Source: an uncultured Actinomycetota bacterium
Lineage (GTDB): Bacteria > Actinomycetota > Actinomycetes > Actinomycetales > Cellulomonadaceae
Reading direction: 5' to 3'
Length of the DNA: 64,000 nucleotides
Assembly (NCBI GenBank): GCA_963807045.1
Contig: CAWDZL010000002.1
Location: 1,664,118-1,728,117, forward strand
Below are positions 1-64,000 of this stretch, one piece after another. Positions within the stretch are counted from its first letter, which is position 1. Each line of letters opens with the position of its first letter. The notes below the pieces were generated by a model that worked only from the letters and a program-made list of their open reading frames with translations, searched no databases and had not been told where the DNA came from. Both the position numbers and the translations under genes were made by a program.

Positions 1-568
1 GGGCTTCTCAGGCGGAGTGCTCGTCGTCGCCACGCCACCCAGCGTCTGGGCGGAGGCGCACGCCCTGCTCTGCGCGGTCGAGTGGCGCGGCGCGGACGGC
101 CACCCGGCCGGCGTGACGTCGGACGACGAGCGTCCCGCGATCGCGAGCTTCACGCAGGCCGAGCCGCCGGAGCGCCGCGTGTGCCGCACCGTGGACGCCA
201 GCGGCGCCTACCGGACGGCCGACTGCGCGAGACCGCACGACGCCGAGTTCCTGTTCTCCTACGACGCTGCGGTGCACGGGCCGGACTTCGTCACACGCGT
301 GACGCCCGGCGCGCTCACGCCCGAGGACTGGGCGGTGCTCGACGCGGCGTGCTGGGCGGCGGCGCCAGGCGTCTTCGGCGCCGACCGGACGCTGACCGAC
401 GTGGTGATCATCGCGGACGTCGACGAGCGGACCTGGGGGGCCGGCCCCTTGGGCACCGACTCGCACCGCGTCGCGTGCATGGCGATGTCGAGTCAGCCCG
501 GCCAGCGGCTCGACGGGCCGGTCTGGGGGCTGGGCGACGAGCCGGCGGCGCTCGTGTCGGTGTCGTGA
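1..568 (+). CDS. conserved Cys-containing secreted/septum-formation-family-like protein; 5' end outside window
   Basis: The frame is open from the window edge to TGA at 566-568. Amino-acid composition is protein-like, unlike the overlapping frames. The stop overlaps the GTG of the next gene. Confidence 0.5.
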   Translation, partial: GFSGGVLVVATPPSVWAEAHALLCAVEWRGADGHPAGVTSDDERPAIASFTQAEPPERRVCRTVDASGAYRTADCARPHDAEFLFSYDAAVHGPDFVTRVTPGALTPEDWAVLDAACWAAAPGVFGADRTLTDVVIIADVDERTWGAGPLGTDSHRVACMAMSSQPGQRLDGPVWGLGDEPAALVSVS

Positions 569-1215
569 GCGGCGAGCCCGCCGAGGCGGCCGTCCCCGAG
601 CCGGTGATCCCGCCGCGGCGCCTGCGGCGCACGCTGCTGGTCGTGGCGGGCCTCAACGCCGCGTACTTCGGGGTGGAGGCGACGGTCGCGCTCGCCATCG
701 GCTCCGTGTCGCTGCTGGCCGACAGCGTGGACTTCATCGAGGACACGGCGGTCAACCTGCTCGTGGTCCTCGCGCTCGGCTGGTCGCTGCGGGCGCGCGC
801 GCGGACCGGCAAGGTGCTCGCCGTCGTCATCCTGCTGCCCGCGCTGGCCGCCGCGTGGGAGGCGTTCGTCAAGGCGGGTGACCCCGCGCCGCCCGAGCCG
901 CTGGCACTCGCCCTCACGGCCGGCGGCGCCGCGGTGGTCAACGGCACGTGCGCGCTCATCCTGCTCCGCGTCCGCAGGCACGGCGGCTCCCTGACCCACG
1001 GCGCCTGGCTGGCGGCCCGCAACGACGTGCTGGTGAACCTGGCGATCATCGCCGTCGGCGGCGTCACGGCCTGGACGGCCAGCGGCTGGCCGGACATCCT
1101 GCTCGGCGTCGGCATCATCGTGCTCAACGCGACCGCCGCGCGCGAGGTCTGGGAGCTGGCGGAGTCCGAGACGGTCGCCGCCCGGGCGCTCGCCGGCGAG
1201 GACGTGGACGACTGA
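565..1215 (+). CDS. cation diffusion facilitator (CDF) family metal efflux transporter
   Basis: GTG at 565 overlaps the upstream stop (GTGA). Multiple TM helices are present, with conserved CDF motifs (LLADSVDFIEDT, HGAWLAARNDVL). The N-terminal part of the track ORF starting at 82 is R-rich junk. Confidence 0.8.
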   Translation: MSGEPAEAAVPEPVIPPRRLRRTLLVVAGLNAAYFGVEATVALAIGSVSLLADSVDFIEDTAVNLLVVLALGWSLRARARTGKVLAVVILLPALAAAWEAFVKAGDPAPPEPLALALTAGGAAVVNGTCALILLRVRRHGGSLTHGAWLAARNDVLVNLAIIAVGGVTAWTASGWPDILLGVGIIVLNATAAREVWELAESETVAARALAGEDVDD

Positions 1216-1297
1216 CACCGCCCGCGGGACGCACGTCCCGGCTGTCGAGGCCGGACGCGCGCGATCGTGACAGCTACCCCCTGGAAGGAGGCCGGCG

Positions 1298-1690
1298 ATG
1301 ACCGCCGCCCCATCGCCCGTCCCACCCGTCGAGCCGTGGCTGCTGCAGCTCGGTGAGATCGGCGTCTCACCCAGCTGGGTCGTGATGCCGAGCGGGACCG
1401 CGCCGCTGGCCGGCTCTCAGTGGTGGGCCGCGCAGCGCAGCGCCTACACCCAGCACATCCCGGTGTGGGCGATCGTGCTGGCCGTGGTGCTGTTCCCGAT
1501 CGGGCTGCTGTTCCTCCTGGCCAAGGAGACACGGGTGTCGACGTGGGTCGAGGTCACGGTGCGCTCCGGCGGCCTCACGCACGTGACGACCGTGCCCGCC
1601 CACCCCGCGCAGGTCCCGTACGTGTTCGGGCAGGTCGAGTACGTGCGCGGCCTGGCCAGCCGCCCGGCGGAGGGACACGCATGGACCTGA
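1298..1690 (+). CDS. hypothetical membrane protein
   Basis: A 130-aa ORF with one clear TM segment. Its stop overlaps the ATG of the downstream LLM oxidoreductase (ATGGACCTGA). Confidence 0.45.
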   Translation: MTAAPSPVPPVEPWLLQLGEIGVSPSWVVMPSGTAPLAGSQWWAAQRSAYTQHIPVWAIVLAVVLFPIGLLFLLAKETRVSTWVEVTVRSGGLTHVTTVPAHPAQVPYVFGQVEYVRGLASRPAEGHAWT

Positions 1691-2625
1691 GGATCTTCAC
1701 CGAGCCGCAGCAGGGCGCGACCTACGACGACCTCCTCGCCCTCGCGCAGGCCACCGAGCGGCTGGGCTTCGACGCGTTCTTCCGGTCTGACCACTACCTC
1801 GCCATGGGCTCGGGGGACGGCTTGCCCGGCCCGACCGACGCCTGGGTCACCCTGGCGGGCCTCGCCCGCGAGACCGAGCGGGTCCGCCTGGGCACCCTCG
1901 TCACGTCGGCGACCTTCCGGTTGCCGGGCGTGCTCGCGATCCAGGCCGCGCAGGTCGACCAGATGTCCGGCGGGCGGCTCGAGATGGGCCTCGGCGCCGG
2001 CTGGTTCGCGGCCGAGCACGCCGCATACGGCATCCCGTTCCCCGACCGGCGGTTCGGGCTGCTCACCGAGCAGCTGGAGATCCTCACCGGCCTGTGGGGC
2101 ACCCCCGTCGGCAAGCGCTTCGCGTACGACGGCGAGCACTACCGCCTCGCGGACTCGCCCGCCCTGCCCAAGCCGGTCCAGGAGCGGGCCGCGGCGCCCG
2201 GCGTCCCGGGGGTCCCGCTGATCGTCGGCGGCACCGGTGCCACGCGGACCCCGGCCCTGGCCGCGCGGTTTGCCGATGAGTTCAACCTCCCCTTCCCGGA
2301 TCTCGCGACGATCCCGACGGCGTTCGGCCGCGTCCGGGACGCGTGCGCGGCGATCGGGCGCTCGCCGGAGAGCCTCGTGTGGTCCGTCGCACTGGTGATG
2401 GCCGTCGGGGCCGACGACGCCGAGGCCCGGCGTCGCTCGGAGGCCATCGGGCGGGACGCCGCGGAGGTGCGGACGGTCGGCGTCGCCGGCACGGTTGCCG
2501 AGGCCGTCGACCGGCTCGGCGCGCTCGCCGAGCTCGGCATCCAGCGCGTCTACCTGCAGACGCTGGACGTGCGTGACCTCGACCATCTCGAGCTTGTCGC
2601 GGCGGAGGTCGCGCCCCGGCTCTGA
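1681..2625 (+). CDS. LLM-class (luciferase-like) F420-dependent oxidoreductase
   Basis: The N-terminus MDLRIFTEPQQGATYDDLLALAQATERLGFDAFFRSDHY is typical of the LLM/F420 family. The ATG at 1681 is in frame within track ORF 1420..2625. Confidence 0.8.
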   Translation: MDLRIFTEPQQGATYDDLLALAQATERLGFDAFFRSDHYLAMGSGDGLPGPTDAWVTLAGLARETERVRLGTLVTSATFRLPGVLAIQAAQVDQMSGGRLEMGLGAGWFAAEHAAYGIPFPDRRFGLLTEQLEILTGLWGTPVGKRFAYDGEHYRLADSPALPKPVQERAAAPGVPGVPLIVGGTGATRTPALAARFADEFNLPFPDLATIPTAFGRVRDACAAIGRSPESLVWSVALVMAVGADDAEARRRSEAIGRDAAEVRTVGVAGTVAEAVDRLGALAELGIQRVYLQTLDVRDLDHLELVAAEVAPRL

Positions 2626-2628
2626 GCG

Positions 2629-3987
2629 CTACGCCCCGACGTCGGACAGGTCGTCGTCGCGCTCGGCTGACGACCCTGCCGGCACGGCCCGCCCGGCGCG
2701 CACGACACCGGCTGCGGCCAACCCGAGCACCACCACGAGCAGGACGTTGCGGACGGCCAGCCCGATGCTCACCGCGTTCGCCCCGGCCAGCATCTGCTGG
2801 TAGGCCCACGGGAACACCCACTGCGTCAGGCCCGCGACCACGAGCAGCGCCCCGGCCGACGCCGGGAGCCAGCGCGGCAGCCCGCTGCCCTCGCCGGGTG
2901 CGTCGGCCCCGTCACTCGCGCCACGCCCCGCCGCGAGGGCCACCGCCACCGGCGCGGCCAGCCAGCTGAGGTACTGCGGCGAGAGCACCTTGTCGAACGC
3001 GATGAGCACGGTGAGGACGAGCAGCGCGCCGGGCGCCAGGACGGCGGTCGCATCGCCGCGTCGCGAGGCCCACCACAGCAGAGCGGCCGTCACGCCGGCC
3101 GCCAGAGCCAGCGCGACGTTCAGCGCCCGGGCTGCCCCGGCCGTGCCGGGCCCTGCGATCTCCCAGGTCACGAGCTGCTGGTTGAGGAACACGGTGACGT
3201 CGGGGTTCCCCGCCGCGTGCTGGAGCACCCACGGGGTCGCGGCGACCGCCTCGACCTGCAGGCCGCGGCCCTCCTGTGCCGAGAGGAACGAGAGGAGGTT
3301 CGGCAGGCCCCCGAGCGCCGTCGTCACCGCCGCGACCGCCGCACACACGGCCGCGGCCGGCACGACGACGTCCCGCACGGGCCGCCGGACCGCCGTCAGC
3401 AAGGGCAGCACGAGGGCGCCGGGCGCGACCTTGACCCAGGCGCCGGCCGTGAGGATCACCGCTGCGACGCGGGGCCGGCGGACCGCCGCGAGCAGCCCCA
3501 CCACCATGACCGGCGCTGCGACGGCGTCGAGCCGGCCCATCGCGACGGGTCCGAGCGCCGCGAGGTAGGCCATCCACCACAGCGCGCCGAGCGCACCGGG
3601 GCGGCCCCGGCGCAGCAGCCAGGCGACCGCGACGGCGTCGAGCACCGTGACGAGGGCGCACCAGGCAGCGGCGTAGGCGGCGGTGTCGACCGTCGTGACC
3701 AGGGCGGGAACCAGCATCGGCACGATCGCGCCGACCGGGTAGACCCACGGCCCCTCGAGTACGGGCCACTGGCCGTCGTGCGCACCGAGGTGCATCCACC
3801 AGCGGTACAGGTCGACGTCCCAGAAGGACTCCTGCGGTGCGATGACGACGCCCACCAGGGCGAGCCAGGCGTGGACGACGGCGAAGACGACCCACACGGT
3901 GACGCGCGTGCGCCGATCCGCCGGGCCGGGCGCGACGAGGGCGCGCGCGACCCCGAGGGGTCGAAGGGTGCTGAGCTGGGTGCGCAT
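2629..3987 (-). CDS. polytopic membrane glycosyltransferase, DUF2029/GT87-like (mannosyltransferase-like)
   Basis: A 452-aa protein with about 10 TM helices and a DxDxYRWW-type motif (DVDLYRWW) near the N-terminus, as in GT87/PimE-like enzymes. Confidence 0.65.
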   Translation of the reverse strand: MRTQLSTLRPLGVARALVAPGPADRRTRVTVWVVFAVVHAWLALVGVVIAPQESFWDVDLYRWWMHLGAHDGQWPVLEGPWVYPVGAIVPMLVPALVTTVDTAAYAAAWCALVTVLDAVAVAWLLRRGRPGALGALWWMAYLAALGPVAMGRLDAVAAPVMVVGLLAAVRRPRVAAVILTAGAWVKVAPGALVLPLLTAVRRPVRDVVVPAAAVCAAVAAVTTALGGLPNLLSFLSAQEGRGLQVEAVAATPWVLQHAAGNPDVTVFLNQQLVTWEIAGPGTAGAARALNVALALAAGVTAALLWWASRRGDATAVLAPGALLVLTVLIAFDKVLSPQYLSWLAAPVAVALAAGRGASDGADAPGEGSGLPRWLPASAGALLVVAGLTQWVFPWAYQQMLAGANAVSIGLAVRNVLLVVVLGLAAAGVVRAGRAVPAGSSAERDDDLSDVGA

Positions 3988-4001
3988 GCTGGGCCTGCTG
4001 A

Positions 4002-4436
4002 TCAGCTCGCCCCTCCCGCCGCGAACCCGAAGACGGCGACGCCGGCGAGCATGAGCACGACGAGGACGATGCCGATCGCGGCGATCCCGACGCCGACCCA
4101 GCCGACGACGACGCCGGCGAGGGCCATGCCGTCGCCCCCTTCACCGGTCGCGCGGATCTGGCGCCGCGCCATGGTGCCCGTGATCACACCGGTGATCGAC
4201 GCGACGACCGGCAGGACGGTGACACCCGCGATGGAGGCGATCAGCGACACCACGGCGAGGGTGTTGGTCGGTCGGCCCGCGTAGCCGTACGCGGGGTACG
4301 GCTGCTGGTACTGGCCCGGCGAGGGCTGCGGGTACGGCTGCTGGTAGGGCTGCTGATCGGACTGACCCGCGGCTGCGGGGCTCTCCTCGGTCACGACGGC
4401 TCCAGGTGGCTCGACACGCGTTGTCCAGCATCCCAT
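4002..4436 (-). CDS. DUF4190-like membrane protein with Pro/Gln/Tyr-rich N-terminal region
   Basis: It has QQPYPQPSPGQYQQPYPAYGY repeats followed by two TM helices. Start was chosen at the internal Met (MGCWTT), so the 5' end is uncertain. Confidence 0.55.
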   Translation of the reverse strand: MGCWTTRVEPPGAVVTEESPAAAGQSDQQPYQQPYPQPSPGQYQQPYPAYGYAGRPTNTLAVVSLIASIAGVTVLPVVASITGVITGTMARRQIRATGEGGDGMALAGVVVGWVGVGIAAIGIVLVVLMLAGVAVFGFAAGGAS

Positions 4437-4542
4437 ACGGTCCTCGCGGCGCCGGGGTCGATCGCTACAGTTGGCCGGGCCGCGCGGCGGTGTCCCCTCC
4501 AGCACCGTCGGACAGTGACCCCTTGACCGAGGGAGTCAGTGC

Positions 4543-5934
4543 ATGAGCAGCATCGGGTGGCGGGTCCACGGCGACGGGCGGCGGGTCTTGCCGGGCGCGG
4601 TCGTGAACCCCGACGAGCGGCTGAGCTGGCCGCGCACCATCGGCATCGGCATGCAGCACGTCGTGGCCATGTTCGGCGCGACGATCCTCGTCCCGGCGAT
4701 CACGGGCTTCCCCGCCTCGACCACCCTGTTCTTCTCCGCCGTCGGCACGGTGACGTTCCTGATCCTCACCGGCAACCGCCTGCCCAGCTATCTCGGCTCC
4801 TCGTTCGCGTTCATCGCGCCGGTGGGCGCAGCGATGGCCGACGGCGGGATGTCGGTCGCGCTCGGCGGCATCATGACCGCGGGCCTCGTCCTGGCGGCGG
4901 TCGGCCTGGTCGTGCACCTGTGGGGCGCGCGCTGGATCGACGCCGTGATGCCCCCGATCGTCACAGGCACGATCGTCGCGCTCATCGGCATCAACCTCGC
5001 GCCCGCCGCCTGGAACAGCGTGAAGCTGGCGCCGTGGACGGCGATCATCACCATCGCCGCGATCGCGTTCGTCACCGTGTTCTTCCGCGGGATGCTCGGG
5101 CGGCTCGCGATCCTCGTGGGCGTCGTCGTCGGCTACGTCGCGGCGGTGCTGCAGGACCAGGTGAGCTTCGACGCCGTCAAGGAGGCCGCGTGGGTCGGCC
5201 TGCCCGACTTCACGACGCCGACGTTCGACGCCGGCAAGCTCGGCATCTTCCTGCCCGTCGTGTTCGTCCTCATCGCCGAGAACGTCGGCCACGTGAAGTC
5301 GGTCGCCGCGATGACCGGCAAGAGCTACGACGACCTCACCGGCCGCGCGTTGCTGTCCGACGGCATCGCGACGACCCTCGCGGGCCTCGGCGGCGGCTCC
5401 GGCACGACGACGTACGCCGAGAACATCGGCGTCATGGCGGCGACCAAGGTGTACTCGACGGCCGCCTACTGGGTCGCCGCGGCGACGGCGCTGCTGCTGA
5501 GCCTCTCCCCGAAGTTCGGCGCGCTGGTCGCGACCGTCCCGGCCGGCGTCCTCGGCGGTGCCGGCACGGTCCTGTACGGGATGATCTGCATCCTCGGCGC
5601 CCGCATCTGGGTGCAGAACCGCGTGAGCTTTGCCGACCCCGTGAACCTGACGACGGCCGGCGTCGGCCTGATCATCGCCGCGGCGGACTTCCAGTTCGTC
5701 ACCGACGGCGGCCTGGAGTTCAAGGGCATCGCGATCGCCACTGCTGCGGTCCTCGTGATGTACCACGGCATGCGAGCCGTCGCGAAGTGGCGGGGCACGC
5801 ACATCGAGGCGGCCACGCCTGCGTCCGTGCCGGGCGGCACGGAGCTCGAGGCCGCCGACGACGCCGCGAAGCCCGCTGCTGCCGACGCGGCGACGCCGGC
5901 CGCCGACGACGTCGCGGAGCCGGTCGCGGACTGA
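4543..5934 (+). CDS. NCS2 family uracil/xanthine permease
   Basis: A 463-aa polytopic protein with NCS2 signature regions. GAGGGAG lies 8 nt upstream of ATG 4543. Confidence 0.85.
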   Translation: MSSIGWRVHGDGRRVLPGAVVNPDERLSWPRTIGIGMQHVVAMFGATILVPAITGFPASTTLFFSAVGTVTFLILTGNRLPSYLGSSFAFIAPVGAAMADGGMSVALGGIMTAGLVLAAVGLVVHLWGARWIDAVMPPIVTGTIVALIGINLAPAAWNSVKLAPWTAIITIAAIAFVTVFFRGMLGRLAILVGVVVGYVAAVLQDQVSFDAVKEAAWVGLPDFTTPTFDAGKLGIFLPVVFVLIAENVGHVKSVAAMTGKSYDDLTGRALLSDGIATTLAGLGGGSGTTTYAENIGVMAATKVYSTAAYWVAAATALLLSLSPKFGALVATVPAGVLGGAGTVLYGMICILGARIWVQNRVSFADPVNLTTAGVGLIIAAADFQFVTDGGLEFKGIAIATAAVLVMYHGMRAVAKWRGTHIEAATPASVPGGTELEAADDAAKPAAADAATPAADDVAEPVAD

Positions 5935-6039
5935 TCCCGCGCAGACGAACGTGAGGCGCCGACCCTGCGGGGTCGGCGCCTCACGGCGTTACGGGGCCGG
6001 TCGGTCCGGAGGTGTGGTCGGTCAGGCGGGGCCGGTCGG

Positions 6040-6708
6040 TCAGGCGCTCGGCGCCGTCGGCGTGGGCTCGGGCTTGGGCGCCGGGCCCGGCGGGGCGATC
6101 TCGATCGCCTGCTCGTAGGGGACGCAGCTCGGGGCGCCCTCGAGCGGTGCCCCGATGGCGAGCGTGACCTGCTCGGCGGGCAGGAGGCCCTTCCACTGGT
6201 CGCCGAGGATCAGGTCGACCGAGGCGTCGGTGCGCTGGTCGAGAGCGAGGACGGCGCCGTCGATCTGGGCTGCGAGGGTGTAGGCGGCGGGCAGGCCGGC
6301 GGCGCCGAAGTGGAGCTCGGCGGTGCCGGCGACGATCGCGCCCGTGTAGTTGCCGGTGGTCAGCACGCCGAGGCCGCGGGCGGCCAGCTCGCTCGCGGCG
6401 GTTGCCGCGAGGCCGGACTGCTTGGTGGAGTTCAGCACGTTCGTCCCGATCTCCCCGCCGGTGACGGAGATGGCGCCGTCGGGCGGGCAGGGCACGACCA
6501 GCGCGGACCCGGTGGGCTCCGGCGACGGCGTCGTGAACTGGCGGTCGAGGAACGGTGCGTCCATCGCACCCGTGTAGACGGCCGTGGCCGCGAAGCCGGC
6601 GAGGGCGAGGCCCGCGACCAACGACCCGAAGATGACGGCCTGGCGCTCGTGCTTGTGGCGACGGCGGATGGCGCGCTGATGCTGGGCGTCAAGCTGGGAC
6701 CGGTCCAT
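6040..6708 (-). CDS. LytR C-terminal (LytR_C) domain-containing membrane-anchored protein
   Basis: N-terminal TM anchor followed by a LytR_C-like domain. Start ATG 6708 overlaps the upstream stop (ATGA). The long 582-aa track ORF is junk upstream of this Met. Confidence 0.6.
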   Translation of the reverse strand: MDRSQLDAQHQRAIRRRHKHERQAVIFGSLVAGLALAGFAATAVYTGAMDAPFLDRQFTTPSPEPTGSALVVPCPPDGAISVTGGEIGTNVLNSTKQSGLAATAASELAARGLGVLTTGNYTGAIVAGTAELHFGAAGLPAAYTLAAQIDGAVLALDQRTDASVDLILGDQWKGLLPAEQVTLAIGAPLEGAPSCVPYEQAIEIAPPGPAPKPEPTPTAPSA

Positions 6709-7019
6709 CACTGCGCCGTCAGCTCCTCCATCACGAGGACGCGTGCGTGGAGCACCGGTCGCTGCTGGAGGGCCGCGCGCACCGCGCGGTGCAGGCCGTC
6801 CTCGAGGTACATGACGCCTCTGAACTGGACCACGTGCGCGAACAGGTCCCCGTAGAACGTCGAGTCCTCCGAGAGCAGCGCGTCGAGGTTGAGGGTGCGC
6901 TTCGTCGTCACGAGCTCGTCCAGGCGCACCTGTCGCGGCGGCACCTCTGCCCACTGCTTGGGCGTGGTGTAGCCGTGGTCTGGATACGGGCGACCGTCGC
7001 CGACCCCCTTGAAGATCAC
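6708..7019 (-). CDS. hypothetical protein (103 aa), translationally coupled to LytR_C gene
   Basis: Protein-like composition. Its stop overlaps the ATG of the downstream gene. Confidence 0.5.
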   Translation of the reverse strand: MIFKGVGDGRPYPDHGYTTPKQWAEVPPRQVRLDELVTTKRTLNLDALLSEDSTFYGDLFAHVVQFRGVMYLEDGLHRAVRAALQQRPVLHARVLVMEELTAQ

Positions 7020-7146
7020 GGGTGGAGTCTACTGGGCGGGCGCTGCGGGGGCCGTCCACCCTGAGACTGAGCTGTCGACGCCCGACGTCGGGTCGCGCGC
7101 GGCGGCGTCGGGGCGCGAGAGTGGGCCCGTGGCTGAGGTGACGCAT

Positions 7147-7668
7147 GTGGTGGTCATGGGGGTGGCCGGGTCCGGCAAGACGACCCTCGCGCTGGAGCTG
7201 CGCCGTCGGCTCGGTTGGCCGTACGCCGAGGCGGACGAGTTCCACCCGCGGGCGAACATCGACAAGATGTCGGCCGGCACGCCACTCACGGACGAGGACC
7301 GCCGGCCGTGGCTCGCCGCGATCCGCGACTGGCTGACGGAGCAGGCGCGCGCGGGGCGCAGCACCATCGTCACGTGCTCGGCGCTGCGGCTGGCCTACCG
7401 GGACGTGCTGCGCTCCGCCGAGGGGCGCGTGGTGTTCGTGCACCTGACCGCCGACGCCGGGCTGCTGGCGGAGCGGATGGCGCACCGGAGCGGCCACTTC
7501 ATGCCGCCCGCGCTCCTGCCGTCGCAGCTGGCGACTCTCGAGCCGCTCGTGGCGGGCGAGGACGGGATCGCGATCGAGGTCGACGTCGCGCCGGCGGAGG
7601 TCGCCGAGCGGGCGATCGGGGTGCTCGGCCTGGCGGCGGTGCCCGGCGGGGTGCCTCCGACGCCGTAG
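7147..7668 (+). CDS. gntK: gluconokinase
   Basis: P-loop VVVMGVAGSGKTT followed by gluconate-kinase-like sequence (EADEFHP...NIDKMSAG, IVTCSALRLAYRD). Start is ambiguous between GTG 7147/7150 and ATG 7156. Confidence 0.75.
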   Translation: MVVMGVAGSGKTTLALELRRRLGWPYAEADEFHPRANIDKMSAGTPLTDEDRRPWLAAIRDWLTEQARAGRSTIVTCSALRLAYRDVLRSAEGRVVFVHLTADAGLLAERMAHRSGHFMPPALLPSQLATLEPLVAGEDGIAIEVDVAPAEVAERAIGVLGLAAVPGGVPPTP

Positions 7669-7702
7669 CCCGGCACCGGAGGCACCGCCCGGGCGCGGCC
7701 TG

Positions 7703-8098
7703 TCAGTGGCTGTGGTCGTGCCCGCTGTGGCTGTGGCTGTGGTCGTCGTCCGCGATCTGTCGGCGGACGTCGTCCATGTCGAGGGCACGCGCCTGGGCGA
7801 TCAGGTCGTCGAGGGCCGGCGCCGGGAGTGCGCCCGGCTGGCCGAACAGCAGGATCCCGTCGCGGAAGATCATCAGGGTCGGGATCGAGGTGATGCCGGC
7901 CTGGGCGGCGAGCGCCTGCTCGGCCTCCGTGTCGACCTTGCCGAAGACGACGTCCGGGTTGGCCGCCGCCGCCTTCTCGTAGACCGGCGCGAACTGACGG
8001 CACGGGCCGCACCACGACGCCCAGAAGTCGACGAGCACGATGTCGTTCTCGGTGACGGTCGGCTCGAAGCTGTCGATGGTCAGCTCGATGGTGGACAT
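7703..8098 (-). CDS. trxA: thioredoxin with His-rich C-terminal tail
   Basis: WCGPC active site. C-terminus DDDHSHSHSGHDHSH. Start was set at the internal MSTIEL Met of track ORF 7703..8149. Confidence 0.8.
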   Translation of the reverse strand: MSTIELTIDSFEPTVTENDIVLVDFWASWCGPCRQFAPVYEKAAAANPDVVFGKVDTEAEQALAAQAGITSIPTLMIFRDGILLFGQPGALPAPALDDLIAQARALDMDDVRRQIADDDHSHSHSGHDHSH

Positions 8099-8130
8099 GT
8101 GGCTCCTCGCTGGTCGGGACGGTCGGGAGA

Positions 8131-8146
8131 ATACCCCACGGGGTAT
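8131..8146. promoter_or_regulatory. 16-bp palindrome ATACCCCACGGGGTAT (CsoR/RicR-type operator-like) about 35 bp upstream of the thioredoxin start
   Basis: Perfect inverted repeat ATACCCC-AC-GGGGTAT seen in the sequence. It resembles the published CsoR operator core TACCC-N-GGGTA. Confidence 0.4.
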
Positions 8147-8224
8147 CAACCATGCGCTTGCCGGAGTATTCCACGATGCTCCTGCGCGCGGCCCGGTGCC
8201 AACGGGTCGCCTCCTCTGGTCCCG

Positions 8225-9034
8225 TCAGCGTGGCGGCCCTGCGGCGATGCGGGCCAGCAGCTCCTCGTGTGAGCCGCGCAGCCCGAACACCGACTCGAAC
8301 CACCATGTCGCCCCGGCCTCGGCGTACTCGGGGGCGAGGCCCCGCTCGCCGGCGTCGGTCGTGCCGTTGACGGCCACGTCCCGCGGACCGTCGGCGTGCT
8401 CAGTCAGGTAGGCGACGGACTCGGCGAGGCGCTCGGGTCCGAACCACACCTTCTGCTCCTCGTCGATCGCTGCCATCAGCCAGCCGTCCCAGCGAGCGGC
8501 CCTGCGCAGCGCGGGCCGGCTCCAGCCGCCCACCCAGACGGGCACCCGGGGCGACTGGGTGGGCCGCCCGGCCACCTGCGCGCCGTCGGACCGGTAGTAG
8601 GTGCCGGTGTGCTGCACGACCTCGCCGTTGCACCAGCGCGTCACCAGATCGAGGGCCTCGTCCGTCATGGCTGCGCGCGTGCGGTCGTCGTGGTGGTCGC
8701 CGAGGGGCGTCAGGTCCTCCGCGACGCCCAGCCCGACCCCGAGCGTCACCCGTCCGCCGCTGAAGGCGTCGAGCGCGTGGACGGACCGGGCGAGCAGGTG
8801 CGGGCGGTAGCGCGGGACGGGAGTGACGTCGGTGACGAGCCGAAGCCGCGAGGTGGTGGCGGCCACCGCGGTGAGGGTGACCCACGGGTCCCCGACGCCG
8901 CCCCAGAAGTGGCAGTGGTCCCAGACGGCCAGCGCGTCCCAGCCGGCGTCCTCCGCGGCTCGTGCCAGCTCGACCACCGGCCCGGGCTCCGCGTACAGCC
9001 CGAACGGGACCACCTCGATGCCGTACCTCACCAC
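8225..9034 (-). CDS. LLM-class F420-dependent oxidoreductase
   Basis: A 269-aa luciferase-like fold sequence. GTG start with GAGGAGG RBS on the minus strand. Confidence 0.8.
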   Translation of the reverse strand: MVRYGIEVVPFGLYAEPGPVVELARAAEDAGWDALAVWDHCHFWGGVGDPWVTLTAVAATTSRLRLVTDVTPVPRYRPHLLARSVHALDAFSGGRVTLGVGLGVAEDLTPLGDHHDDRTRAAMTDEALDLVTRWCNGEVVQHTGTYYRSDGAQVAGRPTQSPRVPVWVGGWSRPALRRAARWDGWLMAAIDEEQKVWFGPERLAESVAYLTEHADGPRDVAVNGTTDAGERGLAPEYAEAGATWWFESVFGLRGSHEELLARIAAGPPR

Positions 9035-9341
9035 AGCCTCCTCGCCGGCGGCGGGCGCCGCTCCACTTGCACGCTAGGACCGACGTCCGACACGGATGAT
9101 CAAGGCCTGCCCGACACTGCCGGGCGATCTGGGACTTAAGTCCCTTCTCGGTTGTCGGGTGTCCCGGAGACCCTCGGAATGAGGGGCCGCACCCAAGGCT
9201 CCCCATGCCAGTGCTCGGGGGCGCCGCGACGACGCGGGTACGTCGCGGCGCGAGGCTACGTCGCCGGCCCCACCACCCGTTCTGGTCCGACTCCCGCGGC
9301 GTCCGCACGACGGGCCCCGGGATCCGCGACGGGAGACGCCG

Positions 9342-9953
9342 ATGTCGGCGCGTGTGCTGGTCGCCTACGCGAGCAAGCACGGTTCCACGCGGGCGCTCGC
9401 CCAGGCCGTGGGCGGGGCGCTGCACGCGTGCGGCTGCCACGTGCGCGTGCTCCCGGCCGGCCTCGTGCACTCGGTCATCGGGTTCGACGCCGTCGTCCTC
9501 GGCAGCGCGATCTACCACGACCAGTGGCTGTGGGAGGGCCGCCGGTGCCTCAAGCGGCTCCGTCTCGAGCTCGACGAGCGGCCGCTCTGGCTGTTCAGCA
9601 GCGGTCCCGTCGGAGGCACGCCCGAGAGCGAGGAGCTCATCGCGCGCGGCTGCGGCGGGGGTGCGGTCCTGCCGGAGTCCCTGGCCCCGGCCGTCCAGGG
9701 CGTCCGCATGATCGACTACGCGGTCTTCGCCGGAAAGGTCGACGAGACCGCCGGGGGTCTGTTCGAGCGAGACGTGGCCCGTGGTGACTGGCGCGACTTC
9801 CGGCAGGTCTCGGACTGGGGGCACGCCGTCGGGGTGCGCCTGCGCCCGCCCCGCCCGGTGCGCACCGGCTTGCCCGTGGTGCACGTGTGCGGCGGGCTGA
9901 CGGTCCCCGCCGGCCACGTCGACCGGAGGACCGGGGCGTGGTCGCCCGCCTAG
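9342..9953 (+). CDS. flavodoxin-like fold protein (flavodoxin/HemG-like)
   Basis: The N-terminus MSARVLVAYASKHGSTRALAQ is a classic flavodoxin-like start. GGGAGA RBS. Confidence 0.7.
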   Translation: MSARVLVAYASKHGSTRALAQAVGGALHACGCHVRVLPAGLVHSVIGFDAVVLGSAIYHDQWLWEGRRCLKRLRLELDERPLWLFSSGPVGGTPESEELIARGCGGGAVLPESLAPAVQGVRMIDYAVFAGKVDETAGGLFERDVARGDWRDFRQVSDWGHAVGVRLRPPRPVRTGLPVVHVCGGLTVPAGHVDRRTGAWSPA

Positions 9954-9972
9954 GGCTCCTGCGCGGATCCCG

Positions 9973-10560
9973 TCAGTCGGTGGCGATGTAGGGCGCGATG
10001 AGCGCGCCCAGGAGTCGCTCGGCGTCGGCTGGTGTCGGCTGCCCGCCGACCTCCACGGAGGCGTACCAGGTTTCTGTGAGAAGCCACAGGGCGCGCGCGA
10101 GGTCGACGACGTGCGCCTCGTCGAGCCGGACGAGCCCCTCGGCGCGCCAGGTGCGTACCACCGCAACGACGAGGGCGGTCCTGCGGTCGCGGTCGGTCAG
10201 GTAGGCGTCTCGCAGCAGCGGGTCGGCGTGCACGAGCGCGGGCAGCTCGCGCGGGAGGAACCGGTACGCCGCTGTCAGCTCCGTGGCCTCGGCGAGCCGG
10301 TGGATGAGCGCGTCGGGCGTCGCGACGTCGTCGGCCTCCCACAGGGCGCCGTGCGCGGCGGCGTAGCGCTGCCACAGCGCTCGGACGATCTCCTGCTTGT
10401 CGGAGTACCAGTAGTAGAGGTTGCCGGGGCTGATCCCCAGGTGGTCGGCGATGTGGTTGGTGGTTGTGCGCCCGGTTCCTCGCTCGTTGAAGAGCTCGAG
10501 GGCGGCGTCCAGGATGCGCGCGCTGGTGCGTCGACCTGCGGCTCCGCGACGACCCGTCAT
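9973..10560 (-). CDS. TetR/AcrR family transcriptional regulator
   Basis: N-terminal HTH (ILDAALELFNERGTGRTTTNHIADHLGISPGNLYYWY). Confidence 0.8.
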   Translation of the reverse strand: MTGRRGAAGRRTSARILDAALELFNERGTGRTTTNHIADHLGISPGNLYYWYSDKQEIVRALWQRYAAAHGALWEADDVATPDALIHRLAEATELTAAYRFLPRELPALVHADPLLRDAYLTDRDRRTALVVAVVRTWRAEGLVRLDEAHVVDLARALWLLTETWYASVEVGGQPTPADAERLLGALIAPYIATD

Positions 10561-10716
10561 GGCTCTAGAGCATAAGCTCTAGGGCGATCCATCGATCGGC
10601 ACCACGACCGCGTGGCGCCGATCGGCACCCCTGTGGAGAACTGCGGACGGCTCACGGGCCGTGCGCTAGCGTCCTCGCCGTATCCGGCGACGCCGGCGTG
10701 AGGGGGAGCGGACGAG

Positions 10717-11352
10717 ATGATCATCTTCGGCCTGCGGGTGCTGAGGAAGCTTCTGGGCACCGGCGTGTTCCACTGCCCGCGGTGCGGGCGCGACTGCGCG
10801 TTCAAGCACCTGCGTGCGCGGCGGTGGTTCCACATCTTCTTCATCCCCCTGATCCCGCTGGACGACGTCGGCACCTACGTCGAGTGCCAGGCGTGCCGCG
10901 GCACGTTCGTCGACGCGGTGCTGAGCGCGCCGACGAACGCGCAGCTCGAGGAGGCCCTGGCCGTCGCCGCCCGGGCCGCCGTCGCGCACCTCGTGTCCCT
11001 GGCGCCCGGCCCGGAGGTCGAGGCGCGGGCGATCGCCCGCCTCGCAGGCGCGGCGCGCGTGGCGCCGGGGTACGACGCCGCAGCCCTGGCCGCAGACGTC
11101 GCCGCCTATGCCGCGCCGGACGCCGTCATGGCGCGGGTGCGGGCCCTTGGCCCCGTCCTCACCGCTGTCGGGCAGGAGGCGTTCCTGCGGCGCGTCGTCG
11201 TCGTGGCGGCGGCTCTGCCGGAGCGCGCCACTGCCAGCGCAACGCAGGCGGTGGACGCGTACGCCGAGGCGATCGGGGCGAGCCCGACCCTCGTCACCGG
11301 GCTGCGCGTCGCGGCCGCCCGCGACGAGGCGGGGCTGCCCGGGGAGCGTTGA
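10717..11352 (+). CDS. zinc-ribbon domain-containing hypothetical protein
   Basis: CPRCG...CQAC zinc-ribbon at the N-terminus followed by an Ala-rich domain. RBS GAGGGGGAG. Confidence 0.55.
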   Translation: MIIFGLRVLRKLLGTGVFHCPRCGRDCAFKHLRARRWFHIFFIPLIPLDDVGTYVECQACRGTFVDAVLSAPTNAQLEEALAVAARAAVAHLVSLAPGPEVEARAIARLAGAARVAPGYDAAALAADVAAYAAPDAVMARVRALGPVLTAVGQEAFLRRVVVVAAALPERATASATQAVDAYAEAIGASPTLVTGLRVAAARDEAGLPGER

Positions 11353-11370
11353 GCGGGGCCGGCGGGGCCC

Positions 11371-11871
11371 TCAGTCGTCGCCGCCGGAGGCCATGAGCTC
11401 GCGCAACGCCTCGACCACCAGGGCGTGGTCGTCCTCCTGGGCCAGTCCGGAGACGGTCACGGTGGCGACCATCCCGACGTCGCGCACGCGCACCGGGAAG
11501 CAGCCCCCGTGCGCGGCGAACCTGCGCTCGTCGAACCATGCCTCGTCCTCGATCCGGCGGCCCGCCAGCTGCGGGCGGAGGCCGATGAGGAAGGACGGCA
11601 CCCCGAACCGCTGCACGGCGCGGGTCTTGCGGCGCACCCAGTCGTCGTTGCTCTCGGCGGTGCCCTCCATGGCCAGGTGGAAGATCACCTGCATGCCCCG
11701 GGTGACGTCGATCGTCACGGGCAGGCCGCGGTCGACCGCGTAGCGGTGCAGGATCAGGCCCAGGCGGTGCGCGTCGCCGTTGGTGAACCGCTCGAGCTGC
11801 AGCTCCTCGAGCTCTGCCTCGATCTCGCGGACCTTCGCCTCGAGCTCCGGCGCCGGTGTCTGCTCGGTCAT
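11371..11871 (-). CDS. heme-degrading/UPF0303 (DUF336-like) domain protein
   Basis: 166 aa, similar to the UPF0303/GlcG-like family. Confidence 0.65.
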   Translation of the reverse strand: MTEQTPAPELEAKVREIEAELEELQLERFTNGDAHRLGLILHRYAVDRGLPVTIDVTRGMQVIFHLAMEGTAESNDDWVRRKTRAVQRFGVPSFLIGLRPQLAGRRIEDEAWFDERRFAAHGGCFPVRVRDVGMVATVTVSGLAQEDDHALVVEALRELMASGGDD

Positions 11872-12073
11872 CGACGTCCTCTCCGTCCGGGCGCTGCCGT
11901 CGCGTTCCTACCGGCAGCGCTGTCCTCGCCAGTATCGCGCTCGGACCCCGACGCTCCGCTGCAGCGAAACGTGCGTATGGCGACGGGTTCGCGAGAGGCC
12001 GCCCCCGGTCCGCACGAACATGCACCCGCTGTGCGCGCGACAGTTGTGCGCACAGCGGGTGGACGCGCGCAGG

Positions 12074-12198
12074 GCGCGGCGTGGCGTGGCGGGGCGTGGC
12101 GTGGCGGGGCGTGGCGTGGCGGGGCGGGGCGTGGCGTGGCGGGGCGTGGCGCGGCGTGGCAGGGCGGGGCGGGGCGCGGCGGGGCGCGGCGTGGCAGG
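12074..12198. repeat. 15-bp tandem repeat GGCGTGGCGTGGCGG: about 4.5 near-perfect copies followed by degenerate copies
   Basis: Read directly in the sequence. The repeat is intergenic, between the heme-degrading gene and the small membrane protein. It translates as GVAWR repeats in one frame. Confidence 0.85.
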
Positions 12199-12218
12199 AT
12201 CCAGGCAGGAGGTGGGCG

Positions 12219-12584
12219 ATGCAGGTGCGGCGGCTGTGGATCCCGGTGGTCTTCGTCGGGGCGTGCGTCCTCGTGGGCTGGTTGTGCGTGGCGGCACCCC
12301 AGCTGATCGCGGTGCTGCTCGGGGCGGCGCTCCTGGCGCTCGTCGTCGGCTTCGCGGTCCGCTTCGCCCGCGCCCCCGAGCACAAGCTGCGGGCCGCGCT
12401 GGCACCTGCCGGCGATGCGACGGAGGGCGTTCAGGACATCTACCTGGGCCGGCCGCGGCACCCCGTCACCTACGGGGGCGACACCCCGGACCCCGACCAG
12501 ACGCTGTTCGTCGACGCCCAGGAGCCCGAACCGGGCGACCTCCGTGGTCAGCGCCCCGCACCGGTCCCGCCGACGGCGCCCTGA
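12219..12584 (+). CDS. small hypothetical membrane protein
   Basis: ATG at 12219 immediately after the tandem repeat. Two TM helices, then an acidic tail. Confidence 0.4.
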   Translation: MQVRRLWIPVVFVGACVLVGWLCVAAPQLIAVLLGAALLALVVGFAVRFARAPEHKLRAALAPAGDATEGVQDIYLGRPRHPVTYGGDTPDPDQTLFVDAQEPEPGDLRGQRPAPVPPTAP

Positions 12585-12641
12585 GGGCCGGACGGTCGCG
12601 GCTCGTGGGCCGCAACCCGCGGGCTGCAGGTCGCGACAGCG

Positions 12642-13349
12642 CTACGCCTGCTCGCGCGTGATCGGCGGGATGAGCGCCGTCGTACGTCCCCGGCGGTAGA
12701 GCGTGGCGGGCCTGCCGGGCCCGTCGATGAGGGTGTGTCCGGTGTTCTCGAGCAGGCCCGGCGTCGAGGTCACCTTGCGGTGGAAGTTGCGCGGGTCGAG
12801 CGTGACGCCCCACACCGCCTCGTAGACGCGCCGCAGCTCGGAGACGGTGAACTCCGGCGGGCAGAACGCTGTCCCGAGCGAGGTGTACTCGAGCTTCGCG
12901 CGCGCCCGCTCGACGCCGTCGCGCAGGATGGCGGGGTGGTCGAAGGCGAGGTCGTCCGCCAACGCCTCCGCCACGGGGACCCAGTGCGCGGCGGCGGCGT
13001 CGCCACCGGCGTGTGGGTCCGGCAGCCGCGGGGCCATGACCAGGTACGCGACCGAGACGACGCGCATGCGGGGGTCGCGGTCCGGGCCGCCGTAGGTGCC
13101 GAGCTGCTCGAGGTGGGCGGGGATGCGGCGGACGCCGGTCTCCTCGGTCAGCTCGCGCGATGCCGCCCGCGCGAGGTCCTCGTCCGGCCGGACGAACCCG
13201 CCCGGTAGCGCGCGGCGTCCGGCGAACGGCTCCTCGCCGCGCGTCACGAGAAGAACCTGCAGGGCGTCGTCGCGCACGGTCAGCACGACGAGGTCCACGG
13301 TGACCGCGAACGGGGGGAAGGCGCCGGCGTCGTAGGCGGGTGTCGTCAC
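12642..13349 (-). CDS. nrtR: NrtR-type Nudix hydrolase/winged-helix transcriptional regulator
   Basis: Nudix box (GGFVRPDEDLARAASRELTEETG) plus the NrtR-type C-terminal domain (EFTVSELRRVYEAVWGVTLDPRNFHRKV). Confidence 0.75.
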   Translation of the reverse strand: MTTPAYDAGAFPPFAVTVDLVVLTVRDDALQVLLVTRGEEPFAGRRALPGGFVRPDEDLARAASRELTEETGVRRIPAHLEQLGTYGGPDRDPRMRVVSVAYLVMAPRLPDPHAGGDAAAAHWVPVAEALADDLAFDHPAILRDGVERARAKLEYTSLGTAFCPPEFTVSELRRVYEAVWGVTLDPRNFHRKVTSTPGLLENTGHTLIDGPGRPATLYRRGRTTALIPPITREQA

Positions 13350-13362
13350 GACTGGAGGCTAT

Positions 13363-13413
13363 CTCGTCAACTTGACGAGAACAAGCCGTGCCGGATATCG
13401 TCATGGCGACGAG
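13363..13413. promoter_or_regulatory. two palindromic candidate operator sites sharing the half-site TCGTCA (cTCGTCAAcTTGACGAg and aTCGTCAtggcGACGAg) in the nrtR/SPFH divergent intergenic region
   Basis: Inverted repeats read directly in the 91-bp intergenic region. The second one overlaps the SPFH RBS region. Confidence 0.45.
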
Positions 13414-13440
13414 AAAAGATCCGACCCCCAGGAGGCGGTC

Positions 13441-14472
13441 ATGGCCACCATCACGCGCTACCCGTTCCTGCGGCACCTGCGTGCCGCCCCCACGTCGCAC
13501 ATCCTGCACCTGCGGGCCGGGACGGTCCGGCACGACGGCGCGGGGCAGGCCTTCTGGTTCCGGCCTCTCACGGCCGTCATCAGCGAGGTCCCGGTCGACG
13601 ACCGCGAGCTGCCGCTCGTCGCTCATGCGCGCACGGCAGACTTCCAGACCGTCACCGCGCAGCTCACCGTCAGCTACCGGTTCGACGACCCGACGCTCGT
13701 CGCCCGGCGTCTCGACTTCGCGATCGACCCCGGCACCGGGGCCTGGACGGGCACACCGCTCGAGCAGGTCGCCCACCTGCTCGGCGAGCTCGCCACCGGG
13801 CAGGTGATCGACGCCGTCGCGCGCCTGACCCTCGTCGAGGCGGTCGTCGCCGGGCCGGAGCTGCGGCGCGCCGTGACCGCCGGGCTCCAGGACGACCAGC
13901 GCCTCGCCGCCACCGGGATTACGGTGCTCGGCGCACGCGTCGGCAGCGTGCGCGCGGAGGCCGACATGGAGCGGTACCTCCAGACGCCGGCGCGCGAGGC
14001 CGCGCAGGGCGAGGCCGACAAGTCGACCTTCGAGCGGCGGGCGCTCGCCGTCGAGCGGGAGCGCGCCATCGCCGAGAACGAGCTCGCCAACCGCATCGAG
14101 CTCGCCGGCCGCGAGGCCGAGCTCGTGACCCAGGAAGGTGCCAACGCCCGCACGCGGGCCGACGAGGCGGCCGCAGCGGCGCTCATCGAGGCCCGGGCGG
14201 AGGCCGAGCGGGCCGAGCTGCAGGCCCAGGCGACGGCCAACGGTCGGCGCGTGGTGGGCGCGGCCGAGGCCGAGGCCGAGGCGGCCCGGCTCGCCGCCTA
14301 CGGAACCGTCGATCGTGGCGTCCTGCTCGCGCTCGCGCTGCGCGACCTGGCCGAGAACCTGCCGGCCGTGGGCAGCCTGACCGTCACCCCGGACCTCCTG
14401 ACGGGCGCGCTCGCCGGGCTCCTCGGAACGGGCGCGGGGCCGGCCGCCGACGCCGCAGCAAGGGGACGCTGA
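13441..14472 (+). CDS. SPFH/band-7 domain protein with coiled-coil C-terminus
   Basis: AGGAGG RBS before ATG 13441. SPFH core followed by an ERRA/EAE-rich coiled coil. Confidence 0.75.
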   Translation: MATITRYPFLRHLRAAPTSHILHLRAGTVRHDGAGQAFWFRPLTAVISEVPVDDRELPLVAHARTADFQTVTAQLTVSYRFDDPTLVARRLDFAIDPGTGAWTGTPLEQVAHLLGELATGQVIDAVARLTLVEAVVAGPELRRAVTAGLQDDQRLAATGITVLGARVGSVRAEADMERYLQTPAREAAQGEADKSTFERRALAVERERAIAENELANRIELAGREAELVTQEGANARTRADEAAAAALIEARAEAERAELQAQATANGRRVVGAAEAEAEAARLAAYGTVDRGVLLALALRDLAENLPAVGSLTVTPDLLTGALAGLLGTGAGPAADAAARGR

Positions 14473-14473
14473 T

Positions 14474-15385
14474 ATGGCCACCCCCCGGGTCGTCGTCGTG
14501 CACCGCCGCACCGAGTTGGAGGAGCTGCTGGACCGGCACGGCACGCGCGGGCAGGCCGAGTTCTTCCTGCGCACGCGGGGTCGCACCCTGGCCGCGGCGC
14601 AGGAGCGGCACGATGCGCAGGTCGCGGCGCTCGCGGACGTGCGGGCGGCGATCCCGGGGGACTGGCGGCGCGGTGATGTCGAGCGCGGCGACCTGCACCG
14701 GTTCGCCTTCGAGCCCGGGGACGTGTGCGTCGCCGTCGGGCAGGACGGGCTTGTCGCGAACCTCGCGAAGTACCTGGTGGGGCAGCCGGTCATCGGCGTC
14801 GACCCGGAGCCCGGTCAGAACCCGGGCGTGCTGGTGCGCCACCATGCCGGGGCGGCCGCGCGGCTCCTGCGCGCGGCCGGGGCCGGGCCGATGGCGGTCG
14901 ACGAGCTTGCGATGGTGACCGCGGCGCTCGACGACGGCCCCCGGCTCGAGGCGCTGAACGAGGTCTTCGTCGGGCACGTCAGTCACCAGTCGGCCCGGTA
15001 CCGGCTGCTGGCGCCCGGGGGTGCCGGCGAGGCGCGTGGGGAGGGGGAGCGGCAGTCGTCGTCGGGCCTCATCGTCGCCACGGGAACGGGCTCGACCGGC
15101 TGGGCGGCCTCCATCGCCCGCGACCGCGGTGCCCCGGCGACCGCCCTACCGCGCCCGACGGATCGCCGTCTGGCGTGGTTCGTCCGGGAGGCGTGGCCGT
15201 CGCCCGCCACGGGCGTCACGCTGACCGGCGGCGCGCTCGCCGAGGGTGAGGCGCTGACCATCGTCGTGGAGTCGGACGCGCTGGTCGTGTTCGGCGACGG
15301 CCTCGAGGCGGACCGGCTCACGGCGACCTGGGGTCAGACCGTGACCGTCGCGCTGGCCGAGCGCACCTTGCGCCTGGTGAGGTGA
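14474..15385 (+). CDS. divergent NAD kinase (PpnK/ATP-NAD kinase) family protein
   Basis: NADK motifs are present in altered form: GQDG in place of GGDG, NEVFV, and SSGLIVATGTGSTGW. The ATG lies 2 nt after the SPFH stop. Confidence 0.7.
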   Translation: MATPRVVVVHRRTELEELLDRHGTRGQAEFFLRTRGRTLAAAQERHDAQVAALADVRAAIPGDWRRGDVERGDLHRFAFEPGDVCVAVGQDGLVANLAKYLVGQPVIGVDPEPGQNPGVLVRHHAGAAARLLRAAGAGPMAVDELAMVTAALDDGPRLEALNEVFVGHVSHQSARYRLLAPGGAGEARGEGERQSSSGLIVATGTGSTGWAASIARDRGAPATALPRPTDRRLAWFVREAWPSPATGVTLTGGALAEGEALTIVVESDALVVFGDGLEADRLTATWGQTVTVALAERTLRLVR

Positions 15386-15467
15386 CCCGGGCGCGCCGTG
15401 CGGGCCGCCCGGCCGGTCGGGACCTTGGGCCGATGCGGGATGAATCCAGATTCACAAAACTTGAACC

Positions 15468-16196
15468 GTGACTCAGACGATGGCGGAACTTCTCGCGTGG
15501 CAGCGGCAGGTCGCGTTGCTCGAGGCGGACGGCACGGTGACCCGCGCCTTCCGCAGGCTCGACCCGGAGCGCCAGCGCGCCGTCGTCGGGGCCATCGTCG
15601 CGGAGGTCGCCGCGCGCGGTGTGCACGGCGTCCAGGTGAAGCCGGTCGCTGAGCGCAGCGGCGTCGCGGTCGGCTCCCTCTACCAGTACTTCCCGAAGCG
15701 GGACGGCATGGTTGCGGCAGCGGTCGGGGTCGCCGTCGGCTACCTCACGGCAGGGCTGGACGACGCGGCGCCCGCCATGGCCCAGCTGCCGCTGCGGGAC
15801 GGCCTCCTCGCCTACCTCGGGGTGGGCGTCGAGTGGAGCGCGGAGAACAGCGACCTGCTCAGGCTCTTCGCGCACGCCGCGTACGGTGGGTCGGCCGAGC
15901 ACGCCGCCACCGTCGTGCGGCCCGTCGCCGAGGCGATGCGCCGCGTGCTCCGTGCCCTCCTCGAAGGCGCCCGTGAACGCGGTGAGCTGCGCACCGACGT
16001 CGACGTCGAGACGGCGCTGCGGCTCGTGCACGTGGTCACGGTCGCCGCCGGCGACGCGCAGCTGCTGCCCCACCTCGACGAGTACTACCGGCTCTTCGAG
16101 CCCGACCGCGGGCCGTCCGTCGTGGTGCCGCAGCTCGTCGACCTGCTGATCCGCGCCATCGGCACTGACCACCAGGGCGGCGGGGAGTCCGCATGA
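15468..16196 (+). CDS. TetR family transcriptional regulator
   Basis: TetR-like N-terminal region. Alternative start ATG 15480. The stop overlaps the ATG of the ABC ATPase. Confidence 0.7.
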   Translation: MTQTMAELLAWQRQVALLEADGTVTRAFRRLDPERQRAVVGAIVAEVAARGVHGVQVKPVAERSGVAVGSLYQYFPKRDGMVAAAVGVAVGYLTAGLDDAAPAMAQLPLRDGLLAYLGVGVEWSAENSDLLRLFAHAAYGGSAEHAATVVRPVAEAMRRVLRALLEGARERGELRTDVDVETALRLVHVVTVAAGDAQLLPHLDEYYRLFEPDRGPSVVVPQLVDLLIRAIGTDHQGGGESA

Positions 16197-17194
16197 GCGA
16201 CCGAACCGCTGCGGCAGGCGTCGCCGACCCCATCGACCGCGCAGCGCACGTCGTCGCGGCCGACACCGTGCTCGCGCTCGAAGGCCTCACCAAGGCGTTC
16301 GGTGGCGTCGTCGCGGTGGACGGCCTCGATGTCGAGGTGCGCCGCGGCGAGGTCTTCGGACTGCTCGGGCCCAACGGGGCGGGGAAGACCACGACGATCC
16401 GGATGATCTGCGGCGAGCTCGTGCCCGACGCCGGTCGCGTCCTCCTTGGCGGCCGGCCCGTCACCGCCAAGCCGGACGACCGTGCGCGCATCGGCATCTG
16501 CCCCCAGGAGCTCGTGGTGTGGCCCAAGCTCACCTGCGTGGAGCAGCTGCGGCTCGTCGGCGGCCTGTACGGCCTGCCTGCCGCGACCGCCGGTGCGCGC
16601 GCCGAGGCCCTGCTGGACGACCTCGCGCTGACAGCGAAGGCCCGCGCGCTCGCCGGCACGCTCTCGGGCGGACAGCAGCGGCGGCTGAGCATCGCGCTGG
16701 CGCTGATCCACGAACCGGAGCTCGTGGTGCTCGACGAGCCGTCGGCCGGCTTGGACCCGCAGAGCCGCTCCCTCGTGCGTGACGTCATCCGCGCTCGAGC
16801 CCGCACCGCGACCGTGGTGCTCACCACGCACGACATGGACGAGGCGGACCGTCTGAGCGACCGTGTCGCGATCGTCGACCGAGGCCACGTGCTCGTGTGC
16901 GACACGCCGGCGGCACTGCGGCGCGCGCAAGGCGACGGTGTCATCGAGCTGCGCTTCGTCGGCGACGGCTCGGCCCAGGACGTCGCCGCGGCGGCCCTCG
17001 CCGGCGTCCGGGGGCTCACCGTCCGGCCCGCCCCAGGGCTGCTCACCGTGCGCGCCGATGACCCGACCGCTGCCCTGCCCGCCGTGCTGACGGCGCTGGC
17101 GGCCGCCGGCGCGCAGCCGGACGAGGTCCGCCTGCGGGCCCCGTCACTCGAAGACGTGTTCCTCGACCTGACCGGACGGAGCCTGCGCTCATGA
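16193..17194 (+). CDS. ABC transporter ATP-binding protein
   Basis: Walker A GPNGAGKTT, signature LSGGQQRR, Walker B LDEPSAGLD. Confidence 0.85.
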   Translation: MSDRTAAAGVADPIDRAAHVVAADTVLALEGLTKAFGGVVAVDGLDVEVRRGEVFGLLGPNGAGKTTTIRMICGELVPDAGRVLLGGRPVTAKPDDRARIGICPQELVVWPKLTCVEQLRLVGGLYGLPAATAGARAEALLDDLALTAKARALAGTLSGGQQRRLSIALALIHEPELVVLDEPSAGLDPQSRSLVRDVIRARARTATVVLTTHDMDEADRLSDRVAIVDRGHVLVCDTPAALRRAQGDGVIELRFVGDGSAQDVAAAALAGVRGLTVRPAPGLLTVRADDPTAALPAVLTALAAAGAQPDEVRLRAPSLEDVFLDLTGRSLRS

Positions 17195-18336
17195 GAGCCC
17201 GGATCATTGCGCGCAAGACCCTGCGTGAGGTGTGGCGCGAACCCGTGATGGTGGTCCTCACGCTCGTGTTCGCCCCCGCCATCGTGCTGCTGTACCTGAT
17301 GGTCTTCCCCGAGACCGCGCCCACCTACGGCGTCGTGGTGGTCGACCAGGACGGTGGGCCGGCCGCCGCCGAGGTCCGCACCGCTCTGCACGGGTTGCGC
17401 GGCGCGGAGGGCAACGCCGCCCTCGAGGTGAGCGACGCGGCCACCGTCGCGGACGCCCGCGAGGCAGTCGCTGATCACGAGGCGTCCGTGGTCGTGGTGC
17501 TGCCCGAGGGGTTCTCGGCGCGCGTGGCGGCGCTCGCCTCGGAGGCCGACGCGCAGCCCGTGCCCTACACGGTGTCCGGCGACCTGACGTCACCGACGTA
17601 CCTGGTCGCGGCGGTGCTCACCGACGCAGCCGTCCAGCAGGAGGTGACCGCACTGACCGGTCGGAGCCCGCTCGTGGACGTCACCGAGGAGGCGCTCGGC
17701 GGTTCAGCCACCCGGAGCGAGTTCGAGGTCTACGTGCCCGGGCTCATGGTGTTCGCCGTGATCATGCTCGTGTTCCTGTCGGCCATGGTGGTGGCGCGTG
17801 AGTTCGAGTCCGGGGGCATGCGCCGCCTGCGCCTGACCAGGATGAGCGGCGCCGACTACGTCATCGGGACGAGCGTCGTGCTGGCCGTCCTCGGCGCCGC
17901 AGCGGTCGCGTTGACGTTCGTCACCGCGTGGGCCTGCGGGTTCCGCAGCCAGGGCCCGATGTGGGTCGCCGGGCTTCTCCTGGCGCTCGCCACCCTCTCC
18001 GTGATCGGCGTCGGGCTGGTCACCGCCGCGGTGACGCGCACGGTCGTCAAGGCGTTCGTGGTGGCGAACTTCCCGCTCGCCGTCCTGATGTTCTTCTCCG
18101 GCGCGATGTTCCCGATGCCGCGCATCACCTGGTTCACGATCGCCGGGCACCCGATGGGACCCTTCGAGCTGCTCCCGCCGACCCACGCGGTGACCGGGCT
18201 GTCGAAGGTCGTCACCATGGGCGCCGGCCTCGGTGAAGTGCTGGTCGAGCTGGTGGCGCTCCTCGTGCTGACGGCGGCATCCCTCGGAACGGGCGTGTGG
18301 CTGCTGCGGCGGGCCGCGAGCCGACCTCAGGCCTGA
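17191..18336 (+). CDS. ABC-2 type transporter permease
   Basis: ATGA overlap with the ATPase. Six TM segments with ABC-2 topology, including a large extracytoplasmic loop. Confidence 0.8.
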   Translation: MRARIIARKTLREVWREPVMVVLTLVFAPAIVLLYLMVFPETAPTYGVVVVDQDGGPAAAEVRTALHGLRGAEGNAALEVSDAATVADAREAVADHEASVVVVLPEGFSARVAALASEADAQPVPYTVSGDLTSPTYLVAAVLTDAAVQQEVTALTGRSPLVDVTEEALGGSATRSEFEVYVPGLMVFAVIMLVFLSAMVVAREFESGGMRRLRLTRMSGADYVIGTSVVLAVLGAAAVALTFVTAWACGFRSQGPMWVAGLLLALATLSVIGVGLVTAAVTRTVVKAFVVANFPLAVLMFFSGAMFPMPRITWFTIAGHPMGPFELLPPTHAVTGLSKVVTMGAGLGEVLVELVALLVLTAASLGTGVWLLRRAASRPQA

Positions 18337-18502
18337 GCCGGCGCGCCGGTCCAGAGCTTCCCCACCCCTCACACGGGGGGAATCCTGCGAACCGGGACGA
18401 CGGACCCGCATCACGGGTGTCGCGCGGAACGTAGGCTCGACGCGTCCGGCGTCGGGCGGCGTCCCTGCCGACCGAACCGGCCCCTCCGGCTGAGGAGCCC
18501 GC

Positions 18503-19399
18503 ATGTCCCGCACCTTCCGCCCGCGCCAGCGGGCTGAGATCTCCGTGGTCGACGTCGAGACGGGCGAGGTGAGCGTCGTCCACACGACCAAGCAGATCCT
18601 CGTCGAGGCGCCCAACTGGTCGCGGGACGGGGCGTGGCTGGTCGTGAACGGCGACGGCCGGCTCTTCCGCGTCGCCGTCGACGGCTCGACGGGACTGGAA
18701 GAGATCCCGATGACCGGGGTGCCGGCCGTCGACACGAACCACGTGCTGAGTCCCGACGGTGCCACCGTCTACGTCTCGGCCGACGACGGTCACGTGTACG
18801 CCGTCCCGTTCGAGGGCGGTGCGGGCCGGCGCGTCACCAACGACCACGGACCCCGCTTCGCCCACTACGTGCACGGCGTCTCGCCCGACGGCGCCACGCT
18901 CAGCTACATCGGCGCGAAGACGAAGAAGGACGGGCGCGTCCGCACGGACGTCTTCACCGTCCCGGTGGCCGGCGGCGAGGACCTGCGCATCACGGACGAC
19001 CAGATCCCCGACGACGGCGCCGAGCTCGGCCCGGACGGGGAGTGGATCTACTTCTGCTCCGAGCGGGCCGCCCGCAAGCCGGGCCAGTCCCAGATCTTCC
19101 GCATCGCGCTCGACTGCGTCGTGTGCGAGCAGCTCACGGACGACAAGCGGGTCAACTGGTTCCCGCACCCGTCACCGGACGGCAAGCGAGTCGCCTACGT
19201 CAGCTATCCGAAGGGCACGAAGGGGAACCGGGCCGACGTCGTCGGCGTCGTCGTCCGACTCCGTGAGCCGGACGGCTCCATCCGGGACCTCGCGACCCTC
19301 ACCGGTGGCCAGGGCACCATGAACGTGCCGAGCTGGTCGCCCGACGGCGGTCGCCTCGCCTTCGTCGCCTACCCGATCGAAGAGAAAAAGCCGCACTGA
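18503..19399 (+). CDS. TolB-like/PD40 beta-propeller repeat protein
   Basis: Repeated SPDG/DG motifs typical of WD40-like beta-propeller (PD40) proteins. Confidence 0.65.
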   Translation: MSRTFRPRQRAEISVVDVETGEVSVVHTTKQILVEAPNWSRDGAWLVVNGDGRLFRVAVDGSTGLEEIPMTGVPAVDTNHVLSPDGATVYVSADDGHVYAVPFEGGAGRRVTNDHGPRFAHYVHGVSPDGATLSYIGAKTKKDGRVRTDVFTVPVAGGEDLRITDDQIPDDGAELGPDGEWIYFCSERAARKPGQSQIFRIALDCVVCEQLTDDKRVNWFPHPSPDGKRVAYVSYPKGTKGNRADVVGVVVRLREPDGSIRDLATLTGGQGTMNVPSWSPDGGRLAFVAYPIEEKKPH

Positions 19400-19440
19400 C
19401 CCGCGCCCCCAGCGCGCCCCCAAGCACACGCTGAGGCGAA

Positions 19441-19469
19441 GACTTCGTCACGAAATGCGTGACGAAGTC
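19441..19469. terminator. 12-bp perfect inverted repeat GACTTCGTCACG-aaatg-CGTGACGAAGTC downstream of the TolB-like gene
   Basis: Hairpin read in the sequence in a locally AT-richer patch. There is no U-tract, as is common in high-GC actinobacteria. It could also act as an operator. Confidence 0.35.
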
Positions 19470-19592
19470 TCCTTCGTACCTCGGGCTCGGCCCGGCCGTT
19501 GTGGCGTTCCGGGCGCTCCGAACCCGCCGCCGGACTACCGTCCGAAGAGCGGGAGTCGACGCGCCGGCGTGCGTGCTCGCCGGCCAGGCGGA

Positions 19593-20366
19593 GGGAACAC
19601 CATGCGTGATGTCGCCTTCATCCCCGACCGCTTCAGGGGGAAGACCGTCATCGTCACCGGGGCGGGCTCGGGCATCGGGCGCGCGACCGCCCTGCGCCTC
19701 GGCCTCGAGGGGGCCCGGGTGATCGCGTCCGACATCGTCGGCGAGCGCCTCGACGAGGTCGCCGTCGAGCACCTGGAGCTGCGCCTGGTGACCGTTGCGG
19801 GCGACGTGTCGCGGGAGGAGACCGTCGACCGCCTGGTGGCGGCGGCGGAGGGCCGCGTCGACGGGCTGGTCAACAACGCCGGGATCATGGACACCTTCCT
19901 CCCACCCGCCGAGGTCGACGACGCGACCTGGGAGCGGGTCTTCGCCGTCAACGTCACGGCCCTCATGCGCACCACGCGGGCCGTGCTGCCCCTCATGCTC
20001 GAGGCCGGTGCGGGCGCCATCGTCAACGTGACATCGGTAGCGAGCCTGCGCGCGTCGGCGGCGGGCTGCGCGTACACCGCGTCCAAGCACGCGGCGAACG
20101 GCTACACGAAGTCGACGGCGATGTTCTACAAGGCCCAGGGCGTCCGCGCGAACGTCGTGGCGCCGGGCGCGGTGATGACGGACATCGAGGTGCCGTGGCA
20201 CTCGGCGCACGCCCAGTCCGTGCTGAGCCCGCTCATGGGCGTGATGGTCCCGAGCGTCGCCACGTCCGAGCAGGTGGCCGCGACGATCACCTGGCTCCTC
20301 TCCGACGACGCCAGCAACGTCAATGGCGCCATCGTCACGTGCGACGGCGGCTGGTCCGCGATCTGA
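19593..20366 (+). CDS. SDR family oxidoreductase
   Basis: TGAGSGIGRA Rossmann motif and catalytic YTASK. GGAGGGAAC RBS before ATG 19593. Confidence 0.85.
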   Translation, partial: GNTMRDVAFIPDRFRGKTVIVTGAGSGIGRATALRLGLEGARVIASDIVGERLDEVAVEHLELRLVTVAGDVSREETVDRLVAAAEGRVDGLVNNAGIMDTFLPPAEVDDATWERVFAVNVTALMRTTRAVLPLMLEAGAGAIVNVTSVASLRASAAGCAYTASKHAANGYTKSTAMFYKAQGVRANVVAPGAVMTDIEVPWHSAHAQSVLSPLMGVMVPSVATSEQVAATITWLLSDDASNVNGAIVTCDGGWSAI

Positions 20367-20378
20367 CCGGGTGCGGGG

Positions 20379-20855
20379 TCACCGGCGCAGCGACTTGGCC
20401 AGGTGCACGACCGCGTGGGTCACCATGTCGGTCTCCGCGCCGCGTACGTACCCGAGTCGCTCGTAGAGGCGGATCGTCGGCTCGCTGAGCGAGCCCGTGA
20501 ACAGGCGGATCTCGCGGACGCCGGCGGGCAGCGCCGTCTCGCCGGCCTGCAGCAGGGTCGTGCCGAGGCCCTCGCCCTGCCGGTCGGGGACGACCGCCAG
20601 CCGCCCGAGGTGCGCGACGTCGTCGGCCACGCGCAGCCGCACCGAACCCAGCAGCCGGCCGCCCTCACGCAGGCCCAGCCCGACGACGTCGGGCGAGCTG
20701 AGCGCGGCCCGCACCTCGTCCAGGGTCTCGACGAGCGGCGGCAGCGCGGGGTCCCCGTAGTGCTGAGCCTCCGGCACGTAGGCCGCCCGCTGCACGGTGA
20801 GGACCTCGCCGGCGTCGGCAACGGTCAGGCGCACGACGCTGCTCGGGAGGGTCAC
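20379..20855 (-). CDS. GNAT family N-acetyltransferase
   Basis: GNAT motif A region (RQGEGLGTTLL). Confidence 0.8.
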   Translation of the reverse strand: MTLPSSVVRLTVADAGEVLTVQRAAYVPEAQHYGDPALPPLVETLDEVRAALSSPDVVGLGLREGGRLLGSVRLRVADDVAHLGRLAVVPDRQGEGLGTTLLQAGETALPAGVREIRLFTGSLSEPTIRLYERLGYVRGAETDMVTHAVVHLAKSLRR

Positions 20856-20879
20856 GCCGTCATCCTTGCAGGGCGGCGC

Positions 20880-21419
20880 TCAGCCGACGGCGGGTGCCCA
20901 GATGGCGCTGTAGGGCCCGACGGCGCGCGCGGGCGCGAGCGGCTGGTGGCCGGTCGTCGTCTGGAGACGTGCCGACGCTGCCTCGGTGGCCACCGCCGAC
21001 AGCACCCACCCCCAGACGGAGGCCGCCTGCGGCGACCGCAGCGGGACCTCGACCTCGGCGACCCGCAGGACGGCGCCCTGGGGGGTCGGCACGAGCGTCA
21101 GGTACAGGACGCCGTCGCAGCCGACCTCCCAGGCGGGTGTCGGCCCCGTGGTCGGTGCGACGAGCGGATGCTGGGCGAGCGCGCGGCCGACGACCGAGGC
21201 GGCGAGCTCGTACGGCGCGTGGAGCGTGAGGAAGCGGCCCAGCGTCGCCAGGTCGGCGTCGGGCGTCGCGCCGCTCGGACCTGGAGCGCCCGCGGCGCGT
21301 CGGGCGCGGTCGCGGCGGCCGCGGACCGCGAGCCAGATCAGGACGGCGAGGAGCGCGGCGACCATGGTGATCTGCCCGACGGCCTCGCCCAGGGCGTAGT
21401 ACGGGCTTGAGTCGTCCAT
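20880..21419 (-). CDS. hypothetical membrane-anchored protein
   Basis: N-terminal TM helix. Protein-like composition. Confidence 0.45.
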   Translation of the reverse strand: MDDSSPYYALGEAVGQITMVAALLAVLIWLAVRGRRDRARRAAGAPGPSGATPDADLATLGRFLTLHAPYELAASVVGRALAQHPLVAPTTGPTPAWEVGCDGVLYLTLVPTPQGAVLRVAEVEVPLRSPQAASVWGWVLSAVATEAASARLQTTTGHQPLAPARAVGPYSAIWAPAVG

Positions 21420-21507
21420 GGCTGGGTCCCTTCGCGGCGCGGGGTCAGCCGCAGACCGCGCCGACCCTCGGGCGCGAGGGTAGCGGCCGGACGTCGGACG
21501 CGGAGGG

Positions 21508-22239
21508 CTATTGGCCGGTGGTCAGCCGGATGGTCTGCAGGCGCCGCACGGCGATCACCGCGCCTGCGACGACGACGGCCGCCAGCAGGCCCAGCCCGGC
21601 CCCGAAGCTCACCTGCGAGGCGACCTCCAGGCGCGTGGCGCGGTCGTAGCCGAGCACCTGCTCGCCGGCGGCGAGCGCCCACTGGCGGATGCTGGCGTTC
21701 TTCACGCCGGGCACGTAGCCCCCGAGGATCGTCTCCCAGACCAGGGCGTACAGGAGGCCGATGATGACGGCGCTGCGGGACGCGACGGACAGTGCGACGA
21801 AGACGGTGGTGTAGGCGAGGGCGGCGAGCGTCGCCGTCACGGCGAACGCGCCGGTGATCTCGCCGGGGTCGCCCGCGGTGATGAGGCACGCCAGCACGAG
21901 CGGGAGCACCGCGAGGACGAGGGCGGCCGCCCAGGCGACGGCGAGCTTCGACAGCAGGATGGTGCGGCGGGGCATCGGCTTGGCGAGGAGGTAGACGATC
22001 GAGCCGTCGTCGATCTCCGTCCCGACCACGCCGACGCCGATGAGCAGGCACGTCAGGGGCAGGAGGGTGCCGAGGCCGAAGTCGTTGACGAGCTTGACGG
22101 CCTGGAAGGTGTCGCCACCGGAGGCCCAGCGCACGAGGGCGGCCAGGGTCAGCAGGGCGGCCGGGAGGAGCACGAGCAGCAGGCCGCGCTTGCGCCCGGT
22201 GAGGCCGCGGATGGTCAACTGCATGACGACGGGGTTCAT
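21508..22239 (-). CDS. ABC-2 transporter permease
   Basis: A 244-aa protein with 6 TM helices. Its ATG overlaps the upstream ATPase stop (ATGA). Confidence 0.75.
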   Translation of the reverse strand: MNPVVMQLTIRGLTGRKRGLLLVLLPAALLTLAALVRWASGGDTFQAVKLVNDFGLGTLLPLTCLLIGVGVVGTEIDDGSIVYLLAKPMPRRTILLSKLAVAWAAALVLAVLPLVLACLITAGDPGEITGAFAVTATLAALAYTTVFVALSVASRSAVIIGLLYALVWETILGGYVPGVKNASIRQWALAAGEQVLGYDRATRLEVASQVSFGAGLGLLAAVVVAGAVIAVRRLQTIRLTTGQ

Positions 22240-23147
22240 CGGGCCACCAGGTACGCGAACACGCTCTCCAGCGACTCGTCCGCCGGGGAGACCTCGAGGA
22301 GCCGGACCCCGCTGCTGCGGGCCAGCCGGGGCAGGGCCTGCACGAAGCGGCCGAAGTCCGGGGCCTGGGCGGCGACTGTGCCGCCGGACAGGTCGACCGC
22401 CGTCGCGCAGCCGTCCGCGACGAGCGCGGCGGCGAGTGCGCGGTCGTCCGTCGACCGGAGCGTGTACTGGTGCGGACGCTCGGTCATGAGCCGCCGGATG
22501 CGCCGGAAGTCGCCCGACGCCGCGTGCCGCCCGGCCACGAGCACCTCGATGGTGCCCGCGATCTCCTCGACCTCCTCGAGGATGTGGCTGCTGAACAGCA
22601 CCGTGCGACCTTCGTCGGCGAGCCGCCGCAGGAGGTCCATGAGGTGCAGCCGCTGGCGCGGGTCCATGCCGTTGAACGGCTCGTCGAGCAGCAGGACCGA
22701 CGGGTCGTGGACCAGGGCGGTCGCCATCTTGACGCGCTGCTTCATGCCCTTGGAGTAGGTGGAGATCTCGCGGTCCTTGGCGTCCCACATCTCCACCAGG
22801 TCGAGCGCGAGACGGCTGGCTGCCTCCGGCTCGGGCACCTTGTGCAGGCGGGCGTTCGCGAGGACGAACTGCCAGCCGGTCACCATGTCGTACATCGCCT
22901 CGGTCTCGGGGACCAGGCCGATGGACCGGTAGACCTGCGGGTTGCGCCAGACGGCGACGCCGTCGAGCGTGACGGACCCGGCTGACGGGGCGAGGAAGCC
23001 GCCCATCATCGCGATGAGGGTGGACTTGCCGGCGCCGTTGGGCCCGAGGAGGCCGGTGACGCCCGGCCCGATCGTCATCGAGACGTCGTTCGCGGCCACC
23101 ACGTTGCCGTACCAGCGGGACACGCGGTCCAGGACGAGGGTGCTCAC
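22236..23147 (-). CDS. ABC transporter ATP-binding protein
   Basis: GPNGAGKST, signature SKGMKQR, LDEPFNGMD. GTG start overlaps the upstream permease stop (GTGA). Confidence 0.85.
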   Translation of the reverse strand: MSTLVLDRVSRWYGNVVAANDVSMTIGPGVTGLLGPNGAGKSTLIAMMGGFLAPSAGSVTLDGVAVWRNPQVYRSIGLVPETEAMYDMVTGWQFVLANARLHKVPEPEAASRLALDLVEMWDAKDREISTYSKGMKQRVKMATALVHDPSVLLLDEPFNGMDPRQRLHLMDLLRRLADEGRTVLFSSHILEEVEEIAGTIEVLVAGRHAASGDFRRIRRLMTERPHQYTLRSTDDRALAAALVADGCATAVDLSGGTVAAQAPDFGRFVQALPRLARSSGVRLLEVSPADESLESVFAYLVAR

Positions 23148-24076
23148 ACGCCACCGACCTTCCGGTACCGCCGGCCGAGCAGCCACAGGGAGCCACTCAC
23201 GACGGCGGCCCACACCACCAGGTAGGTGACTGCGGCGCCCGCGCCGGTCGGGAAGTCGTAGGGACGGAACGACTTCTCGCCGAGCACGTTCGTCGCGAGG
23301 CCGTCCACGAGGCTGAAGGGGTCGAGCGCCGGCAGGAAGCGGGACAGCAGCGTCAGGTCCTTCTGCTGCGCGATGTCGACGAGTGCCGCGACCATCCCGC
23401 TGCCCATGATCAGGCCGGTCATGATGATGCCGACGCCGAGCCCCCGGCGCGGGGTGAATGCGGCGACCAGCAGCGCGAGCCCGCTGAGCTCGACCGCGAG
23501 CAGCGCGCACATCGCGAGCCCGCCGAACCAGCCCTGGAACTGGTCACCCGGCGGTAGCTGGGCCAGGAGCGCGCCGATCAGCAGCATCGTCTCGCCCAGT
23601 GCCAGCACGCCGAACAGCGCGAACGCCAGCCCGGTGAACTTGGCGAGGACGTAGTCGAAGCGCTCCATCGGCCGGGACAGGTAGAGCGGCATCACGCCGT
23701 GGCGCAGGTCCCGCGAGACGCAGTAGGGCGCGGCCCCGCCGACGAAGAGCGCGATGACCGTCCAGAAGGACGTCGGGTACTGGGAGTAGCTGGTGGGCAG
23801 CGTGGCCTGCTTCGTCAGCACCACGACCAGGGCCATCACGAGCGCGGGGATGGTGAGGAACGAGACCAGCGTCCACGGCATGGCCTTGGCCAGCGCGGGG
23901 CGGCCGAGGCCGAAGATGCCGCGGACGGTCTCGCTGAGCAGCGACTTGCGCACCCAGGCGCGGCCGTACCGCTCGCCGTCGTAGTGCCGGAAGCCGATGT
24001 CGTGGATGACGTCGTCGGGCGTGGTTGCTGGGGGCTCCGCCGCCGTGGGCGCGCCCTGGGGCTCAGGAACGGTCAC
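23144..24076 (-). CDS. ABC transporter permease (multi-TM, family unassigned)
   Basis: A 311-aa polytopic protein. Its GTG overlaps the upstream ATPase stop. Confidence 0.65.
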   Translation of the reverse strand: MTVPEPQGAPTAAEPPATTPDDVIHDIGFRHYDGERYGRAWVRKSLLSETVRGIFGLGRPALAKAMPWTLVSFLTIPALVMALVVVLTKQATLPTSYSQYPTSFWTVIALFVGGAAPYCVSRDLRHGVMPLYLSRPMERFDYVLAKFTGLAFALFGVLALGETMLLIGALLAQLPPGDQFQGWFGGLAMCALLAVELSGLALLVAAFTPRRGLGVGIIMTGLIMGSGMVAALVDIAQQKDLTLLSRFLPALDPFSLVDGLATNVLGEKSFRPYDFPTGAGAAVTYLVVWAAVVSGSLWLLGRRYRKVGGV

Positions 24077-25017
24077 CGTCGCCTCCCTCCGGTCGGAAGA
24101 TCTCGGTGAGGTGGTGGCGGCGCGGCTGCATCCGGACGAGCCCGACCTCGAGGCTCGGCGGCGCCTTCCGTGACGGCGTCGAACACCCAGTCGCCCGCGA
24201 TCTCGACCGTGAACCCGTGCGGGGCCTCGGCCACTGCCGCGCCCGCGGTGCGCAGGCGCGCCACCAGCTCGGCGGTGCGGTCCGTCACCTCGACGAGAAG
24301 GACCCCGCTCAGCTGGGTCGCGTCGGCGGTGGAGGTGGAGCGCTGGAGCACGCCACCCTCGATGACGACGACGTGGTCGGAGATCCGCTCGAGCTCGCCC
24401 AGCAGGTGCGAGGTCACGACGACGGAAATCCCGAAGTCGGTGCTCACGCGCTGGATGAGGCCCAGCATCTCGTCGCGGCCGGCCGGGTCGAGGCCGTTGG
24501 TGGGCTCGTCGAGGAAGACGAGCTTCGGGTCGTGCACCAGGGCCTGCGCGAGCTTGACCCGCTGCTTCATGCCCGTGGAGTAGCCGCCGATCGAGCGGTA
24601 CCGCTCCTCGTACAGGCCGACGTGCCGCAGCGTGTCTGCCGTGCGCTCGCGCGCCACGTCGGAGGGCAGGCCGGACATCCGCGCCATGTGCACCACGAAC
24701 TCGGTCGCCGACACGTCCGGCGGCAGGCAGTCGCTCTCGGGCATGTAGCCGACGGCCTGGCGGATGGCCAGGCCCTGCGTCACCGGGTCCATGCCGAGCA
24801 CCTCGGCGCGGCCGGAGCTGGGCGGGAGCAGACCGAGCAGCACCTTGATCAGCGTCGACTTGCCCGCGCCGTTGGCGCCCACGAGGCCGACGACGCCGCC
24901 CGGCATCTCGACGGTGAGGCTGGAGAGGGCGGTGATCGGACCGAAGGTGCGCGTGAGCCCGTGGGTGGCGACGGACACCGGGGCGCCGAGGGGCGCGGTG
25001 GTGTCGACGGGATCCAT
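24073..25017 (-). CDS. ABC transporter ATP-binding protein
   Basis: GANGAGKSTL, signature STGMKQR, LDEPTNGLD. It is the first gene of a 4-gene translationally coupled operon. Confidence 0.85.
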   Translation of the reverse strand: MDPVDTTAPLGAPVSVATHGLTRTFGPITALSSLTVEMPGGVVGLVGANGAGKSTLIKVLLGLLPPSSGRAEVLGMDPVTQGLAIRQAVGYMPESDCLPPDVSATEFVVHMARMSGLPSDVARERTADTLRHVGLYEERYRSIGGYSTGMKQRVKLAQALVHDPKLVFLDEPTNGLDPAGRDEMLGLIQRVSTDFGISVVVTSHLLGELERISDHVVVIEGGVLQRSTSTADATQLSGVLLVEVTDRTAELVARLRTAGAAVAEAPHGFTVEIAGDWVFDAVTEGAAEPRGRARPDAAAPPPPHRDLPTGGRRR

Positions 25018-25179
25018 GGGAGCGATCCTGCCGTGTGGCGCCGACAGGGGCCATCGGTTGTCACCCTGAGCGCACCCTGAGCGGGGGTCAGCCCTGGGTC
25101 GTACGCGTCAGGCGGCGTCGGAGCGCGATCAGGCCGCTCGCGGTGATGGTGATGCGTGGCGCAGGCGGTCCGTCACCGA

Positions 25180-25692
25180 TCAGCCGCCGGAGACAAGCTG
25201 TGGCGAGTCGGCGTAAGGCTCGCAGGGATCCGACCCGGGGGGCACGGTTGCCGGGTAGTCGGGTTCTCGTGCCTCGAAGTCGTCGAGGTACGCCTGCCAC
25301 TCGGCGTCGGTGTCGAAGTACAGCGAGATGCCCTGGCACGCCAGCTCGCGGTTGTTGGCGCTGATCGTCGCCAGGCCCTGATCTTGCAGGTCGGCAAGCT
25401 CGTCGGCCGTCAGGTAGCGCCCGTGGTAGGCGGGTCGTAGGGAGCCGCCGTCGATGGCCACGGAGCCGTCATCCTGTCGCCAGATCGACGGACCACCGAG
25501 CACATGGCTCGCAAGGGCCGCGCCCCCTGTCAGCAGCACGGCGCCGACTGTGATGGACGCCAGCATGCCGACGCGTGGTGCAGGCTTACGACCCGTCTGC
25601 TCGTGGCGGGTGATCTCGTCCATGAGGTGGTCCTTCCGACGACGCAGGCGGCGCTCGTCCAGGAACACCCGATCGACCTTCAGCGGGTCCAT
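25180..25692 (-). CDS. putative anti-sigma factor (single-TM)
   Basis: Lies immediately downstream of the ECF sigma gene and overlaps it by 13 nt. It has one TM helix and an extracytoplasmic domain. Confidence 0.5.
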   Translation of the reverse strand: MDPLKVDRVFLDERRLRRRKDHLMDEITRHEQTGRKPAPRVGMLASITVGAVLLTGGAALASHVLGGPSIWRQDDGSVAIDGGSLRPAYHGRYLTADELADLQDQGLATISANNRELACQGISLYFDTDAEWQAYLDDFEAREPDYPATVPPGSDPCEPYADSPQLVSGG

Positions 25693-26348
25693 CCGTGACC
25701 TCCCAGCGCCGGAGCGCGGCGTTCACGCTCGTCCCGTTCGTGTCCGCACCGAGGGGTCGGGTCGGTCGGTTCACCCATATGGCCCATGGATCTCAGCCGA
25801 GCGCGCGCCCTGGCCAGCCGCGACTTGACCGTGCCCTCCGGCACGCCGAGGACCTGGGCCACAACTGCCGTACTCAGGCCCTCGAAGGCGCACAGCTCGA
25901 CGACCTGCCGTTCCTTCGTGCTCAACCTCTCGACAGCCGCCAGAACGCTGCCCAGCTCGGCCACGTCGTCGAGCCGCTCGCCGACGAGCTCAGCCTCGTC
26001 AAGGCTCACGTCCAGCGCCGGCAACCGCCGCATTGCTGCCCGATGGCGGCGGAGCGAGCGGCGTTGGTTGCGGACCACGTTCGCGGCGACACCGAGCAAC
26101 CAGGGACGCAGCGTGCCGTCCACGACGACGAGTCGAGAACGCGTTCGCCATGCCTCCAGGAAGACCACCGACATCAGGTCCTCGGCGTCAACGCCCAATG
26201 TCGGCACGGCACCGTGCCGCCAGCAGTATCGGTATACGTCCTGGGCATACCTGTCGAAGACGACGCCGAAGGCCCCCGTATCCCCTTCCGCCGCCTTCAC
26301 GGCAAGCTCTGCGTCGCACCGTGGCGATGCTCGATCGTCGTCCCCCAT
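25680..26348 (-). CDS. RNA polymerase ECF-type sigma-70 factor
   Basis: Region 2 (DAEDLMSVVFLEAWR) and region 4 HTH (STKERQVVELCAFEGLSTAVVAQVLGVPEGTVKSRL). Confidence 0.8.
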   Translation of the reverse strand: MGDDDRASPRCDAELAVKAAEGDTGAFGVVFDRYAQDVYRYCWRHGAVPTLGVDAEDLMSVVFLEAWRTRSRLVVVDGTLRPWLLGVAANVVRNQRRSLRRHRAAMRRLPALDVSLDEAELVGERLDDVAELGSVLAAVERLSTKERQVVELCAFEGLSTAVVAQVLGVPEGTVKSRLARARARLRSMGHMGEPTDPTPRCGHERDERERRAPALGGHGWTR

Positions 26349-26423
26349 GTCCCCCCATCGACCCAGGCGACGGCCAACTCAAGGTGGCTGCCCCTCGCGG
26401 CCCGGACTCGAGCTCGCACTGCC

Positions 26424-27329
26424 TCACTGGGCGGCGTCGGGGAGGGCCAGGGTGATGCGGTTGCGCCAGGGGTCCCACGTCACGAGGGAGCGACCGTCGT
26501 CCTCCACGGGCAGCGCGCGGTGGTGCAGGCGCGCGGCTGCGGCGTCGAGCTCCGTGCGGTCCGCGACCGTGACGGTCACCCCGCCGAGGCCCAGCGTGGA
26601 CGCGCGCGGGCCGGCGCCGCGGCTCTGCCACGTGTTGACCGCGAGGTGGTGGTGGTAGCCGCCCGCGCTGAGGAACAGGGCACCCGGTACCTCGAACGTC
26701 GTCGCGAACCCCAGGGCGTCGGCGTAGAACTCGCGCGCCGGGGCGATCTCGCCCACCTGGAGGTGCACGTGCCCGACCTTCGCGGCGGCGTCGTGCAGCG
26801 CGCTCGCGGCCGCCTCGGTGAGGTGGGTGCGCAGGAAGTCCTGAGGGTCGAGAGCGAGCGTGTCCATGAGCACCTGGCCGTCGCGGTGCGCCCACTGTGC
26901 TCGCGGCCGGTCGACGTACAGCTCGATGCCGTTGCCGTCCGGGTCCGTGAAGTAGAACGCCTGGCTGACCAGGTGGTCCGCGCTGCCGACGAACTGTGAG
27001 CGGGGGTGCCGGGCCGTGGCCAGGACGCTGGCGGCCAGGTCCGCCTCGGTGTCGAACAGGATCGCCGTGTGGAAGAGGCCGGCCTCGCCCCGGCGCGCGG
27101 CGGGGAGGCCGGGCGTGTGCTGCAGGGTGAGTACCGGCGTCGTGCCCCGGCCCAGGACGGCGAGCCCGTCGCCCTCCGCGAGCGGCGTGAGCCCGACGGC
27201 GTCGCGGTAGTAGGCGGCGAGCCCGGCCAGGTCGTCGGTATGGAGGGTGACGGCGCTGACGTCGGTCGCGTCACCGAGGAGGTCGCGGGGCGCGCTCATC
27301 GCACGCCGCCGGGCGGTCACCGTGGTCAT
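26424..27329 (-). CDS. VOC family (glyoxalase/extradiol dioxygenase-like) two-domain protein
   Basis: Two glyoxalase-like modules. AGGAGG RBS precedes ATG 27329. The track ORF extends further 5' as non-coding read-through. Confidence 0.75.
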   Translation of the reverse strand: MTTVTARRRAMSAPRDLLGDATDVSAVTLHTDDLAGLAAYYRDAVGLTPLAEGDGLAVLGRGTTPVLTLQHTPGLPAARRGEAGLFHTAILFDTEADLAASVLATARHPRSQFVGSADHLVSQAFYFTDPDGNGIELYVDRPRAQWAHRDGQVLMDTLALDPQDFLRTHLTEAAASALHDAAAKVGHVHLQVGEIAPAREFYADALGFATTFEVPGALFLSAGGYHHHLAVNTWQSRGAGPRASTLGLGGVTVTVADRTELDAAAARLHHRALPVEDDGRSLVTWDPWRNRITLALPDAAQ

Positions 27330-27450
27330 GCGGTCCTCCTGGTGCTCGGGGGCGGTGGCCTGGTGGGCCGACGCCCGCGGTGGTTGAAGCGACAAGCATC
27401 ACTGTAGGGCCGAGTGGTTGTAGCGTCAACTAATCGGCTAGGCTCGCCGC

Positions 27451-27951
27451 ATGAGCACCGAGACCCCCTGGCTGGACGACGAGCAGCTCGACGCCTGGAT
27501 CCGGCTGATCGCCGTGGTCGAGCTGCTGCCCGGCGTCCTCGACGCCCAGCTCCGGCGCGACTCGGACCTCTCGCACTTCGAGTACCTCGTCCTCGCGATG
27601 CTGTCCGAGGCGCCCGACCGGAGCCTGCGGATGACGGCGCTCGCCGCGCGCACCAACGCGACGCTCGCGCGGCTCTCGCACGTCGTCAGCCGGCTCGAGA
27701 ACCGTGGCCTCGTCGCGCGCCGTCCGTGCCCGGGGGACCGCCGCGCCACCAACGCGACGCTCACCGACGCCGGCTGGGACGCCGTCGTCACGGCCGCGCC
27801 CGGGCACGTCGCGACCGTGCGCGCGAACGTCGTCGACGCCCTCACGCGCGAGCAGGTGGCCCAGCTGGGCGGGATCGCCGCGGCGATCCTGGAACGCCTC
27901 GACCCGACCGGCGCGATGACCGAGCCCTACCGGCGGCCCGCGGGGCGCTGA
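27451..27951 (+). CDS. MarR family transcriptional regulator
   Basis: Winged-HTH (TALAARTNATLARLSHVVSRLENRGLVARRPCPGDRR). GTTG-N6-CAAC palindromes lie upstream. Confidence 0.8.
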   Translation: MSTETPWLDDEQLDAWIRLIAVVELLPGVLDAQLRRDSDLSHFEYLVLAMLSEAPDRSLRMTALAARTNATLARLSHVVSRLENRGLVARRPCPGDRRATNATLTDAGWDAVVTAAPGHVATVRANVVDALTREQVAQLGGIAAAILERLDPTGAMTEPYRRPAGR

Positions 27952-28026
27952 GGGCCGGCCGGGACGGCGACGGCCCGCCACCCGCCGGAGCGGGGGACGG
28001 GCCGTCGGCCGGCCGGGCGGGACGCG

Positions 28027-29635
28027 TCAGGCGCCCGGCAGCGACCACCGCTGGGCGGTGTTGTCGTAGCAGTCCCAGATCTGGGTGCGCTGGCTGTTGA
28101 CGGCCTTGCCGTCCGGGTTGTCGATGCACTTGCCGGACTCGGGGTTCTTGTAGGAGTTCCCCGAGCGGACCCACGTCTGGTTCGACTGGCCCGGGTGGCA
28201 CTCCCAGATCTGCAGCTTCGAGCCGTTGCTGGTGCCCCAGTCCTTCACGTCGAGGCACTTGCCGAGCGCGCGGAGCGTTCCGTCGGAGCCGAAGGTCCAG
28301 CGCTGCGCGTTCGTACCGTTGCAGTCGTAGAGCTGCACGGCAGTCCCGTTGGCGTCCTTCGCCGCGGCGACGTCGAGGCACTTGCCGTCCGAGCCGGAAC
28401 GGATCGCGCCCGTCCCGGTGGTCGGCGTCGGCGTCGGCGTCGTGCCCCCACCGCCCGTGAACGAGGTGCAGCTCGATGCGGGCGCTGCGCGGGTCGCCGT
28501 CGTGCACGAGCGACTCGTGAGCGCCGACGTCGTCGAACGGGAAGGCGTAGGCGCGGCCGTCGGCCATCGCCGCGTGGATCACGCGCCCGTACAGGTTGGG
28601 CGGCGTGCTGCGGTAGTACTGCCCGGCGTCGGACACGGGCTCGGTGGTGCTCGCACCGAGCGTCCCGCGGAACAGCGCGGAGCACAGCGTCCGGGCGATC
28701 GGCCCGACCACCTGGTCGTTCGGGGCGTGCAGGGCGCCGTCACAGCCCCAGACGTCCGCCGACGACGGCCGGTTGAACGAGGCGACCTCACGGCCCGACG
28801 AGTCGGTGAACCGCATGGTGGTGCCGGACGTGCGGCCGGTGTAGCGGACCTCCGGCCGGTCGCCGAACGGCTGCACGGTGAGGTTCCGGCTCGAGTAGGC
28901 GTTCCACGCGGAGGCGATGTAGCTGTCCAGGAAGCCGGCGCTCAGCAGCCCGGCGCTCGCCGCCTTGCCCGGCGCGAGCACGCGCAGCACGGTGCCGTCG
29001 GAGCGGGTGACGACGCTGCGCGCCCACGCCGCGTCGCCCTTCAGTGCGTCGATGATCTGCTGGCGACCGCCCGCGACCAGGCGGCCGGTGGTGCGCGTCG
29101 TACCCGAGGCGCCCGTGACGCTCACGGCGTGCGGGACGGCGAACATGTCGACCTGCGAGCTGTTGAGCCACAGGCCGCCGTTGTCGTAGGTGAGCTCGCT
29201 CCAGTCGAAGAGGATGTCGCGCGACGGGTCGTTGCCCGCCCACGGGGCCGGCTGGACGAGCCCGCCGGGCGTGAGCGAGAACGGCAGCTTCTGCCCGAAC
29301 GAGAAGTAGATGCGGCCGGAGAACCCGCGCGGGACCTGCACGGTCACCGAGCCTCCGTTGGTGGGCCCGGCGATGGCGCTGTCGGGTGCGGGCGACGGCG
29401 GGTTGGCGCCCGCCGGCCACTGGTGGAACGTCCCGCCGGCATCCACCCAGCCGAGCTTGCCCGTCGACAGGTTCGTGCCCTGCACGTAGACGAACACCTG
29501 CTCGCCCCGGCCGGACTGGTTCGCGATCGTGATCGGCAGGCGGTCCGGCCCAGCCGCTGTCGCCGGTGTGGCGGCCCCTGTGATGCCGAGCACCCCCACG
29601 ATCAGCGCGGCGAGCACTATCCGTAGTTTTCGCAT
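28027..29635 (-). CDS. GH64 beta-1,3-glucanase with PT-linker and C-terminal ricin-B lectin (CBM13) domain; the two parts are in different frames with an apparent frameshift near 28450-28470
   Basis: Signal peptide (MRKLRIVLAALIVGVLGITGAATPATA), then a GH64-like catalytic region down to about 28460. In the -1 frame comes the linker GGGGTTPTPTPTTTGTG and a ricin-B domain (QxW repeats, track ORF 28027..28338). Confidence 0.7.
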
Positions 29636-29902
29636 CTTCGTTCCCTTCCCCCCAGGCGGGCCCGCGGGCAGCTCTGCCTGCGGGCGCGAGCGCACGGCAC
29701 CGCGCGCCCCCGAGGTGGCAGCGCGCGATGCCACGGCGCCGCAGAACAATTGGTATCAAACTCTGGCAATTCGTGCATCTGCACGTGTCACCTCGTGGCG
29801 GTGATTCTGCTCCGGGCTACCCGCGGCGCGCCACCAGCCGCCCGGCGACGCCGACGCCGTTCCGCCGTCGGGACCTGCACCTGCCGGCGTGAGACCGGAC
29901 GG

Positions 29903-30886
29903 TCAGTCGGCAGTGGCGCCGCAGCCGGCGGCCGCCGGCTCGGTCCCGGCCTCCGCCGCGACCACGGCGAGGCCCTCCGGCGTCGGCGGCTCGGACTCGA
30001 CGGCCGGTGCGCGGCGCGAGGCGAGGGCGGATCCCGCGAGGACGAGCACGAACCCGGCCGCGGTGAGCCAGGTGATCGGCTCGTCGAGCACGATCGCGCC
30101 GGCCGCGACCGCCACCGCCGGGTTCAGGTAGGTGACGAGCGTGCTCCGCAGGGCGCCGACCTCGGCGACCAGGGCGAAGAAGAGCATGAGCGCCGCGGCG
30201 GTGCAGATCAGACCCAGCCCGACAGCGGACGCCGTGACGCTCGCCGACGGCCATCGGTCCGGAGCGTGGGCCACGCCCGGGACCGCGTAGATCGCGGTGG
30301 CCGTGAGCAGGCTGAGCGCGATGACGCCCGTGGCGGGCGCGTCGGCGAGGTGGCGCGCCATGATCACCGGCCCGATGGCGTAGCAGAGGATCACGACGGC
30401 GAGCTCCCCGACGGCCTGCGCCTCGCCGCCGCCGCTCGTCGCGCCGCTCTCGAAGCCGACCAGCAGCGCCACGCCCGCGAAGCCGATGCCCAGCCCGAGC
30501 GCCCCGCGCGCGCCGAGGTGCTCGCTGCGGCGGGTGACCAGGGCGATCACGACCCCGACGATCGGCACCCCGGCGATGAGCAGGCCGGTCAGCGAGCTGG
30601 GCAGGTGCCGCTCGGCGTCGGTCAGGAAGAACCACGGCAGCACGATCTCGATCACGGCGTAGACGACCACCGCGCGCCAGTGCCGCAGTGCCCCGGCGAG
30701 CGCGCCCCGGGAGACCGCGAGCGGCACCATGACGAGGGAGGCGATGACGACGCGCGACAGGACGAGCGTCGTCGGGTGCAGCTCGTCGACGGCGATCTTG
30801 ATCAGCAGGTAGGGGATGCCCCACGCGACGCCGAGCCCCGCGAACAGAAGGAACGCGCGGCTCGAGCGGTGGTCGGCAGAGGTCAC
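29903..30886 (-). CDS. EamA/DMT superfamily transporter
   Basis: Ten TM helices with two EamA repeats. GTG start at 30886. The upstream extension of the track ORF runs through palindromic element 1. Confidence 0.75.
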   Translation of the reverse strand: MTSADHRSSRAFLLFAGLGVAWGIPYLLIKIAVDELHPTTLVLSRVVIASLVMVPLAVSRGALAGALRHWRAVVVYAVIEIVLPWFFLTDAERHLPSSLTGLLIAGVPIVGVVIALVTRRSEHLGARGALGLGIGFAGVALLVGFESGATSGGGEAQAVGELAVVILCYAIGPVIMARHLADAPATGVIALSLLTATAIYAVPGVAHAPDRWPSASVTASAVGLGLICTAAALMLFFALVAEVGALRSTLVTYLNPAVAVAAGAIVLDEPITWLTAAGFVLVLAGSALASRRAPAVESEPPTPEGLAVVAAEAGTEPAAAGCGATAD

Positions 30887-30906
30887 CGGGCAACCCTGCG
30901 GACGTG

Positions 30907-31060
30907 CCCCCACCCCCGTCAACCCCGCCGTCCCCCCCGCCCCCCCGCGCGCAAAGTGGAGCGAACGGCACGCGACACGCTGGCGTGTCGGTGCCGTTCG
31001 CTCCACTTTGCGGATGGAGAGGGGGTCAGGTGAGGGTGGGGGGTGACGTGGGGGTCCAGT
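30907..31060. repeat. nested palindromic element, copy 1 (C-rich arm, then 30-bp stem hairpin GCAAAGTGGAGCGAACGGCACGCGACACGC/revcomp, then G-rich arm)
   Basis: Read in the sequence. The core is 30951-31011. The right arm overlaps the 3' end of the flotillin CDS. Confidence 0.85.
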
Positions 31061-32975
31061 TGCGGAGAGCACCCGTGAGGGTTGCGGCCAGGCCCGTGAT
31101 GGCGCCCGTGTCGTTCCCGCCCACCATCACGTCCGGCACGATCTTGACGTGCCCGTCCGCGACGGCCGCAGCGATCGCGACCGCCGACGTCGCCTGCTGC
31201 CCGATGGCGGCCACCTGGGCCTCGTAGCCCGCCGCCTTCGCGAGCCCGAGCGCCTCCGTCGCCTTCGCCTCGGCCAGACCGATCGCCCGACGGCGGTCCG
31301 CCTCGGCCTCACCGGTCTTGCGGACGAACGCCGCCTCGCCGTCGGCCTGCGCGGTGCGGGCCGAGGCCTCCGCCTTCTGGATCTCGACGTTGACGTTCGC
31401 CTTCGCGAGGTCCGTCTGCATGTCGGCGGTGCCGCGGACGCGCTCGAGGTCGACACGCACCTCCTGGGCGCGCTTCTGCTCCTCGTACGTGACCCGTTCC
31501 TGGTTCGCGATCTCACGCTGGGTGAGGACGGCGACCAGCTCCGGCGGGAAGATCACGTCCTGCACGTAGACGCCGCGTGTCTCCACCTCGTACCCGCTGA
31601 GGTACCCGGTGATGTACTGCTGCGCCTGCGCCTGCACGGTGTCGCGGGTCTCGATGAACTGCACGGCCGGCAGCTGCTGGAGGGCGTTGCGGAAGTAGTT
31701 GCCCACCGCGGACTGCAGCACCTCGTTGACCAGGTTCTGCATGGTGCCGACCATCGAGATGACCTTCGGTGCTCGGCTGTCCGAGACGTGGATCTGCACC
31801 TGCAGGTCGATGCCGAAGACGAAGCCCTCACGCGACTTGCCGTCGATCGGGCTCAGCGCTTCGTCGAGGTTGTGCGCCGCCGAGGTCGTGTTCGCCCAGT
31901 TCAGCGTGATGATCGACGTCGGGACGAGCTCCGCCGCGTAGACGCGCGGGTTGATCGCGAACTTGCCGGTGCGCAGCGGCTCGTTCCAGATGCCGCGGTG
32001 GCCGGGCCGCACGATGGAGCCGAACTTGAAGTCCGCCCCGGACGTGTCGACGGTCGGGAGACCGACGTACGCCTTGATGACGGCGACCTCGCCCTGCCGG
32101 ACGACGAGCATCGGCACCAGCTCGACACGCACCAGGAACGGGTTGAGCAGGTACGAGCCGTACAGCAGCGGGTCGTGCTGGAGGCCGATGCGGCCGCCGT
32201 TGTCCAGGAACGCCTGGTAGTCCTGGTAGTTGTTGTGGACCCCGTTCTTGCTGGACAGGATCGCCTCGATCTTCTCGCTCTCCGTCGCACCGGCGGCCTC
32301 GAGCGCGGCGACGTCCTCGAACCCGCCGAGACGGCTGGCGATGTCGCTGCCCTCGGGCGCCTCGCCCTCGAGCGTGGTCACGACGCCGATGACGTCCTGA
32401 CCCTGCTGGGGCGCGATCACCGTCACGCGGAGCTGCTGGGGGAGCAGGCCGAGCGACTCGGGCGACGTGACCTGGTGGCCGCCGGCCTGCTGGATGGGCA
32501 CGCCGTACAGGCGGCTGGCCGTGAGCACGACGAACGCCAGGGGGTGCAGCGGCAGCAGCGTGCCCGGGGGCAGCACGGGCCGCTGGATGCCCTTCTGGCC
32601 ACCCTCCGCGAGGAACCCTGCGAGGTCCGTGAAGTTGCCGAACGACGGCTTGTACGCGGCGCTCTTGGCGCCGATGGGCAGGGGAGCGCCGAGCTGGGCG
32701 ATGACGACGCCGATCTCGCCCGGGTTGACCTGCACCCACGGGTGCTTCGTCACCGAGAAGACGGGCCACAGCTTGAAGCGCAGGCCGGGCATGAGGAGGC
32801 GGGCCTGGTAGCCGGCTTCCCCGTTGAACGCGATGGCCTGGTCGCCCTTGAGGCGCCGGCCGAGCCGCTTGTTGACGAGACCGACCTCACTCGCGCCGAT
32901 GAAGCGGAATGACGCCAGGAGGACGAGGAGCACGACGGCTCCGGCAACGATCCCGGCGATGACGCCAGGTGTCAT
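31026..32975 (-). CDS. flotillin-like SPFH/band-7 protein (YqiK-like)
   Basis: A 649-aa protein with an N-terminal TM, an SPFH domain, and a long EA-rich coiled coil (flotillin region). The C-terminal PT-rich tail is encoded by the repeat arm. Confidence 0.8.
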   Translation of the reverse strand: MTPGVIAGIVAGAVVLLVLLASFRFIGASEVGLVNKRLGRRLKGDQAIAFNGEAGYQARLLMPGLRFKLWPVFSVTKHPWVQVNPGEIGVVIAQLGAPLPIGAKSAAYKPSFGNFTDLAGFLAEGGQKGIQRPVLPPGTLLPLHPLAFVVLTASRLYGVPIQQAGGHQVTSPESLGLLPQQLRVTVIAPQQGQDVIGVVTTLEGEAPEGSDIASRLGGFEDVAALEAAGATESEKIEAILSSKNGVHNNYQDYQAFLDNGGRIGLQHDPLLYGSYLLNPFLVRVELVPMLVVRQGEVAVIKAYVGLPTVDTSGADFKFGSIVRPGHRGIWNEPLRTGKFAINPRVYAAELVPTSIITLNWANTTSAAHNLDEALSPIDGKSREGFVFGIDLQVQIHVSDSRAPKVISMVGTMQNLVNEVLQSAVGNYFRNALQQLPAVQFIETRDTVQAQAQQYITGYLSGYEVETRGVYVQDVIFPPELVAVLTQREIANQERVTYEEQKRAQEVRVDLERVRGTADMQTDLAKANVNVEIQKAEASARTAQADGEAAFVRKTGEAEADRRRAIGLAEAKATEALGLAKAAGYEAQVAAIGQQATSAVAIAAAVADGHVKIVPDVMVGGNDTGAITGLAATLTGALRNWTPTSPPTLT

Positions 32976-33140
32976 GGTGATGCACCGATCCTTCAGTCAG
33001 GTGTGCGCCTCGTGGCGCGCCCCGAGAGTGTGGCACCGAGATCATCCGCCGCGCGGGCCTTTCCGGGAGCCGGCGGACACCCTCCCGGGAGCCGGACGCC
33101 GCCCTTCCGGGAGCCGGACAAGCCCGATCCGTGAGCCGGA

Positions 33141-33268
33141 CGGGGGAGTCCCTCCTCTCCCCGCGGTTCCTCACGCAAAGTGGAGCGAAGTGCACCGACA
33201 CGCCAGGCGTGTCGGTGCACTTCGCTCCACTTTGCGGACGAAGGGGGGTGGGGGGCTAGGGGTGGGGG
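33141..33268. repeat. nested palindromic element, copy 2 (perfect 30-bp stem GCAAAGTGGAGCGAAGTGCACCGACACGCC/revcomp)
   Basis: Core at 33175-33235. The G-rich arm encodes the C-terminal HVPHP of the ABC ATPase. Confidence 0.85.
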
Positions 33269-33834
33269 ACGTGGACGAGCGGGGCGGCCAGGGCGTCGGC
33301 GTCGGCGCGTTCGTGGGTGACCAGCAGCATCGTGCGGCCGCCGTGGGCCTCGCGCAGGTGCGCCACCGCAAGCTCGCGCGAGGCGACATCGAGCCCCGCG
33401 AACGGCTCGTCGAGCACCGTGAGCTCGGCGCGGACCAGCAGTGCGCGGGCCAGCGCCACCTTGCGCCGCTGCCCGCCGGACAGCTCCCGCACGGGCTTGC
33501 GCAGCGCGTCGTCGTCCAGGCCGAGCGCCCGCAGCTCGGCGACCACGGCCTCGGCGTCGGCGGCCCGACCCAGCACCAGGCGCACGTTGCGCACGGCGCT
33601 GAGCTGACCGCACAGCCGGTCCTCCTGGAACGCCGCCGCCCGTCGCCGCGGAACCCCGCGCACCTCGCCGGCGTCGGGCGTCTCGAGGCCCAGCAGGAGC
33701 CGGCCGATCGTCGTCTTGCCGCTGCCGTTGGGACCCATCAGGGCCGTCACGACGCCGTCGGGCAGCGTCAGGTCCAGCCCGTCGAGGACCACCTGGTCGC
33801 CGTAGCGCTTCGTCACCCCGCGCAGCTCGATCAC
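33256..33834 (-). CDS. ABC transporter ATP-binding protein (NitT/TauT-like)
   Basis: GPNGSGKTT, LSGGQRRK, LDEPFAGLD. Its GTG start overlaps the permease stop (GTGA). Confidence 0.8.
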   Translation of the reverse strand: MIELRGVTKRYGDQVVLDGLDLTLPDGVVTALMGPNGSGKTTIGRLLLGLETPDAGEVRGVPRRRAAAFQEDRLCGQLSAVRNVRLVLGRAADAEAVVAELRALGLDDDALRKPVRELSGGQRRKVALARALLVRAELTVLDEPFAGLDVASRELAVAHLREAHGGRTMLLVTHERADADALAAPLVHVPHP

Positions 33835-34664
33835 GCCGCCGCCTCCGTCCCGGAGGGGGGCGCGACCGGCGTCGGGCGCCCAACGGCCAGTCGTCGCTCG
33901 GCGCGGCCCAGCAGCGCGACCAGGCCCTTCTCGAACCCGTAGCTCGCGGCGATGATCACGGCGGTCCAGGCGAACAGGTCGGCGCTGGAGAGGAAGAGCT
34001 TCGCCTCGTAGAGGCGTTCGCCGATGCTCCCGTCGGGCAGCCCGATCACCTCCGCCGCGACGCCGCTCTTCCAGGCGAGCCCGACGCCGAGGCGGCACGC
34101 GGCGAGGAAGAAGGGCAGCACGGCGGGCACGTCCACGGCGGTGACCCGCCGCACGAGCGGCACCTCGAAGACCGTCGCCATCTCCAGGAGCGCGCGATCG
34201 CGGTGCCGGATGCCCTCCAGCACGGTGACGTACGCGACCGGCAGCACCATCAGGAACGAGGTGATCGCGGCGAGCTTGCCGCTGTCGGCCACGAGCAGCA
34301 CCAGGATGATGAAGCTGACGACGGGCGCCGCGCGCACCGCGACGAGGAACGGCGTCAGCAGGGCGTCGGCGACCCGCGACCAGGCGGCGAGGGCCGCGAG
34401 CACGACGCCGACCGCCACGGCGAGCGCGAAGCCCACCGTGATGCGCGCGAACGAGAACCACACCGTGGACCAGAAGTCCGCCGTCGGCACGAGGTCGACG
34501 AGCCGCTCCGCGACGTCAGCAGGCGGGGCGAAGAGGAAGTCGTGCCCCACCCAGGCCGCGACGAGCTGCCAGACGGCCAGCCAGAACACGACGACCCCCA
34601 GGAGGCGCAGTGCCCCCCGGGGGTCGCGACGTGTGCGACGGTCAGCCGGCGAAGTAGAAGTCAT
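33831..34664 (-). CDS. ABC transporter permease (NitT/TauT-like)
   Basis: Six TM helices. The start (Met 34664 versus 34682) is uncertain. Confidence 0.7.
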   Translation of the reverse strand: MTSTSPADRRTRRDPRGALRLLGVVVFWLAVWQLVAAWVGHDFLFAPPADVAERLVDLVPTADFWSTVWFSFARITVGFALAVAVGVVLAALAAWSRVADALLTPFLVAVRAAPVVSFIILVLLVADSGKLAAITSFLMVLPVAYVTVLEGIRHRDRALLEMATVFEVPLVRRVTAVDVPAVLPFFLAACRLGVGLAWKSGVAAEVIGLPDGSIGERLYEAKLFLSSADLFAWTAVIIAASYGFEKGLVALLGRAERRLAVGRPTPVAPPSGTEAAA

Positions 34665-35685
34665 CGCCCGGCATCGTCCCACCGACCGAGGCGGGGTCGG
34701 CGTCGAACAGCACCTTCAGGTACCCACCGAGCGTCGTCTTCAGCTCCGCGCCGCCGATGAACGTGATGTGCGAGCCCGGGATCGCCTTCTCGGCGACCGG
34801 GGCCGCGGGCACGATGCCGGCGTCGGCGATGAGCTTCGCCGCCTCGGCGGGGTTGTCGTTCGTGAACTCCGTGGAGGCCTCGTAGTCGGTGAGGAACTGC
34901 GCGAAGGCCTCCGGGTTCTCCTCGATGAACTGCGTGCGGGCGACGACGACGCCGGTCACCAGCGCGGAGTCCTTGGCGACCGCGTCCCACTCGTCGGTGA
35001 GGCTGAGGGCCGTGCGGACCGCGGGGTTCTGCGTCTGCACGACCGTGGCGAACGGCTGGGGCAGCATCGCGATGGTCCCGGGTGCGCTGGCCAGGACGGA
35101 GGCGACCTCGGTGTGCTCGCTGCGGTAGTCGACGGTCACGTCGACGCCCGGCTCGAGGCCGTTGCTGCGCAGGATGTAGTCGAGGACGTACTCCGGCGAG
35201 GCGCCCTTGCCGGACGCGACGATCGTCTTGCCCCTGAGGTCGGCGACGCTCTGCACGGTGTCGCCCGACTCGAGGATGTCCATGACGCCGAGGGTGTTGA
35301 TCGCGGCGACCTGCACCGCGGCGCCGTCGTCGGTGAGCGTCTTGTTGTAGAGGACGGCGGCGAGGTTGGCGGGGACCATCGCGACGTCGGCCTTGCCCTG
35401 CACGACGAGCGGGACGATCTCGTCCGGGCTGCCGTACATCGTGACCTGGTAGTCCTCGGCGGCCTGGCCCGTCGTCGCCTGGTCCATGAGGTGGACGAGC
35501 CCCATCGTCGTCGGGCCCTTGAGGGACGCGATGCGGATGGTGGTGGGCTCCGCGGGCGTGGTGGCCGCGGCCTCGGCGTCGGGGGTGGTGCTCGGCGTTG
35601 CGGCGGGCTCGGTCGCGGAGCTGCAGCCGGCGAGCAGGGCTGCGACGGCGACGACGCCGGTCAGGACGCGAGAGATGCGCTTCAC
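34642..35685 (-). CDS. ABC transporter substrate-binding lipoprotein (NMT1/THI5-like)
   Basis: Signal peptide with lipobox LAGC. A periplasmic binding fold. Confidence 0.8.
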   Translation of the reverse strand: MKRISRVLTGVVAVAALLAGCSSATEPAATPSTTPDAEAAATTPAEPTTIRIASLKGPTTMGLVHLMDQATTGQAAEDYQVTMYGSPDEIVPLVVQGKADVAMVPANLAAVLYNKTLTDDGAAVQVAAINTLGVMDILESGDTVQSVADLRGKTIVASGKGASPEYVLDYILRSNGLEPGVDVTVDYRSEHTEVASVLASAPGTIAMLPQPFATVVQTQNPAVRTALSLTDEWDAVAKDSALVTGVVVARTQFIEENPEAFAQFLTDYEASTEFTNDNPAEAAKLIADAGIVPAAPVAEKAIPGSHITFIGGAELKTTLGGYLKVLFDADPASVGGTMPGDDFYFAG

Positions 35686-35833
35686 TGGGTCCTCGTTTCT
35701 CGGCGACCGACCGCCGGTCGGCGCCGGCGGTGGCGGGGTGGCTGCGCCGCCGCGAATTGGCCCGACGCGCGCCGCCGAAACCGACGTTACGGGCGTAGTC
35801 GTCCCATCACCGCGGACTTCCGACCCACCCGCT

Positions 35834-36012
35834 GCCCGCCCCTCTCTCCCCCCGCCCCGCCCCTCTCCCCACCCCAGCCGCGAGCGCTGCCACGGCGCGC
35901 GAGAACTGCCGTCTGGACGGCAGCGTTCGCGTGCCGTAGCAGCGCTCGCGGCTGGGGTGGGGCGGGGGGGAGGGGCGGGGGGTTACGGGGTGGGTGCGGG
36001 TCGGGGGCGGCG
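35834..36012. repeat. nested palindromic element, copy 3 (about 180 bp; C-rich arm, CGCGAGCGCTGCC...GGCAGCGCTCGCG core, G-rich arm)
   Basis: Read in the sequence. The arms are imperfect inverted copies of each other. The right arm supplies the C-terminal codons of the F420 reductase. Confidence 0.8.
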
Positions 36013-36639
36013 GGCGGACGCGAGGTCGGTGCGCAGCTCCTCGGCGGTGCGGCGCGGACCGTAGCCGGGGGTGTCCGGCTGGATGCGCCAGCCCTCCGCG
36101 AGGCCGTCGAGCTCCACGGTGTCGAACCCGAGCGCGTCGATCAGCTCGGCGACGGCCCGGCGCGCGTCGGCGTCGTCGGCGGCCACCACGAGCGCGCGGC
36201 GCCCCGGCGTGCCCGACGGCGTCGCGTGCTCGGTGAGGTCGGCCGCGGTGATGTGGTTGAACGCCTTCACGACGACGGAGCCCGTCAGGCGCTGCTGGAG
36301 CAGCTCGGCGGAGGTGATGCTCTCTTCGTCGAGCTCCGGGATGTGCCCGTCGCGCTGCCAGTAGTAGTTGTTCGTGTCGATCACGATCTTGCCGGCGAGG
36401 GGCTCGACCGGGACGGTGCCGATGGCGTGCAGGGGGATGGTCACGACGGCGAGGTCCGCGGCCTCGGCTGCCTCCCGTGGTGTCCCGGCCCGCGCGTGGT
36501 CGCCCAGCTCGTCGACGAGGTCCACCAGGGTGTGTGGTCCGCGGGAGTTGCTCAGGACGACGTCGTAGCCGTTCGCGACGGCCAGGCGCGCGAGCTGGGA
36601 GCCGATGTGGCCGGAGCCGATGAGTCCGATTGTGGTCAT
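35983..36639 (-). CDS. NADPH-dependent F420 reductase (Npd-like)
   Basis: N-terminal Rossmann motif (MTTIGLIGSGHIGSQLARLAVANGYDV) and F420 reductase-like overall sequence. Confidence 0.7.
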   Translation of the reverse strand: MTTIGLIGSGHIGSQLARLAVANGYDVVLSNSRGPHTLVDLVDELGDHARAGTPREAAEAADLAVVTIPLHAIGTVPVEPLAGKIVIDTNNYYWQRDGHIPELDEESITSAELLQQRLTGSVVVKAFNHITAADLTEHATPSGTPGRRALVVAADDADARRAVAELIDALGFDTVELDGLAEGWRIQPDTPGYGPRRTAEELRTDLASARRPRPAPTP

Positions 36640-36705
36640 GAGGACGTCAACCGCTGCCGCCGCGACCCATTCCCGCCCGACGCCGTGACGCCCGACACGC
36701 GACTA

Positions 36706-36806
36706 GCCCCTCCCGCGAGCGCTGCCGTCTCACGCGAGCGCTGCCGGGTGGATGGCAGCGCTCGCGTGAGACGGCAGCGCTCGGCGGAGGGGGGCGGGGG
36801 CGCGGG
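36706..36806. repeat. nested palindromic element, copy 4 (about 40-bp stem; shares CGCGAGCGCTGCC with copy 3)
   Basis: Lies in the divergent intergenic region between the F420 reductase and the alpha/beta hydrolase. Confidence 0.8.
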
Positions 36807-36832
36807 GTGTCGGTGGTGGCGGATAGCGTCCT

Positions 36833-37630
36833 GTGGTGACCTTCAGAGTGCCGTCTCGTGTTGTGCCCTGGACCCTCGTCGCCTACGGCGCGCTGCCCGA
36901 CCAGGTCGCCGAGGTGACCGTGCCCGACGGCGCTCGCGGACCCCTGCCGCTCGTCCTGCTGCTGCACGGCGGGGTGTGGCGTGAGCCGCACGACCGCGTG
37001 CACGTGCGGCCGCTCGCCTCGGCGCTCGCGCGGCTCGGGGCGATCGTGGCGAACGTCGACTATCGGCGCGTGGACGGTGCGGGCGGGTGGCCGGCGACCT
37101 TCGAGGACGCCGCGGCCGCGACCGACCTGCTCCCCGATCTGATCGAGACGGCGGGGCTCGCCCGGGTGGACCGCGGCGCCGTCGTGCTGGTCGGCCACTC
37201 GGCCGGCGGGCACCTCGCGCTCTGGTCGGCGCTGCGGGACCGGTTGCCGGAGGGTGCACCGGGGTGGCGGGCGACGGCGCCCGCGGTGACCGGCGTCGTC
37301 CCGATGGGTGCGGTCGTCGCGCTGACGGAGTTCCACGCGGGCCGCGAGGCACCGACGGTCGAGCGGCTGATGGGCGGCTCGCCGGCGCAGGTGCCGGACC
37401 GTTACCGAGCGGCGGACCCGGCGGGGCTCGGGGCGCCGGACTGCCGGACGATCCTCGTGCACGGCGGCGAGGACGAGGAGGTGCCGGTCGCGACGGCCCG
37501 CGCCTACGCGACGGCGCACCCCGAGGTCGAGCTGGTGGAGATACCGGCGACGGGCCACTTCCCGCTCATCGATCCGGCGTCCGACGCCTGGCCGGCGGTC
37601 CGCGACGCGGTCCTGAGCGCCCTGACCTGA
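36833..37630 (+). CDS. alpha/beta hydrolase (esterase/lipase-like)
   Basis: HGGVW oxyanion-hole region, GHSAGG nucleophile elbow, and a C-terminal His. Confidence 0.75.
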   Translation: MVTFRVPSRVVPWTLVAYGALPDQVAEVTVPDGARGPLPLVLLLHGGVWREPHDRVHVRPLASALARLGAIVANVDYRRVDGAGGWPATFEDAAAATDLLPDLIETAGLARVDRGAVVLVGHSAGGHLALWSALRDRLPEGAPGWRATAPAVTGVVPMGAVVALTEFHAGREAPTVERLMGGSPAQVPDRYRAADPAGLGAPDCRTILVHGGEDEEVPVATARAYATAHPEVELVEIPATGHFPLIDPASDAWPAVRDAVLSALT

Positions 37631-37647
37631 GCGCGCCTGGGCGCCGA

Positions 37648-37797
37648 CTACTTCGCAGAGCTGGTCTTGACCCTGGAGATCGACGCGGGCGGGGGCCGCA
37701 GGCCGCCCTTCGGGGACTTGCCCGCCGGGTATCCACCGCGGAAGGTGTCGCCGCTCGACTTCTCGGTGGTCGACGACCGCCGCTTCTTGTCGCTCAT
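37648..37797 (-). CDS. small basic Ser/Thr/Lys-rich protein (49 aa)
   Basis: ATG 37797 preceded by GGAAGGGAG. The sequence is low-complexity, so this is a weak call. Confidence 0.3.
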   Translation of the reverse strand: MSDKKRRSSTTEKSSGDTFRGGYPAGKSPKGGLRPPPASISRVKTSSAK

Positions 37798-37817
37798 GGT
37801 TCGGCCGCTCCCTTCCA

Positions 37818-38480
37818 TCACGGGTCGATGAACGCAGCGTAGGCGACCTGGTCCCAGTTGACGAGCACGGCGATGCCGCGACGGAGGACCGCACCGTCCT
37901 CGTCGACGAGGAAGTCCCCGCTGTCCGGGTCCAGCTCGCAGGTGTCCACCAGGTAGAGGTCCTGCGTGTGGGGAAAACCGGCCGCATAGCTGCCCGGACG
38001 CGCGCCCCCGTCGTCGCTCGGGTCCTCCCACGCACCGGCCAGCCAGGTGCCGCTCTTGAGTCGCAGACGCAGCCAGCCCGTGAGCGCGGGGGACCGGAAC
38101 AGTGCATCCCAGCCCCTCGGTGCGGGCGACGGCCCCGTGAAGTAGCGGGCCCACCGCTTCCGCTGCTTCGCCGCGACCCCGACGGCGCTGCCGAGCGCGA
38201 TGGGGAAGACGACGTATGCGGCGTAGATCAGCCAGACCCACCAGGGCACCCGCAGGCCGTCCTCGGAGCTCCACGCGCTCGTGTACCGGCAGTAGAGCCA
38301 GTAGACGAGGGGCGCGGTGAGGACCGAGAACGCCGCTGAGACGCCGACGAAGCGGGCGATGCGGTCGCTCAGCGCGACCTCCCACGCGCCGTCTTCCCGC
38401 TCGTAGGCCCAGGTGTAGAGCGCGCCGGGCAGCACCGCGAGGACGAACACCGCTATCGCCTGGAATGTGCTCGGCGCCAT
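37818..38480 (-). CDS. hypothetical polytopic membrane protein
   Basis: 220 aa with 4-5 TM helices. Protein-like composition. Confidence 0.5.
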   Translation of the reverse strand: MAPSTFQAIAVFVLAVLPGALYTWAYEREDGAWEVALSDRIARFVGVSAAFSVLTAPLVYWLYCRYTSAWSSEDGLRVPWWVWLIYAAYVVFPIALGSAVGVAAKQRKRWARYFTGPSPAPRGWDALFRSPALTGWLRLRLKSGTWLAGAWEDPSDDGGARPGSYAAGFPHTQDLYLVDTCELDPDSGDFLVDEDGAVLRRGIAVLVNWDQVAYAAFIDP

Positions 38481-38564
38481 CGGGTCATCGTGCCGCAGCC
38501 GTCGGGCCGCGTGTGGGCGGTTGTGGACGACGACGCCGGGGCCGGCGGGGGTGACGACGCTCGC

Positions 38565-39758
38565 TCAGCCCTGGGCGAGCCGGTCCAGCGCCAGGCCGGC
38601 GAGCACCGCTGCCGACAGCGGCAGCGCCGACTCGTCGAACCGGGCCTGCGCCGAGTGGTTGTACGGCGCCGTGGCGGGATCCGAGCCGGCGGGCGTTGCG
38701 CCGACGAAGACGTACGCCCCCGGCACCTGCTCCAGCACGTAGGAGAAGTCCTCGGCGCCGGCCAGTGGCTGCGCCAGCTCGGCGTAGTGCCCCGGCCCGG
38801 CGAGCTCGCCGACCACGCGCTCCACGCGCGCCACCTCCGCGGCGTCGTTCACCGTCACCGGGTAGCCGCGTACGTACTCGACGTCGGCGGTCATCCCGTG
38901 CGCGGCGGCGACATGCTCGAACAGTCGCGCGAGCCGCTCCGGCACGGCCGCGTGCGACGCCGGTGAGAACGTCCGCACGGTCGCGGCGAGCTCCGCGGTC
39001 GCCGGGATGACGTTGTCGGTGGTCCCGGCGGCGATCCGCCCGACGGACACCACCACGGGGTCGTGCGCGTCGAACTGCCTGGTCACCGCGGTCTGTAGCG
39101 CGAGCACCATCTCCGCCGCCACCGGTACCGGGTCGGCCGCGAGGTGCGGCATGGACCCGTGCCCGCCCCGGCCCCGCACGGTGACGAACACCTGGTCGGC
39201 GGCCGCCATGAGGGTTCCGGGCCGACCGGTGACCTGACCCGACGGGAACAGCCCCGACGCCACGTGCACCCCGTACGCCGCGACCACGCGGTCGCCGGCG
39301 GCGTCGAGCACGCCCTCCTCGATCATCACGCGCGCGCCGTGCGGCCCCTCCTCGCCCGGCTGGAACATGAAGACGACCGAGCCCGCGATCTTGTCCCGGC
39401 GTGCAAGCAGTAGCCGCGCCGCGCCCACCAACCCGGCCACGTGCAGGTCATGCCCGCACGCGTGCATGACGCCGGGGTGCTCGCTCGTGAACGGCTCGCC
39501 GGTGTCCTCGGTGACGGGCAGGGCGTCCATGTCGCCGCGCAGCAGCACGGCCGGTCCGGGCCGCGCGCCGCGCAGCACGGCGGTCACTGAGCTCAGCCTC
39601 GTGCCCGTCGACACCTCCAGGTCCAGCCCGGCCAGTGCTTCGAGGAGCCGCGCCTGCGTCTTCGGCAGGTCCAGCCCGATCTCTGGGATGCGGTGCAGGT
39701 CGCGGCGCAGCGCCGACAGCTCCGGGGCGAGGGCCCGCGCCTGCGCGAGGAGGGTCAT
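38565..39758 (-). CDS. M20D family amidohydrolase (hippurate hydrolase/N-acyl-amino acid amidohydrolase-like)
   Basis: Metal-binding motifs (MHACGHD, GEEG). ATG 39758 is in frame within the track ORF. Confidence 0.8.
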   Translation of the reverse strand: MTLLAQARALAPELSALRRDLHRIPEIGLDLPKTQARLLEALAGLDLEVSTGTRLSSVTAVLRGARPGPAVLLRGDMDALPVTEDTGEPFTSEHPGVMHACGHDLHVAGLVGAARLLLARRDKIAGSVVFMFQPGEEGPHGARVMIEEGVLDAAGDRVVAAYGVHVASGLFPSGQVTGRPGTLMAAADQVFVTVRGRGGHGSMPHLAADPVPVAAEMVLALQTAVTRQFDAHDPVVVSVGRIAAGTTDNVIPATAELAATVRTFSPASHAAVPERLARLFEHVAAAHGMTADVEYVRGYPVTVNDAAEVARVERVVGELAGPGHYAELAQPLAGAEDFSYVLEQVPGAYVFVGATPAGSDPATAPYNHSAQARFDESALPLSAAVLAGLALDRLAQG

Positions 39759-39773
39759 GGCCCGAGTATGTCG

Positions 39774-39883
39774 CCCCGGCAGATCCCCGCCGCACAGTGG
39801 AGCGTTGCGTGGCCCGTTCGTTCCATCGCGGCGGTTCGACGGAGCGCAACGTTCCACTGTGCGGGTGTGCGGGGATTACTGGT
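39774..39883. repeat. nested palindromic element, copy 5 (stem CACAGTGGAGCGTTGCG / CGCAACGTTCCACTGTG with a 35-nt loop)
   Basis: Lies between the carbamate kinase 3' end and the amidohydrolase start. It shares the AGTGGAGCG core with copies 1 and 2. Confidence 0.75.
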
Positions 39884-40814
39884 GGATCGCGGTGCCGCTC
39901 TCGCCGCGCATGGCGAGCGGCGCCTTCTCCAGGGAGCAGATGACGGCGCGCCGCCCGGGCCCGCTCGCGGCGAACGTCATCGCGGCCTGCACCTTCGGCA
40001 GCATCGACCCGGAGCCGAGCTGCCCGGAGTCGATCAGCTGCTGCGCGGCGGCGAGGTCGAGATCGTCGAGGTCCCGCTGCTGCGGGGTTCCGAAGTCGAC
40101 CGCCACGCGGTCCACCGCGGTGAGGATGAACAGGTAGTCCGCCCCGACGGCCTCGGCGAGCGCCGCGGACGCGAAGTCCTTGTCGATCACCGCGGCCACC
40201 CCCCGGTGGTCGCCCTCCGGCGTCCGGACCACGGGGATCCCGCCCCCGCCGCACGCGACCACGATGAACTCGTGGTCGAGCAGGTTGAGGATCGAGTCCC
40301 GCTCGACGATCCGCACGGGACGCGGCGAGGCGACGACCTGCCGCCAGCCGCGACCGGCGTCGTCCACCATGACCAGGCCGGGCTCCGCCGCCATCATGTC
40401 GCGGGCCGTGGCCTCGTCGTAGAAGGCGCCGATCGGCTTCGTCGGGTGCGCGAACGCCGGGTCGTCCGGATCCACCTCCACCTGCGTGACCACGGATGCC
40501 ACGTGCCACGGCATATCCACCCGGCGCAGCTCGCGGGCGATGCCCTGCTGCAGGTGGTAGCCGATGTAGCCCTGGCTCATGGCGGTGCACTCGGGCAACG
40601 CCATCGGCGTGACCCGATCCGTGTGCCGGGCGGCGACGTCGAACGCGAGGTTGATCGCCCCCACCTGCGGCCCGTTGCCGTGGGACACGATGATCTCGTG
40701 CCCCTGGGCGATGAGCCCGACCAGGGCGGGCGCGGCGGCGTCGATCCGCTCGCGCTGCTCGGCAGCCGTGGTGCCCAGGGCGTTGCCGCCGAGGGCGATG
40801 ACGATGCGCGACAT
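39876..40814 (-). CDS. arcC: carbamate kinase
   Basis: MSRIVIALGGNALG N-terminus. ATG 40814 overlaps the upstream stop (ATGTCA). Confidence 0.85.
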   Translation of the reverse strand: MSRIVIALGGNALGTTAAEQRERIDAAAPALVGLIAQGHEIIVSHGNGPQVGAINLAFDVAARHTDRVTPMALPECTAMSQGYIGYHLQQGIARELRRVDMPWHVASVVTQVEVDPDDPAFAHPTKPIGAFYDEATARDMMAAEPGLVMVDDAGRGWRQVVASPRPVRIVERDSILNLLDHEFIVVACGGGGIPVVRTPEGDHRGVAAVIDKDFASAALAEAVGADYLFILTAVDRVAVDFGTPQQRDLDDLDLAAAQQLIDSGQLGSGSMLPKVQAAMTFAASGPGRRAVICSLEKAPLAMRGESGTAIHQ

Positions 40815-40815
40815 G

Positions 40816-41823
40816 TCAGAGGATCCCGGCGAGCAGCGCGTCGAGCTCGGCCTTGGCGGCGGCGACCTTGTGCGGGTTCGGCGTCTCCGGGCGCAGGAAG
40901 TACGCGAGGAGCGCGCGCTGGGCGGTGAGCCGGTTGCCGGCCTCGATGAAGGCGAGCGAGTAGTCCGAGTCGAGCACCTCGTCGGTGACCTCCTCGCCGC
41001 GCGTGGCGGGCAGGCAGTGCATGAACTGCGCACCCGGGCCGGCCGCGGCCATGAGCTCGGCGTTCACCTGGTAGGTCGGCATGAACGCCGCGAGCCGCTC
41101 GGCCTCGCCGAGCTCGGCCTCGTAGTCGCCGTACCAGACGTCCGTGTAGACGAAGTCGGCACCTTCGATCGCGGCGCGGTCGTCCGTCACGGTCATCGAG
41201 CCGCCGGAGACGGCGCAGTTGGCGCGCCCGATCTCCTGCATGGCGGGCTTGAGCTGGAAGGCCTTCGGTCCGTACTGCACGAAGCTCATGCCCATCTTGG
41301 TGGTGATCATCATGAGCGAGGCGCAGACCTGGGTGGCGTCGCCGACGAACACGACCTTGCAGTCCTCGAGCCGCTTCCCGGCGGGCAGGTTCTCGACCAT
41401 CGTGATGAGGTCGCCGATCTCCTGCGTGGGGTGGTTGTAGTCGGACATGCCGTTGAGCACCGGGATGGTCGCGTGCTTGGCCAGGTCCACGACGGTGTGG
41501 TGGCGGGCGACGCGCGCCATGACGACGTCGACGAGTCGCGACAGGACGCGTGCGGTGTCCTCCATGGACTCGTGGCCGCCGAGCTGGATCTGGCCGGGCG
41601 CGAGGTACTGCGCGTGCCCGCCGAGCTGCGACATCGCCGTCTCGAAGGAGACGCGCGTGCGGGTCGAGGACTGCTCGAAGATCATGCCGAGCGTGCGGCC
41701 CTGCAGCAGCGGCGGGAAGTAGCCCACTGCCACGCACTTCTTCAGCGTGATGCCGAGGTTGACGATGTCGAGCACCTCGGCCTTCGTGAGGTCCTGGGTG
41801 TCGATGAAGTGGCGGACGGTCAT
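40816..41823 (-). CDS. ptcA: putrescine/ornithine carbamoyltransferase
   Basis: STRTR carbamoyl-phosphate motif and HCLP motif. AAGGAG RBS. The genomic context (agmatine deiminase) favours putrescine carbamoyltransferase. Confidence 0.8.
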
Positions 41824-41966
41824 CGTCGGCTCCTTGGGTTCGTTCGTCTGGTTGAGGGCAGGGCGCATCGGCCGGACCGCTGGCGGGCGGCACGACTGCG
41901 CGGGAGGGGGAGTGCGTGGAGGCCCGTCCCGCCGGGCGGGGGGTGCCCGGCGGGACGGACGGTCGG

Positions 41967-43064
41967 TCAGCGCCCGGAGGGCTGCTGCTGGGTGATGCAG
42001 TGCACGTTGCCGCCGCCGAGGAGGATCTCCCGGCCGGGGACCGTGACGACGCGCCGCGGCGCGAACAGCTCCGTGTACGCGACGACGGCGTCGGCGTCGT
42101 GCGGGTCGTCGAAGACCGGCAGGACGACGATGTCGTTGCCGATGTAGGAGTTCACGTACGAGCCGGCGAGCCGGTCGCCGGCCTCGCGGGGCAGCGTGCC
42201 CTCGATGGAGTCGACACCGGCCGACTCCTCCTCGGTGATGAAGATCGGCCCGGGCTGGTGGATCTTCACGACCTGCAGCGCGCGGCCGTGCGCGTCGCGC
42301 GTCGCCTCGAGCACCTGCAGCGCGGCCAGGGACCGCTCGTACTGCGGGTCGCTCTCGTCGTCGGTCCAGGTCAGCATGACGACACCCGGCCGCACGAAGC
42401 GGCAGAAGTTGTCGACGTGGCCGTTGGTCTCGTCGAGGTAGACGCCGTACGGCAGCCAGACGACGACGTCGGCCCCCAGGTAGTCGCGCAGGTGCTGCTC
42501 GATCTCCTCGCGCGTCAGGTCGGGGTTGCGGCCGGCGGAGAGCAGGCACTCCTCGGTGACGAGGACCGTGCCCTCGCCGTCGACGTCGATCGAGCCGCCC
42601 TCGAGGACCAGCGGTGCCTTGTAGCGGTCGGTGCCCTCGATCTCGCAGACCTTGCGCGCGACGGCGTCGTCGGCGGCCCACGGGAAGTAGAGGCCGTCCA
42701 CGAGCCCGCCCCAGGCGTTGAAGTCCCAGTCGACACCCCGGACGTCGCCGGCGTCGTTCACGACGAACGTGGGACCGATGTCGCGCATCCAGGAGTCGTC
42801 GTTGGACATCTCGACGACGCGCACGACGTCGGGGAGCTCGCTGCGTGCGTTGTCGAACTGCCGGGCGGACACGGCGACCGTGACGCGCTCGGTCTGGGCG
42901 ATCGCCGTCGCGACGGCGGTGAAGGCGGCCTGGGCGGGCTTGGCGCCGAGGCGCCAGTTGTCGGGGCGCTCGGGCCAGACGAGCCAGCAGCCGCTGTGGT
43001 GCGCCCACTCGGCCGGCATGCGGTAGCCGTCCGCCGCGGGGGTGGAGTCGACGGTGTGGACCAT
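41967..43064 (-). CDS. aguA: agmatine deiminase
   Basis: Porphyromonas-type peptidyl-arginine deiminase family signatures (MPAEWAHH, catalytic Cys near C-terminal [13 protein letters not shown]). Confidence 0.85.
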
Positions 43065-43122
43065 GGTGAGCCTTTCTTGGGTCGGGGCGTCAGGCCGGGT
43101 CTCGGCCGCGCCCGGGGGAGTG

Positions 43123-44616
43123 TCAGTCGGTGGGGGCGTCGGCGAACTGCCGTGCGGTGTCCGGGTCCTCGCCGCGCTCGATGGCGCGCTGGCGGGTCCA
43201 GGCCGGGGACTTGAAGCAGAACCACTCCTGCAGGGCGACCGTCACGGCGAGGCCCAGGAGGATCGAGCCGGTGGTGCTCCACGAGTAGTCGTACGGGTTC
43301 CAGACGAAGAACACCGCGGCGAGCCCGAGCAGGACGGTCGGCACCCACGTGATCAGCGACGTCATGGTGCGGCCGCCGGGCACGCGGTAGGGCCGCGGGC
43401 GCTCGGGGTCGATGCGGCGCAGCTTGGCGAACGCCAGCATCATCACGATGTACGGCAGCAGGAAGATCACCGACGAGAACGCGAACAGGTTCCAGAAGAC
43501 GTCGTCGATCGCGCCGTCGGTCAGGGAGAACAGGCCGGCGTAGCCGACGGTGAAGACGGTGCCGACGATCGAGCAGAGCATCGCCGCGCCGACGGGGGTG
43601 CCGCGATCCGGGTGGACCCGGGCGAACACCTTGGGCAGGTCGCCCTGCTGGGCGGACTCCGCAGCGGCGAGGTTGGCGCCGATGGTCCACGGCACGAGGC
43701 ACGCGAAGAAGCAGAACAGCGCGCCGATGCCGAGGGCGGTCACGATGACGTGGGCGATGGTCGAGTCGCCGAAGCCGTGCTGGAGCGCGTCGATCAGGCC
43801 GGTGGTCTCGGAGATCTCGTCGGCGGGGTAGATGAGCTGCATGCCGACGGTGGCGATGAGGTAGAAGCCGCCGATGAGGACGCCCGCGATCGCGATGGTG
43901 CGGGGGACGTCGCGCTTCGGGTTCTCCATCTGCGTGGAGGCCGAGGACATGAGCTCGAAGCCGAGGAAGTTGTAGATGACGATCGGCAGGGCCGCGGCGA
44001 AGGCCGGCAGCGCGTCGGTCGGGAGCATGGTGCTCCAGGTCCAGTCGGTCGCGGAGCCGTTCTTGGTGGCGAAGATCCCGCCTGCGACGGCGAGCGCCAC
44101 GATCACGGCGATCGTGATGCCGGCGCCGACGTTGGAGACCCAGGTGCCGGTCTCGAGGCTGCGCGCGTTGACCCAGTAGTTGATCCAGATGAGCGCGACG
44201 GTGATGGCGATCTGGACCCAGAAGTTGAGGTCGCCGTCGAAGAACATCGACGAGATCGCGCCGGAGAACATCAGGTACACGCTGGGCACCCACAGCCCGA
44301 CGTTCACCCAGTACCACCAGGAGACGCGGCTGCCCCAACGGTTCCCGAAGGCCCGGACGACCCAGGCGTAGATGCCGCCGGCGTCGGGGTAGGCCGAGCC
44401 GAGCTCGGCGGTGACGAGCCCGTAGGGGACGAAGAAGGCAAGGATGATCAGGACGGTCCAGAAGATGGCCGTCGGTCCGACGGCGGCCGTGACCGTGAGC
44501 TGCGAGAGCAGCAGCATGGCGGCGACGGAGAACAGGACCATGTCGAACATGCGGAACGCCGGGCGGGCGGGGGTGGTGCCGCCGGGCGCCTGGGGGGAGT
44601 CGGTCTGAGCGGCCAT
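43123..44616 (-). CDS. APC family amino acid permease (putative agmatine:putrescine antiporter)
   Basis: Twelve TM helices with APC signature regions. ATG 44616 is in frame within the track ORF. Confidence 0.8.
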
Positions 44617-44697
44617 CGGTGCTCCTTTGCGTGTGCCGCTGGGTGGTGCATGCGCCCGAAGGGGGGCTGTGCGCGGCGGGTGCCCTCGGCATCCGTG

Positions 44698-44735
44698 TGT
44701 ACAGACGTACAACTTCGGTATGTACAAACGTACAA
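44698..44735. promoter_or_regulatory. two direct copies of TGTACA-N-ACGTACAA (TGTACAGACGTACAA and TGTACAAACGTACAA) upstream of the antiporter gene; candidate TetR (AguR-like) operator
   Basis: Read in the sequence. Each copy contains the TGTACA palindrome. Confidence 0.45.
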
Positions 44736-44801
44736 GTGGGGGCGATGGTGCCTAGGGACCAACGTCCCTCAGTGCTCTGGTGAGCGGGTGACTTCCGGCT
44801 C

Positions 44802-45457
44802 AGGCGCTCGCGGTGCCTGTCGCGCACGTGCCCGGGCAGCACAGCCGCCCGACGACGACGCGCAGCCGCGCGGCGAGGTCCGGCACCTCGAGCCTCGGCG
44901 TTCGAGACGGCCTCGAGCATCAGCCCGTCCACGAGGCAGGCCACGATCTGCACGACCTGCTGGCGGGGGATCGCCGGGTCGCTCGGCGGCAGGACGCGGT
45001 CCACGAGCGAGCCGATCATCTCCGACCATGCGCGCGTCACCGGGCGCAACGAGACGCTGCGCGTCGCCTCCATGAACATCTCGAACAGCGCCAGGTCGTA
45101 CAGCGGGTCGGCCGTGGTCTTGTCGAAGAACATCTCCGTGAGGATCTCGACCGACCGGTCCACGTCGACCGGGCCCTCGACCGCCTCGACGATCGCGACC
45201 AGGCGGTCCGACTCGGCCGCGCGCGCGTGCCCCATCGTCTGCAGCAGCAGGTCGTCGCGGTCGGTGAAGTAGTACGTCGTCGAGCCGAGCGGCACCTCGG
45301 CGGCCTTGGCCACCGCCCGGTGCGTGACGCCGACGGAGCCGCCGGTGCCGAAGACCCGCACCGCGGCGTCGAGGATCTGCTCGCGCTTGCGCTGGCCGCT
45401 CGTCGTCGTGGCGCGCTCGCGCGGGCGGCGGCTGATCCGGTGCTCTGCCCCGGCCAT
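44802..45457 (-). CDS. TetR family transcriptional regulator (AguR-like); 3' end undefined because there is no in-frame stop
   Basis: GAGGAG RBS and ATG 45457. HTH QILDAAVRVFGTGGSVGVTHRAVAKAAEVPLGSTTYYF. The frame runs on for more than 2 kb without a stop. The end given here is a guess at the first stop in an adjacent frame. Confidence 0.6.
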
Positions 45458-45613
45458 GGGTCTCCTCTCGCCTGCCCGGCGTCTCTCACCCTGCCTGGCG
45501 TCGTCCACGTGGCACCGTACCGCCCGACGTCGGGCGCCTCCGCGGCCAGGCATCCGCGCGACCGGGGGCAAAAGCCGTGCGGCCGCGTCGTCCGGGCGGC
45601 CATTCTGGCGATC

Positions 45614-46391
45614 GTGATCACGCTGCGCCGCGAGGAACCCTCCGACCACCGAGCCGTCGAGCTCCTGACCCGCGACGCGTTCTGGGGCAGCGAGATCCCG
45701 CGCTGTGTGGAGCCCCTGCTGGTCCGGCGCCTGCGGGGAGCCGCGTCGCTCGTCCCGGAGCTGAACCTGGTGGCCGAGGACGACGGCGTCATCGTCGGGC
45801 ACGTCATCTACACGCGGGCGCGGGTGGTCGGGCCGGACGGCGAGGCCGAGGTGCTGACCTTCGGCCCGCTGAGCGTGCAGCCGGCGGCGCAGGGAACCGG
45901 CGTCGGCTCCGCGCTGATGCGGCACACGCTCGGTGGGGCCACGGAAGCTCGGGCACCGCGCCGTCGTCGTCTACGGCCACCCGGGCTACTACCCGCGGTT
46001 CGGATTCGTCCGCGGCGCCGACGTGGGGGTCACCGCGCCCGGCGGCGCGACGTTCGACGGGCTGATGGCGCTCGCTCTGGTGCCGGGCGGGCTCGACGGC
46101 GTCCGTGGCGAGTTCCACGAGGACCCGGTGTTCCAGGTCGACCCGGCCGAGGCGGATGCCTTCGACCTCGCCGAGTACCCGCCCAAGGAGCCGGCCGAGC
46201 TGACGCCACTGGAGGCGCTCGCGGGCACGGTGCCCGACGACGTCGTCGCGGCCCTGGGTGCGGCGGGCTTCCCGAACGTGCAGATGGTGCGGCGGACGAG
46301 CCACCGCGAGCTCGCGGCGGTGCCGGGGGTGGGTGAGTCGGGGCGCGACGCCATCGCAGCCTTCCTGCACGCCCGCGGCCTGGCGTGGTGA
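45614..46391 (+). CDS. YhbS-like GNAT acetyltransferase with C-terminal HhH-like extension; apparent +1 frameshift near 45930
   Basis: The N-terminal part is in the frame of track ORF 44813 (ITLRREEPSDHRAVELL...QGTGVGSALMRHTLGG). It continues in the frame of track ORF 45933 (RKLGHRAVVVYGHPGYYPRFGF). Confidence 0.55.
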
Positions 46392-46419
46392 CGGGCTTCT
46401 GCGGCGTTAGCGTCGGTGC

Positions 46420-47244
46420 ATGCCAGTCCTGAACGACGGATCGACCCTGCCCGACGTCGGCTTCGGCACCTACCCGCTGCGCGGTGACGCGGGGACCGAC
46501 GCCGTGCTCAGCGCCCTCGACGCCGGCTACCGGCTCGTCGACACGGCCGTGAACTACCGCAACGAGGACGCCGTCGGGCGGGCGATCGCCGGGACCGATG
46601 TGCCGCGCGAGGAGATCGTCGTCACGACGAAGCTGCCCGGCCGCGACCACGGCTACGACGAGACGCTGGCCTCATTCGACCGCTCGAGCGTCGCGCTGGG
46701 CCTGGACGTGATCGACCTCTACCTCATCCACTGGCCCAACCCGAGCGTCGGCAAGTACGTGGACGCCTACCGCGCGATGGTCCGGCTGCAGGCGGAGGGG
46801 CGGGTGCGGTCCGTCGGCGTCTCGAACTTCACGCCCGAGTTCCTGATGCGCGTGGCCGACGCCACCGGTGTGCTGCCCGCCGTCAACCAGGTGGAGCTGC
46901 ACCCGTTCTTCCCGCAGGTCGAGCTGCGGGCGTTCCACGCAGCGAACGGCATCGTGACCGAGGCGTGGAGCCCGCTCGGCAAGGCTGCGCCGGTCAAGGA
47001 GGCCGCGCCCGTCGTCGCGGCGGCCGGGGCGCACGGCGTGACGCCCGCACAGGTGGTACTCCGCTGGCACCTGCAGCTCGGCGTCGTGCCCATCCCGAAG
47101 TCCGGCGACCCGGGCCGCCAGCGGGAGAACCTCGACCTGGGGGGCTTCGCGCTGTCCGACGACGAGATGGCGGCGATCACGGGGCTCGGCCGGCCCGACG
47201 GACGGCTCTTCGGCGGCGACCCGACCACGCACGAGGAGATGTAA
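46420..47244 (+). CDS. aldo/keto reductase (2,5-diketo-D-gluconate reductase-like)
   Basis: AKR motifs (LVDTAVNYRNE, IHWP, GVSNF). Confidence 0.85.
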   Translation: MPVLNDGSTLPDVGFGTYPLRGDAGTDAVLSALDAGYRLVDTAVNYRNEDAVGRAIAGTDVPREEIVVTTKLPGRDHGYDETLASFDRSSVALGLDVIDLYLIHWPNPSVGKYVDAYRAMVRLQAEGRVRSVGVSNFTPEFLMRVADATGVLPAVNQVELHPFFPQVELRAFHAANGIVTEAWSPLGKAAPVKEAAPVVAAAGAHGVTPAQVVLRWHLQLGVVPIPKSGDPGRQRENLDLGGFALSDDEMAAITGLGRPDGRLFGGDPTTHEEM

Positions 47245-47301
47245 CGGCAGAGCGAGTGGGCGGCCGCAGCCACCCACCCGCTCCCGTCTCGTCCGCTCGC
47301 G

Positions 47302-49410
47302 TCAGACCCCGACCGGCACCCGCTCCAGCACCGGCTCGTCCTCCGGCTCCTCCGACCGACGCGCGAGCTTCGACGGCCACCACATGACGCGGCCGACGTC
47401 GAGGTTCAGCGCCGTGACCAGCACGGACCGCACGATGATCGTGTCGAGCAGCACGCCGAAGGCGACCGCGAACCCGATCTCGACGAACGTCGTCAGCGGC
47501 AGGGTGGTCATCACCGCGAACGTGCCGGCGAGCACGAGGCCGGCCGACGTGATAACGCCGCCCGTGGCCGCGAGGCCGATGAGCGAGCCGCGGCGGTGCC
47601 CGACGCGCTCGGCCTCCTCCCGCACGCGGGTCATGAGGAAGATGTTGTAGTCGATGCCGAGCGCGACGAGGAACGTGAAGACGAACAGCGGGAGCTGGGC
47701 GTCCGCACCCTCGAAGCCGAACCCGTGCCGGAAGATCAGTGCCGAAGCGCCGAGCGCCGCGCCGAACGACAGCACCACGGTGCCGATGAGGATCAGCGGG
47801 GCGACGACCGCCCGCAGCAGCACCATGAGGATCAGGAAGACCGCGAGGAGCATCAGCGGGATGACCACCTGGCTGTCCTGCCACGCGGCCCGCTCCATGT
47901 CGAGGGTGATCGCGGTGCTGCCGCCCACCAGGGCGTTCGAGTCCGGGACGGCGTGCACGGCGTCCCGCACGCGGTCGATCGTGTCGAACGCCGCCTCGCT
48001 GTCCGGCGACGACGTCAGCGTGCCTTCCAGGTAGGCGTGCCCGGCCATGACCGCGGGCTCCGTGACCGACCCCGGGTCGATGCCCTCCGTGCCGGCGAAG
48101 GCGTCGCGCACCGCCTGCGCGGCGTCGGCGTCCGCGATCACCACGACCGGCTGGCCGGCGCCGCCGTCGAAGTGCGCAGCGAGCACCTTGCCGCCCTCGA
48201 TCGCGGGCTGCGTCTCGGTGTAGGAGCCCTCGGTGGAGAGGCCGGTGGCGTTGAGCTGCGTGATGCCGAGCGCTGCGACCGCCAGGACGAGTGCAGTACC
48301 GATCCAGGTGCGTCGCGGGTGCTTCGCGATCCGGGTGCCGACCCGGGCCCAGAACCCCTCGGTGGTGGGCTCGGGGTCGCCGACGTGCGGGACGCGCGGC
48401 CAGAACACCCACCGGCCGACCAGCACGAGCAGGGCGGGCAGCAGCGTCAGCATGACCAGCAGGCCGACGATGATGCCGACGGCCGCGACGGGGCCAAGGC
48501 CGGAGCTGGACCGGATGGTGGCGAACAGCAGGCACAGCATGCCGATCGCGACCGTGGCGCCCGACGCGATGATCGCCGGGCTGGCGCGGTGCAGGGCGAC
48601 GGCCATGGCCGCGTGCCGGTCGGAGTGGCGGCGCAGCTCCTCCCGGTAGCGCGCGACGAGCAGCAGGGCGTAGTCGGTGCCCGCGCCGAAGACGAGCACG
48701 GTGAGGATGCCGGAGCTCTGCGCGTTCACCGTCAGGCCCATGTGGTCCACGAGCAGGTACACGACCGCCTGTGCGACCGTCAGCGCGACACCGGCGGAGA
48801 TCACCGGCAGCAGCCACAGCACCGGGCTGCGGTAGGTCAGCAGCAGGATGACGATGACGACCCCGGCCGCCGCGTAGAGCAGCGTGGACTCGATGCCGTC
48901 GAAGGCGCCCGACGAGTCCGCCGCGTAACCCGCGGGCCCGGTGACGTACACGTCCATGCCGTTCGCGCCGTCCTCCGCCGTCGAGCGCATGTCCGCGACC
49001 TTGTCCTTGGCCAGCTTCCAGCCGTCGGGTCCCAGGTTCAGGGGGACGAGCACCTGGACGGCCTCGCCGTCCTTCGACGGCACCGGCCCGACGACGTCGC
49101 CGTCCAGCGCCGGGATCGTGGCGAACTGCGCGACGTCGGCGGCGACCTTCGCGGTGTCGGCCTCGGTCAGGCCGCCCTTGCGCTCGTAGACGAGCACCGC
49201 GGGGATCGTGTCCGAGGAGACGAACGTCGAGGCGACGTCCAGCACCTGGGTGGACTCGGCGTCGGTGGGGAGCCAGCTCTTGGCCTCGTTGTTCTGGACG
49301 CCGGTCAGCTTGCCCGCGAGCGGGCCCAGCAGAGCGACGACGATGAGCCAGAACGCGATGACCGCGAACTTGGCATAGCGGTGCGTGATCCAGCCTGCGA
49401 CGGAAGACAT
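47302..49410 (-). CDS. MMPL family (RND superfamily) transporter
   Basis: 702 aa with two 6-TM bundles and periplasmic domains, typical of MMPL proteins. Confidence 0.85.
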   Translation of the reverse strand: MSSVAGWITHRYAKFAVIAFWLIVVALLGPLAGKLTGVQNNEAKSWLPTDAESTQVLDVASTFVSSDTIPAVLVYERKGGLTEADTAKVAADVAQFATIPALDGDVVGPVPSKDGEAVQVLVPLNLGPDGWKLAKDKVADMRSTAEDGANGMDVYVTGPAGYAADSSGAFDGIESTLLYAAAGVVIVILLLTYRSPVLWLLPVISAGVALTVAQAVVYLLVDHMGLTVNAQSSGILTVLVFGAGTDYALLLVARYREELRRHSDRHAAMAVALHRASPAIIASGATVAIGMLCLLFATIRSSSGLGPVAAVGIIVGLLVMLTLLPALLVLVGRWVFWPRVPHVGDPEPTTEGFWARVGTRIAKHPRRTWIGTALVLAVAALGITQLNATGLSTEGSYTETQPAIEGGKVLAAHFDGGAGQPVVVIADADAAQAVRDAFAGTEGIDPGSVTEPAVMAGHAYLEGTLTSSPDSEAAFDTIDRVRDAVHAVPDSNALVGGSTAITLDMERAAWQDSQVVIPLMLLAVFLILMVLLRAVVAPLILIGTVVLSFGAALGASALIFRHGFGFEGADAQLPLFVFTFLVALGIDYNIFLMTRVREEAERVGHRRGSLIGLAATGGVITSAGLVLAGTFAVMTTLPLTTFVEIGFAVAFGVLLDTIIVRSVLVTALNLDVGRVMWWPSKLARRSEEPEDEPVLERVPVGV

Positions 49411-49590
49411 GGGGGTCCCTGGGAGAAGGCGACGGTGGCGGTGTGGGCCGGGGCGTCGTGGGAGATTCGTCCGGCGTGACCAGTGTTCCGTCGCCGGGGG
49501 AATGCGCCCATGGGGGAGGCCCCGGAGCGCACCCTGAACGCCGGGCCGGGTCTCTCGGGGGTGGGCCGGGGTGGGCGTGGGGGGCGTGGG

Positions 49591-49998
49591 TCAGTCGCGG
49601 CCGACGACGCCGTCCACGTACAGCCAGGCGCCGCGCTCGCGCACGAACCGGCTGACCTCGTGCAGCGCGCCCCGGCCGCTCGGTGAGCGGTAGTGGGCCC
49701 GGAACTCGACCACGCCGTCGTCGTCCGCGAGGCCGCCGCGCTCGGTGCGCACGACATCGAGGCGGTACCAGCGCAGGTCAGGGTCGAGATCGAGGTCGTG
49801 CGGGCGTGTGCGCGGGTGCCAGGTGCGTGTCAGGTACTCGGCGTCGCCGCGCGCGAACGCGCTGAACCGGGCGCGCATGAGGGCCTCGGCGGTGACGGCG
49901 CGGCCGCCGTCGTGCAGCGGGCCGCAGCACTCCACGTAGGTGAGGCCGGTGCCGCACGGGCAGCGCTCGGGGCGGGGGTCGGTCGGGGCCGGGGTCAT
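49591..49998 (-). CDS. YchJ family (UPF0225, SEC-C motif) protein
   Basis: CPCGTG...YVECCGP metal-binding motif. ATG 49998 overlaps the upstream stop. Confidence 0.7.
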   Translation of the reverse strand: MTPAPTDPRPERCPCGTGLTYVECCGPLHDGGRAVTAEALMRARFSAFARGDAEYLTRTWHPRTRPHDLDLDPDLRWYRLDVVRTERGGLADDDGVVEFRAHYRSPSGRGALHEVSRFVRERGAWLYVDGVVGRD

Positions 49999-50384
49999 GC
50001 GCCCTCGATCGCACGCAGGATGTCGGCACCCGTCGCGACGACCACCACGTCGTCCCCGAGCGGGTCTGGCAGGTGCGCGATCGCGCTCTTGTCGAAGACG
50101 AGGGTCGGGCAGCCGACCGGCATGATCGTCAGCCCGGCCCGTCCGCCGATGTCGGCGAGCACGTCCCACGCCTCGCGCCCCGCGATGTGGGTCAGCATGA
50201 AGCCCGTTGTGAGGTCGTCGGTGCCGTAGATCTCAGCGTCGCCGTCGGCGAACCGGAGGTTCCCCCGCCGAGGGTCGCCGTCGCGCGGCTCGAGGTAGGG
50301 CTGGAGGAGCTCCGTCAGGAGCGCCGCGTCGGCGGGAGCAGCGTCGCGGTCACGGAAGCGCTGCACGTAGACGTCGAAGCTCAT
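49995..50384 (-). CDS. hypothetical protein (129 aa)
   Basis: Protein-like composition. Translationally coupled to the YchJ gene. Confidence 0.5.
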   Translation of the reverse strand: MSFDVYVQRFRDRDAAPADAALLTELLQPYLEPRDGDPRRGNLRFADGDAEIYGTDDLTTGFMLTHIAGREAWDVLADIGGRAGLTIMPVGCPTLVFDKSAIAHLPDPLGDDVVVVATGADILRAIEGA

Positions 50385-50542
50385 GGCGGCAGCCTCGCAG
50401 CGCCGTCGATCTTGCCTCCAACCCGCTCACCTGTCGGCCGCCGTCGTGTCACGGGCTTCCGCTTCCTTGGCCTCCTCGACCTCGAGCGGGCCTGCGACAT
50501 CGCGCGCATCCCTGATCTGGCTTTGTAGGCGAGGATCGGGGC

Positions 50543-51163
50543 GTGGAACTGTCGGAGGTCGTGCGCCGTCGGCGGATGGTGCGCCGCTACCTGCCTGAGC
50601 CGGTGGACCGGGCTGTCGTCGACCGGATGCTCGCCGCGGCGGTGCGCGCGCCGAGCGCCGGGTTCACGCAGGGCTGGGCGTTCCTCGTGCTCGACCGGCC
50701 CGACGACGTCGACCGGTTCTGGGTGGCGACGACGCCTCCCGAGCGCGCGACCGAGCCGGACGCGTGGCTCCGCGGGATGCGGACCGCGCCCGTCGTCATC
50801 GTGCCGCTGTCCAGCGAGGCCGCCTACGTCGGCCGTTACGCCGAGCCCGACAAGGGCTGGACCGACGCCGACGCGGTGCGCTGGCCGGTGCCGTACTGGT
50901 ACGTCGACGCTGGGATGGCGTCGCTGCTCGCGCTGCTCACCGCCGTGGACGAGGGCCTCGGCGCGGCGTTCTTCGGCGTGCCCGCTGCGGGCGTCGCGCC
51001 GCTGCGGGAGGCGTTCGGGATCCCCGAGGAGTACGCGCCGGTCGGGGCGATCGTCGTCGGGCATCCCGCGCCGCCCACCGAGCCGGGCGCCGCGGGATCG
51101 CCGTCCCGGCGACGCCGTCGACCGCTCGACGAGGTGGTGCACCGGGGCCGCTGGTCCACCTGA
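50543..51163 (+). CDS. nitroreductase family protein (FbiB C-terminal-domain-like, stand-alone)
   Basis: Nitroreductase fold signatures (RRMVRRY, RAPSAGFTQGW). It is convergent with cofC. Confidence 0.65.
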   Translation: MELSEVVRRRRMVRRYLPEPVDRAVVDRMLAAAVRAPSAGFTQGWAFLVLDRPDDVDRFWVATTPPERATEPDAWLRGMRTAPVVIVPLSSEAAYVGRYAEPDKGWTDADAVRWPVPYWYVDAGMASLLALLTAVDEGLGAAFFGVPAAGVAPLREAFGIPEEYAPVGAIVVGHPAPPTEPGAAGSPSRRRRRPLDEVVHRGRWST

Positions 51164-51165
51164 GG

Positions 51166-51831
51166 TCAGCCGCCCAGGCGCGCGCGCACGGCGTCGGGCA
51201 GGGCGAGCCAGTCCGCCGGGGTGTCGAGGTCGGTCGCCGTCCCCGAGCGCTGCACGACGGCGGTCGCCAGCCCGAGCGCGGCGGCCTCCGCGTAGTGCGC
51301 GGCGCAGCTGCCGACACCGAACCGGAACACGAAGTCGTGCACGTCCGCGCCCAGGACCAGGGCGTTCGTCCCCGAGCCGGCGCCGTCCGGTGCGATGACC
51401 ACCGGGGCGTCGGGGGCGAGGAGCGCGGCGACGTCGTCGGGCGTGAGCAGCGGCAGGTCCGCGTGGATCACGAGCACCCGAGCGGCGCCGTCGGCCACCG
51501 CGGCCTCCTGGCCGAGCGCGACCGCCTCGTTGAGTCCCCGGCGGTCGGGGGCCTGTGCCAGCACGCGCAGGCGCGGGTCCGTGGGGAGGGCGTCCGCCGC
51601 GAACTCCGGGTCGCCCGTGACGACCAGCACGCCCGCCACGGCCGGAGCGTCGAGCAGCGTGCCGACCACATGCCGCGCGAGCAGCGTCACGAGCCGGGCG
51701 CGCTCGGCGTCGTCGAAGCGCTCGGCCAGGCGCGTCTTGCCGCTCGACCCGTCGCGCAGCGGTACGACGGCGAGCACCGGACCGCGCGCGTGGCCTCCCG
51801 GGGCGACGCCGCCGACGTCGTCCCTGCTCAC
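51166..51831 (-). CDS. cofC: 2-phospho-L-lactate guanylyltransferase (CofC/FbiD)
   Basis: AVVPLRDGSSGKTRL N-terminal motif. GTG 51831 overlaps the cofD stop. Confidence 0.8.
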   Translation of the reverse strand: MSRDDVGGVAPGGHARGPVLAVVPLRDGSSGKTRLAERFDDAERARLVTLLARHVVGTLLDAPAVAGVLVVTGDPEFAADALPTDPRLRVLAQAPDRRGLNEAVALGQEAAVADGAARVLVIHADLPLLTPDDVAALLAPDAPVVIAPDGAGSGTNALVLGADVHDFVFRFGVGSCAAHYAEAAALGLATAVVQRSGTATDLDTPADWLALPDAVRARLGG

Positions 51832-52772
51832 CGGGCGTTCTCGGCCGCGGCGAGGATCTCCCGCGCCAGCCGCGCACGGTCCTCGCCCTGGCCCATGACG
51901 GTGTGCGCGGTCGCGACGCGCATGCCCAGGTCGGCGATCGCGGGCGCCAGGGCGGTGTCCTCCTTGTCCATGACGAACACGTCCACGAGCCCGGCGTAGA
52001 GGCGCGCGACGCCGAGCGCCGACACGTCGTGGCCGAGGCTCGCGAGCATCGCGGCGGCCGGCCCCTTCAGCGCCCGCCCGCCGACCACCGGGCTCACGGC
52101 CACGCGCCGGGCCGCCGACCCGGCCAGCGCCTCGCGCGCCCCCGGCACCGCGAGGATCGGCCCGATGCTCACGAACGGGTTGGACGGCCCCAGCACGACG
52201 ACGTCCGACGATGTCAGTGCCGCCAGCACCCCGGGCGCCGGGCGGGCCGCGTCGATCCCGTCGAGCTCGACGCCCAGCACCGTGTCCGCGTGCCGCCGTC
52301 CGACGAAGTACTCCTGGAAGCCGAGCCGGCCGGCTGCGGTGAGCAGCGTCGTCGCCACCCGGTCGTCGCTCATGGGCAGCACCCGCGCGCCGACGCCGAG
52401 CGCCGCGCACAGCTGTGCGGTGACCTCGGTGAGGGTCGCGCCGGCGCGTAGGCGGGCGGTGCGGACGACGTGCGTGGCGAGGTCCTTGTCCCCGAGCAGG
52501 AACCAGGTGTCCGCCCCGAGCTCGCCCATGGCGGTGTGCGCGACGGACGTGTCGCCCGCGACGCCCCAGCCCTTGGCCGGGTCGATGCGTCCCGCGAGCG
52601 TGTACATGACGGTGTCGACGTCGGGGCTGATCCACAGGCCGTGGAGCTCGGTGTCGTCGGCCGTGTTCGCGACGACGGTCAGCTCGACGGGCAGCTGGGC
52701 GAACCCGTGCGCGAGCTTGGCGCCGCCGCCACCGCCGGAGAGGACCGTGACGGACGGGCTGGAGGCGGGCAC
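51828..52772 (-). CDS. cofD: 2-phospho-L-lactate transferase (CofD/FbiA)
   Basis: VTVLSGGGGGAKL N-terminal glycine-rich motif and CofD family length. Confidence 0.85.
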   Translation of the reverse strand: MPASSPSVTVLSGGGGGAKLAHGFAQLPVELTVVANTADDTELHGLWISPDVDTVMYTLAGRIDPAKGWGVAGDTSVAHTAMGELGADTWFLLGDKDLATHVVRTARLRAGATLTEVTAQLCAALGVGARVLPMSDDRVATTLLTAAGRLGFQEYFVGRRHADTVLGVELDGIDAARPAPGVLAALTSSDVVVLGPSNPFVSIGPILAVPGAREALAGSAARRVAVSPVVGGRALKGPAAAMLASLGHDVSALGVARLYAGLVDVFVMDKEDTALAPAIADLGMRVATAHTVMGQGEDRARLAREILAAAENAR

Positions 52773-52795
52773 CCGCCCACGATAAGCGCCTGGCG

Positions 52796-53287
52796 TCAGC
52801 CGCAGGCGTCGCAGACGCCGGTGCCGGGCAGCGCCGTGAAGCAGGTCGGGCAGATCACCATGCGCTCCTCGCGCACCACGTCGGCGCGGGCCGAGTTCGC
52901 CCGTGTCGGCGGGCGGGGTGCGGCGGGGGCGGCGCTGCGGGGTGCGCGGGGAGCGCGAGGGGTGCGGGCAGCGCGGGTGGCCGGCTTCGCTAGGCCGCTG
53001 GACGGCGTCGTCGGCTCGGTCACGTCGAAGCCCCGGCGGCGCAGGATCCCGAGCGCGCCGGGCATCTCGTTCCCCACCTCGTCCGGCGTCGCGAGGCGCC
53101 CGGTGGCGAAGCGGTGCGCGACGCCGAGGATCGCCTGAGCGTCGTAGCTGCGACCGTCGTGCACGAGGGTGAAGGCGGGCGAGGGCTCGAACCCGTAGAG
53201 CTCGAGGAACTGCTCGCAGCCCCGCTCGTCGTACTCCGCGATCGCCTGGAACACGTGCTGAGAAGTCACCGAGCTGAGGGTTGCCAC
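52796..53287 (-). CDS. hypothetical protein with C-terminal zinc-ribbon (CPTC...CDAC)
   Basis: 163 aa with a conserved-looking N-terminal domain, an Ala/Pro-rich linker, and a terminal C4 zinc ribbon. Confidence 0.5.
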   Translation of the reverse strand: MATLSSVTSQHVFQAIAEYDERGCEQFLELYGFEPSPAFTLVHDGRSYDAQAILGVAHRFATGRLATPDEVGNEMPGALGILRRRGFDVTEPTTPSSGLAKPATRAARTPRAPRAPRSAAPAAPRPPTRANSARADVVREERMVICPTCFTALPGTGVCDACG

Positions 53288-53345
53288 GCCCTTGAGCCTA
53301 CGTCGGTGCGTCTAGGACTTCCGCCGCCGGACCGTCCGCGGGCGG

Positions 53346-53633
53346 TCAGCGGAGGGCGGCGGCCGCGCGGTCGAGCAGGTCGTCGACGGGCCGCTGCACG
53401 TATCCGCGGCGGAACTTCGTGGCCCCGAACTTGGCATTCATCACCTGGTCGGCGGTCATGGTCGGGGCGTGGCCGCGCTCGCGGGCCTCCAGCGCCTGAG
53501 CGATGGCGGCCAGCAGCCCGTTGACCGCCTCGATCTCGTAGCCCTCGCCCCAGCGGGTCACCGGGAGCGTCGTCGCGCGCAGCTCGGCGACGGTGATGGG
53601 CGTCTGGAAGGAACCGGAACCGGACCATGTCAT
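53346..53633 (-). CDS. DivIVA domain-containing protein
   Basis: DivIVA-like N-terminal region (VTRWGEGYEIEAVNGLLAAIAQALE). Confidence 0.6.
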   Translation of the reverse strand: MTWSGSGSFQTPITVAELRATTLPVTRWGEGYEIEAVNGLLAAIAQALEARERGHAPTMTADQVMNAKFGATKFRRGYVQRPVDDLLDRAAAALR

Positions 53634-53784
53634 GGACGGATGGTGCCACGGCAGGGTCCGGCGTCGTGCGCGTTCTGTCCGGGGGCCTCGAGGCCGTGCG
53701 GGCCACCGCGCTCAGCAAGGCCGAGGGCCTGAGCCGGCCCGTCGGGACTGTCGGCTTCTTCGCGCTGAACATCACCCCCCCGCG

Positions 53785-53838
53785 CCCGAGGCTGGGAGGG
53801 TTAGGTGCCTCCTGGCGCGACAACCCTCCCAACCTCGG
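53785..53838. repeat. 52-bp direct repeat copy A containing hairpin TGGGAGGGTT-N19-AACCCTCCCA
   Basis: Near-identical to 54314-54365 (2 mismatches). It lies downstream of lipoprotein gene 53854-54168. Confidence 0.8.
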
Positions 53839-53853
53839 GCGCAGGCGTCCGCC

Positions 53854-54168
53854 TCAGCCGGCCGGCGTCACCCGCGCGGTCCCGTCGCGCACGACGATCT
53901 GCTGGTCGGGGCACACCGGCCCCGGTACGGTCACCCGGCGCCCCGAGGGGAACGTGACGACGACGTCGCCGGGCGAGCAGCCGTAGTCCAGGAGCACGGC
54001 GCCGCCGTCGGCGTCCACGGTGAACGGGTCCTCGTCGCCGGGATCGATCACGACGTCGTCCGGGCCTCGGTTCTCGATCGACAGGTCGCCGGCGTCGGCG
54101 CACCCGGTCAGTACCGCTGCCGCGACGACGAGCAGCACGCTCGCGGCGATCCTCGTCCGGCCGCTCAT
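53854..54168 (-). CDS. small lipoprotein
   Basis: Signal peptide with lipobox LTGC. ATG 54168 is in frame within track ORF 53854..54291. Confidence 0.5.
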   Translation of the reverse strand: MSGRTRIAASVLLVVAAAVLTGCADAGDLSIENRGPDDVVIDPGDEDPFTVDADGGAVLLDYGCSPGDVVVTFPSGRRVTVPGPVCPDQQIVVRDGTARVTPAG

Positions 54169-54313
54169 CCGTGCCCCCGTCCCGCCGCCCGTCCCGTGCT
54201 CGCGACCGCTTCGCGCTCCGGCCCATCCCGTGCTCCCGACCATAGCCAGGCCCGCTCGGCGCCACGGGCACCACCACACCCTCGCCACCATCCCTCCACG
54301 CCGACGACGCGGC

Positions 54314-54365
54314 GCCGAGGCTGGGAGGGTTAGGTGCCTCCCGGCGCGACAACCCTCCCAGCCTC
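54314..54365. repeat. 52-bp direct repeat copy B (same hairpin-containing unit)
   Basis: Read in the sequence. It lies downstream of lipoprotein gene 54403-55099. Confidence 0.8.
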
Positions 54366-54402
54366 GCCCCAGGCGGGCTGGGGCCGGGGGCGGGCGTTCG
54401 GC

Positions 54403-55099
54403 TCAGTCGCTCATGGACGCGCAGGTCAGCGACGTCGGGTCCAGGTCCACGAGGGCGGTCGCGTCCGCGTTCGGGCCCCACGCCGCCTGCACGGGGATGG
54501 TCTCGCCGGTCGAGACGCCGGACCCGGGGTAGATCGCGGCCGCGGGCGCGCCGTCGCAGAGCCTCGAGCAGCGCAGGGGTGCCGTCCGGCGGGCGCACGA
54601 CGACGGCGTCGATCACCACCCAGGTCGGGGTGCCGTCCGCCATCGCCCCTGTCGAGCGGAAGAGCGCGAGGAGCGCGGCGTCCGTGGGCCCAGGTGTGCC
54701 GCCGGGGCCGACGACGGCCGCCCCGCCGATCGAGTACCCGCACGTCTCGCCGCTCCCACCGTCGAAGCACGAGCCGAACGTCGTGACCAGAGTCAGGGGC
54801 GTCCCGCCGACCACCCAGTGCCACGCACCGTCCGCGCCGCTCTCGTCGTAGGAGTCCTGGCCGATGAGCGACGCCGGGTCGGGGAACCCCGGCGGGAGGG
54901 CGTCGGCGTCGGGCGTGGGGGTGGGTGCTGACGTGGGCGTCGGGGTGGCCTTCGGAGCCGACGTCTTCGCGGGCGCCGATGTCGAGGGCGTGGCCGACGG
55001 CGTCGGGCCGGGCTCGCTGCCACCCGAGCCGCAGGCGGTGACTGCCCAGGTCAGCACCAGTGCGCCTACCAGGACCGCGGTGCCGCGCCTCGCCGTCAT
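54403..55099 (-). CDS. PT-linker lipoprotein; apparent frameshift near 54553-54565
   Basis: MTARRGTAVLVGALVLTWAVTAC lipobox, then a PT-rich linker and a domain. The reading frame switches after ...DGTPALLEAL, then reaches TGA at 54403 in the +1 frame. Confidence 0.45.
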
Positions 55100-55215
55100 G
55101 CCGCCTCCATCGCCGGTACGGCCAGCGTAGTGATCATGGCCTGCGCCGGCAGGTGGGAGCGCCTGGTCCGACGTTGGGCTCAAGGATGCGGCCCTCCGCC
55201 CCGAGGTCTTGAGGT

Positions 55216-55764
55216 GTGAGGGACGAACCGACAGCGAACGGTCGTGGGCGCTGGGCCGACGTCGCCGACACGGCGCGCGCCCTGGTGGTCGGTGAGCCGC
55301 CGAAGGTGGCGCGGGCGAGGTGGCCTCGCGCGCGGAGGGTCGCCTGGCACCGCGTGCGCGTCGAGGTCGACCGGCTCGTCTGGCCGTCGCGCACGGGGGC
55401 CTCGGGTGCGATCCTGCTGGGTCAGATCGCGCGGATAGCCCTCGTGGAGGTGGCGTACCCGAAGGGGGCGGTCGTGCTCTACGCCCTGGTGATCGACACT
55501 GAGGGTGCCGTTCGCGTGCGCATCGCAGCAAGCGGGAGCCGGACGGCGCGCGGGGTCGTCGGCAAGCGTCGGCTGCGCGAGATGTGCGAGGGGCTCAGGG
55601 TGCCGGTGACGCGCGAGAACCTCGTGCTCGGCCGGCCGAAGGACTACCGGCAGCAGTGGCCTGAGGCGTTCTCGTTCCTGCGCGCATACCCGTGCTCCAC
55701 CGCCGTGGCGGCATTCGTGGCCTGGATGGTCGTGGTGCCGGTGCTCGACCGGGTGCTGGGCTGA
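55216..55764 (+). CDS. hypothetical protein
   Basis: The C-terminal half is protein-like. Start is uncertain. Confidence 0.35.
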   Translation: MRDEPTANGRGRWADVADTARALVVGEPPKVARARWPRARRVAWHRVRVEVDRLVWPSRTGASGAILLGQIARIALVEVAYPKGAVVLYALVIDTEGAVRVRIAASGSRTARGVVGKRRLREMCEGLRVPVTRENLVLGRPKDYRQQWPEAFSFLRAYPCSTAVAAFVAWMVVVPVLDRVLG

Positions 55765-55797
55765 CCGCGGGGCCGGTGGCCCTGCGGGAGGCGGGCG

Positions 55798-56112
55798 TCA
55801 CGCCGTCGGCGGCGCCGCCAGGTCGAAGACGAGGACGGCGTCGGCGTTGTCGCCGATCAGGCGCGCGAGCGGCTGGTGCGTGGGGTGCGGCAGGTACGCG
55901 TCGCGAGCCGCGGCGTCGACGAAGCGCATGTACAGGCCGTACTCGAAGCCCTGCTCGAGCCCCTCGGGGCTCACGCCCGGACCATGGGTGGTCTCGACGA
56001 CGCCCGGGATCTCCGCCCGCACCGCCGCCACCAGCCGCTCGATGCGCGCCGCGACGTCGGGCGCCGCCGTGGACGACCACCGCATCAGCACCACGTGGAT
56101 GACCTCGGCCAC
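55798..56112 (-). CDS. Dabb family (stress-responsive alpha/beta-barrel) protein
   Basis: About 104 aa with a Dabb-like sequence. GTG 56112 was chosen. Confidence 0.6.
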   Translation of the reverse strand: MAEVIHVVLMRWSSTAAPDVAARIERLVAAVRAEIPGVVETTHGPGVSPEGLEQGFEYGLYMRFVDAAARDAYLPHPTHQPLARLIGDNADAVLVFDLAAPPTA

Positions 56113-56239
56113 TGCGACTCCTCCCGGCAGGACGCGTCCCATGATGCCGGTCGCGGCGGATGCCGGCCGGCCGACGGCACCCACCTGGTGCGCTCCGCCT
56201 GCATCCGGGTCACCGACCGAACCCTCGGCGACCCGCGCT

Positions 56240-58847
56240 TCAGAGCCGCGGGTCGACGGCCTCGGACTCCAGTGCCAGCACCGCGAACACGGCCTCGTGG
56301 ACGCGCCACAGTGGCTCGCCCGCGCAGAGCCGCGTGAGCGCCTCCAGCCCGAGCGCGTACTCCCGCAGCGCGAGGCTGCGCTTGCGCCCGAGGTGCCGCG
56401 CCCTCAGCCGTGTCAGGTGCTCCGGCTCGGTGTAGTCGGGGCCGTAGATGATCCGGAGGTACTCCCGCCCGCGCACCTTGATGCCCGGCTGCACGAGGCC
56501 GCGGCGTCCCCGGACCTCGTTGGCGAGCGGCTTGACCACCATGCCCTCGCCGCCCGCACCGGTGAGCTCGGTCCACCAGGCGACGCCGGCGGCCCAGGAC
56601 GCCTCGTCCGAAAGGTCGACGACCGCCCGCCGCGTCGCGGCGAGGATCCCGGACCGGTCGGCGTCGACCAGGGCGTCCGCGACGCCGAGGTGCCACAGGT
56701 GGTCGCGCTTCTCGAACGTCCCGGCGTCGGTGGCGAGCAGCTGGAACGGGGCCAGCCGCACGCCGTCGAGCCCGTCGGTGGGCCACACGTAGCGGCGGTA
56801 CGCGGCGCAGAACGCCTCCGCGTTCGCGCCCCGGGCCTGCGTCCGCGCCAGCAGCTCGTCGACCGGCAGCCCGGCCGCCGCCGCCGATTCCAGCGCGGCG
56901 GTCGCGGGCGGCAGCGCGGTGCGGGCTGCGGCGCCGACGGCGGCGTACTGGGAGCGCAGGAGGTCCTCCGCCTTCACCGACCACGGCATGCAGCTCGCAG
57001 TCCAGGAGCAGCCAGTCGGCGGGTGCGCCGTCGCGGCCGACCTGCCCCCACAGCCCGGCCTCCCGCGCGGACGTCCGGACGACGTCGAGCAGCCGCTCGG
57101 TCCGCACGTCGTCGAAGAACGGCCGCCCGGTGCGGGTGTGGACGACGCCGGACGTCCCGGCGGGCATGCCGAAGCGGGCCGCGGCGACGTCGGCGTCGCG
57201 GCACACGAGCGCCACGGCGCGCGACCCCATGTGCTTCTCCTCGCACACGACGCGGTCGACGCCGTCGTCCCGGAAGGCGCGGAAGGCCTGGTCGGGGTGC
57301 TCGAGGAGCTCGCCGTCGGCGGCCGTGGCGCACGGGCTCATGGTGGGCGGCAGGTAGATGAGCCAGCGCGGGTCGACCGCGAACCGGCTCATCACCTCCA
57401 GCGCACCGGCGGCGTTCTCCTCCGCGATCGTCACGCGCCCGTGGCGGCTGGTCTCGACGACCCGCTTGCCCAGGACGTCGGTGACGTCCAGCACGTCGGG
57501 GTCGCGTCGGGCCGCGCCGGCCGCGCCGGAAGCGCCCGCTGCGCCGTCGTCGGCAGCGTCGTCCCCGGTGGGGAACGGCCGCGCCGGCTCGTACCAGACG
57601 CGCTCGGCCGGGACCTGCACGACCTCCTTCTCGGGGTACCGCAGGGCGGTGAGGTGCCCGCCGAAGACGCACCCGGTGTCCAGGCACATCGTGCCGTTGA
57701 CCCAGGTGGGGACGGGCGTGGGCGTGTGGCCGTAGAGGACCGTCGCGCGACCGCGGTAGTCGTCGGCCCACGGCAGGCGCACGGGCAGGCCGAACTCGTC
57801 GGTCTCGCCGGTGGTGTCGCCGTACAGCGCGAACGACCGGACGCGCCCCGAGGCCCGGTTGTGGAACGCCTCCTTCAGGCCGGCGTGCGCGACGACGAGG
57901 TTGCCGTCGTCGAGGACGAGGTGCGCGACGAGGCCGTCGCAGAACGTGCGCACCTCGGTCCGGAACTCCGCCGGCTCGTCCGCGAGCTGGGCGAGCGTCG
58001 TCTCGAGGCCGTGCGACACCTGGACCTGGCGCCCGTCGAGCGCGCGCACCAGCTTGTTCTCGTGGTTGCCGGGCACGGCGAGCGCGTGACCCGCCGCGAC
58101 CATGCCCATGACCAGGCGCAGGACGCCGGCGCTGTCCGGCCCGCGGTCCACGAGGTCGCCGACGAACACCGCCCGCCGCCCGTCCGGGTGCGCGGCGTCC
58201 ATGGGCCGGCCCTCGGCGTCGCGCACGATCGCGTATCCGAGCGCGCCGAGCAGCGCCTCCAGCTCGGAGCGGCACCCGTGCACGTCGCCGACGACGTCGA
58301 ACGGCCCGTGGTCGGCGCGCCGGTCGCTGCGGAGCGGGGCGCGTTCGATCACCGCGGCGTCGACCTCCTCGGTGCCCGAGAGCACGTGGACGGTGCGGAA
58401 GCCCTCGCGGCCGAGGCTGCGCAGCGAGCGCCGCAGCTGCTCGCGCTGACGCCGGACGACGTGCGTGGCGAGCTGCCGGTCCGGTCGCCCGGAGTTGCGG
58501 TCCAGGCAGACCTGCTCCGGCACGTCGAGCACGATCGCGACCGGCAGGACGTCGTGGGCCCGGGCCAGCTCGACGAGACTCTGCCGCGCGGACTTCTGCA
58601 CGTTCGTGGCGTCGACGACGGTCAGCAGCCCGGCGTCGAGGCGCTTCCCGGCGATGTGGTGCAGGACGTCGAACGCCGCGGTCGTGGCCTCCTGCGAGTT
58701 CACGTCGTTGGAGACGAGGCCGCGGCAGAAGTCCGACGAGAGCGTTTCGAAGGGACCGAAGTGGCGGGCGGCGAACGTCGACTTGCCGGAGCCGGACGCC
58801 CCGACGAGGACGACGAGCGACAGGGCGGGGACGGTGAAGGTGCTCAT
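56240..58847 (-). CDS. pnkp: bacterial polynucleotide kinase-phosphatase Pnkp (kinase, metallophosphatase and ligase-like domains); apparent frameshift near 56985-56995
   Basis: P-loop LVGASGSGKST. Calcineurin-like phosphatase motifs (GDVHG, GDLVDRG, GNHE). The C-terminal adenylyltransferase-like domain continues in track ORF 56240..56989 (MPWSVKAEDLL...GMVVKP). GAAGGAGG RBS. The ATG overlaps the hen1 stop. Confidence 0.8.
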
Positions 58848-60358
58848 CGGGCGCCTCCTTCGTCGGTCGTCGTGGGCGTCGTGCGGGTCGTGCTGGCCGC
58901 GCCGGCCGCGCCGGCCGTGCGGCGGAAGACCGCCATCTGCGTCGGCGGCCCGACGTCGGGGTCCTCCGGCCCTACCGGGAGCAGCTCGACGTCGTACTCG
59001 TGGCGGTGCGCGGCCGCCTCGGCCCAGGTGCGGAACTCGGCGCGTGTCCACTCGAAGCGGTGGTCGTGGTGGCGCATCGTGCCGGCGTCGAGCGTGGGGT
59101 AGCGGACGTTGTGCTCGGCGTTCGGCGTGGTGACGATCAGGGTGGCCGGTGCCGCGCCGCCCAGGACGGCTCGCTCGAGCGCGGCGAGGCGCGGCGGGTC
59201 GACGTGCTCGATGACCTCCATGAGCACAGCTGCGTCGAACCCGGCGACGCGCGCGTCGGTGTACGTGACGGAGGACTGGGCAAGCTCGATGCGCTGCCGC
59301 AGGCGGTCGGGGAGCGTGTCGAGGTGCAGGCGGCGGGCCGCGGCGGACAGGGCCCGGGCCGAGACGTCGACGCCGAGGAGCCGCTCGTACCGCGCGTCCG
59401 CGAGGAGCTCGCTGAGCAGGGTTCCCTCGCCGCAGCCGAGGTCGACGACGCTGCGCGCCCCGGCGTCGTGCAGCTGGGCGGTGACCGCGTCGAGACGCTG
59501 GCGTGCCAGGGCGACGGGCGCCGCCGTCGGCGTCTCGGTGGGCGTCTCGGCGCTCGCGGCCGCGTCCTCGGCCTCGGGGTCGACGGCGTCGTCCAGGGTC
59601 TCCGGGCGGGCGTCGTCGACCTCGGCGAGGCGCGCGACGGCGGACGCGGCGAGGCTGTGCCGGTTGGCGAGGTAGCGGCGGGCGATCTCGTCACGTGCGG
59701 GGTGGCCGGCGAGCCAGCCCTCGCCGGCGCGGACCAGCTTCTCGACCTCGTCGGAGCCGACCCAGTAGTGCTTGGCGGCGTCGAGGGTGGGCAGCAGGAC
59801 GTACAGGTGGCTGAGTGCGTCGGCGACCGTCTGCGCGCCCGTGAGGCGCAGGTCGACGTAGCGGGAGTCGCCCCAGGCGGGGATGGTCGGGTCGAGCGCG
59901 ACCGGGCGCGCGTCGACCTCCCACCCGAGTGGCGCGAAGAGCCGGACGGCGGCGTCGGCCCCACCGCGGCAGGGCACCGCGGGGACGTGGACGGTCAGGT
60001 CCCAGCGGCGTGCGGGCAGGTCGGGGCGGGCGTCGCACCGGCCGGACGCGGCGGTCCGGAAGACCTTGCCGAGCGCGACGGCGAGCATCGAGGAGGCCGC
60101 GTAGGGGCGGTCGTTGACGTACTGCGCCAGGCTGAAGGCGACGTCGCGTGGGGCGCTCCGGCCCTTCTGGCGCACCAGACCGACGGGGTCGACCTCGAGG
60201 AGCAGCGCAACGGTGCAGCGCTCTGCGGTCGCCTCCGGGTAGAACACGTGCGCGACGCCGAACGACTGCTCGAACGCCTGCACGCGGCCGGGGTGCTTGT
60301 GCAGGAGGTAGCCGAGGTCGGTGGCGTCAGGGCCGGTGGCGGTCAGAGTCAGGAACAC
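58844..60358 (-). CDS. hen1: bacterial Hen1 3'-terminal RNA ribose 2'-O-methyltransferase
   Basis: C-terminal SAM-MTase motifs (VVDLGCGEG, FDAAVLMEVIEH) and a Hen1-type N-terminal domain. Translationally coupled to pnkp. Confidence 0.85.
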   Translation of the reverse strand: MFLTLTATGPDATDLGYLLHKHPGRVQAFEQSFGVAHVFYPEATAERCTVALLLEVDPVGLVRQKGRSAPRDVAFSLAQYVNDRPYAASSMLAVALGKVFRTAASGRCDARPDLPARRWDLTVHVPAVPCRGGADAAVRLFAPLGWEVDARPVALDPTIPAWGDSRYVDLRLTGAQTVADALSHLYVLLPTLDAAKHYWVGSDEVEKLVRAGEGWLAGHPARDEIARRYLANRHSLAASAVARLAEVDDARPETLDDAVDPEAEDAAASAETPTETPTAAPVALARQRLDAVTAQLHDAGARSVVDLGCGEGTLLSELLADARYERLLGVDVSARALSAAARRLHLDTLPDRLRQRIELAQSSVTYTDARVAGFDAAVLMEVIEHVDPPRLAALERAVLGGAAPATLIVTTPNAEHNVRYPTLDAGTMRHHDHRFEWTRAEFRTWAEAAAHRHEYDVELLPVGPEDPDVGPPTQMAVFRRTAGAAGAASTTRTTPTTTDEGGAR

Positions 60359-60429
60359 CGGGGGATCGTCGCACGGGGTGGGTGGTCAAGTCCGGGGGTT
60401 TGTCGCCACCGGCCCGGAGGTGGCGCGAC

Positions 60430-61077
60430 CTACGCGCTCGCCGTGATGTTGATGATCAGCGCGATGATCACGGTGCCGAACAGGTACGACAGCAGGGCGT
60501 GCCGCAACGCGTGGCGCCGCATCCGCCACGAGGCGAGGTCGGTGTCGGAGATCGCGAAGCTCATCCCGACGGTGAACGCGACGTACGCGAAGTCGCTGTA
60601 GCGGGGCGGCGCGTCCTGGTGGAAGTCGATGCCGCCGGCCTCGTCGAAGTACAGGCGCGCGTACCGCAGGGCATACGCCGTGTGGATCGCCGCCCACGAC
60701 GTCAGCACGGCGGCGAGCGTCGCGCTCATCGCCAGGACGTCGTGCGAGGACCCGCCGAACAGCACACCGGCCACCCCGCCGAGGCTGAGCAGGGCGGCGG
60801 CCACCAGCACGACTTCGGAGCCGGGGCGGGTGGGCTCCTCGCGGGTGGCGTGCGCGAGGGTCTCCTCGGCGTCCATCGTGCCGATCGCGGCCCACGTCCA
60901 CCCGACGAACACCAGCGCGGTGCACGCCCACCCCGCGAGCAGGGCGGACAGGTACGACGGCCACACGACCGCCAGCGCGACCACCAGCCCGACGGCGGCC
61001 CCGCACCCGAGCCGAACAAGGGGCGCGACATCGAGCAGACGGTCCGAGCGGGCGAGGCGGGCCATGCCCTCAGTCAA
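60430..61077 (-). CDS. DUF1345-like membrane protein
   Basis: Four TM helices. Protein-like composition. Confidence 0.55.
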   Translation of the reverse strand: MTEGMARLARSDRLLDVAPLVRLGCGAAVGLVVALAVVWPSYLSALLAGWACTALVFVGWTWAAIGTMDAEETLAHATREEPTRPGSEVVLVAAALLSLGGVAGVLFGGSSHDVLAMSATLAAVLTSWAAIHTAYALRYARLYFDEAGGIDFHQDAPPRYSDFAYVAFTVGMSFAISDTDLASWRMRRHALRHALLSYLFGTVIIALIINITASA

Positions 61078-61928
61078 CTCCCGACGGCGACCGGCCGTGC
61101 CGGGTCGCGTACCCAGTGCGACCAGGAGCCCGGGTACAGGGCGATCGACAGCCCGGCATCGTGACCGGCGAGGATGAGCTGGCTGGCCGTCACGCCCGAC
61201 CCGCAGTAGGCGGTGACGGCCGGGGCGTCGTCGTCGGGCTTGGCGTGGCTGCCGACGAGGAGCCGGCGCACCTGGTCAGGCGGCAGGTAGTGCCCGTCGG
61301 GGCCCTGGAGCGACGTCGTCGGGCAGCTCAGGGCGCCGGGGATGTGCCCGGCCACCGGGTCCACCGGCTCGATCTCGCCGCGGAAGCGCTCGGCCGCTCG
61401 GGCGTCCAGCAGCCGGCCGACCTGCCCGGCAAGCACCTGCTCGACGTCGACCACCGGCATCGACCCCTCCCGCACGACGACGTCGTCCGTCGCCGCCGGG
61501 GGCACGTCGCCCGCCTCGACCGGACCGCCGACCGCGACCCAGGCGGCGAGACCGCCGTCGAGCACGCGGGTGTTCTCGTGCCCCACCCAGCGCAGGCACC
61601 ACCAGGCGCGCGCCGCGGCACCGCCGGCCCCGCCGTCGTACACGACGACGGCGCGACCGGGCGAGATCCCGAGCCGGCGCATCATCGCGGCGAGCTGCTC
61701 CGGCGTCGGGAGCGGGTGCCGCCCGCCGTCGCCGGGCGGCGCGGCGAGCTCGGTGTCGAGGTCGCAGAAGACCGCGCCGGGCAGGTGTCCCGCGGCGTAG
61801 GCGACGCGGTCGGCCCCGGCCAGGGCCCACCGGACGTCGATCAGCAGCGGGCGGGATGCGTCCGGGCTGGCGGTGAGCAGGGCGAGCAGCTCGTCGGGCT
61901 GGATCAAGGCGCGTGGCGATGCGGGCAC
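61074..61928 (-). CDS. thiosulfate/3-mercaptopyruvate sulfurtransferase (tandem rhodanese)
   Basis: Two rhodanese domains with active-site CGSGVTA. GTG 61928 was chosen as start. Confidence 0.75.
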   Translation of the reverse strand: MPASPRALIQPDELLALLTASPDASRPLLIDVRWALAGADRVAYAAGHLPGAVFCDLDTELAAPPGDGGRHPLPTPEQLAAMMRRLGISPGRAVVVYDGGAGGAAARAWWCLRWVGHENTRVLDGGLAAWVAVGGPVEAGDVPPAATDDVVVREGSMPVVDVEQVLAGQVGRLLDARAAERFRGEIEPVDPVAGHIPGALSCPTTSLQGPDGHYLPPDQVRRLLVGSHAKPDDDAPAVTAYCGSGVTASQLILAGHDAGLSIALYPGSWSHWVRDPARPVAVGS

Positions 61929-62065
61929 GCCCCCACTCTGCTGCACCGGGCGCCCGCTGTGGGCGGACGACGACGTCGCCCGGGCCTGCACCTGCTCTCG
62001 TGCCACCCGAACGCGGTCATGACGAAGGGCCCGCCACCCACGTCACCGCAGGTCACGGGCCCTTC

Positions 62066-62110
62066 TTGCGCGGAGGATGGGGGATTCGAACCCCCGAGGG
62101 CTTTCACCCA
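62066..62110 (-). other. tRNA 3' fragment (T-arm GGGGGTTCGAATCCCCC plus acceptor 3' strand), not a complete tRNA; candidate att site remnant
   Basis: The T-loop/T-stem and 7-nt acceptor strand read perfectly. No complementary 5' acceptor strand or D/anticodon arms were found within 100 nt. Confidence 0.55.
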
Positions 62111-62272
62111 ACACGCTTTCCAAGTGGCCTGGCGGGGTGGTGGGTGGGTGCGGGTGGACGTGTTTGGGCTGGTCAGGACGCTGCGCGGACGGTGGCGGAC
62201 TGGCGCGGCGGGTTTGGTCTGGAGACAGACTGCTACCAAGACTGCTACCGGCACGGACTCGCGACTCTGGGC

Positions 62273-63991
62273 TCAGGCGCCGTGCCAGCCGAGCTTCCCA
62301 AGTGCCGTGTCTGGGTCGATGAAGCCCCAGTCGAGTGCGGCCTTGCGTAGGGCTTCAAGGACGACGGAGCGCTCGGCGCCCTGTGTGAGCCAGCTTCGCT
62401 CCCACGCGGAGGACGCAGCCTGCAGTGGCATGTCTCTCCCGGCCCCGAGCGCGGTGAGGTCGAGTAACTCGCGGAGGTCGGCTGTGCCTGCCGGCCTCGC
62501 CTCCATGTGTAGCTCAGCCGAGACGATTCGGTCTTCGCCCCGCGCGATGGCTCGGACGGCCGGCGAAGTTGTTGCTAGAGCAGCACGGAGGAGCGCCACC
62601 CAGCAGTCCACGACGTCCGACAGCGGGAGGGGTGCCTTGACCTCTAGAACCCGGTCCGCGAGGACGTACAGTCCTGGCGTCATCGTCCCCATCGAGACGA
62701 CAAGGCGCTCCTCGTCGCCCCGAGTAAAGACGGCGTTCCCGCTCGACTGCCACTCTGATCCAGGCTGCTGCCAGGCGCCACCTCCATCTGAGGCGAGCGC
62801 AGCCGACAGCAGCTTCCTATGCCGGGGTTCGATCTGGACTAGAAGGTGACCCGGCAAGCTCCTGATGATCGCCGCTCGGATGACGAGAGTGCAGCGGGCG
62901 CCGTCACTCCTGGTTGGGTCGGCGTACGTGCCGGGGCGAAGAGTCGGAACAAGGGGGAGAGGATGCGTTGAGCCCATCGCCTCGGGAGTCCGCTGCTTTG
63001 GCGCGGGGTCATGAAGAAGACGACCCGCTAGGAGGGCGTGCACTTGCGCGGCAATGACGGGGACGCTGTCGTCGTCCCGGCGCGCCACGATTGAGAAGAA
63101 GGACCCCTCGATGCGGTTCGCTGCTAGCGCGCCGTGGACCAGGAAGGGCCGAAGGACCGGATCCTGCCTCGGCACGTGGACAGCGATGACACCACCGTCC
63201 GTGCCGATGACGGGGTGGAAGGCGACGCGGAGGCCCGGCACTGGCGGATAGACACGGGCATCGAGGAGATGACGGAGTCTCCGGGTCTCAGCTCTCGAAC
63301 TTGGAATCGGGGCCACCGAGGTGACGATCTCGCCCCGCGGGCCGGTCTTCGTCCGGTAGCCGAGCAGCAGCAAGCCTCCCTGCCCATTCGCCAGTCGGGC
63401 CACGTCCTGGGCAGCTTCGATCGCCTGCCCTGCCTCGGACAACCGGTAGGGGGCCGACTTGACCTCGAGCCAGTCGCTCTCCCGTTGACCAGCCAGCAGG
63501 TCCCCTCTTCCTGCTGCGACGAGAGCCAGGGCGCTCTCGGTGTCGAGCGGCCCGGCCTGCAGCAACGCGGAGAGCCCGTCACCTGCAAGGACGAACTGGC
63601 TGATAGTGGCCGCTGAGCGTGGCCGGAGTTGCGCGCGGATCTCCACCCAGTCGGCGCGACTTGTGGCCCGCCCGAGGTCGACCTCGGGGTAGCGAAATGC
63701 AGGTGAGAGCTGCCTTGAAGCAATCGTGCCGATCTCGGTATCGGTTAGTTGTGCATCACGCCGCGCGGTAGTCCGGACGACGACGGAGATGCTCCGGCCG
63801 ACGACCATCGAGGTCAGTTGGGTTGGGGCGAGCTCCTCCTCCCGCGCTTCTGCGAGCTTCCCGGAACTCCTCGCCGGGGATTGTGGTGAAGTAGACCTCG
63901 AACTCGTCGTCCCTTGAGCCACCCAGCCTCGCGTTGGCGCGCCTGAGAACGGCGGCGACGTCGCGCACGCGCTCGTCTCGGATCCAGTCAA
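62273..63991 (-). CDS. AlbA_2 (Schlafen-like putative DNA-binding) domain protein, large uncharacterized C-terminal region
   Basis: SDWLEVKS...LANGQGGLLLLG matches the AlbA_2 core pattern. GC is lower than the flanking chromosome. Confidence 0.55.
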   Translation of the reverse strand: MTGSETSACATSPPFSGAPTRGWVAQGTTSSRSTSPQSPARSSGKLAEAREEELAPTQLTSMVVGRSISVVVRTTARRDAQLTDTEIGTIASRQLSPAFRYPEVDLGRATSRADWVEIRAQLRPRSAATISQFVLAGDGLSALLQAGPLDTESALALVAAGRGDLLAGQRESDWLEVKSAPYRLSEAGQAIEAAQDVARLANGQGGLLLLGYRTKTGPRGEIVTSVAPIPSSRAETRRLRHLLDARVYPPVPGLRVAFHPVIGTDGGVIAVHVPRQDPVLRPFLVHGALAANRIEGSFFSIVARRDDDSVPVIAAQVHALLAGRLLHDPAPKQRTPEAMGSTHPLPLVPTLRPGTYADPTRSDGARCTLVIRAAIIRSLPGHLLVQIEPRHRKLLSAALASDGGGAWQQPGSEWQSSGNAVFTRGDEERLVVSMGTMTPGLYVLADRVLEVKAPLPLSDVVDCWVALLRAALATTSPAVRAIARGEDRIVSAELHMEARPAGTADLRELLDLTALGAGRDMPLQAASSAWERSWLTQGAERSVVLEALRKAALDWGFIDPDTALGKLGWHGA

Positions 63992-64000
63992 CGGGGAGGG

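Follow-up and report, generated by a model that had tools for sequence, protein, structure and literature searches.

A predicted CsoR-type operator abutting a sigma-H/sigma-R-type promoter upstream of a His-tailed thioredoxin gene in an actinobacterial genome

The thioredoxin gene and its C-terminal tail

The 64-kb stretch of actinobacterial DNA that was analysed here (the window) has a base composition of 73% G+C. Its minus strand carries a thioredoxin gene (trx) within the gene order flavodoxin-like gene, LLM oxidoreductase gene, trx, gluconokinase-like gene and VapB-like gene, an order shared with the closer relatives (73–77% identity between the thioredoxins). The spacer between the LLM oxidoreductase gene and trx contains a 16-bp palindrome and a promoter motif (Table 1).

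Table 1. Sequence features of the trx locus (positions within the 64-kb window)
Feature	Position	Strand	Basis
Thioredoxin gene, 131 residues plus stop (start ATG 8098; stop codon 7703-7705)	7703..8098	-	PF00085, TIGR01068, AlphaFold2 model
His/Asp/Ser-rich tail, residues 117-131	7706..7750	-	Translation
Hexanucleotide repeat (CACAGC) x3.2, encoding HSHSHS in the tail	7724..7742	-	Tandem Repeats Finder: period 6, 100% match
Extra C-terminal helix, residues 108-121	7736..7777	-	AlphaFold2 model; lies past the canonical Trx fold
WCGPC active-site codons (W29-C33)	8000..8014	-	Translation; columns invariant in 41 homologues
Ribosome-binding site GAGGAG, 4 nt before the ATG	8103..8108	-	Direct sequence reading; GAGGAG also in orthologous loci L087 and L090
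Predicted 16-bp CsoR-family type-2 operator ATACCCC-AC-GGGGTAT (= ATACC-N6-GGTAT = TACCC-N4-GGGTA)	8131..8146	.	Uniqueness, matrix score, orthologue conservation, fit to the ScCsoR site
Sigma-H/sigma-R-type ECF promoter motif GGAAT-N17-GTT	8148..8172	-	-35 GGAAT 8172-8168; -10 GTT 8150-8148

The initial annotation as a trxA-like gene is borne out by significant matches to Pfam PF00085 (Thioredoxin; 2e-25) and NCBIfam TIGR01068 (98.4 bits, above the cut-off of 96.8), by the WCGPC active site, and by the Trx fold in the AlphaFold2 model (pLDDT 91). In the model the fold is followed by an additional helix, MDDVRRQIADDDHS, and a tail of low confidence. Thioredoxins in the PDB align to residues 1–103 only, and several residues directly beyond this point (L106, D107, M108, D109, V111 and R112) are invariant or nearly so in 41 homologues. 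The public collection contains a protein that is 100% identical to the trx product (P0001), and three thioredoxin homologues are fused to rhodanese. A longer, TTG-started open reading frame reaching position 8149 was rejected as the gene, since the homologues all begin with MST.

Translation also agrees with the earlier reading that the product ends in DDDHSHSHSGHDHSH. This tail has 6 His in 15 residues, and its His-rich composition is conserved across the clade. Among the 120 closest database homologues (66–100% identity), 77 have a tail of 11–35 residues with 4–12 His, built of H-D/E-H and GHDH units; the carriers include Actinotalea fermentans and many metagenomic sequences. The variation in tail length among homologues is consistent with replication slippage, and the tail itself, judged from its retention among homologues, is a selected clade feature of variable length. 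With a pLDDT of 52–56 in the model it is probably disordered.

Mycobacterial GroEL1 offers a parallel: it, too, is a protein of housekeeping type from an actinobacterium, and its C-terminus forms a short His-rich tail that is disordered. The GroEL1 tail is reported to bind metal, and binding of Cu(II) is reported for His-rich tails of actinobacterial proteins such as GroEL1 (PMC10170517; bioRxiv 10.1101/766162). The carrier protein is a different one, however, and for the thioredoxin tail metal binding is a prediction. The literature search found no paper on a thioredoxin with such a His-rich tail; the sole other fusion of thioredoxin to a metal-binding sequence that it returned is a thioredoxin-metallothionein chimera (PMC13578184), a Cys-rich fusion that was set aside as unrelated.

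The palindrome and the adjoining promoter motif

On the plus strand the palindrome reads ATACCCCACGGGGTAT. Its 7-nt arms, ATACCCC and GGGGTAT, are perfect inverted copies of each other, and the 2 nt between them, AC, lack self-complementarity. Its earlier description as a perfect inverted repeat is therefore correct for the arms but not for the centre. The nearer end lies 33 nt from the ATG of trx (about 40 nt when measured from the centre of the palindrome), in good agreement with the 35 bp estimated initially. The proposed resemblance to the TACCC...GGGTA core of CsoR/RicR operators could also be substantiated, as the site in the ricR promoter of M. tuberculosis, TACCCCGCTGGGTA, shares both core and spacing. 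At type-2 operators of the CsoR/RcnR superfamily, the repressor binds as two tetramers per site. Such operators contain two short G/C tracts, 2–4 bases apart, within an AT-rich inverted repeat TAC...GTA (PMC3902906); the palindrome can be written as ATA-CCCC-AC-GGGG-TAT, i.e. as two G/C tracts inside a TAC...GTA repeat, and it is situated in the promoter region, 2 nt after the GTT of the promoter motif.

The palindrome occurs once in the window, even when 2 mismatches are allowed, against 0.03 occurrences expected from shuffled sequences, and the more general pattern TACCC-N1-8-GGGTA has one match against 0.06 expected. The comparison with related loci covered 80 loci of thioredoxin relatives (53–74% identity) from species-representative genomes, together 855 kb. 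In these, the spacing TACCC-N4-GGGTA was found 42 times, N3 three times and N5 not at all, while each of the other spacings (0 to 10) was found at most once. Fifteen of the 42 N4 sites fall into the 170 nt that precede trx, regions that together make up 1.4% of the 855 kb. The A and T flanking the motif, two positions outside the search pattern with which the sites were collected, are conserved in 91% of them, which extends the motif to ATACCC-N4-GGGTAT. On a weight matrix of the 42 sites, the window site scores 27.9 bits and the runner-up position in the 64 kb scores 4.9. In total, about 23–27 of the 80 loci of the thioredoxin family carry the operator.

The spacers between the LLM oxidoreductase gene and trx in the closer relatives keep the palindrome (ATACCCCGTAGGGTAT, ATACCCCCGGGGGTAT and ATACCCCAGGGGGTAC), while the surrounding sequence has diverged; the syntenic orthologues at loci L081, L087, L090, L010 and L035 show this conservation against diverged flanks. 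When six orthologous upstream regions are aligned, the conserved parts are only GGAAT, GTT, ATACCCC...GGGTA and the ATG. This spacer pattern is that of a phylogenetic footprint, and by this comparison the palindrome is a real cis-element. A chance palindrome without function, which would agree with the single copy in the window and with the absence of a regulator gene nearby, has a negligible likelihood, as it is contradicted by the retention of the same position in at least five other lineages despite diverged flanks, by the low number expected from shuffles, and by the high score on an independently derived matrix.

Tail and operator are separable features, since thioredoxins that have a His-rich tail but are more distant than the close clade (L001, L004, L013 and L044) lack the operator; the few distant members with a similar tail and no operator include those of a Kofleriaceae MAG, Ca. 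Phosphoribacter and others. A linked pair of tail and operator was rejected on these grounds.

Beside the palindrome lies a sigma-H/sigma-R-type promoter motif, which was missing from the initial annotation. Promoters of this ECF type are those of the thiol-oxidative stress response. The motif GGAAT-N17-GTT has two matches in the 64 kb against 0.3 expected, both of its blocks are conserved in the orthologues, and its N17 spacing is common to the Actinotalea and Georgenia orthologues. More generally, 42 of 84 loci have GGAA[TC]-N17-18-GTT on the sense strand in the 200 nt that precede trx, compared with a background of 0.011 per 200 nt. The blocks match the sigma-H consensus of C. glutamicum and the promoter of its trxB1 gene (cg3299), a sigma-H/sigma-R promoter in which GGAAT...GTT likewise precedes the trx start codon by a few tens of nucleotides, albeit that the spacing in the window is one base below the published consensus (N18–19; N18 for trxB1) (PMC10012870). 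Another difference is that for the sigma-H-dependent trx genes of C. glutamicum no overlapping repressor operator has been described (PMC10012870), whereas a CsoR-type operator abuts the promoter motif or is embedded in it in the loci studied here.

The minus strand of the window reads GGAATACTCCGGCAAGCGCATGGTT-G-ATACCCC, with the single base G8147 between promoter motif and operator. Among the loci with both an operator and a sigma-H-like motif, the operator begins 1–8 nt past the GTT in ten, the window included, and in three loci it lies inside the spacer between -35 and -10 (GGAATACCC...GGGGTAT-N5-GTT). As the operator either abuts the promoter or sits in it, a bound repressor would occlude the polymerase. 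The transcription start, placed from general knowledge of ECF promoters, is predicted at about 8140–8143, inside the left arm of the palindrome, and should be covered by the operator, as the latter directly abuts the promoter. A sigma-70 promoter with TATTCT as -10 over the right arm was also considered. It was rejected because a consensus scan found none. Of 25 sites, only 8 have the pattern TANNNT directed toward trx, and 3 have it in the control orientation. The sigma-70 idea is superseded by the conserved GGAAT/GTT promoter.

An inverted repeat that separates two co-oriented genes could also act as RNA, either as a hairpin in the 5'-UTR of trx or by terminating or attenuating transcription of the LLM oxidoreductase gene upstream, and it would indeed be transcribed if the transcription start lay upstream of the palindrome. 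With the start predicted inside the left arm, however, the full hairpin would be missing from the trx mRNA. Moreover, a 7-bp stem cannot be closed by a loop of 2 nt, there is no U-run after the repeat, and neither a terminator scan nor a search against the Rfam families gave a match. The arms are invariant across the orthologues without covariation, and in one orthologue the sequence CCGTAG breaks the inner pairing. Since the arms are conserved in sequence, beyond what mere pairing would demand, a protein-binding site is favoured over an RNA hairpin; the RNA element is very unlikely and was rejected.

Regulators and sulfur genes linked to the thioredoxin family

The initial statement that no csoR gene is present in the window was confirmed by tblastn with CsoR, RcnR and FrmR reference sequences and with the regulators of related loci, none of which gave a match. 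Genes for PDO, rhodanese, TauE, SQR and DUF302 were likewise not found in the 64 kb. The trx gene of the window therefore does not adjoin genes for sulfur detoxification, in contrast to 23 of the 80 homologous loci, which contain at least one such gene of the types described below or a regulator gene.

A gene of the CsoR family (PF02583) is located near trx in 15 of the 80 loci; in about ten of these it follows trx directly and has the same orientation. Altogether, a CsoR-family gene was found beside this thioredoxin family in 16 related loci, and all 16 regulators are of the x-C-x-C type: at the positions of Cys36, His61 and Cys65 of M. tuberculosis CsoR they have Cys, Gly/Ala/Ser and Cys, and so lack the Cu(I)-ligand His (alignment to CsoR reference proteins). 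The same C-G/A/S-C pattern is present in all 120 of the database homologues listed for these regulators. A linked regulator scored 44 bits on the NCBIfam RicR model, for which the cut-off is 175, and fell below the NCBIfam models for RicR, FrmR and RcnR.

A search starting from one of these regulators (P0221) yielded eight metagenomic or MAG contigs, most of which contain an operon of trx, a DUF302 gene and the regulator gene. In the longer contigs this operon lies beside genes for Pyr_redox_2, DsrC-like and DsrE-like proteins, and the palindromic motif precedes both the regulator gene and the Pyr_redox_2 gene. Elsewhere the motif stands in front of genes for MBL-rhodanese fusions of the persulfide dioxygenase type, for single rhodaneses and one rhodanese that resembles YgaP, for TauE and for SQR-like Pyr_redox_2 proteins. 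In A. fermentans a DUF302 gene alone follows trx.

Actinomycete regulators of the x-C-x-C group form cluster 3 of a published sequence similarity network (SSN) and are regarded as candidate persulfide sensors; this cluster includes the S. coelicolor 'CsoR' and Rv1766 (Fakhoury et al., PMC8643695). The S. coelicolor protein (ScCsoR, SCO0620) binds a 16-bp site, ATACC-N6-GGTAT, at -48 and -9 of the pdo promoter (Lu et al. 2020, PMC7533328). Its own gene is repressed by it, as are pdo, tauE and rhod. Polysulfide, acting through Cys37 and Cys66, detaches the protein from the DNA, and in vivo the targets are induced upon accumulation of sulfane sulfur (PMC7533328). The window site fits the ScCsoR formula exactly. 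The ScCsoR circuit and the loci described here have in common a 16-bp operator of this formula over a promoter, an x-C-x-C repressor of the CsoR family, and the partners PDO-rhodanese, rhodanese and TauE, which are also present in the related loci. The published set of targets, on the other hand, consists of four genes and does not include a thioredoxin (PMC7533328), while the trx gene of the window stands alone, far from regulator and sulfur genes, has an ECF promoter motif of the sigma-H/sigma-R type and encodes a His-rich tail.

The CstR proteins of Staphylococcus aureus, Enterococcus and Streptococcus are also dithiol repressors of the CsoR family without the Cu-ligand His, and the cst operons combine operators with G/C tracts within ATAC/GTAT with control of persulfide detoxification (PMC8643695, PMC5480029). 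The CstR regulon of E. faecalis includes CoAPR, a persulfide reductase whose function is analogous to that of a thioredoxin acting as reductant. CstR proteins differ from the regulators studied here in that they fall into SSN clusters 4 and 10 and not into cluster 3, the core of the S. mitis cst operator (ATACCCTTATGGGGTAT) is 17 bp long (N5) compared with 16 bp in the window, and a thioredoxin has not been reported among CstR targets.

The sensed signal and a proposed mode of regulation

The initial annotation was right at the level of the protein family, in that a CsoR-type operator is placed to control trx. It had in addition suggested a thioredoxin responsive to copper or another metal. 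Operator sequence and spacing do not by themselves separate sulfur sensors from copper sensors, because the M. tuberculosis ricR site shares TACCC-N4-GGGTA. The window site matches this N4 site and differs from the copper CsoR site of S. lividans (TAC-N9-GTA, i.e. N5), which is one base longer (PMC3902906). The difference between N4 in the ScCsoR site and N5 in the S. lividans site had seemed to distinguish the two sensor types, but spacing as a means of discrimination was rejected, as the ricR site is N4 and the S. mitis cst operator N5. The assignment to sulfur sensors is made from genomic linkage and from the regulator residues, and spacing is not its basis.

A copper-sensing CsoR/RicR operator, bound by a C-H-C regulator and placing the His-tailed thioredoxin in a copper-stress regulon, must on balance be considered improbable. 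The identical core and N4 spacing of the ricR promoter site, bound by a sensor of the same protein superfamily, would fit this explanation (PMC3944814), as would the reported binding of Cu(II) by His-rich tails of actinobacterial proteins, e.g. that of GroEL1 (PMC10170517; bioRxiv 10.1101/766162). Many actinobacteria moreover have both types of sensor, and cross-recognition is compatible with the DNA sequence. However, all 16 regulators found beside members of this thioredoxin family lack the Cu(I)-ligand His at the middle position, so that a copper-responsive thioredoxin is not supported, and the score of the linked regulator is far below the cut-off of the RicR model. Copper genes as neighbours were not found either: tblastn with CopZ and CopA queries detected no such gene, whether in the window or among the 103 related loci searched, and every other gene preceded by the motif is a sulfur gene. 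The N5 spacing of the S. lividans copper CsoR site is absent from the 855 kb of related loci. RicR of M. tuberculosis itself is a C-H-C copper sensor that controls mymT, mmcO, lpqS, socAB and Rv2963 (PMC3944814), and neither genes of these types nor C-H-C regulators are linked to this thioredoxin family in the loci examined.

It is also conceivable, although rather unlikely, that the x-C-x-C repressor senses another thiol-reactive stress, such as disulfide, an electrophile, an aldehyde or an oxidant, with the thioredoxin serving as a general thiol-stress enzyme. The sigma-H/sigma-R type of the promoter, which is that of the general thiol-oxidative-stress regulon, points in this direction, and about two-thirds of the family have a sigma-H-like promoter or lack the operator and are without sulfur genes nearby. 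Tetrathionate also reacts with CstR proteins in vitro (PMC8643695), and inducer specificity has been shown experimentally for a single protein of cluster 3. ScCsoR, however, responds to polysulfide in vitro and its targets respond to sulfane sulfur in vivo (PMC7533328), and the informative neighbours of the thioredoxin family are sulfide/persulfide genes (PDO-rhodanese, TauE, SQR-like, DsrE and DsrC).

The best explanation of the locus, to which we assign a probability of about 0.66 on the basis of sequence comparison, is a sigma-H/sigma-R-driven trx gene that would be gated by a CstR-like, persulfide-sensing repressor encoded outside the window. We propose that the palindrome serves as operator for a tetrameric PF02583 repressor from the dithiol x-C-x-C clade (SSN cluster 3, with ScCsoR SCO0620 and Rv1766), the members of which would act like CstR in sensing persulfide or sulfane sulfur rather than copper, and the gene of which would be located outside the 64 kb. 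Transcription of trx would start from the GGAAT-N17-GTT promoter by means of a sigma factor of the sigma-H/sigma-R type, and the repressor, bound to an operator that begins 2 nt past the -10 GTT, would cover the start and block initiation. Two conditions would have to coincide for full expression of trx, namely activity of a thiol-stress sigma factor and release of the repressor, the latter being brought about by persulfidation or polysulfide cross-linking of the two cysteines of the repressor. What the comparison shows is the site with its conservation, the promoter motif, the genomic linkage and the residue pattern of the regulators; repressor binding, the inducer, the transcription start, the substrates of the thioredoxin and metal binding by the tail are inferred.

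The most likely substrates of the induced WCGPC thioredoxin would be persulfides and polysulfides, carried by proteins or by small thiols, which it would reduce; thioredoxins of S. coelicolor are known to reduce sulfane sulfur to H2S (PMC9952706). It may also re-reduce its repressor and thereby close a feedback loop. The disordered His/Asp-rich tail is a clade-specific addition that probably binds divalent metal, and our best guess for its role is that it would buffer Zn or another thiophilic metal, or deliver it anew, when metal availability is disturbed by sulfide stress. A more far-reaching and doubtful extension is that the thioredoxin clade is bifunctional: two thiol sensors at once would be needed for its expression, and the HDH-repeat tail would capture or re-deliver Zn, Cu or Ni, coupling depersulfidation to metal re-loading. 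If so, these metals would be the ones that are stripped or withheld from proteins by sulfide/persulfide stress. In this reading the thioredoxin may also reset its own repressor, as the recurrent trx-DUF302-regulator operon suggests.

The type of regulon is already known, and the trx gene joins it as a further member. The literature searched contained no description of CsoR-type operators that recurrently overlap ECF promoters, nor of the His-tailed thioredoxin clade. A tempting mis-annotation, invited by the database name 'metal-sensitive transcriptional regulator' and by the resemblance of the operator to a copper-sensor site, is corrected by the finding that the copper ligand is missing from the linked regulators and that these occur together with genes for sulfur detoxification. 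The actinobacterial reactive-sulfur regulon, described with four genes, would first gain a thioredoxin subfamily, often encoded in a trx-DUF302-regulator operon, and with it a specific candidate for an enzyme that would clear persulfides and return the sensor to its reduced form. Secondly, the recurrent design of a CsoR-type operator that abuts or is embedded in an ECF promoter of the sigma-H/sigma-R type predicts an AND-gate by two thiol sensors. Finally, the widespread clade of thioredoxins with HDH-repeat tails could tie sulfide stress to metal availability.

A second promoter-like motif and other features of the window

Besides the predicted promoter of the thioredoxin gene (trx), only a single further match to GGAAT-N17/18-GTT was found in the window (GGAATGGGTCGCGGCGGCAGCGGTT), ending 10 nt upstream of the start of an ORF for an oxidoreductase-like protein. 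This match may represent a second sigma-H/R-type promoter in the window, in which case the transcript would possibly be near-leaderless. The 504-residue ORF, starting with VFLTLTATGPDATDLGYLLHKHPGRV, presumably encodes a protein resembling bacterial Hen1 RNA 3'-end methyltransferases. Within a coding ORF of 452 residues, ARAGORN calls a tRNA whose 4-base anticodon is undetermined; this call is probably a false positive. Between the HbpS-like gene and the next ORF lies a tandem repeat, G-rich on the plus strand, with 8.2 copies of a 15-bp unit (GGCGGGGCGTGGCGT; 87% match), which can alternatively be read as 24.6 copies of GGCGT.

Features of the window and of a related locus
Feature	Position	Strand
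ARAGORN tRNA call	3512-3585	minus
452-aa coding ORF	2629-3987	
HbpS-like gene	11371-11871	
Tandem repeat, intergenic	12073-12195	
ORF beyond repeat	12642-13349	
NAD(P)-binding oxidoreductase-like ORF, 218 aa	35983-36639	minus
GGAAT-N17/18-GTT match	36649-36673	minus
504-aa ORF	58844-60358	minus
DUF302 gene, Actinotalea fermentans	L087 8443-8898	

DUF302 genes and domain variants in related thioredoxin loci

A DUF302 gene directly following trx is recurrent in related loci (L011, L020, L022, L096 and L087 of Actinotalea fermentans), and is located between trx and the gene of the CsoR-family regulator, a candidate sulfane-sulfur sensor, where the latter is present. In the window the position directly after trx is empty, without a DUF302 gene. 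An uncultured actinomycete (contigs L096-L103; e.g. L096, 5106-6264) has a trx-DUF302-regulator operon with a thioredoxin homologue whose active site has been lost (WAPWSRASR replaces WCGPC); this homologue may be a redox-dead thioredoxin-like protein retained in the sulfur-sensor operon. Some members of the thioredoxin family (in loci L003, L014 and L032, and protein P0117, with precomputed Pfam domain PF00581) carry a fused C-terminal rhodanese domain (e.g. ...VFVICASGARS...), which additionally links the family to sulfur-transfer chemistry.

Follow-up and report, generated by a model that had tools for sequence, protein, structure and literature searches.

In the window, the 64-kb stretch of actinobacterial DNA analyzed here (closest named relatives: Cellulomonas and Pengzhenrongella), a regulatory gene is located back to back with a pair of tightly spaced genes. 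The regulatory gene, nrtR (12642-13349, minus strand, GTG start), codes for a 235-aa protein with a Nudix domain and a C-terminal winged helix, i.e., an NrtR of the group-2b type. On the plus strand, nrtX (13441-14472) encodes a 343-aa SPFH/Band-7 protein and nrtY (14474-15385) a 303-aa protein with an NAD-kinase fold of the NADK2/NADK3 type. Translation of nrtX starts with the ATG at 13441, within a longer ORF (13372-14472) and preceded by AGGAGG at 13430-13435; a public gene call for nrtX (P0386) has the same length of 343 aa. A single nucleotide separates the nrtX stop codon (TGA) from the start of nrtY. Thus, the original prediction of NrtR divergent from a tightly spaced two-gene operon for an SPFH protein and an NAD-kinase-family protein was borne out, the three identities being upheld by Pfam matches (NUDIX, NrtR_WHD, and Band_7) and by the predicted NAD-kinase fold.

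NrtR and the control region

NrtR matched the Pfam models NUDIX (5.7e-21; residues 21-143) and NrtR_WHD (1.2e-15; residues 162-219) and could be aligned from end to end with NrtR from Shewanella (PDB 3GZ5; 7.5e-29) and with AraR from Bacteroides (PDB 5BS6; 1.5e-29). Against the NCBIfam equivalog NF050029 (NtrR), it scored 134.4 bits, far under the cut-off of 400, and lies outside the subgroup used to train that model. AraR, a relative within the family, senses arabinose. The Nudix box (GX5EX7REUXEEXGU) is complete in NrtR of the window (GGFVRPDEDLARAASRELTEETGV, residues 50-73) and is intact in about 56 of the 61 distinct boxes found among its orthologs. An intact Nudix signature correlates with ADP-ribose (ADPR) pyrophosphatase activity among NrtRs, and ADPR was the anti-repressor in vitro of two NrtRs tested (Rodionov et al, 2008; PMC2330246).

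The 91-bp intergenic region (13350-13440) contains, as predicted, two operator-like palindromes of 21 nt each, a distal one (13361-13381; ATCTCGTCAACTTGACGAGAA) and a proximal one (13395-13415; ATATCGTCATGGCGACGAGAA). The distal putative operator includes a perfect palindrome (CTCGTCAA-C-TTGACGAG), and both contain a GT-N7-AC core, which fits the published NrtR motif, a 21-bp palindrome with this core (PMC2330246). They are 34 bp apart, and the center of the proximal one is 36 bp upstream of the nrtX ATG. When the whole 64-kb window was searched for TCGTCA-N3-TGACGA with at most one mismatch, two matches were obtained (0.20 expected), both in the control region. A promoter scan of this region returned one site (0.0 in shuffled sequences), a putative sigma-70-type promoter of nrtX-nrtY (13372-13401, plus strand) that is defined by its match to the consensus: TTGACG (13372-13377) and TATCGT (13396-13401), separated by an 18-nt spacer. 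Both hexamers fall within the operators, the -35-like element in the right arm of the distal and the -10-like element in the left arm of the proximal one.

This architecture is not confined to the window. Two operators of the consensus TTATCGTCA-N3-TGACGATAA were present in 66 of 67 actinobacterial loci with linked NrtR, 34 bp apart in 31 loci and 45 bp apart in 17. TTGAC was located inside the distal operator in all of the 66 loci, and TANNNT followed 16-19 nt past the distal TTGACN in 62 of them. In Kitasatospora, Streptomyces, and Actinomadura, such sites precede the gene pair despite the fact that nrtR is not adjacent. That NrtR binds both operators as a repressor is well supported; since these overlap the -35 and the -10 elements, NrtR would repress nrtX-nrtY, and probably its own gene as well. 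By analogy with the tested NrtRs (Slr1690 and SO1979), the inducer would be ADPR, a product of NAD consumption, which would free NrtR from the DNA. Because its Nudix box is intact, NrtR probably also hydrolyzes its own ligand, thereby resetting the switch.

The SPFH protein NrtX and the kinase-like protein NrtY

NrtX matched the Pfam model Band_7 (PF01145; 4.8e-11). Its AF2 model (pLDDT 84) consists of N-terminal beta strands, the SPFH domain, and one helix that extends over about 116 residues (174-289); at the C-terminus, a TPD motif is conserved. Foldseek returned stomatin, erlin, HflK/C, prohibitin, flotillin, QmcA, and major vault protein, the vault entries including ones described as bound to PARP4 and ADP-ribose; sequence relatives of the SPFH profile were not found in the PDB, so that this placement is one by fold comparison. 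A role as a membrane scaffold in microdomains, as originally proposed, is not supported: a transmembrane or hairpin segment was not found in NrtX (the maximal 19-residue Kyte-Doolittle mean is 1.35), and the N-terminus is modeled as beta strands. NrtX, an anchor-less protein, is probably soluble and probably assembles into a ring or cage. Owing to translational coupling, NrtX and NrtY should be made together, and NrtX may serve NrtY as a scaffold, regulator, or enclosure. The window also encodes the second SPFH paralog that had been pointed out (31026-32975, minus strand), as confirmed by its Band_7 match (2.6e-18); the suggested connection of the module to this flotillin-like protein is supported by nothing in the analysis.

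The AF2 model of NrtY (pLDDT 92.9, pTM 0.89) shows the two-domain NAD-kinase fold. In Foldseek, the best 50 matches were all NAD kinases, and the nearest solved structure was human mitochondrial NADK2 (7r4l; 5e-18, TM 0.73), to which NrtY is also related by sequence (phmmer, 1.7e-6). Because the predicted fold is complete over all 303 residues, what had been taken for an extra N-terminal region is the kinase N-domain with added helices. Three motifs, GQDG (89-92), NE (162-163), and SSSG-x5-TGTGSTGW (195-210), were placed by hhalign in register with those of E. coli NadK. GQDG departs from the canonical GGDG, the second glycine of which is never glycine in the NrtY family (Q, P, R, L, I, V, H, or A instead), whereas neither the Asp (D91) nor the Gly next to it varies among 43 diverse members. 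Likewise invariant in these members are N162, S195-197, and W210; the NE/D motif (N162-E163) retains the Asn throughout, followed by E or D family-wide, and T208 is kept in at least 90% of the sequences. [quoted passage not shown] In human C5orf33/NADK2, Ser and Trp substitute for Asp-189 and Tyr-202 of Ppnk (PMC3535332); Ser and Trp of NrtY thus match those of an active enzyme, with the Thr being retained.

Curated models do not recognize NrtY as an NAD kinase: Pfam NAD_kinase gave no match even at E = 10, and no NCBIfam NAD-kinase model reached its threshold (PRK04761, 18.9 bits vs a cut-off of 211). As these thresholds are missed and GGDG is changed, it is possible that NrtY has lost catalysis or that its phosphoryl donor or acceptor is altered. 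With its catalytic Asp, NE/D motif, and region II Thr in place, NrtY would most likely still transfer phosphate to the 2'-OH of the adenosine in NAD(H) or a very close analog. It would thus be a second, accessory member of the NAD-kinase family, of the NADK2/NADK3 type.

Conservation, paralogy, and earlier cataloging of the divergon

Of 80 actinobacterial loci covered by a co-occurrence search, 79 have the SPFH gene immediately before the kinase-like gene, and 67 have NrtR divergent from the pair. Outside this group, Proteus mirabilis and plasmids of Rhizobium carry the pair next to the gene of a divergent Nudix regulator; Clostridium, Paenibacillus, Magnetococcales, and Planctomycetes have the pair but no NrtR with it. 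Everywhere, nrtX and nrtY are separated, or overlap, by no more than 14 nt. When clustered at 50% identity, the NrtY family yields at least 1,521 clusters, and it spans several phyla. The original prediction was to be dropped if NrtY were an ordinary ppnK ortholog and the two genes were not neighbors elsewhere; they are neighbors elsewhere, and this objection falls away. When the flanking genes of the window were used as tblastn queries and the 80 loci then subjected to de novo ORF clustering, no conserved neighbors beyond the three genes emerged (the next cluster was present in 13 of 80). An NfeD gene, the operon partner of SPFH proteins of the SPFH1/2/5 type, is absent; only the kinase-like gene and nrtR are conserved nearby. 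Fusions of SPFH and kinase domains, which might have served as Rosetta-stone evidence, deserve weak weight only: P0131 is a frameshift artifact, and in the single clean-looking one, P0183, which may be a deletion artifact, the kinase lacks its first beta strand.

Relatives of NrtY are annotated in some sources as "NAD kinase", which would be expected if the gene were simply the housekeeping ppnK/nadK that happens to lie next to the SPFH gene and nrtR. Copy number was examined in P. mirabilis, the genome of the window being represented by its 64 kb, in which no canonical NAD kinase motif (GGDG[TS] or TxTGS[TS][AG][YW]) was found except for nrtY itself. P. mirabilis H110 contains both nrtY and, 580 kb away, a canonical nadK, the product of which is 74% identical to E. 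coli NadK; NrtY is therefore a second paralog and not the housekeeping copy. Moreover, only a stretch of 20 residues of NrtY was aligned with E. coli NadK by BLASTP, and the conserved adjacency to the SPFH gene, in Actinobacteria and several other phyla, also argues against chance. Taken together, the paralog in P. mirabilis, the weak alignment, and the conserved adjacency effectively refute housekeeping identity, the residual probability of which is practically negligible. The notion that NrtY is something other than an ordinary ppnK ortholog held up.

The claim that such a module has not been described before did not hold. In Table 1 of Rodionov et al (2008; NAR 36:2047; PMC2330246), nrtR2<#>nrtX-nrtY is listed for Actinobacteria-2b and nrtR<#>nrtX-nrtY for P. 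mirabilis (Gammaproteo-1a), the pathway being given as "?" in either case; the main text of that study contains neither domain identities nor a function for nrtX and nrtY. The locus of P. mirabilis consists of exactly an NrtR gene (minus strand) divergent from genes for an SPFH and an NADK-like protein, both homologous to those of the window. As far as the catalog entries go, the arrangements in P. mirabilis, Frankia, Kineosporia, and Streptomyces indicate that nrtX and nrtY are the genes for the SPFH and the NADK-like protein, and we regard the locus in the window as an example of the nrtR<#>nrtX-nrtY divergon. In the literature searched, no follow-up on nrtX/nrtY since 2008 was found, which means that the entry was apparently never pursued, and no mention of a pairing of SPFH proteins with NAD kinases.

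Interpretation and comparison with known systems

The reading we favor, with somewhat better than even chances, is that nrtX-nrtY provides an accessory NAD(H)-kinase-type enzyme that is derepressed by ADPR and works together with an oligomeric SPFH partner. As a specific form of it, a free or peripheral NrtX cage (vault- or HflK/C-like) could enclose or gate the NADK2-type kinase and thus create an ADP-ribose-inducible compartment for NAD(P)-related chemistry, which we regard as an unlikely, more speculative extension. It is rather unlikely that NrtY is an active kinase with an acceptor other than NAD(H), namely another adenine nucleotide linked to NAD turnover (e.g., ADP-ribose, yielding 2'-phospho-ADPR, or NaAD, yielding an NAADP-like product), or that its phosphoryl donor is unusual; in that case, the very signal sensed by NrtR would be processed by the operon. 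The change to G-x-DG is family-wide and concerns the phosphate-binding loop, every curated NAD-kinase model is missed by the family, the operon answers to an ADPR-type sensor and does not group with NAD biosynthesis genes, and the host, as seen in P. mirabilis, retains its canonical nadK for NADP synthesis. However, all residues defining the acceptor site for NAD are kept (NE/D, Thr, and, as in NADK2, an aromatic residue in place of Tyr-202), and characterized NAD kinases do not evidently act on ADP-ribose, AMP, or ADP (PMC8553519).

Loss of the canonical GGDG would also be consistent with a pseudokinase, a non-catalytic subunit that binds NAD or ADPR and gates how the NrtX cage assembles or opens, the pair being a stress effector rather than a metabolic enzyme. 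A cage-type SPFH protein accompanies NrtY in every case, no other neighbor is conserved, and the vault, a soluble SPFH-like cage, is among the structural matches, including the PARP4- or ADP-ribose-bound entries (an analogy only). We nevertheless consider this improbable, because invariance of the catalytic Asp and the next Gly, of Asn-162, and of the region II residues in 43 members is what a functional active site typically shows. Very improbable, finally, is an anti-phage or abortive-infection system, in which NAD depletion would be sensed via ADPR released by TIR/SIR2-type NADases and answered through NrtX/NrtY, despite the ADPR-type sensor, the variable neighborhoods, and the occasional location on plasmids (63 plasmid records, 21 conjugative). 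PADLOC-DB v2 gave no match for NrtX and three NrtY homologs from three lineages, and for NrtR only a weak Nudix match (PDC-S07, 4e-4); only two relatives were found among 2.9 million viral contigs; the neighborhoods inspected contain metabolic, transport, and regulatory genes and no defense genes; and the 63 plasmid records include many very large replicons (0.2-1.2 Mb), that of P. mirabilis being chromosome-sized (4.09 Mb). The defense part of the originally suggested stress or defense role is thus not supported.

NrtY stands out against the single NAD kinase per bacterium given in reviews (PMC8553519 and PMC9245612): its family represents a never-studied second NAD-kinase-fold protein that is always joined to an SPFH partner. 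The pair is wired to the ADP-ribose-type sensor NrtR in three lineages, which ties NrtY to NAD consumption and not to NAD synthesis. SPFH biology gains a rare handle, an enzyme partner with an easily assayed reaction; since, in addition, NrtX is probably soluble, reconstitution and cryo-EM should be straightforward. NrtY may also inform on the origin of the NADK2-type kinases of mitochondria; an unlikely, speculative possibility, on a par with the enclosing cage, is that the bacterial NrtY clade is the closest prokaryotic relative of the lineage comprising mitochondrial NADK2 and plant NADK3. The regulon entry marked with "?" since 2008 can now be framed as specific, cheap experiments.

NrtR of the window shares Nudix and winged-helix domains, and sequence similarity over its full length, with the characterized repressors SO1979 of Shewanella (PDB 3GZ5/3GZ6/3GZ8) and Slr1690 of Synechocystis, and its operators share with theirs the 21-bp palindrome, the GT-N7-AC core, and the overlap with promoter elements. 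It differs from them in that its targets are outside NAD biosynthesis and salvage, its Nudix signature is intact (degenerate in SO1979 and Slr1690), and its score is well under the cut-off of the NtrR equivalog model (134 vs 400 bits). For NrtY, human NADK2/C5orf33 (PDB 7R4J-M and 7N29), grouped here with plant NADK3, is the best match in structure and sequence, the catalytic Asp, the NE/D motif, and Ser/Trp at the positions of Asp-189/Tyr-202 of Ppnk being NADK2-like; NADK2, however, has GGDG where NrtY has G-x-DG, and Lys-317 of NADK2 is Thr in NrtY. Unlike NADK2, NrtY is a cytosolic protein of bacteria and always comes with an SPFH gene. Canonical NadK/PpnK (EC 2.7.1.23) has the two-domain fold and the three-motif register in common with NrtY, but identity is only about 12-20% (Foldseek structural alignments), and NrtY, in contrast to these enzymes, has another residue in place of the second glycine in GGDG and stays below the thresholds of Pfam and NCBIfam. 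With cage-forming SPFH proteins (HflK/C, QmcA-YbbJ, stomatin, flotillin, prohibitin, and erlin), NrtX shares the SPFH domain, the one very long helix after it, and a short C-terminal part that is conserved, and with the predicted-soluble SPFH8/9 (Hinderhofer et al, 2009; PMC2636767) the lack of a transmembrane segment; unlike the cage-forming proteins, it has neither a membrane anchor nor an NfeD partner, and its operon partner is an NAD-kinase-fold enzyme. The divergon as cataloged by Rodionov et al (2008) likewise features divergent NrtR and a two-gene operon, with NrtR sites predicted in the region between them, and the taxa agree: linked in Kineosporiales, Frankiales, and P. mirabilis, and unlinked but with sites present in Streptomyces, and likewise in Kitasatospora. 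To the main text of that catalog, the present analysis adds the assignment of nrtX and nrtY to SPFH and NADK2-type proteins, respectively, the layout of the two operators and the promoter, the occurrence in different phyla, and proof that nrtY is a paralog of nadK.

Divergon layout and conservation of the gene pair

The DNA of the window is high-GC and actinobacterial, the nearest named relatives of its proteins being those of Cellulomonas and Pengzhenrongella. The regulator gene nrtR (12642-13349, − strand) encodes a protein of 235 aa with NUDIX (Pfam, 5.7e-21) and NrtR_WHD (1.2e-15) domains, which aligned over its full length with NrtR from Shewanella (3GZ5; 7.5e-29) and AraR from Bacteroides (5BS6; 1.5e-29). 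It diverges from two genes on the + strand, here called nrtX, for an SPFH protein (Pfam Band_7, 4.8e-11), and nrtY (14474-15385; 303 aa), for a kinase-like protein, which starts one base past the nrtX stop codon. The ORF listed for nrtX spans 13372-14472; its true start is the ATG at 13441, which is preceded by AGGAGG (13430-13435). The gene thus delimited (13441-14472) encodes 343 aa, the same length as a public gene call (P0386), and homologues aligned from residue 1. This leaves 91 bp (13350-13440) between nrtR and nrtX, as originally predicted. In the ∼770-bp stretch between nrtR and an HbpS-like gene (11371-11871, − strand), where no convincing gene was seen, there is a GGCGT tandem array (12073-12195; 24.6 copies or, with a 15-nt unit, 8.2 copies).

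To assess conservation, 80 actinobacterial loci were chosen by their encoding a relative of NrtY (from Micrococcales, Propionibacteriales, Mycobacteriales, Streptosporangiales, Kineosporiales, Jiangellales, Frankiales, Geodermatophilales, Glycomycetales, and Acidimicrobiia). An SPFH homologue was encoded immediately 5′ of the kinase-like gene in 79 of them, the lone exception lying at a contig edge, and 67 had a divergent NrtR. No further conserved neighbours were found in the flanks of these 80 loci. A Band_7 gene also directly precedes the kinase-like gene in Clostridium, Paenibacillus, Magnetococcales, and Planctomycetes, there without NrtR and with gaps of 1-4 nt or small overlaps. On a Rhizobium etli plasmid, a NUDIX protein gene (− strand) diverges from an SPFH-“sugar kinase” pair (63 plasmid records matched, 42 of them from Rhizobium), and Proteus mirabilis H110 carries NrtR (− strand) divergent from SPFH (338 aa) and kinase-like (315 aa, GQDG) genes, with GT-N7-AC repeats visible in the intergenic region. 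Throughout these loci, the SPFH partners can be aligned with one another over their full length. The SPFH and kinase-like genes are thus an obligate unit, adjacent well beyond the window, and the triad with NrtR recurs across phyla. The NrtY family is large, with 8,000 clusters or more at 90% identity; at 50% identity, at least 1,521 representatives reach E ≤ 1e-3.

One metagenomic representative (P0183; 574 aa) appears to be a natural SPFH-kinase-like fusion, in which the C-terminal TP(D/E) motif of the SPFH part is joined to the first helix of the kinase and the first β strand of the latter is removed; it may be genuine or may have arisen artefactually by deletion. Another long protein, P0131, was rejected as a fusion because it is clearly frameshifted. 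The P. mirabilis “plasmid” records in PLSDB (NZ_OL790812.1 and NZ_OL790811.1; locus L088) are ∼4.08 Mb long and evidently whole chromosomes filed as plasmids; in strain H110, nrtY is followed immediately by tet(J) and a TetR-family gene.

Operators, promoter, and the regulator

The two palindromes with a common TCGTCA half-site that had been noted between nrtR and nrtX were borne out as predicted operators. The distal (13361-13381; ATCTCGTCAACTTGACGAGAA) and the proximal (13395-13415; ATATCGTCATGGCGACGAGAA) copy, each of 21 nt, are offset by 34 bp. Across the 64 kb of the window, TCGTCA-N3-TGACGA with at most one mismatch matched these two sites and no others (0.20 expected). With up to two mismatches, there were 20 matches versus 3.6 expected from shuffles; the 18 extra sites, all with exactly two mismatches, probably reflect the codon composition of coding sequence rich in GAC/GTC/TCG instead of additional regulon members. 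Two sites fitting TTATCGTCA-N3-TGACGATAA were present in 66 of the 67 loci with divergent NrtR, spaced by 34 bp in 31 loci and by 45 bp in 17. This motif agrees with the operator described for NrtR (PMC2330246), which is palindromic over 21 bp and has a GT-N7-AC core.

A promoter scan placed a −35 element (TTGACG; 13372-13377) within the right arm of the distal operator and a −10 element (TATCGT; 13396-13401) within the left arm of the proximal one. Among the two-site loci, TTGAC occupied the −35 position in the distal operator in 66/66 cases (versus 16/66 for the proximal operator), and a TANNNT hexamer followed 16-19 nt downstream of the distal TTGAC in 62/66. The consistency of this pattern over 66 loci indicates that the operators are built into the putative promoter; judged from consensus and conservation, such overlap would be the signature of repression via promoter occlusion. 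On the opposite strand (13349-13384), the nrtR transcript may be leaderless: its GTG start is preceded, at a distance of 6 nt, by a −10-like TAGCCT, and a −35-like TTGTTC is found 17 nt farther upstream, with the distal operator filling the spacer (read by eye, below the scan threshold). The distance from nrtR to the SPFH gene, usually about 90-160 bp, is 350-830 bp in two loci; one (L044) has a small ORF apparently inserted after the operators, and in the other (L063) one operator-like site adjoins nrtR and two more adjoin the SPFH gene.

The NrtR of the window has an intact Nudix signature (GX5EX7REUXEEXGU), as do about 56 of the 61 distinct boxes among its orthologues. Within the NrtR family, an intact signature accompanies ADPR pyrophosphatase activity (NuhA) and a degenerate one accompanies pure regulators (Slr1690 and SO1979); the best anti-repressor of NrtRs in vitro is ADPR (PMC2330246). 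By analogy, the NrtR of the window probably senses and also hydrolyzes its ligand.

The kinase-like protein NrtY and its SPFH partner NrtX

NrtY had no match in Pfam, and its score against the NCBIfam NAD kinase PRK04761 was 18.9 bits, below the cut-off of 211. A phmmer search against the PDB found human mitochondrial NADK2 (1.7e-6), and the best 50 PDB chains retrieved with its AF2 model (pLDDT 92.9, pTM 0.89) were exclusively NAD kinases, with NADK2 (7r4l; 5e-18, TM 0.73) ahead of the enzymes from Pseudomonas, M. tuberculosis, and Listeria. Sequence and model together firmly argue for the NAD-kinase fold. In a register set by profile alignment to E. coli NadK, GQDG (89-92) corresponds to GGDG, N162-E163 to NE, and QSSSGLIVATGTGSTGW (194-210) to QRSDGLIISTPTGSTAY, so the atypical motif originally pointed out is genuine; the second glycine of GGDG is replaced by Q, P, R, L, I, V, H, or A across the family, is never G, and is the sole systematic departure. 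Over 43 diverse members, no variation was seen at G89, D91, G92, N162, S195-S197, T203, G204, G206, or W210, and T208 is conserved to at least 90%. Four of five reference NAD-kinase residues are kept; at the fifth, Tyr-202, NrtY has Trp, the same residue as the active human enzyme C5orf33/NADK2, in which Ser also replaces Ppnk Asp-189 (PMC3535332). The position of E. coli Arg-175/Ppnk Gly-187 governs acceptance of NAD versus NAD(H), small or polar residues accompanying NADH acceptance (PMC8553519); the invariant Ser of NrtY at this position would, by analogy, point to NADH acceptance. What had been taken for an extra N-terminal region is, in the AF2 model, the kinase N-domain (β1, 5-10; three helices, 14-59; β2, 65-70), the helices being read as an elaboration of it.

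The AF2 model of NrtX (pLDDT 84) begins with strands, followed by the SPFH domain, one ∼116-residue helix (174-289), and a short C-terminus bearing a conserved TPD motif. Foldseek retrieved stomatin, erlin, HflK/C, prohibitin, flotillin, QmcA, and major vault protein, all of which form rings or cages. Most of these matches have a hydrophobic anchor, whereas a hydropathy scan found none in NrtX (maximum 19-residue value 1.35); no NfeD partner was found at the locus either. Hinderhofer et al (2009; PMC2636767) describe two small prokaryotic SPFH subfamilies as predicted to be soluble. NrtX is thus probably a soluble protein, with peripheral membrane attachment possible, and the suggested link to membrane microdomains is unsupported. 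Among the structural matches are vault (MVP) entries whose descriptions mention bound PARP4, ADP, and ADP-ribose; the vault would be another anchor-less SPFH-like cage tied to NAD/ADPR chemistry, a likeness to NrtX by analogy only. The second SPFH protein of the window (31026-32975, − strand; 649 aa), which had been mentioned as a flotillin paralogue, exists, and nothing ties it to nrtXY. Its Band_7 match (2.6e-18) covers residues 291-504, so that the protein probably starts downstream of the listed ATG. The two adjacent ORFs tested (32993-33883 and 29817-30971, both − strand) had no Pfam match, and hence no NfeD-type partner came to light.

Proposed function and earlier description

We propose that NrtR represses nrtXY, and probably also its own gene, until a build-up of ADPR, a sign of NAD consumption, releases it. 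NrtY would then act as an accessory NAD(H) kinase of the NADK2/NADK3 type, or as a kinase for a close analogue, and NrtX would be an oligomeric partner scaffolding, regulating, or enclosing it. The regulatory step is very probable; a functional partnership of NrtX and NrtY is favored with less assurance, and NAD(H) as the substrate is a tentative assignment, slightly short of an even chance.

That nrtY is simply the ordinary ppnK is effectively refuted. BLASTP aligned no more than 20 residues of NrtY with E. coli NadK, and because the P. mirabilis records are chromosome-sized, both genes can be located in one genome: in the 4.09-Mb record, a canonical nadK whose product shares 74% identity with E. 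coli NadK lies at 2.70 Mb and its paralogue nrtY at 3.28 Mb. NrtY is, therefore, not the housekeeping NAD kinase. Use of a different acceptor or donor by NrtY is unlikely, though to be reckoned with, and it is more improbable still that NrtY is a pseudokinase sensor gating SPFH assembly. Least credible of these three is that nrtXY is an anti-phage system, as there were no PADLOC matches and no defence genes among the neighbours, and relatives occurred in just 2 of 2.9 million viral contigs.

The gene-level observation is thus confirmed, and the interpretation first attached to it was right in part. The original prediction that this is not a described module holds for function; existence and regulation were catalogued in 2008, when Table 1 of Rodionov et al (PMC2330246) gave “Proteus mirabilis: nrtR<#>nrtX-nrtY” with the pathway “?”. 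In the searchable library, no later literature using nrtX/nrtY in this sense and no paper with both “SPFH” and “NAD kinase” was found. The value of the readily testable module lies in a widespread, unstudied second NAD-kinase-fold protein and a probably soluble SPFH protein under a sensor of NAD consumption. Rather than being categorically new, the locus is a further instance of this catalogued, never characterized module. The present loci match each of the 2008 entries: the pair is linked to nrtR in Kineosporia and a Frankiaceae MAG, is unlinked in Streptomyces and Kitasatospora with operators still upstream, and in P. mirabilis forms exactly the divergon NrtR<>SPFH-kinase-like; on the evidence of these arrangements, we take nrtX to be the SPFH gene and nrtY the kinase-like one.

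Follow-up and report, generated by a model that had tools for sequence, protein, structure and literature searches.

Modular palindromic intergenic repeats, apparently new to description, at synteny breaks in an actinobacterial genome

The 64-kb stretch of DNA analyzed here (the window), from an actinobacterium with a 73% GC genome, contains five palindromic elements of 100 to 180 bp, E1 to E5, all within 9 kb (Table 1). Each of them coincides with an indel or a synteny breakpoint relative to close relatives, which is the most informative fact about these elements and one missed by the preliminary description of this DNA. The explanation toward which we lean, with modest confidence, is that E1 to E5 represent a lineage-specific family, with two sub-families, of noncoding modular palindromic intergenic repeats that have REP, BIME, and REPIN elements as their closest functional analogues. 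The family is apparently new to description and REP/REPIN-like, and the best reading places its lineage within the Micrococcales, in the neighborhood of Actinotalea, Cellulomonas, and Pengzhenrongella.

Structure of the elements

All five elements listed in the preliminary description are present at the coordinates given, and the architecture recognized there holds for both sequence types: a C-rich tract, one to three short boxes, a central palindrome, the mirrored boxes, and a G-rich tract. From the outside inward, each half consists of a low-complexity C-rich tract, one to three short boxes, and an inner box, and the second half mirrors the first, with each strand reading C-tract, long hairpin, G-tract. 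The elements do not form one family, as had been proposed; there are two, perhaps three, sequence families built on this common plan. Type A (E1, E2, and the degenerate E5) has the outer box GCAAAGTGGAGCG, with AGTGGAGCG as the short box, and the inner box CGACACGCC/GGCGTGTCG. In type B, E3 and E4 share CGCGAGCGCTGCC as a core, as described earlier; this short box occurs four times per element, twice in direct and twice in inverted orientation, with a period of 19 nt. The core attributed to E1 and E2, GCAAAGTGGAGCGAA, is exact on both arms of each and occurs in E5 with 3 mismatches. Altogether, there are 5 matches to GCAAAGTGGAGCGAA versus 0.71 expected, and 5 of the 7 occurrences of the AGTGGAGCG 9-mer in the window fall inside E1, E2, and E5. 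The cores of E1 and E2 are flanked by AAA...TTT and are ~85% alike, with no clear homology between the arms. No near-identical copies were seen, so recent transposition is not supported.

The C-rich left and G-rich right arms ascribed to all copies are strong in E1 and E3, clear on the right side only in E2 and E4, and weak in E5. The polarity extends to members found outside the window: the C-G skew is positive on the left in 14 of 17 members and negative on the right in 15, and the combined polarity is seen in about 15 of the 17. None of 11 ordinary hairpins shows it clearly. E1 to E3 contain four of the five strongest G4/C4 motifs of the window.

Table 1. Coordinates of the palindromic elements and their parts in the 64-kb window
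Feature	Position	Strand	Description
E1, type A	30904-31046	.	Edges from homology breaks with relatives
E1 C-rich arm	~30904-30950
E1 core palindrome	30951-31011		GCAAAGTGGAGCGAA - CGGCAC - GCGACACGC - loop, then mirror image
E1 G-rich arm	31012 to ~31060		Contains SPFH gene stop codon (31026-31028, minus strand)
E2, type A	33143-33287	.	Edges from homology breaks with relatives
E2 perfect palindrome	33174-33236		31+31 nt; outer and inner boxes as in E1; middle stem compensated
E2 right arm	33237-33287		Strongly G-rich; contains ABC ATPase stop codon (33256-33258, minus strand)
E3, type B	35828-36004	.	Edges from homology breaks with relatives; arms 79 nt, 78% complementarity
E3 boxes	35879-35891, 35898-35910; 35919-35931, 35938-35950	+; -	Related to CGCGAGCGCTGCC
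E3 C-rich arm			Two tandem units of 21 nt
E3 G-rich arm			Contains F420-oxidoreductase-like gene stop codon (35983-35985, minus strand)
E4, type B	36706-36806	.	Within 36679-36832 by homology breaks; arms 39 nt, 95% complementarity
E4 boxes	36714-36726, 36733-36745; 36754-36766, 36773-36785	+; -	CGCGAGCGCTGCC; 19-nt period; right flank G-rich
E5, degenerate type A	39754-39876	.	Edges from homology breaks with relatives
E5 arms	39790-39809; 39845-39864		CCGCACAGTGGAGCGTTGCG; CGCAACGTTCCACTGTGCGG; 35-nt nonpalindromic center; short C/G flanks

Gene context and folding

All five elements are intergenic, in keeping with the intergenic or 3'-end position originally reported; they have no coding capacity and are flanked by ordinary chromosomal genes. 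Their start coincides with the stop codon of the gene upstream or lies just within it, and in E1, E2, E3, and E5, an arm contains the stop codon of the upstream minus-strand gene or has it at its edge. E5 occupies the whole spacer between a carbamate-kinase-like gene (stop codon at 39876-39878) and an M20 peptidase gene (start at ~39758). Of the 5 elements, 4 are located at gene 3' ends, the exception being E4, which is found between the F420-oxidoreductase-like gene and an alpha/beta hydrolase gene, whose starts (36639, minus strand, and 36833, plus strand, respectively) diverge. The absence of a transposase inside or near the elements was also borne out: none was found among the ~30 window ORFs scanned, nor was an integrase or a RAYT (Y1 HUH transposase).

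The five elements are the strongest hairpins in the window (overall fold z of about -6 to -15). Among 105 inverted-repeat pairs, the five longest (I1 to I5) correspond to E3, E4, E2, E1, and again E4, and the inverted repeat of E5 is I17. In a sliding RNA fold, the lowest-energy 120-nt segments are those of E1 to E4, with E5 missing the 3-standard-deviation cut. When folded as RNA, as the preliminary description had suggested, the elements gave z values of -5.8 to -15.3 on both strands, with none of 200 shuffles being equally stable; the DNA folds gave -6.1 to -13.3, versus -3.2 for the ordinary hairpin at 27945-28030. In 4 of the 5 elements, the better-folding RNA is that of the plus strand and not that of the sense (minus) strand, which does not support selection on the sense transcript.

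The idea of a terminator module did not hold in its canonical form: with a U-tract defined as 5 or more T in 8, the terminator scan called none of the five, the stem ends of E1 and E2 having only CTTTGC, and we rejected the canonical intrinsic terminator. The elements resemble intrinsic (Rho-independent) terminators in having a GC-rich stem-loop directly after stop codons, with AAA...TTT around the E1 and E2 cores, but differ in the missing U-tract, in stems of 30 to 79 nt instead of 5 to 15 bp, in the added C/G tracts, and in the position of E4. It is unlikely, though by no means negligibly so, that they are the lineage's own transcript 3'-end signals that evolved in place, i.e., U-tract-less and possibly factor- or Rho-assisted bidirectional terminators, or RNA-stabilizing hairpins. 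The upstream C-tract would then be a C-rich, G-poor loading site and the hairpin a pause or barrier, and the resemblance of boxes between sites would stem from convergent or factor-driven constraint instead of mobility. The location of four elements and of most members in relatives directly 3' of stop codons, between tandem or convergent genes, is consistent with this, as are the presence of some hairpin in the same slots in relatives, a symmetric design that serves both directions, the AAA...TTT sequences, as in bidirectional terminators, and a polarity in which the C-tract always comes first. However, besides the missing U-tract, the placement of E4 between gene starts, and the better folding of the antisense strand in four elements, these hairpins far exceed in length the ordinary terminator-like ones of the window (27955-28020, 7643-7693, and 41918-41962). 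Moreover, the orthologous E2 site is empty in relative L078, so this operon junction works without E2, and evolution in place would hardly yield the same 13-nt box together with the inner box at unrelated loci of different genera.

Members in other genomes

The type-A core is not unique to the window. Elements with the same plan are found in Actinotalea, Cellulomonas, and a related metagenome-assembled genome (MAG). In the window, the type-A match scores are 83 to 85 bits for E1, 94 bits for E2, and 43 bits (E value of 2e-8) for E5. Full copies of type A number 8, of which 2 are in the window and 6 in three other genomes, and shorter or multi-box variants add to these. The sources are L002 (an Actinotalea MAG), L009, L015, L038, and L043 (one MAG), L054 (Cellulomonas endometrii), L060 (Actinotalea fermentans), L077, and L200. 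The inner box GACACGC/GCGTGTC, which lay outside the search pattern, is nearly invariant, with 5 of its 6 predicted pairs identical in all 8 full copies, and their middle stem shows compensatory changes at seven pairs. Outside the window, type B is represented by one metagenome contig, L114, which has the same box layout and a G-tract. The spacing of boxes is 19 to 22 nt in E3, E4, L002, and L114 and 30 nt in L060 and L200. Most members across relatives are located at gene 3' ends, between tandem or convergent genes.

Copy numbers per genome are partial: 5 elements in the 64-kb window, at least 4 copies with exact arms in one fragmented MAG, and 3 in an 8-kb part of L002, with the genome scan for type A covering one genome and requiring exact arms. 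The other 55 kb of the window contain no further elements, and such clustering of five elements in 9 kb is odd for a freely dispersing repeat. No plasmid, phage, or virus match was found for the elements; BLAST of the E2 core gave no match in 72,556 plasmids or 50,697 phages, and its viral-contig hits were unrelated. Rfam yielded no matches at the gathering threshold in the whole window and only sub-threshold generic miRNA-precursor hairpins in the 30700-40100 region.

The conserved boxes might also be the functional units of binding-site arrays for a nucleoid-associated, insulator-like, or partition-like DNA-binding protein, symmetric at about two helical turns, with the hairpin potential being a by-product of that symmetry. 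This would fit the direct arrangement of boxes on one arm and their inverted arrangement on the other at 19 to 22 or 30 nt, as well as their retention while the intervening stems vary. An orthologous, conserved Collinsella hairpin matches the type-A outer box at 16 of 17 nt, and a separate repeat family of another Actinomycetota MAG has the type-A 10-mer at its head; however, the search pattern itself prescribed this 10-mer, and such matches come mainly from hairpins, so the cross-phylum signal may be due to chance. Also against this reading, the spacer stems carry compensatory changes, which point to maintenance of the pairing itself, and the sites are missing at orthologous positions in close relatives. 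No candidate protein is known for the AAAGTGGAGCG and CGCGAGCGCTGCC boxes, and the motif is not known to match any operator. Binding arrays seem a rather slim prospect.

Comparison with relatives

Compared to five relatives, every element is bounded by homology breaks. The left edge of E1 is the end of the EamA homology to L200 at 30903, and its right edge is the end of the SPFH homology at 31041-31047; here, a tail encoded by the element takes the place of the last ~22 native codons of the SPFH gene. E2 is a clean indel: the site measures 146 bp in the window and 48 bp in L078 and L079, with conserved flanks, and E2 represents a pure insertion without gene loss. It is also the left edge of a 6.7-kb block absent from L072 and L077, and a possible TCCCCC duplicate is seen at both edges, where the flanks are ~22% diverged and C-rich, which makes it unreliable as a target-site duplication. 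At E3, homology to L078, L200, and L202 ends at 35827-35830 and restarts at 36005; at E4, homology to L078 and L202 stops at 36675-36678; and at E5, the M20 peptidase homology ends at 39753 and the kinase homology begins at 39877. The link between elements and breakpoints is partly circular, in that an inserted element by itself breaks homology.

E1, E3, E4, and E5 lie where relatives have other genes: a 5'-nucleotidase gene, a sigma70 gene with a small gene (in L078, where they span 1.26 kb, and in L202), several genes, and a GH3/SLH gene (5 kb in L200), respectively. In relatives, other genes take the place of the 1.9 kb after E4, which encodes the hydrolase and a DUF6338 protein. The slot 3' of the SPFH gene, occupied by E1 in the window, contains a 20-bp GTGGAGCGAAC hairpin in L077 and a 21-bp hairpin of unrelated sequence in L072, and L078 has no hairpin there. 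In the slot 3' of the ABC ATPase gene, L200 has a three-box AGTGGAGC element in place of E2; the E5 slot has a plain 14-bp-stem hairpin in L072; and shorter GTGGAGCG hairpins occupy the same slots in some relatives. The four intergenic spacers of the conserved block at 39877-45482 contain no element. The elements coincide with gene-content differences between relatives, and they are gained, lost, or replaced in inter-operon spacers on the time scale that separates species of one genus.

Two further explanations bear on these junctions. It is very unlikely that the elements are scars made in situ at deletion or rearrangement junctions, where fold-back priming or end-joining during double-strand-break repair would yield palindromes and homopolymer-like C/G tracts. 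Four of them are indeed at places where relatives hold extra genes, their arms are of low complexity and nonhomologous between elements, and the native C terminus of SPFH was lost at E1. However, E2 involved no gene loss, the arms are not inverted copies of adjacent unique sequence, and the same boxes and inner palindrome at unrelated loci and in other genera are beyond the reach of local repair.

Scarcely credible is the idea that the elements are recombination sites of the attC kind, bordering the gene cassettes of an integron-like or Xer-module-like array. Like integron attC sites, they are imperfect palindromes of similar size (100 to 180 bp) found where co-directional genes end, and their conserved boxes enclose a variable stretch; they alternate with gene blocks, and the gene content between conserved flanks varies among relatives. 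Yet RYYYAAC/GTTRRRY core sites are absent from the elements on direct reading, the scan of window ORFs gave no integrase, and the intervening genes are not cassettes: the blocks contain a three-gene operon and an oppositely oriented gene, and the M20 peptidase, F420 oxidoreductase, ABC operon, and SPFH genes keep the same order in relatives without the elements. An attC/cassette array is disfavored on these grounds.

Relation to known repeats

REP, BIME, and REPIN elements are known from Proteobacteria, e.g., the REP sequences of Escherichia coli and the REPINs of Pseudomonas (PMC3116915, PMC2817692, PMC3733652), and REP-type repeats have a conserved GTAG or CGTC tetranucleotide head (PMC3733652). 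E1 to E5 share with them a noncoding, extragenic position, mostly at gene 3' ends, a short unit in inverted and sometimes clustered copies that form long hairpins, presence or absence that varies among relatives, and coincident rearrangement points; by analogy, their expected roles would be those of an RNA 3' barrier and of protein binding. "REP/MITE-like," as the elements were first labeled, remains the best available term, although the GTAG/CGTC head is lacking: the conserved part of type A begins with GCAAAGTGGAGCG, and CGTC and GTAG occur only incidentally inside E3, E4, and L114. They further differ from REP-type elements in units that are repeated directly within an arm, besides being inverted, in long C- and G-tract arms of fixed polarity in a high-GC actinobacterial host, and in that no RAYT is known or found for them, whereas a REP family would have a cognate single-copy RAYT with the repeats on its flanks. 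Such a family would also have dispersed copies numbering in the tens to hundreds in each genome.

BOX elements of Streptococcus pneumoniae and other modular MITE-like repeats (Correia, ERIC, and RUP) also have paired end modules with a variable number of internal units, are intergenic, lack coding capacity, and may be mobilized in trans. In contrast to these, to which they are unrelated in sequence, E1 to E5 are near-symmetric palindromes over their whole length, and neither a target-site duplication nor a parent insertion sequence (IS) was identified for them; the polymorphism at the orthologous E2 site is itself MITE-like. The inverted DNA uptake sequences that double as terminators (DUS of Neisseria and USS of Pasteurellaceae) are likewise conserved inverted pairs of 9- to 12-mers in hairpins just 3' of genes, whereas AGTGGAGCG is not scattered as single copies in the window. 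No DNA uptake specificity is known in the host's group.

Proposed mechanism and significance

If E1 to E5 are indeed REP-like repeats, they may spread or be exchanged in trans, through a host- or IS-encoded enzyme recognizing the boxes in hairpin form or through gene conversion between copies, and arm-to-arm correction could keep the stems paired. The elements probably act both as an RNA 3' barrier and as fragile DNA. As RNA, the hairpins would be 3' barriers or insulators between co-directional transcription units; as DNA, the near-perfect palindromes and G4-prone tracts would be fragile sites that promote local deletions and rearrangements. Such deletions and rearrangements are found at 4 of the 5 element sites.

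There is, further, a small but appreciable chance that the AGTGGAGCG-type boxes and the analogous CGCGAGCGCTGCC boxes are the recognition signal of a protein widespread in Actinomycetota, either a non-RAYT mobilizing enzyme or a domesticated structure-specific DNA- or RNA-binding factor. The elements would then be cruciform- and G-quadruplex-forming modules that insulate neighboring operons and drive the turnover of gene blocks. This reading derives from the conservation of the boxes across genera while the stems co-vary, their spacing of about two helical turns, the fixed C-to-G polarity, and the box matches in the Collinsella hairpin and at the head of the other MAG's repeats. If true, it would mean a new repeat-and-protein system, beyond another REP look-alike.

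Setting and Anatomy of the Elements

The GC content of the window is ~73%, dropping to 0.67 at positions 62001 to 64000 compared with 0.71 to 0.76 elsewhere, and its closest protein relatives come from Pengzhenrongella, Actinotalea, and Cellulomonas (77 to 84% identity). The preliminary description reported five nested palindromic elements, and inspection of the window sequence confirmed all of them as described. These elements, E1 to E5, form a cluster confined to 9 kb and contain the longest inverted repeats among the 105 pairs of the window. When the full 64 kb was folded in sliding windows, E1 to E4 were the lowest-energy stretches, and E5 did not reach the 3-standard-deviation cut. Folded as RNA, the elements show z scores from -5.8 to -15.3 on either strand; folded as DNA, they show values from -6.1 to -13.3, versus -3.2 for an ordinary hairpin from the same window.

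Gene placement, which relies on GC3-based calls and Pfam, gives the order EamA, E1, SPFH, E2, ABC ATPase-permease-binding protein, E3, F420-oxidoreductase-like protein, E4, alpha/beta hydrolase, DUF6338, M20 peptidase, E5, and amino-acid (carbamate) kinase. These genes are of ordinary chromosomal kinds and, apart from the alpha/beta hydrolase gene (plus strand), lie on the minus strand. Four upstream genes have their stop codons within the C-rich arms or at an arm edge (31026-31047, 33256-33288, 35983-36004, and 39876).

One plan is common to two sequence families, type A (E1, E2, and a degenerate E5) and type B (E3 and E4). The type A outer stem, GCAAAGTGGAGCGAA, occurs without mismatch in each arm of E1 and of E2; inside it are a 6- to 9-bp variable stem, where the differences between E1 and E2 are paired changes, and an inner palindrome, CGACACGCC-loop-GGCGTGTCG. 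E3 and E4 each carry four copies of CGCGAGCGCTGCC with a 19-nt period, the left two direct and the right two inverted. Such regular boxes bear on the possibility that the elements are protein-binding arrays, second by weight among the rival explanations.

To the left of each core is a C-rich tract and to its right a G-rich one. Of the five strongest G-quadruplex/i-motif-type runs of the window, four fall within E1 to E3 and the fifth is at 49969-49994. The segment 49959-49994, with a type-B-like 13-mer and a G4 motif, was considered as a sixth element and rejected, as it lies inside a putative small minus-strand coding region. Comparison of the C/G arms of different elements revealed compositional similarity only (z ≤ 5). 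Three tandem 14-nt units, CCACGTCCCNTCCG, make up the C-rich arm at positions 2170-2219 of L043, a locus from another genome, and the left arm of E3 contains two 21-nt units (35828-35869); such repeats suggest that arms lengthen through tandem duplication.

Family Members in Other Genomes

A scan for AAGTGGAGCG-N15-45-CGCTCCACTT, with one genome per species, retrieved 71 loci, the majority of them unrelated hairpins. Seven loci came from Cellulomonadaceae-like genomes, and six of these display the type A plan (see the table), including the inner box, even though it was outside the search pattern, and, in most cases, the C-left/G-right flanks. In an alignment of eight full type A copies, five of the six predicted inner-box pairs are identical throughout and compensatory changes occur at seven middle-stem pairs; the outer 10-mer is invariant because it was fixed by the search pattern. 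The compensatory changes might reflect arm-to-arm correction. A covariance model of the type A copies matches only E1, E2, and E5 within the window and also detects shorter or multi-box variants in relatives. These include a 20-bp stem, CGCGCGGTGGAGCGAACGTG, in L077; a AGTGGAGC unit in two direct and one inverted copies with 30-nt spacing in L200 and L060; and GTGGAGCG-type units, two direct and three inverted, around the inner palindrome at 7020-7190 of L002. A second element in L002 (4610-4700) has three direct units spaced at ~21 nt and an assembly gap inside. With three elements within 5 kb of L002, local clustering recurs outside the window.

Elements of the window and Cellulomonadaceae-like loci from the type A scan
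Element or locus	Source	Left homology break	Right homology break	Type or plan
E1	Window	30903	31041-31047	A
E2	Window	33141-33142	33288	A
E3	Window	35827-35830	36005	B
E4	Window	36675-36678	Undefined in these alignments	B
E5	Window	39753	39877	A, degenerate
L002	Actinotalea MAG			Type A plan
L009, L015, L038, L043	Single MAG (OH_SFB_160)			Type A plan
L054	Cellulomonas endometrii			Type A plan
L060	Actinotalea fermentans			Variant: two direct + one inverted box

The type B metagenome scan returned mainly noise, and the only convincing relative among the matches listed is L114, which has the four-box layout of type B plus a G-tract. Most of the matches are either ordinary GC-rich hairpins or a conserved coding palindrome unrelated to type B (with the translation ...IERCRTAALGGH...), perhaps from IS91-like transposase genes.

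Of 17 members, 14 have a C-skewed left flank and 15 a G-skewed right flank, and the combined polarity is not clear in any of 11 control hairpins. Thus, the arm polarity proposed initially for the five copies holds as a fixed trait, and the occurrence of the type A plan in Actinotalea, Cellulomonas, and one further MAG shows that the family extends beyond the window and across genera. In relatives, members are found mostly at 3' ends of ordinary genes, such as hemA and those for a two-component system, ABC transporters, and aminopeptidase P. This position is relevant to the weightiest of the rivals, namely, that the elements are noncanonical terminators that evolved in place. No canonical promoter or terminator was called within the elements, and the ordinary terminator-like hairpins of the window (27955-28020, 7643-7693, and 41918-41962) are shorter and devoid of C/G arms.

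Two other groups of hairpins contain the type A 10-mer. Collinsella spp. (L006, L008, L011, L023, L039, L051, and L056) share an orthologous intergenic hairpin, GCGCAAAAGTGGAGCGAAC...GTTCGCTCCACTTTTGCGC (e.g., L008, 1265-1320), that matches the type A outer box at 16 of 17 nt, exceeding the 10 nt fixed by the search; it has no match in Rfam. The actinomycetotal MAG MFD04212.bin.c.6 (L007, L013, two in L014, and L046) has at least five dispersed hairpins, AAGTGGAGCGATC...GATCGCTCCACTT, which form a repeat family of their own, distinct from type A but headed by the type A 10-mer.

A run of N interrupts one L002 element (4677-4687), and, of four copies in the OH_SFB_160 MAG, three (L009, L015, and L043) are close to contig ends; short-read assemblies appear to be broken by the palindromes.

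Element Sites in Related Genomes

Blastn alignments between the window and contigs of relatives that have an SPFH or M20 orthologue show homology breaks delimiting every element. E2 is a clean indel, with 146 bp in the window versus 48 bp in L078 and L079 and both flanks conserved. The E1 slot holds a 5'-nucleotidase gene in L072, L077, and L200; the E3 slot holds sigma70 and a small gene in L078 and L202; and the E5 slot holds a 5-kb GH3/SLH gene in L200 and a plain hairpin in L072. E4 adjoins the hydrolase/DUF6338 block, in whose place L078, L200, and L202 have other genes. L072 and L077 lack the entire 6.7-kb stretch from E2 to E5. The slot after SPFH, occupied by E1 in the window, has a GTGGAGCGAAC hairpin in L077 and an unrelated one in L072, and L078 has no hairpin there; the slot after the ABC ATPase, occupied by E2 in the window, has a three-box element in L200 and is again without a hairpin in L078. 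Judged from these alignments, elements are gained, lost, or replaced in inter-operon spacers and coincide with gene-content differences between relatives, an association with breakpoints that is partly circular. Deletions nearby could stem from DNA fragility at the elements. Repair scars, the third rival by weight, would likewise place elements at breaks. No near-identical copies of the elements were seen, nor any reliable target-site duplication.

At E1, the ~22 final native SPFH codons have been exchanged for an element-encoded proline-rich tail and stop codon. The SPFH protein of the window has 649 aa versus 664 to 670 aa in relatives and ends with the element-encoded tail TPTSPPTLT.

The gene order from M20 to the ABC operon is kept without elements in L078, L200, and L202, the F420 oxidoreductase gene is also found in L078 and L202, and L078 runs on to SPFH. 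It follows that the elements do not carry these genes as cargo, and a transposon block bounded by E2 and E5 was rejected for the same reason. Beyond E5, 39877-45482 is a conserved block with no elements. Genes for carbamate kinase, OTCase, agmatine/peptidyl-arginine deiminase, an amino-acid permease, and TetR occupy 39876-45482, which is shared with L072, L077, and L200 at 86 to 87% nucleotide identity.

Two other features of the window deserve mention. Upstream of the SPFH gene (33060-33135), there are three to four tandem units of ~17 bp (CCTTCCGGGAGCCGGAC), whose conservation in L072, L077, and L078 suggests an operator-like array for this gene. At 56240-60385 (minus strand), a Pnkp ligase-domain open reading frame (ORF) is found near a Hen1 methyltransferase ORF, which suggests a bacterial RNA-repair pair.

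Relation to Known Classes

Rfam searches gave no hits at the gathering threshold and generic hairpin noise at a permissive one. No tRNA or tmRNA connection of the elements was found; the ARAGORN "tRNA-???" with a four-base anticodon (3512-3585, minus strand) is probably a false positive, since it lies inside a GC3-supported ORF (2629-4140, minus strand). There is no transposase or integrase among the ~30 window ORFs scanned, and plasmid, phage, and viral searches yielded no related sequence. AttC-like sites, the rival of least weight, would make the elements the boundaries of gene cassettes; the core sites and cassette behavior are both absent. We consider several short resemblances coincidental: to Tn3-family terminal repeats (11 of 12 nt, yet with opposite G/C polarity), the PafBC/RecA-NDp motif TGTCGGTG (TGTCG alone conserved, TAnnnT missing), the actinobacterial LexA box (wrong spacing), and the DnaA box and tRNA-Ala 3' end (5 to 7 nt only).

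The best-supported interpretation is that the elements belong to a family of palindromic intergenic repeats that is modular in build and specific to this lineage. The confinement of all five to 9 kb is among the points that weaken this interpretation. They behave like the REP/BIME/REPIN repeats of Proteobacteria, but membership in that class is not demonstrable, and the GTAG/CGTC head is absent. The REP literature searched does not cover Cellulomonadaceae, and the literature searched for the motif and for actinobacterial REP or MITE accounts contained nothing relevant. The family is real and well defined and, apparently, has not been described so far. Its members may spread in trans or through conversion of one copy by another and, in RNA, might act as a 3' barrier or insulator.

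Implications

Much is known about dispersed palindromic repeats in Proteobacteria; to our knowledge, they have hardly been described in high-GC Gram-positives. With its two boxes, fixed polarity, and modular growth, the family provides a well-defined model that can be searched for and is suited to asking how repeats spread without a known RAYT, the cognate transposase of REP elements. Near-perfect palindromes and G4-prone tracts are located exactly at gene-content differences between close relatives, which makes a role in genome plasticity testable. There are also two practical warnings: upstream genes receive stop codons and proline-rich tails from the elements, which affects annotation, and the elements appear to break assemblies. 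The significance of the family would be greater if the boxes turned out to be recognized by a protein dedicated to them and conserved in Actinomycetota.
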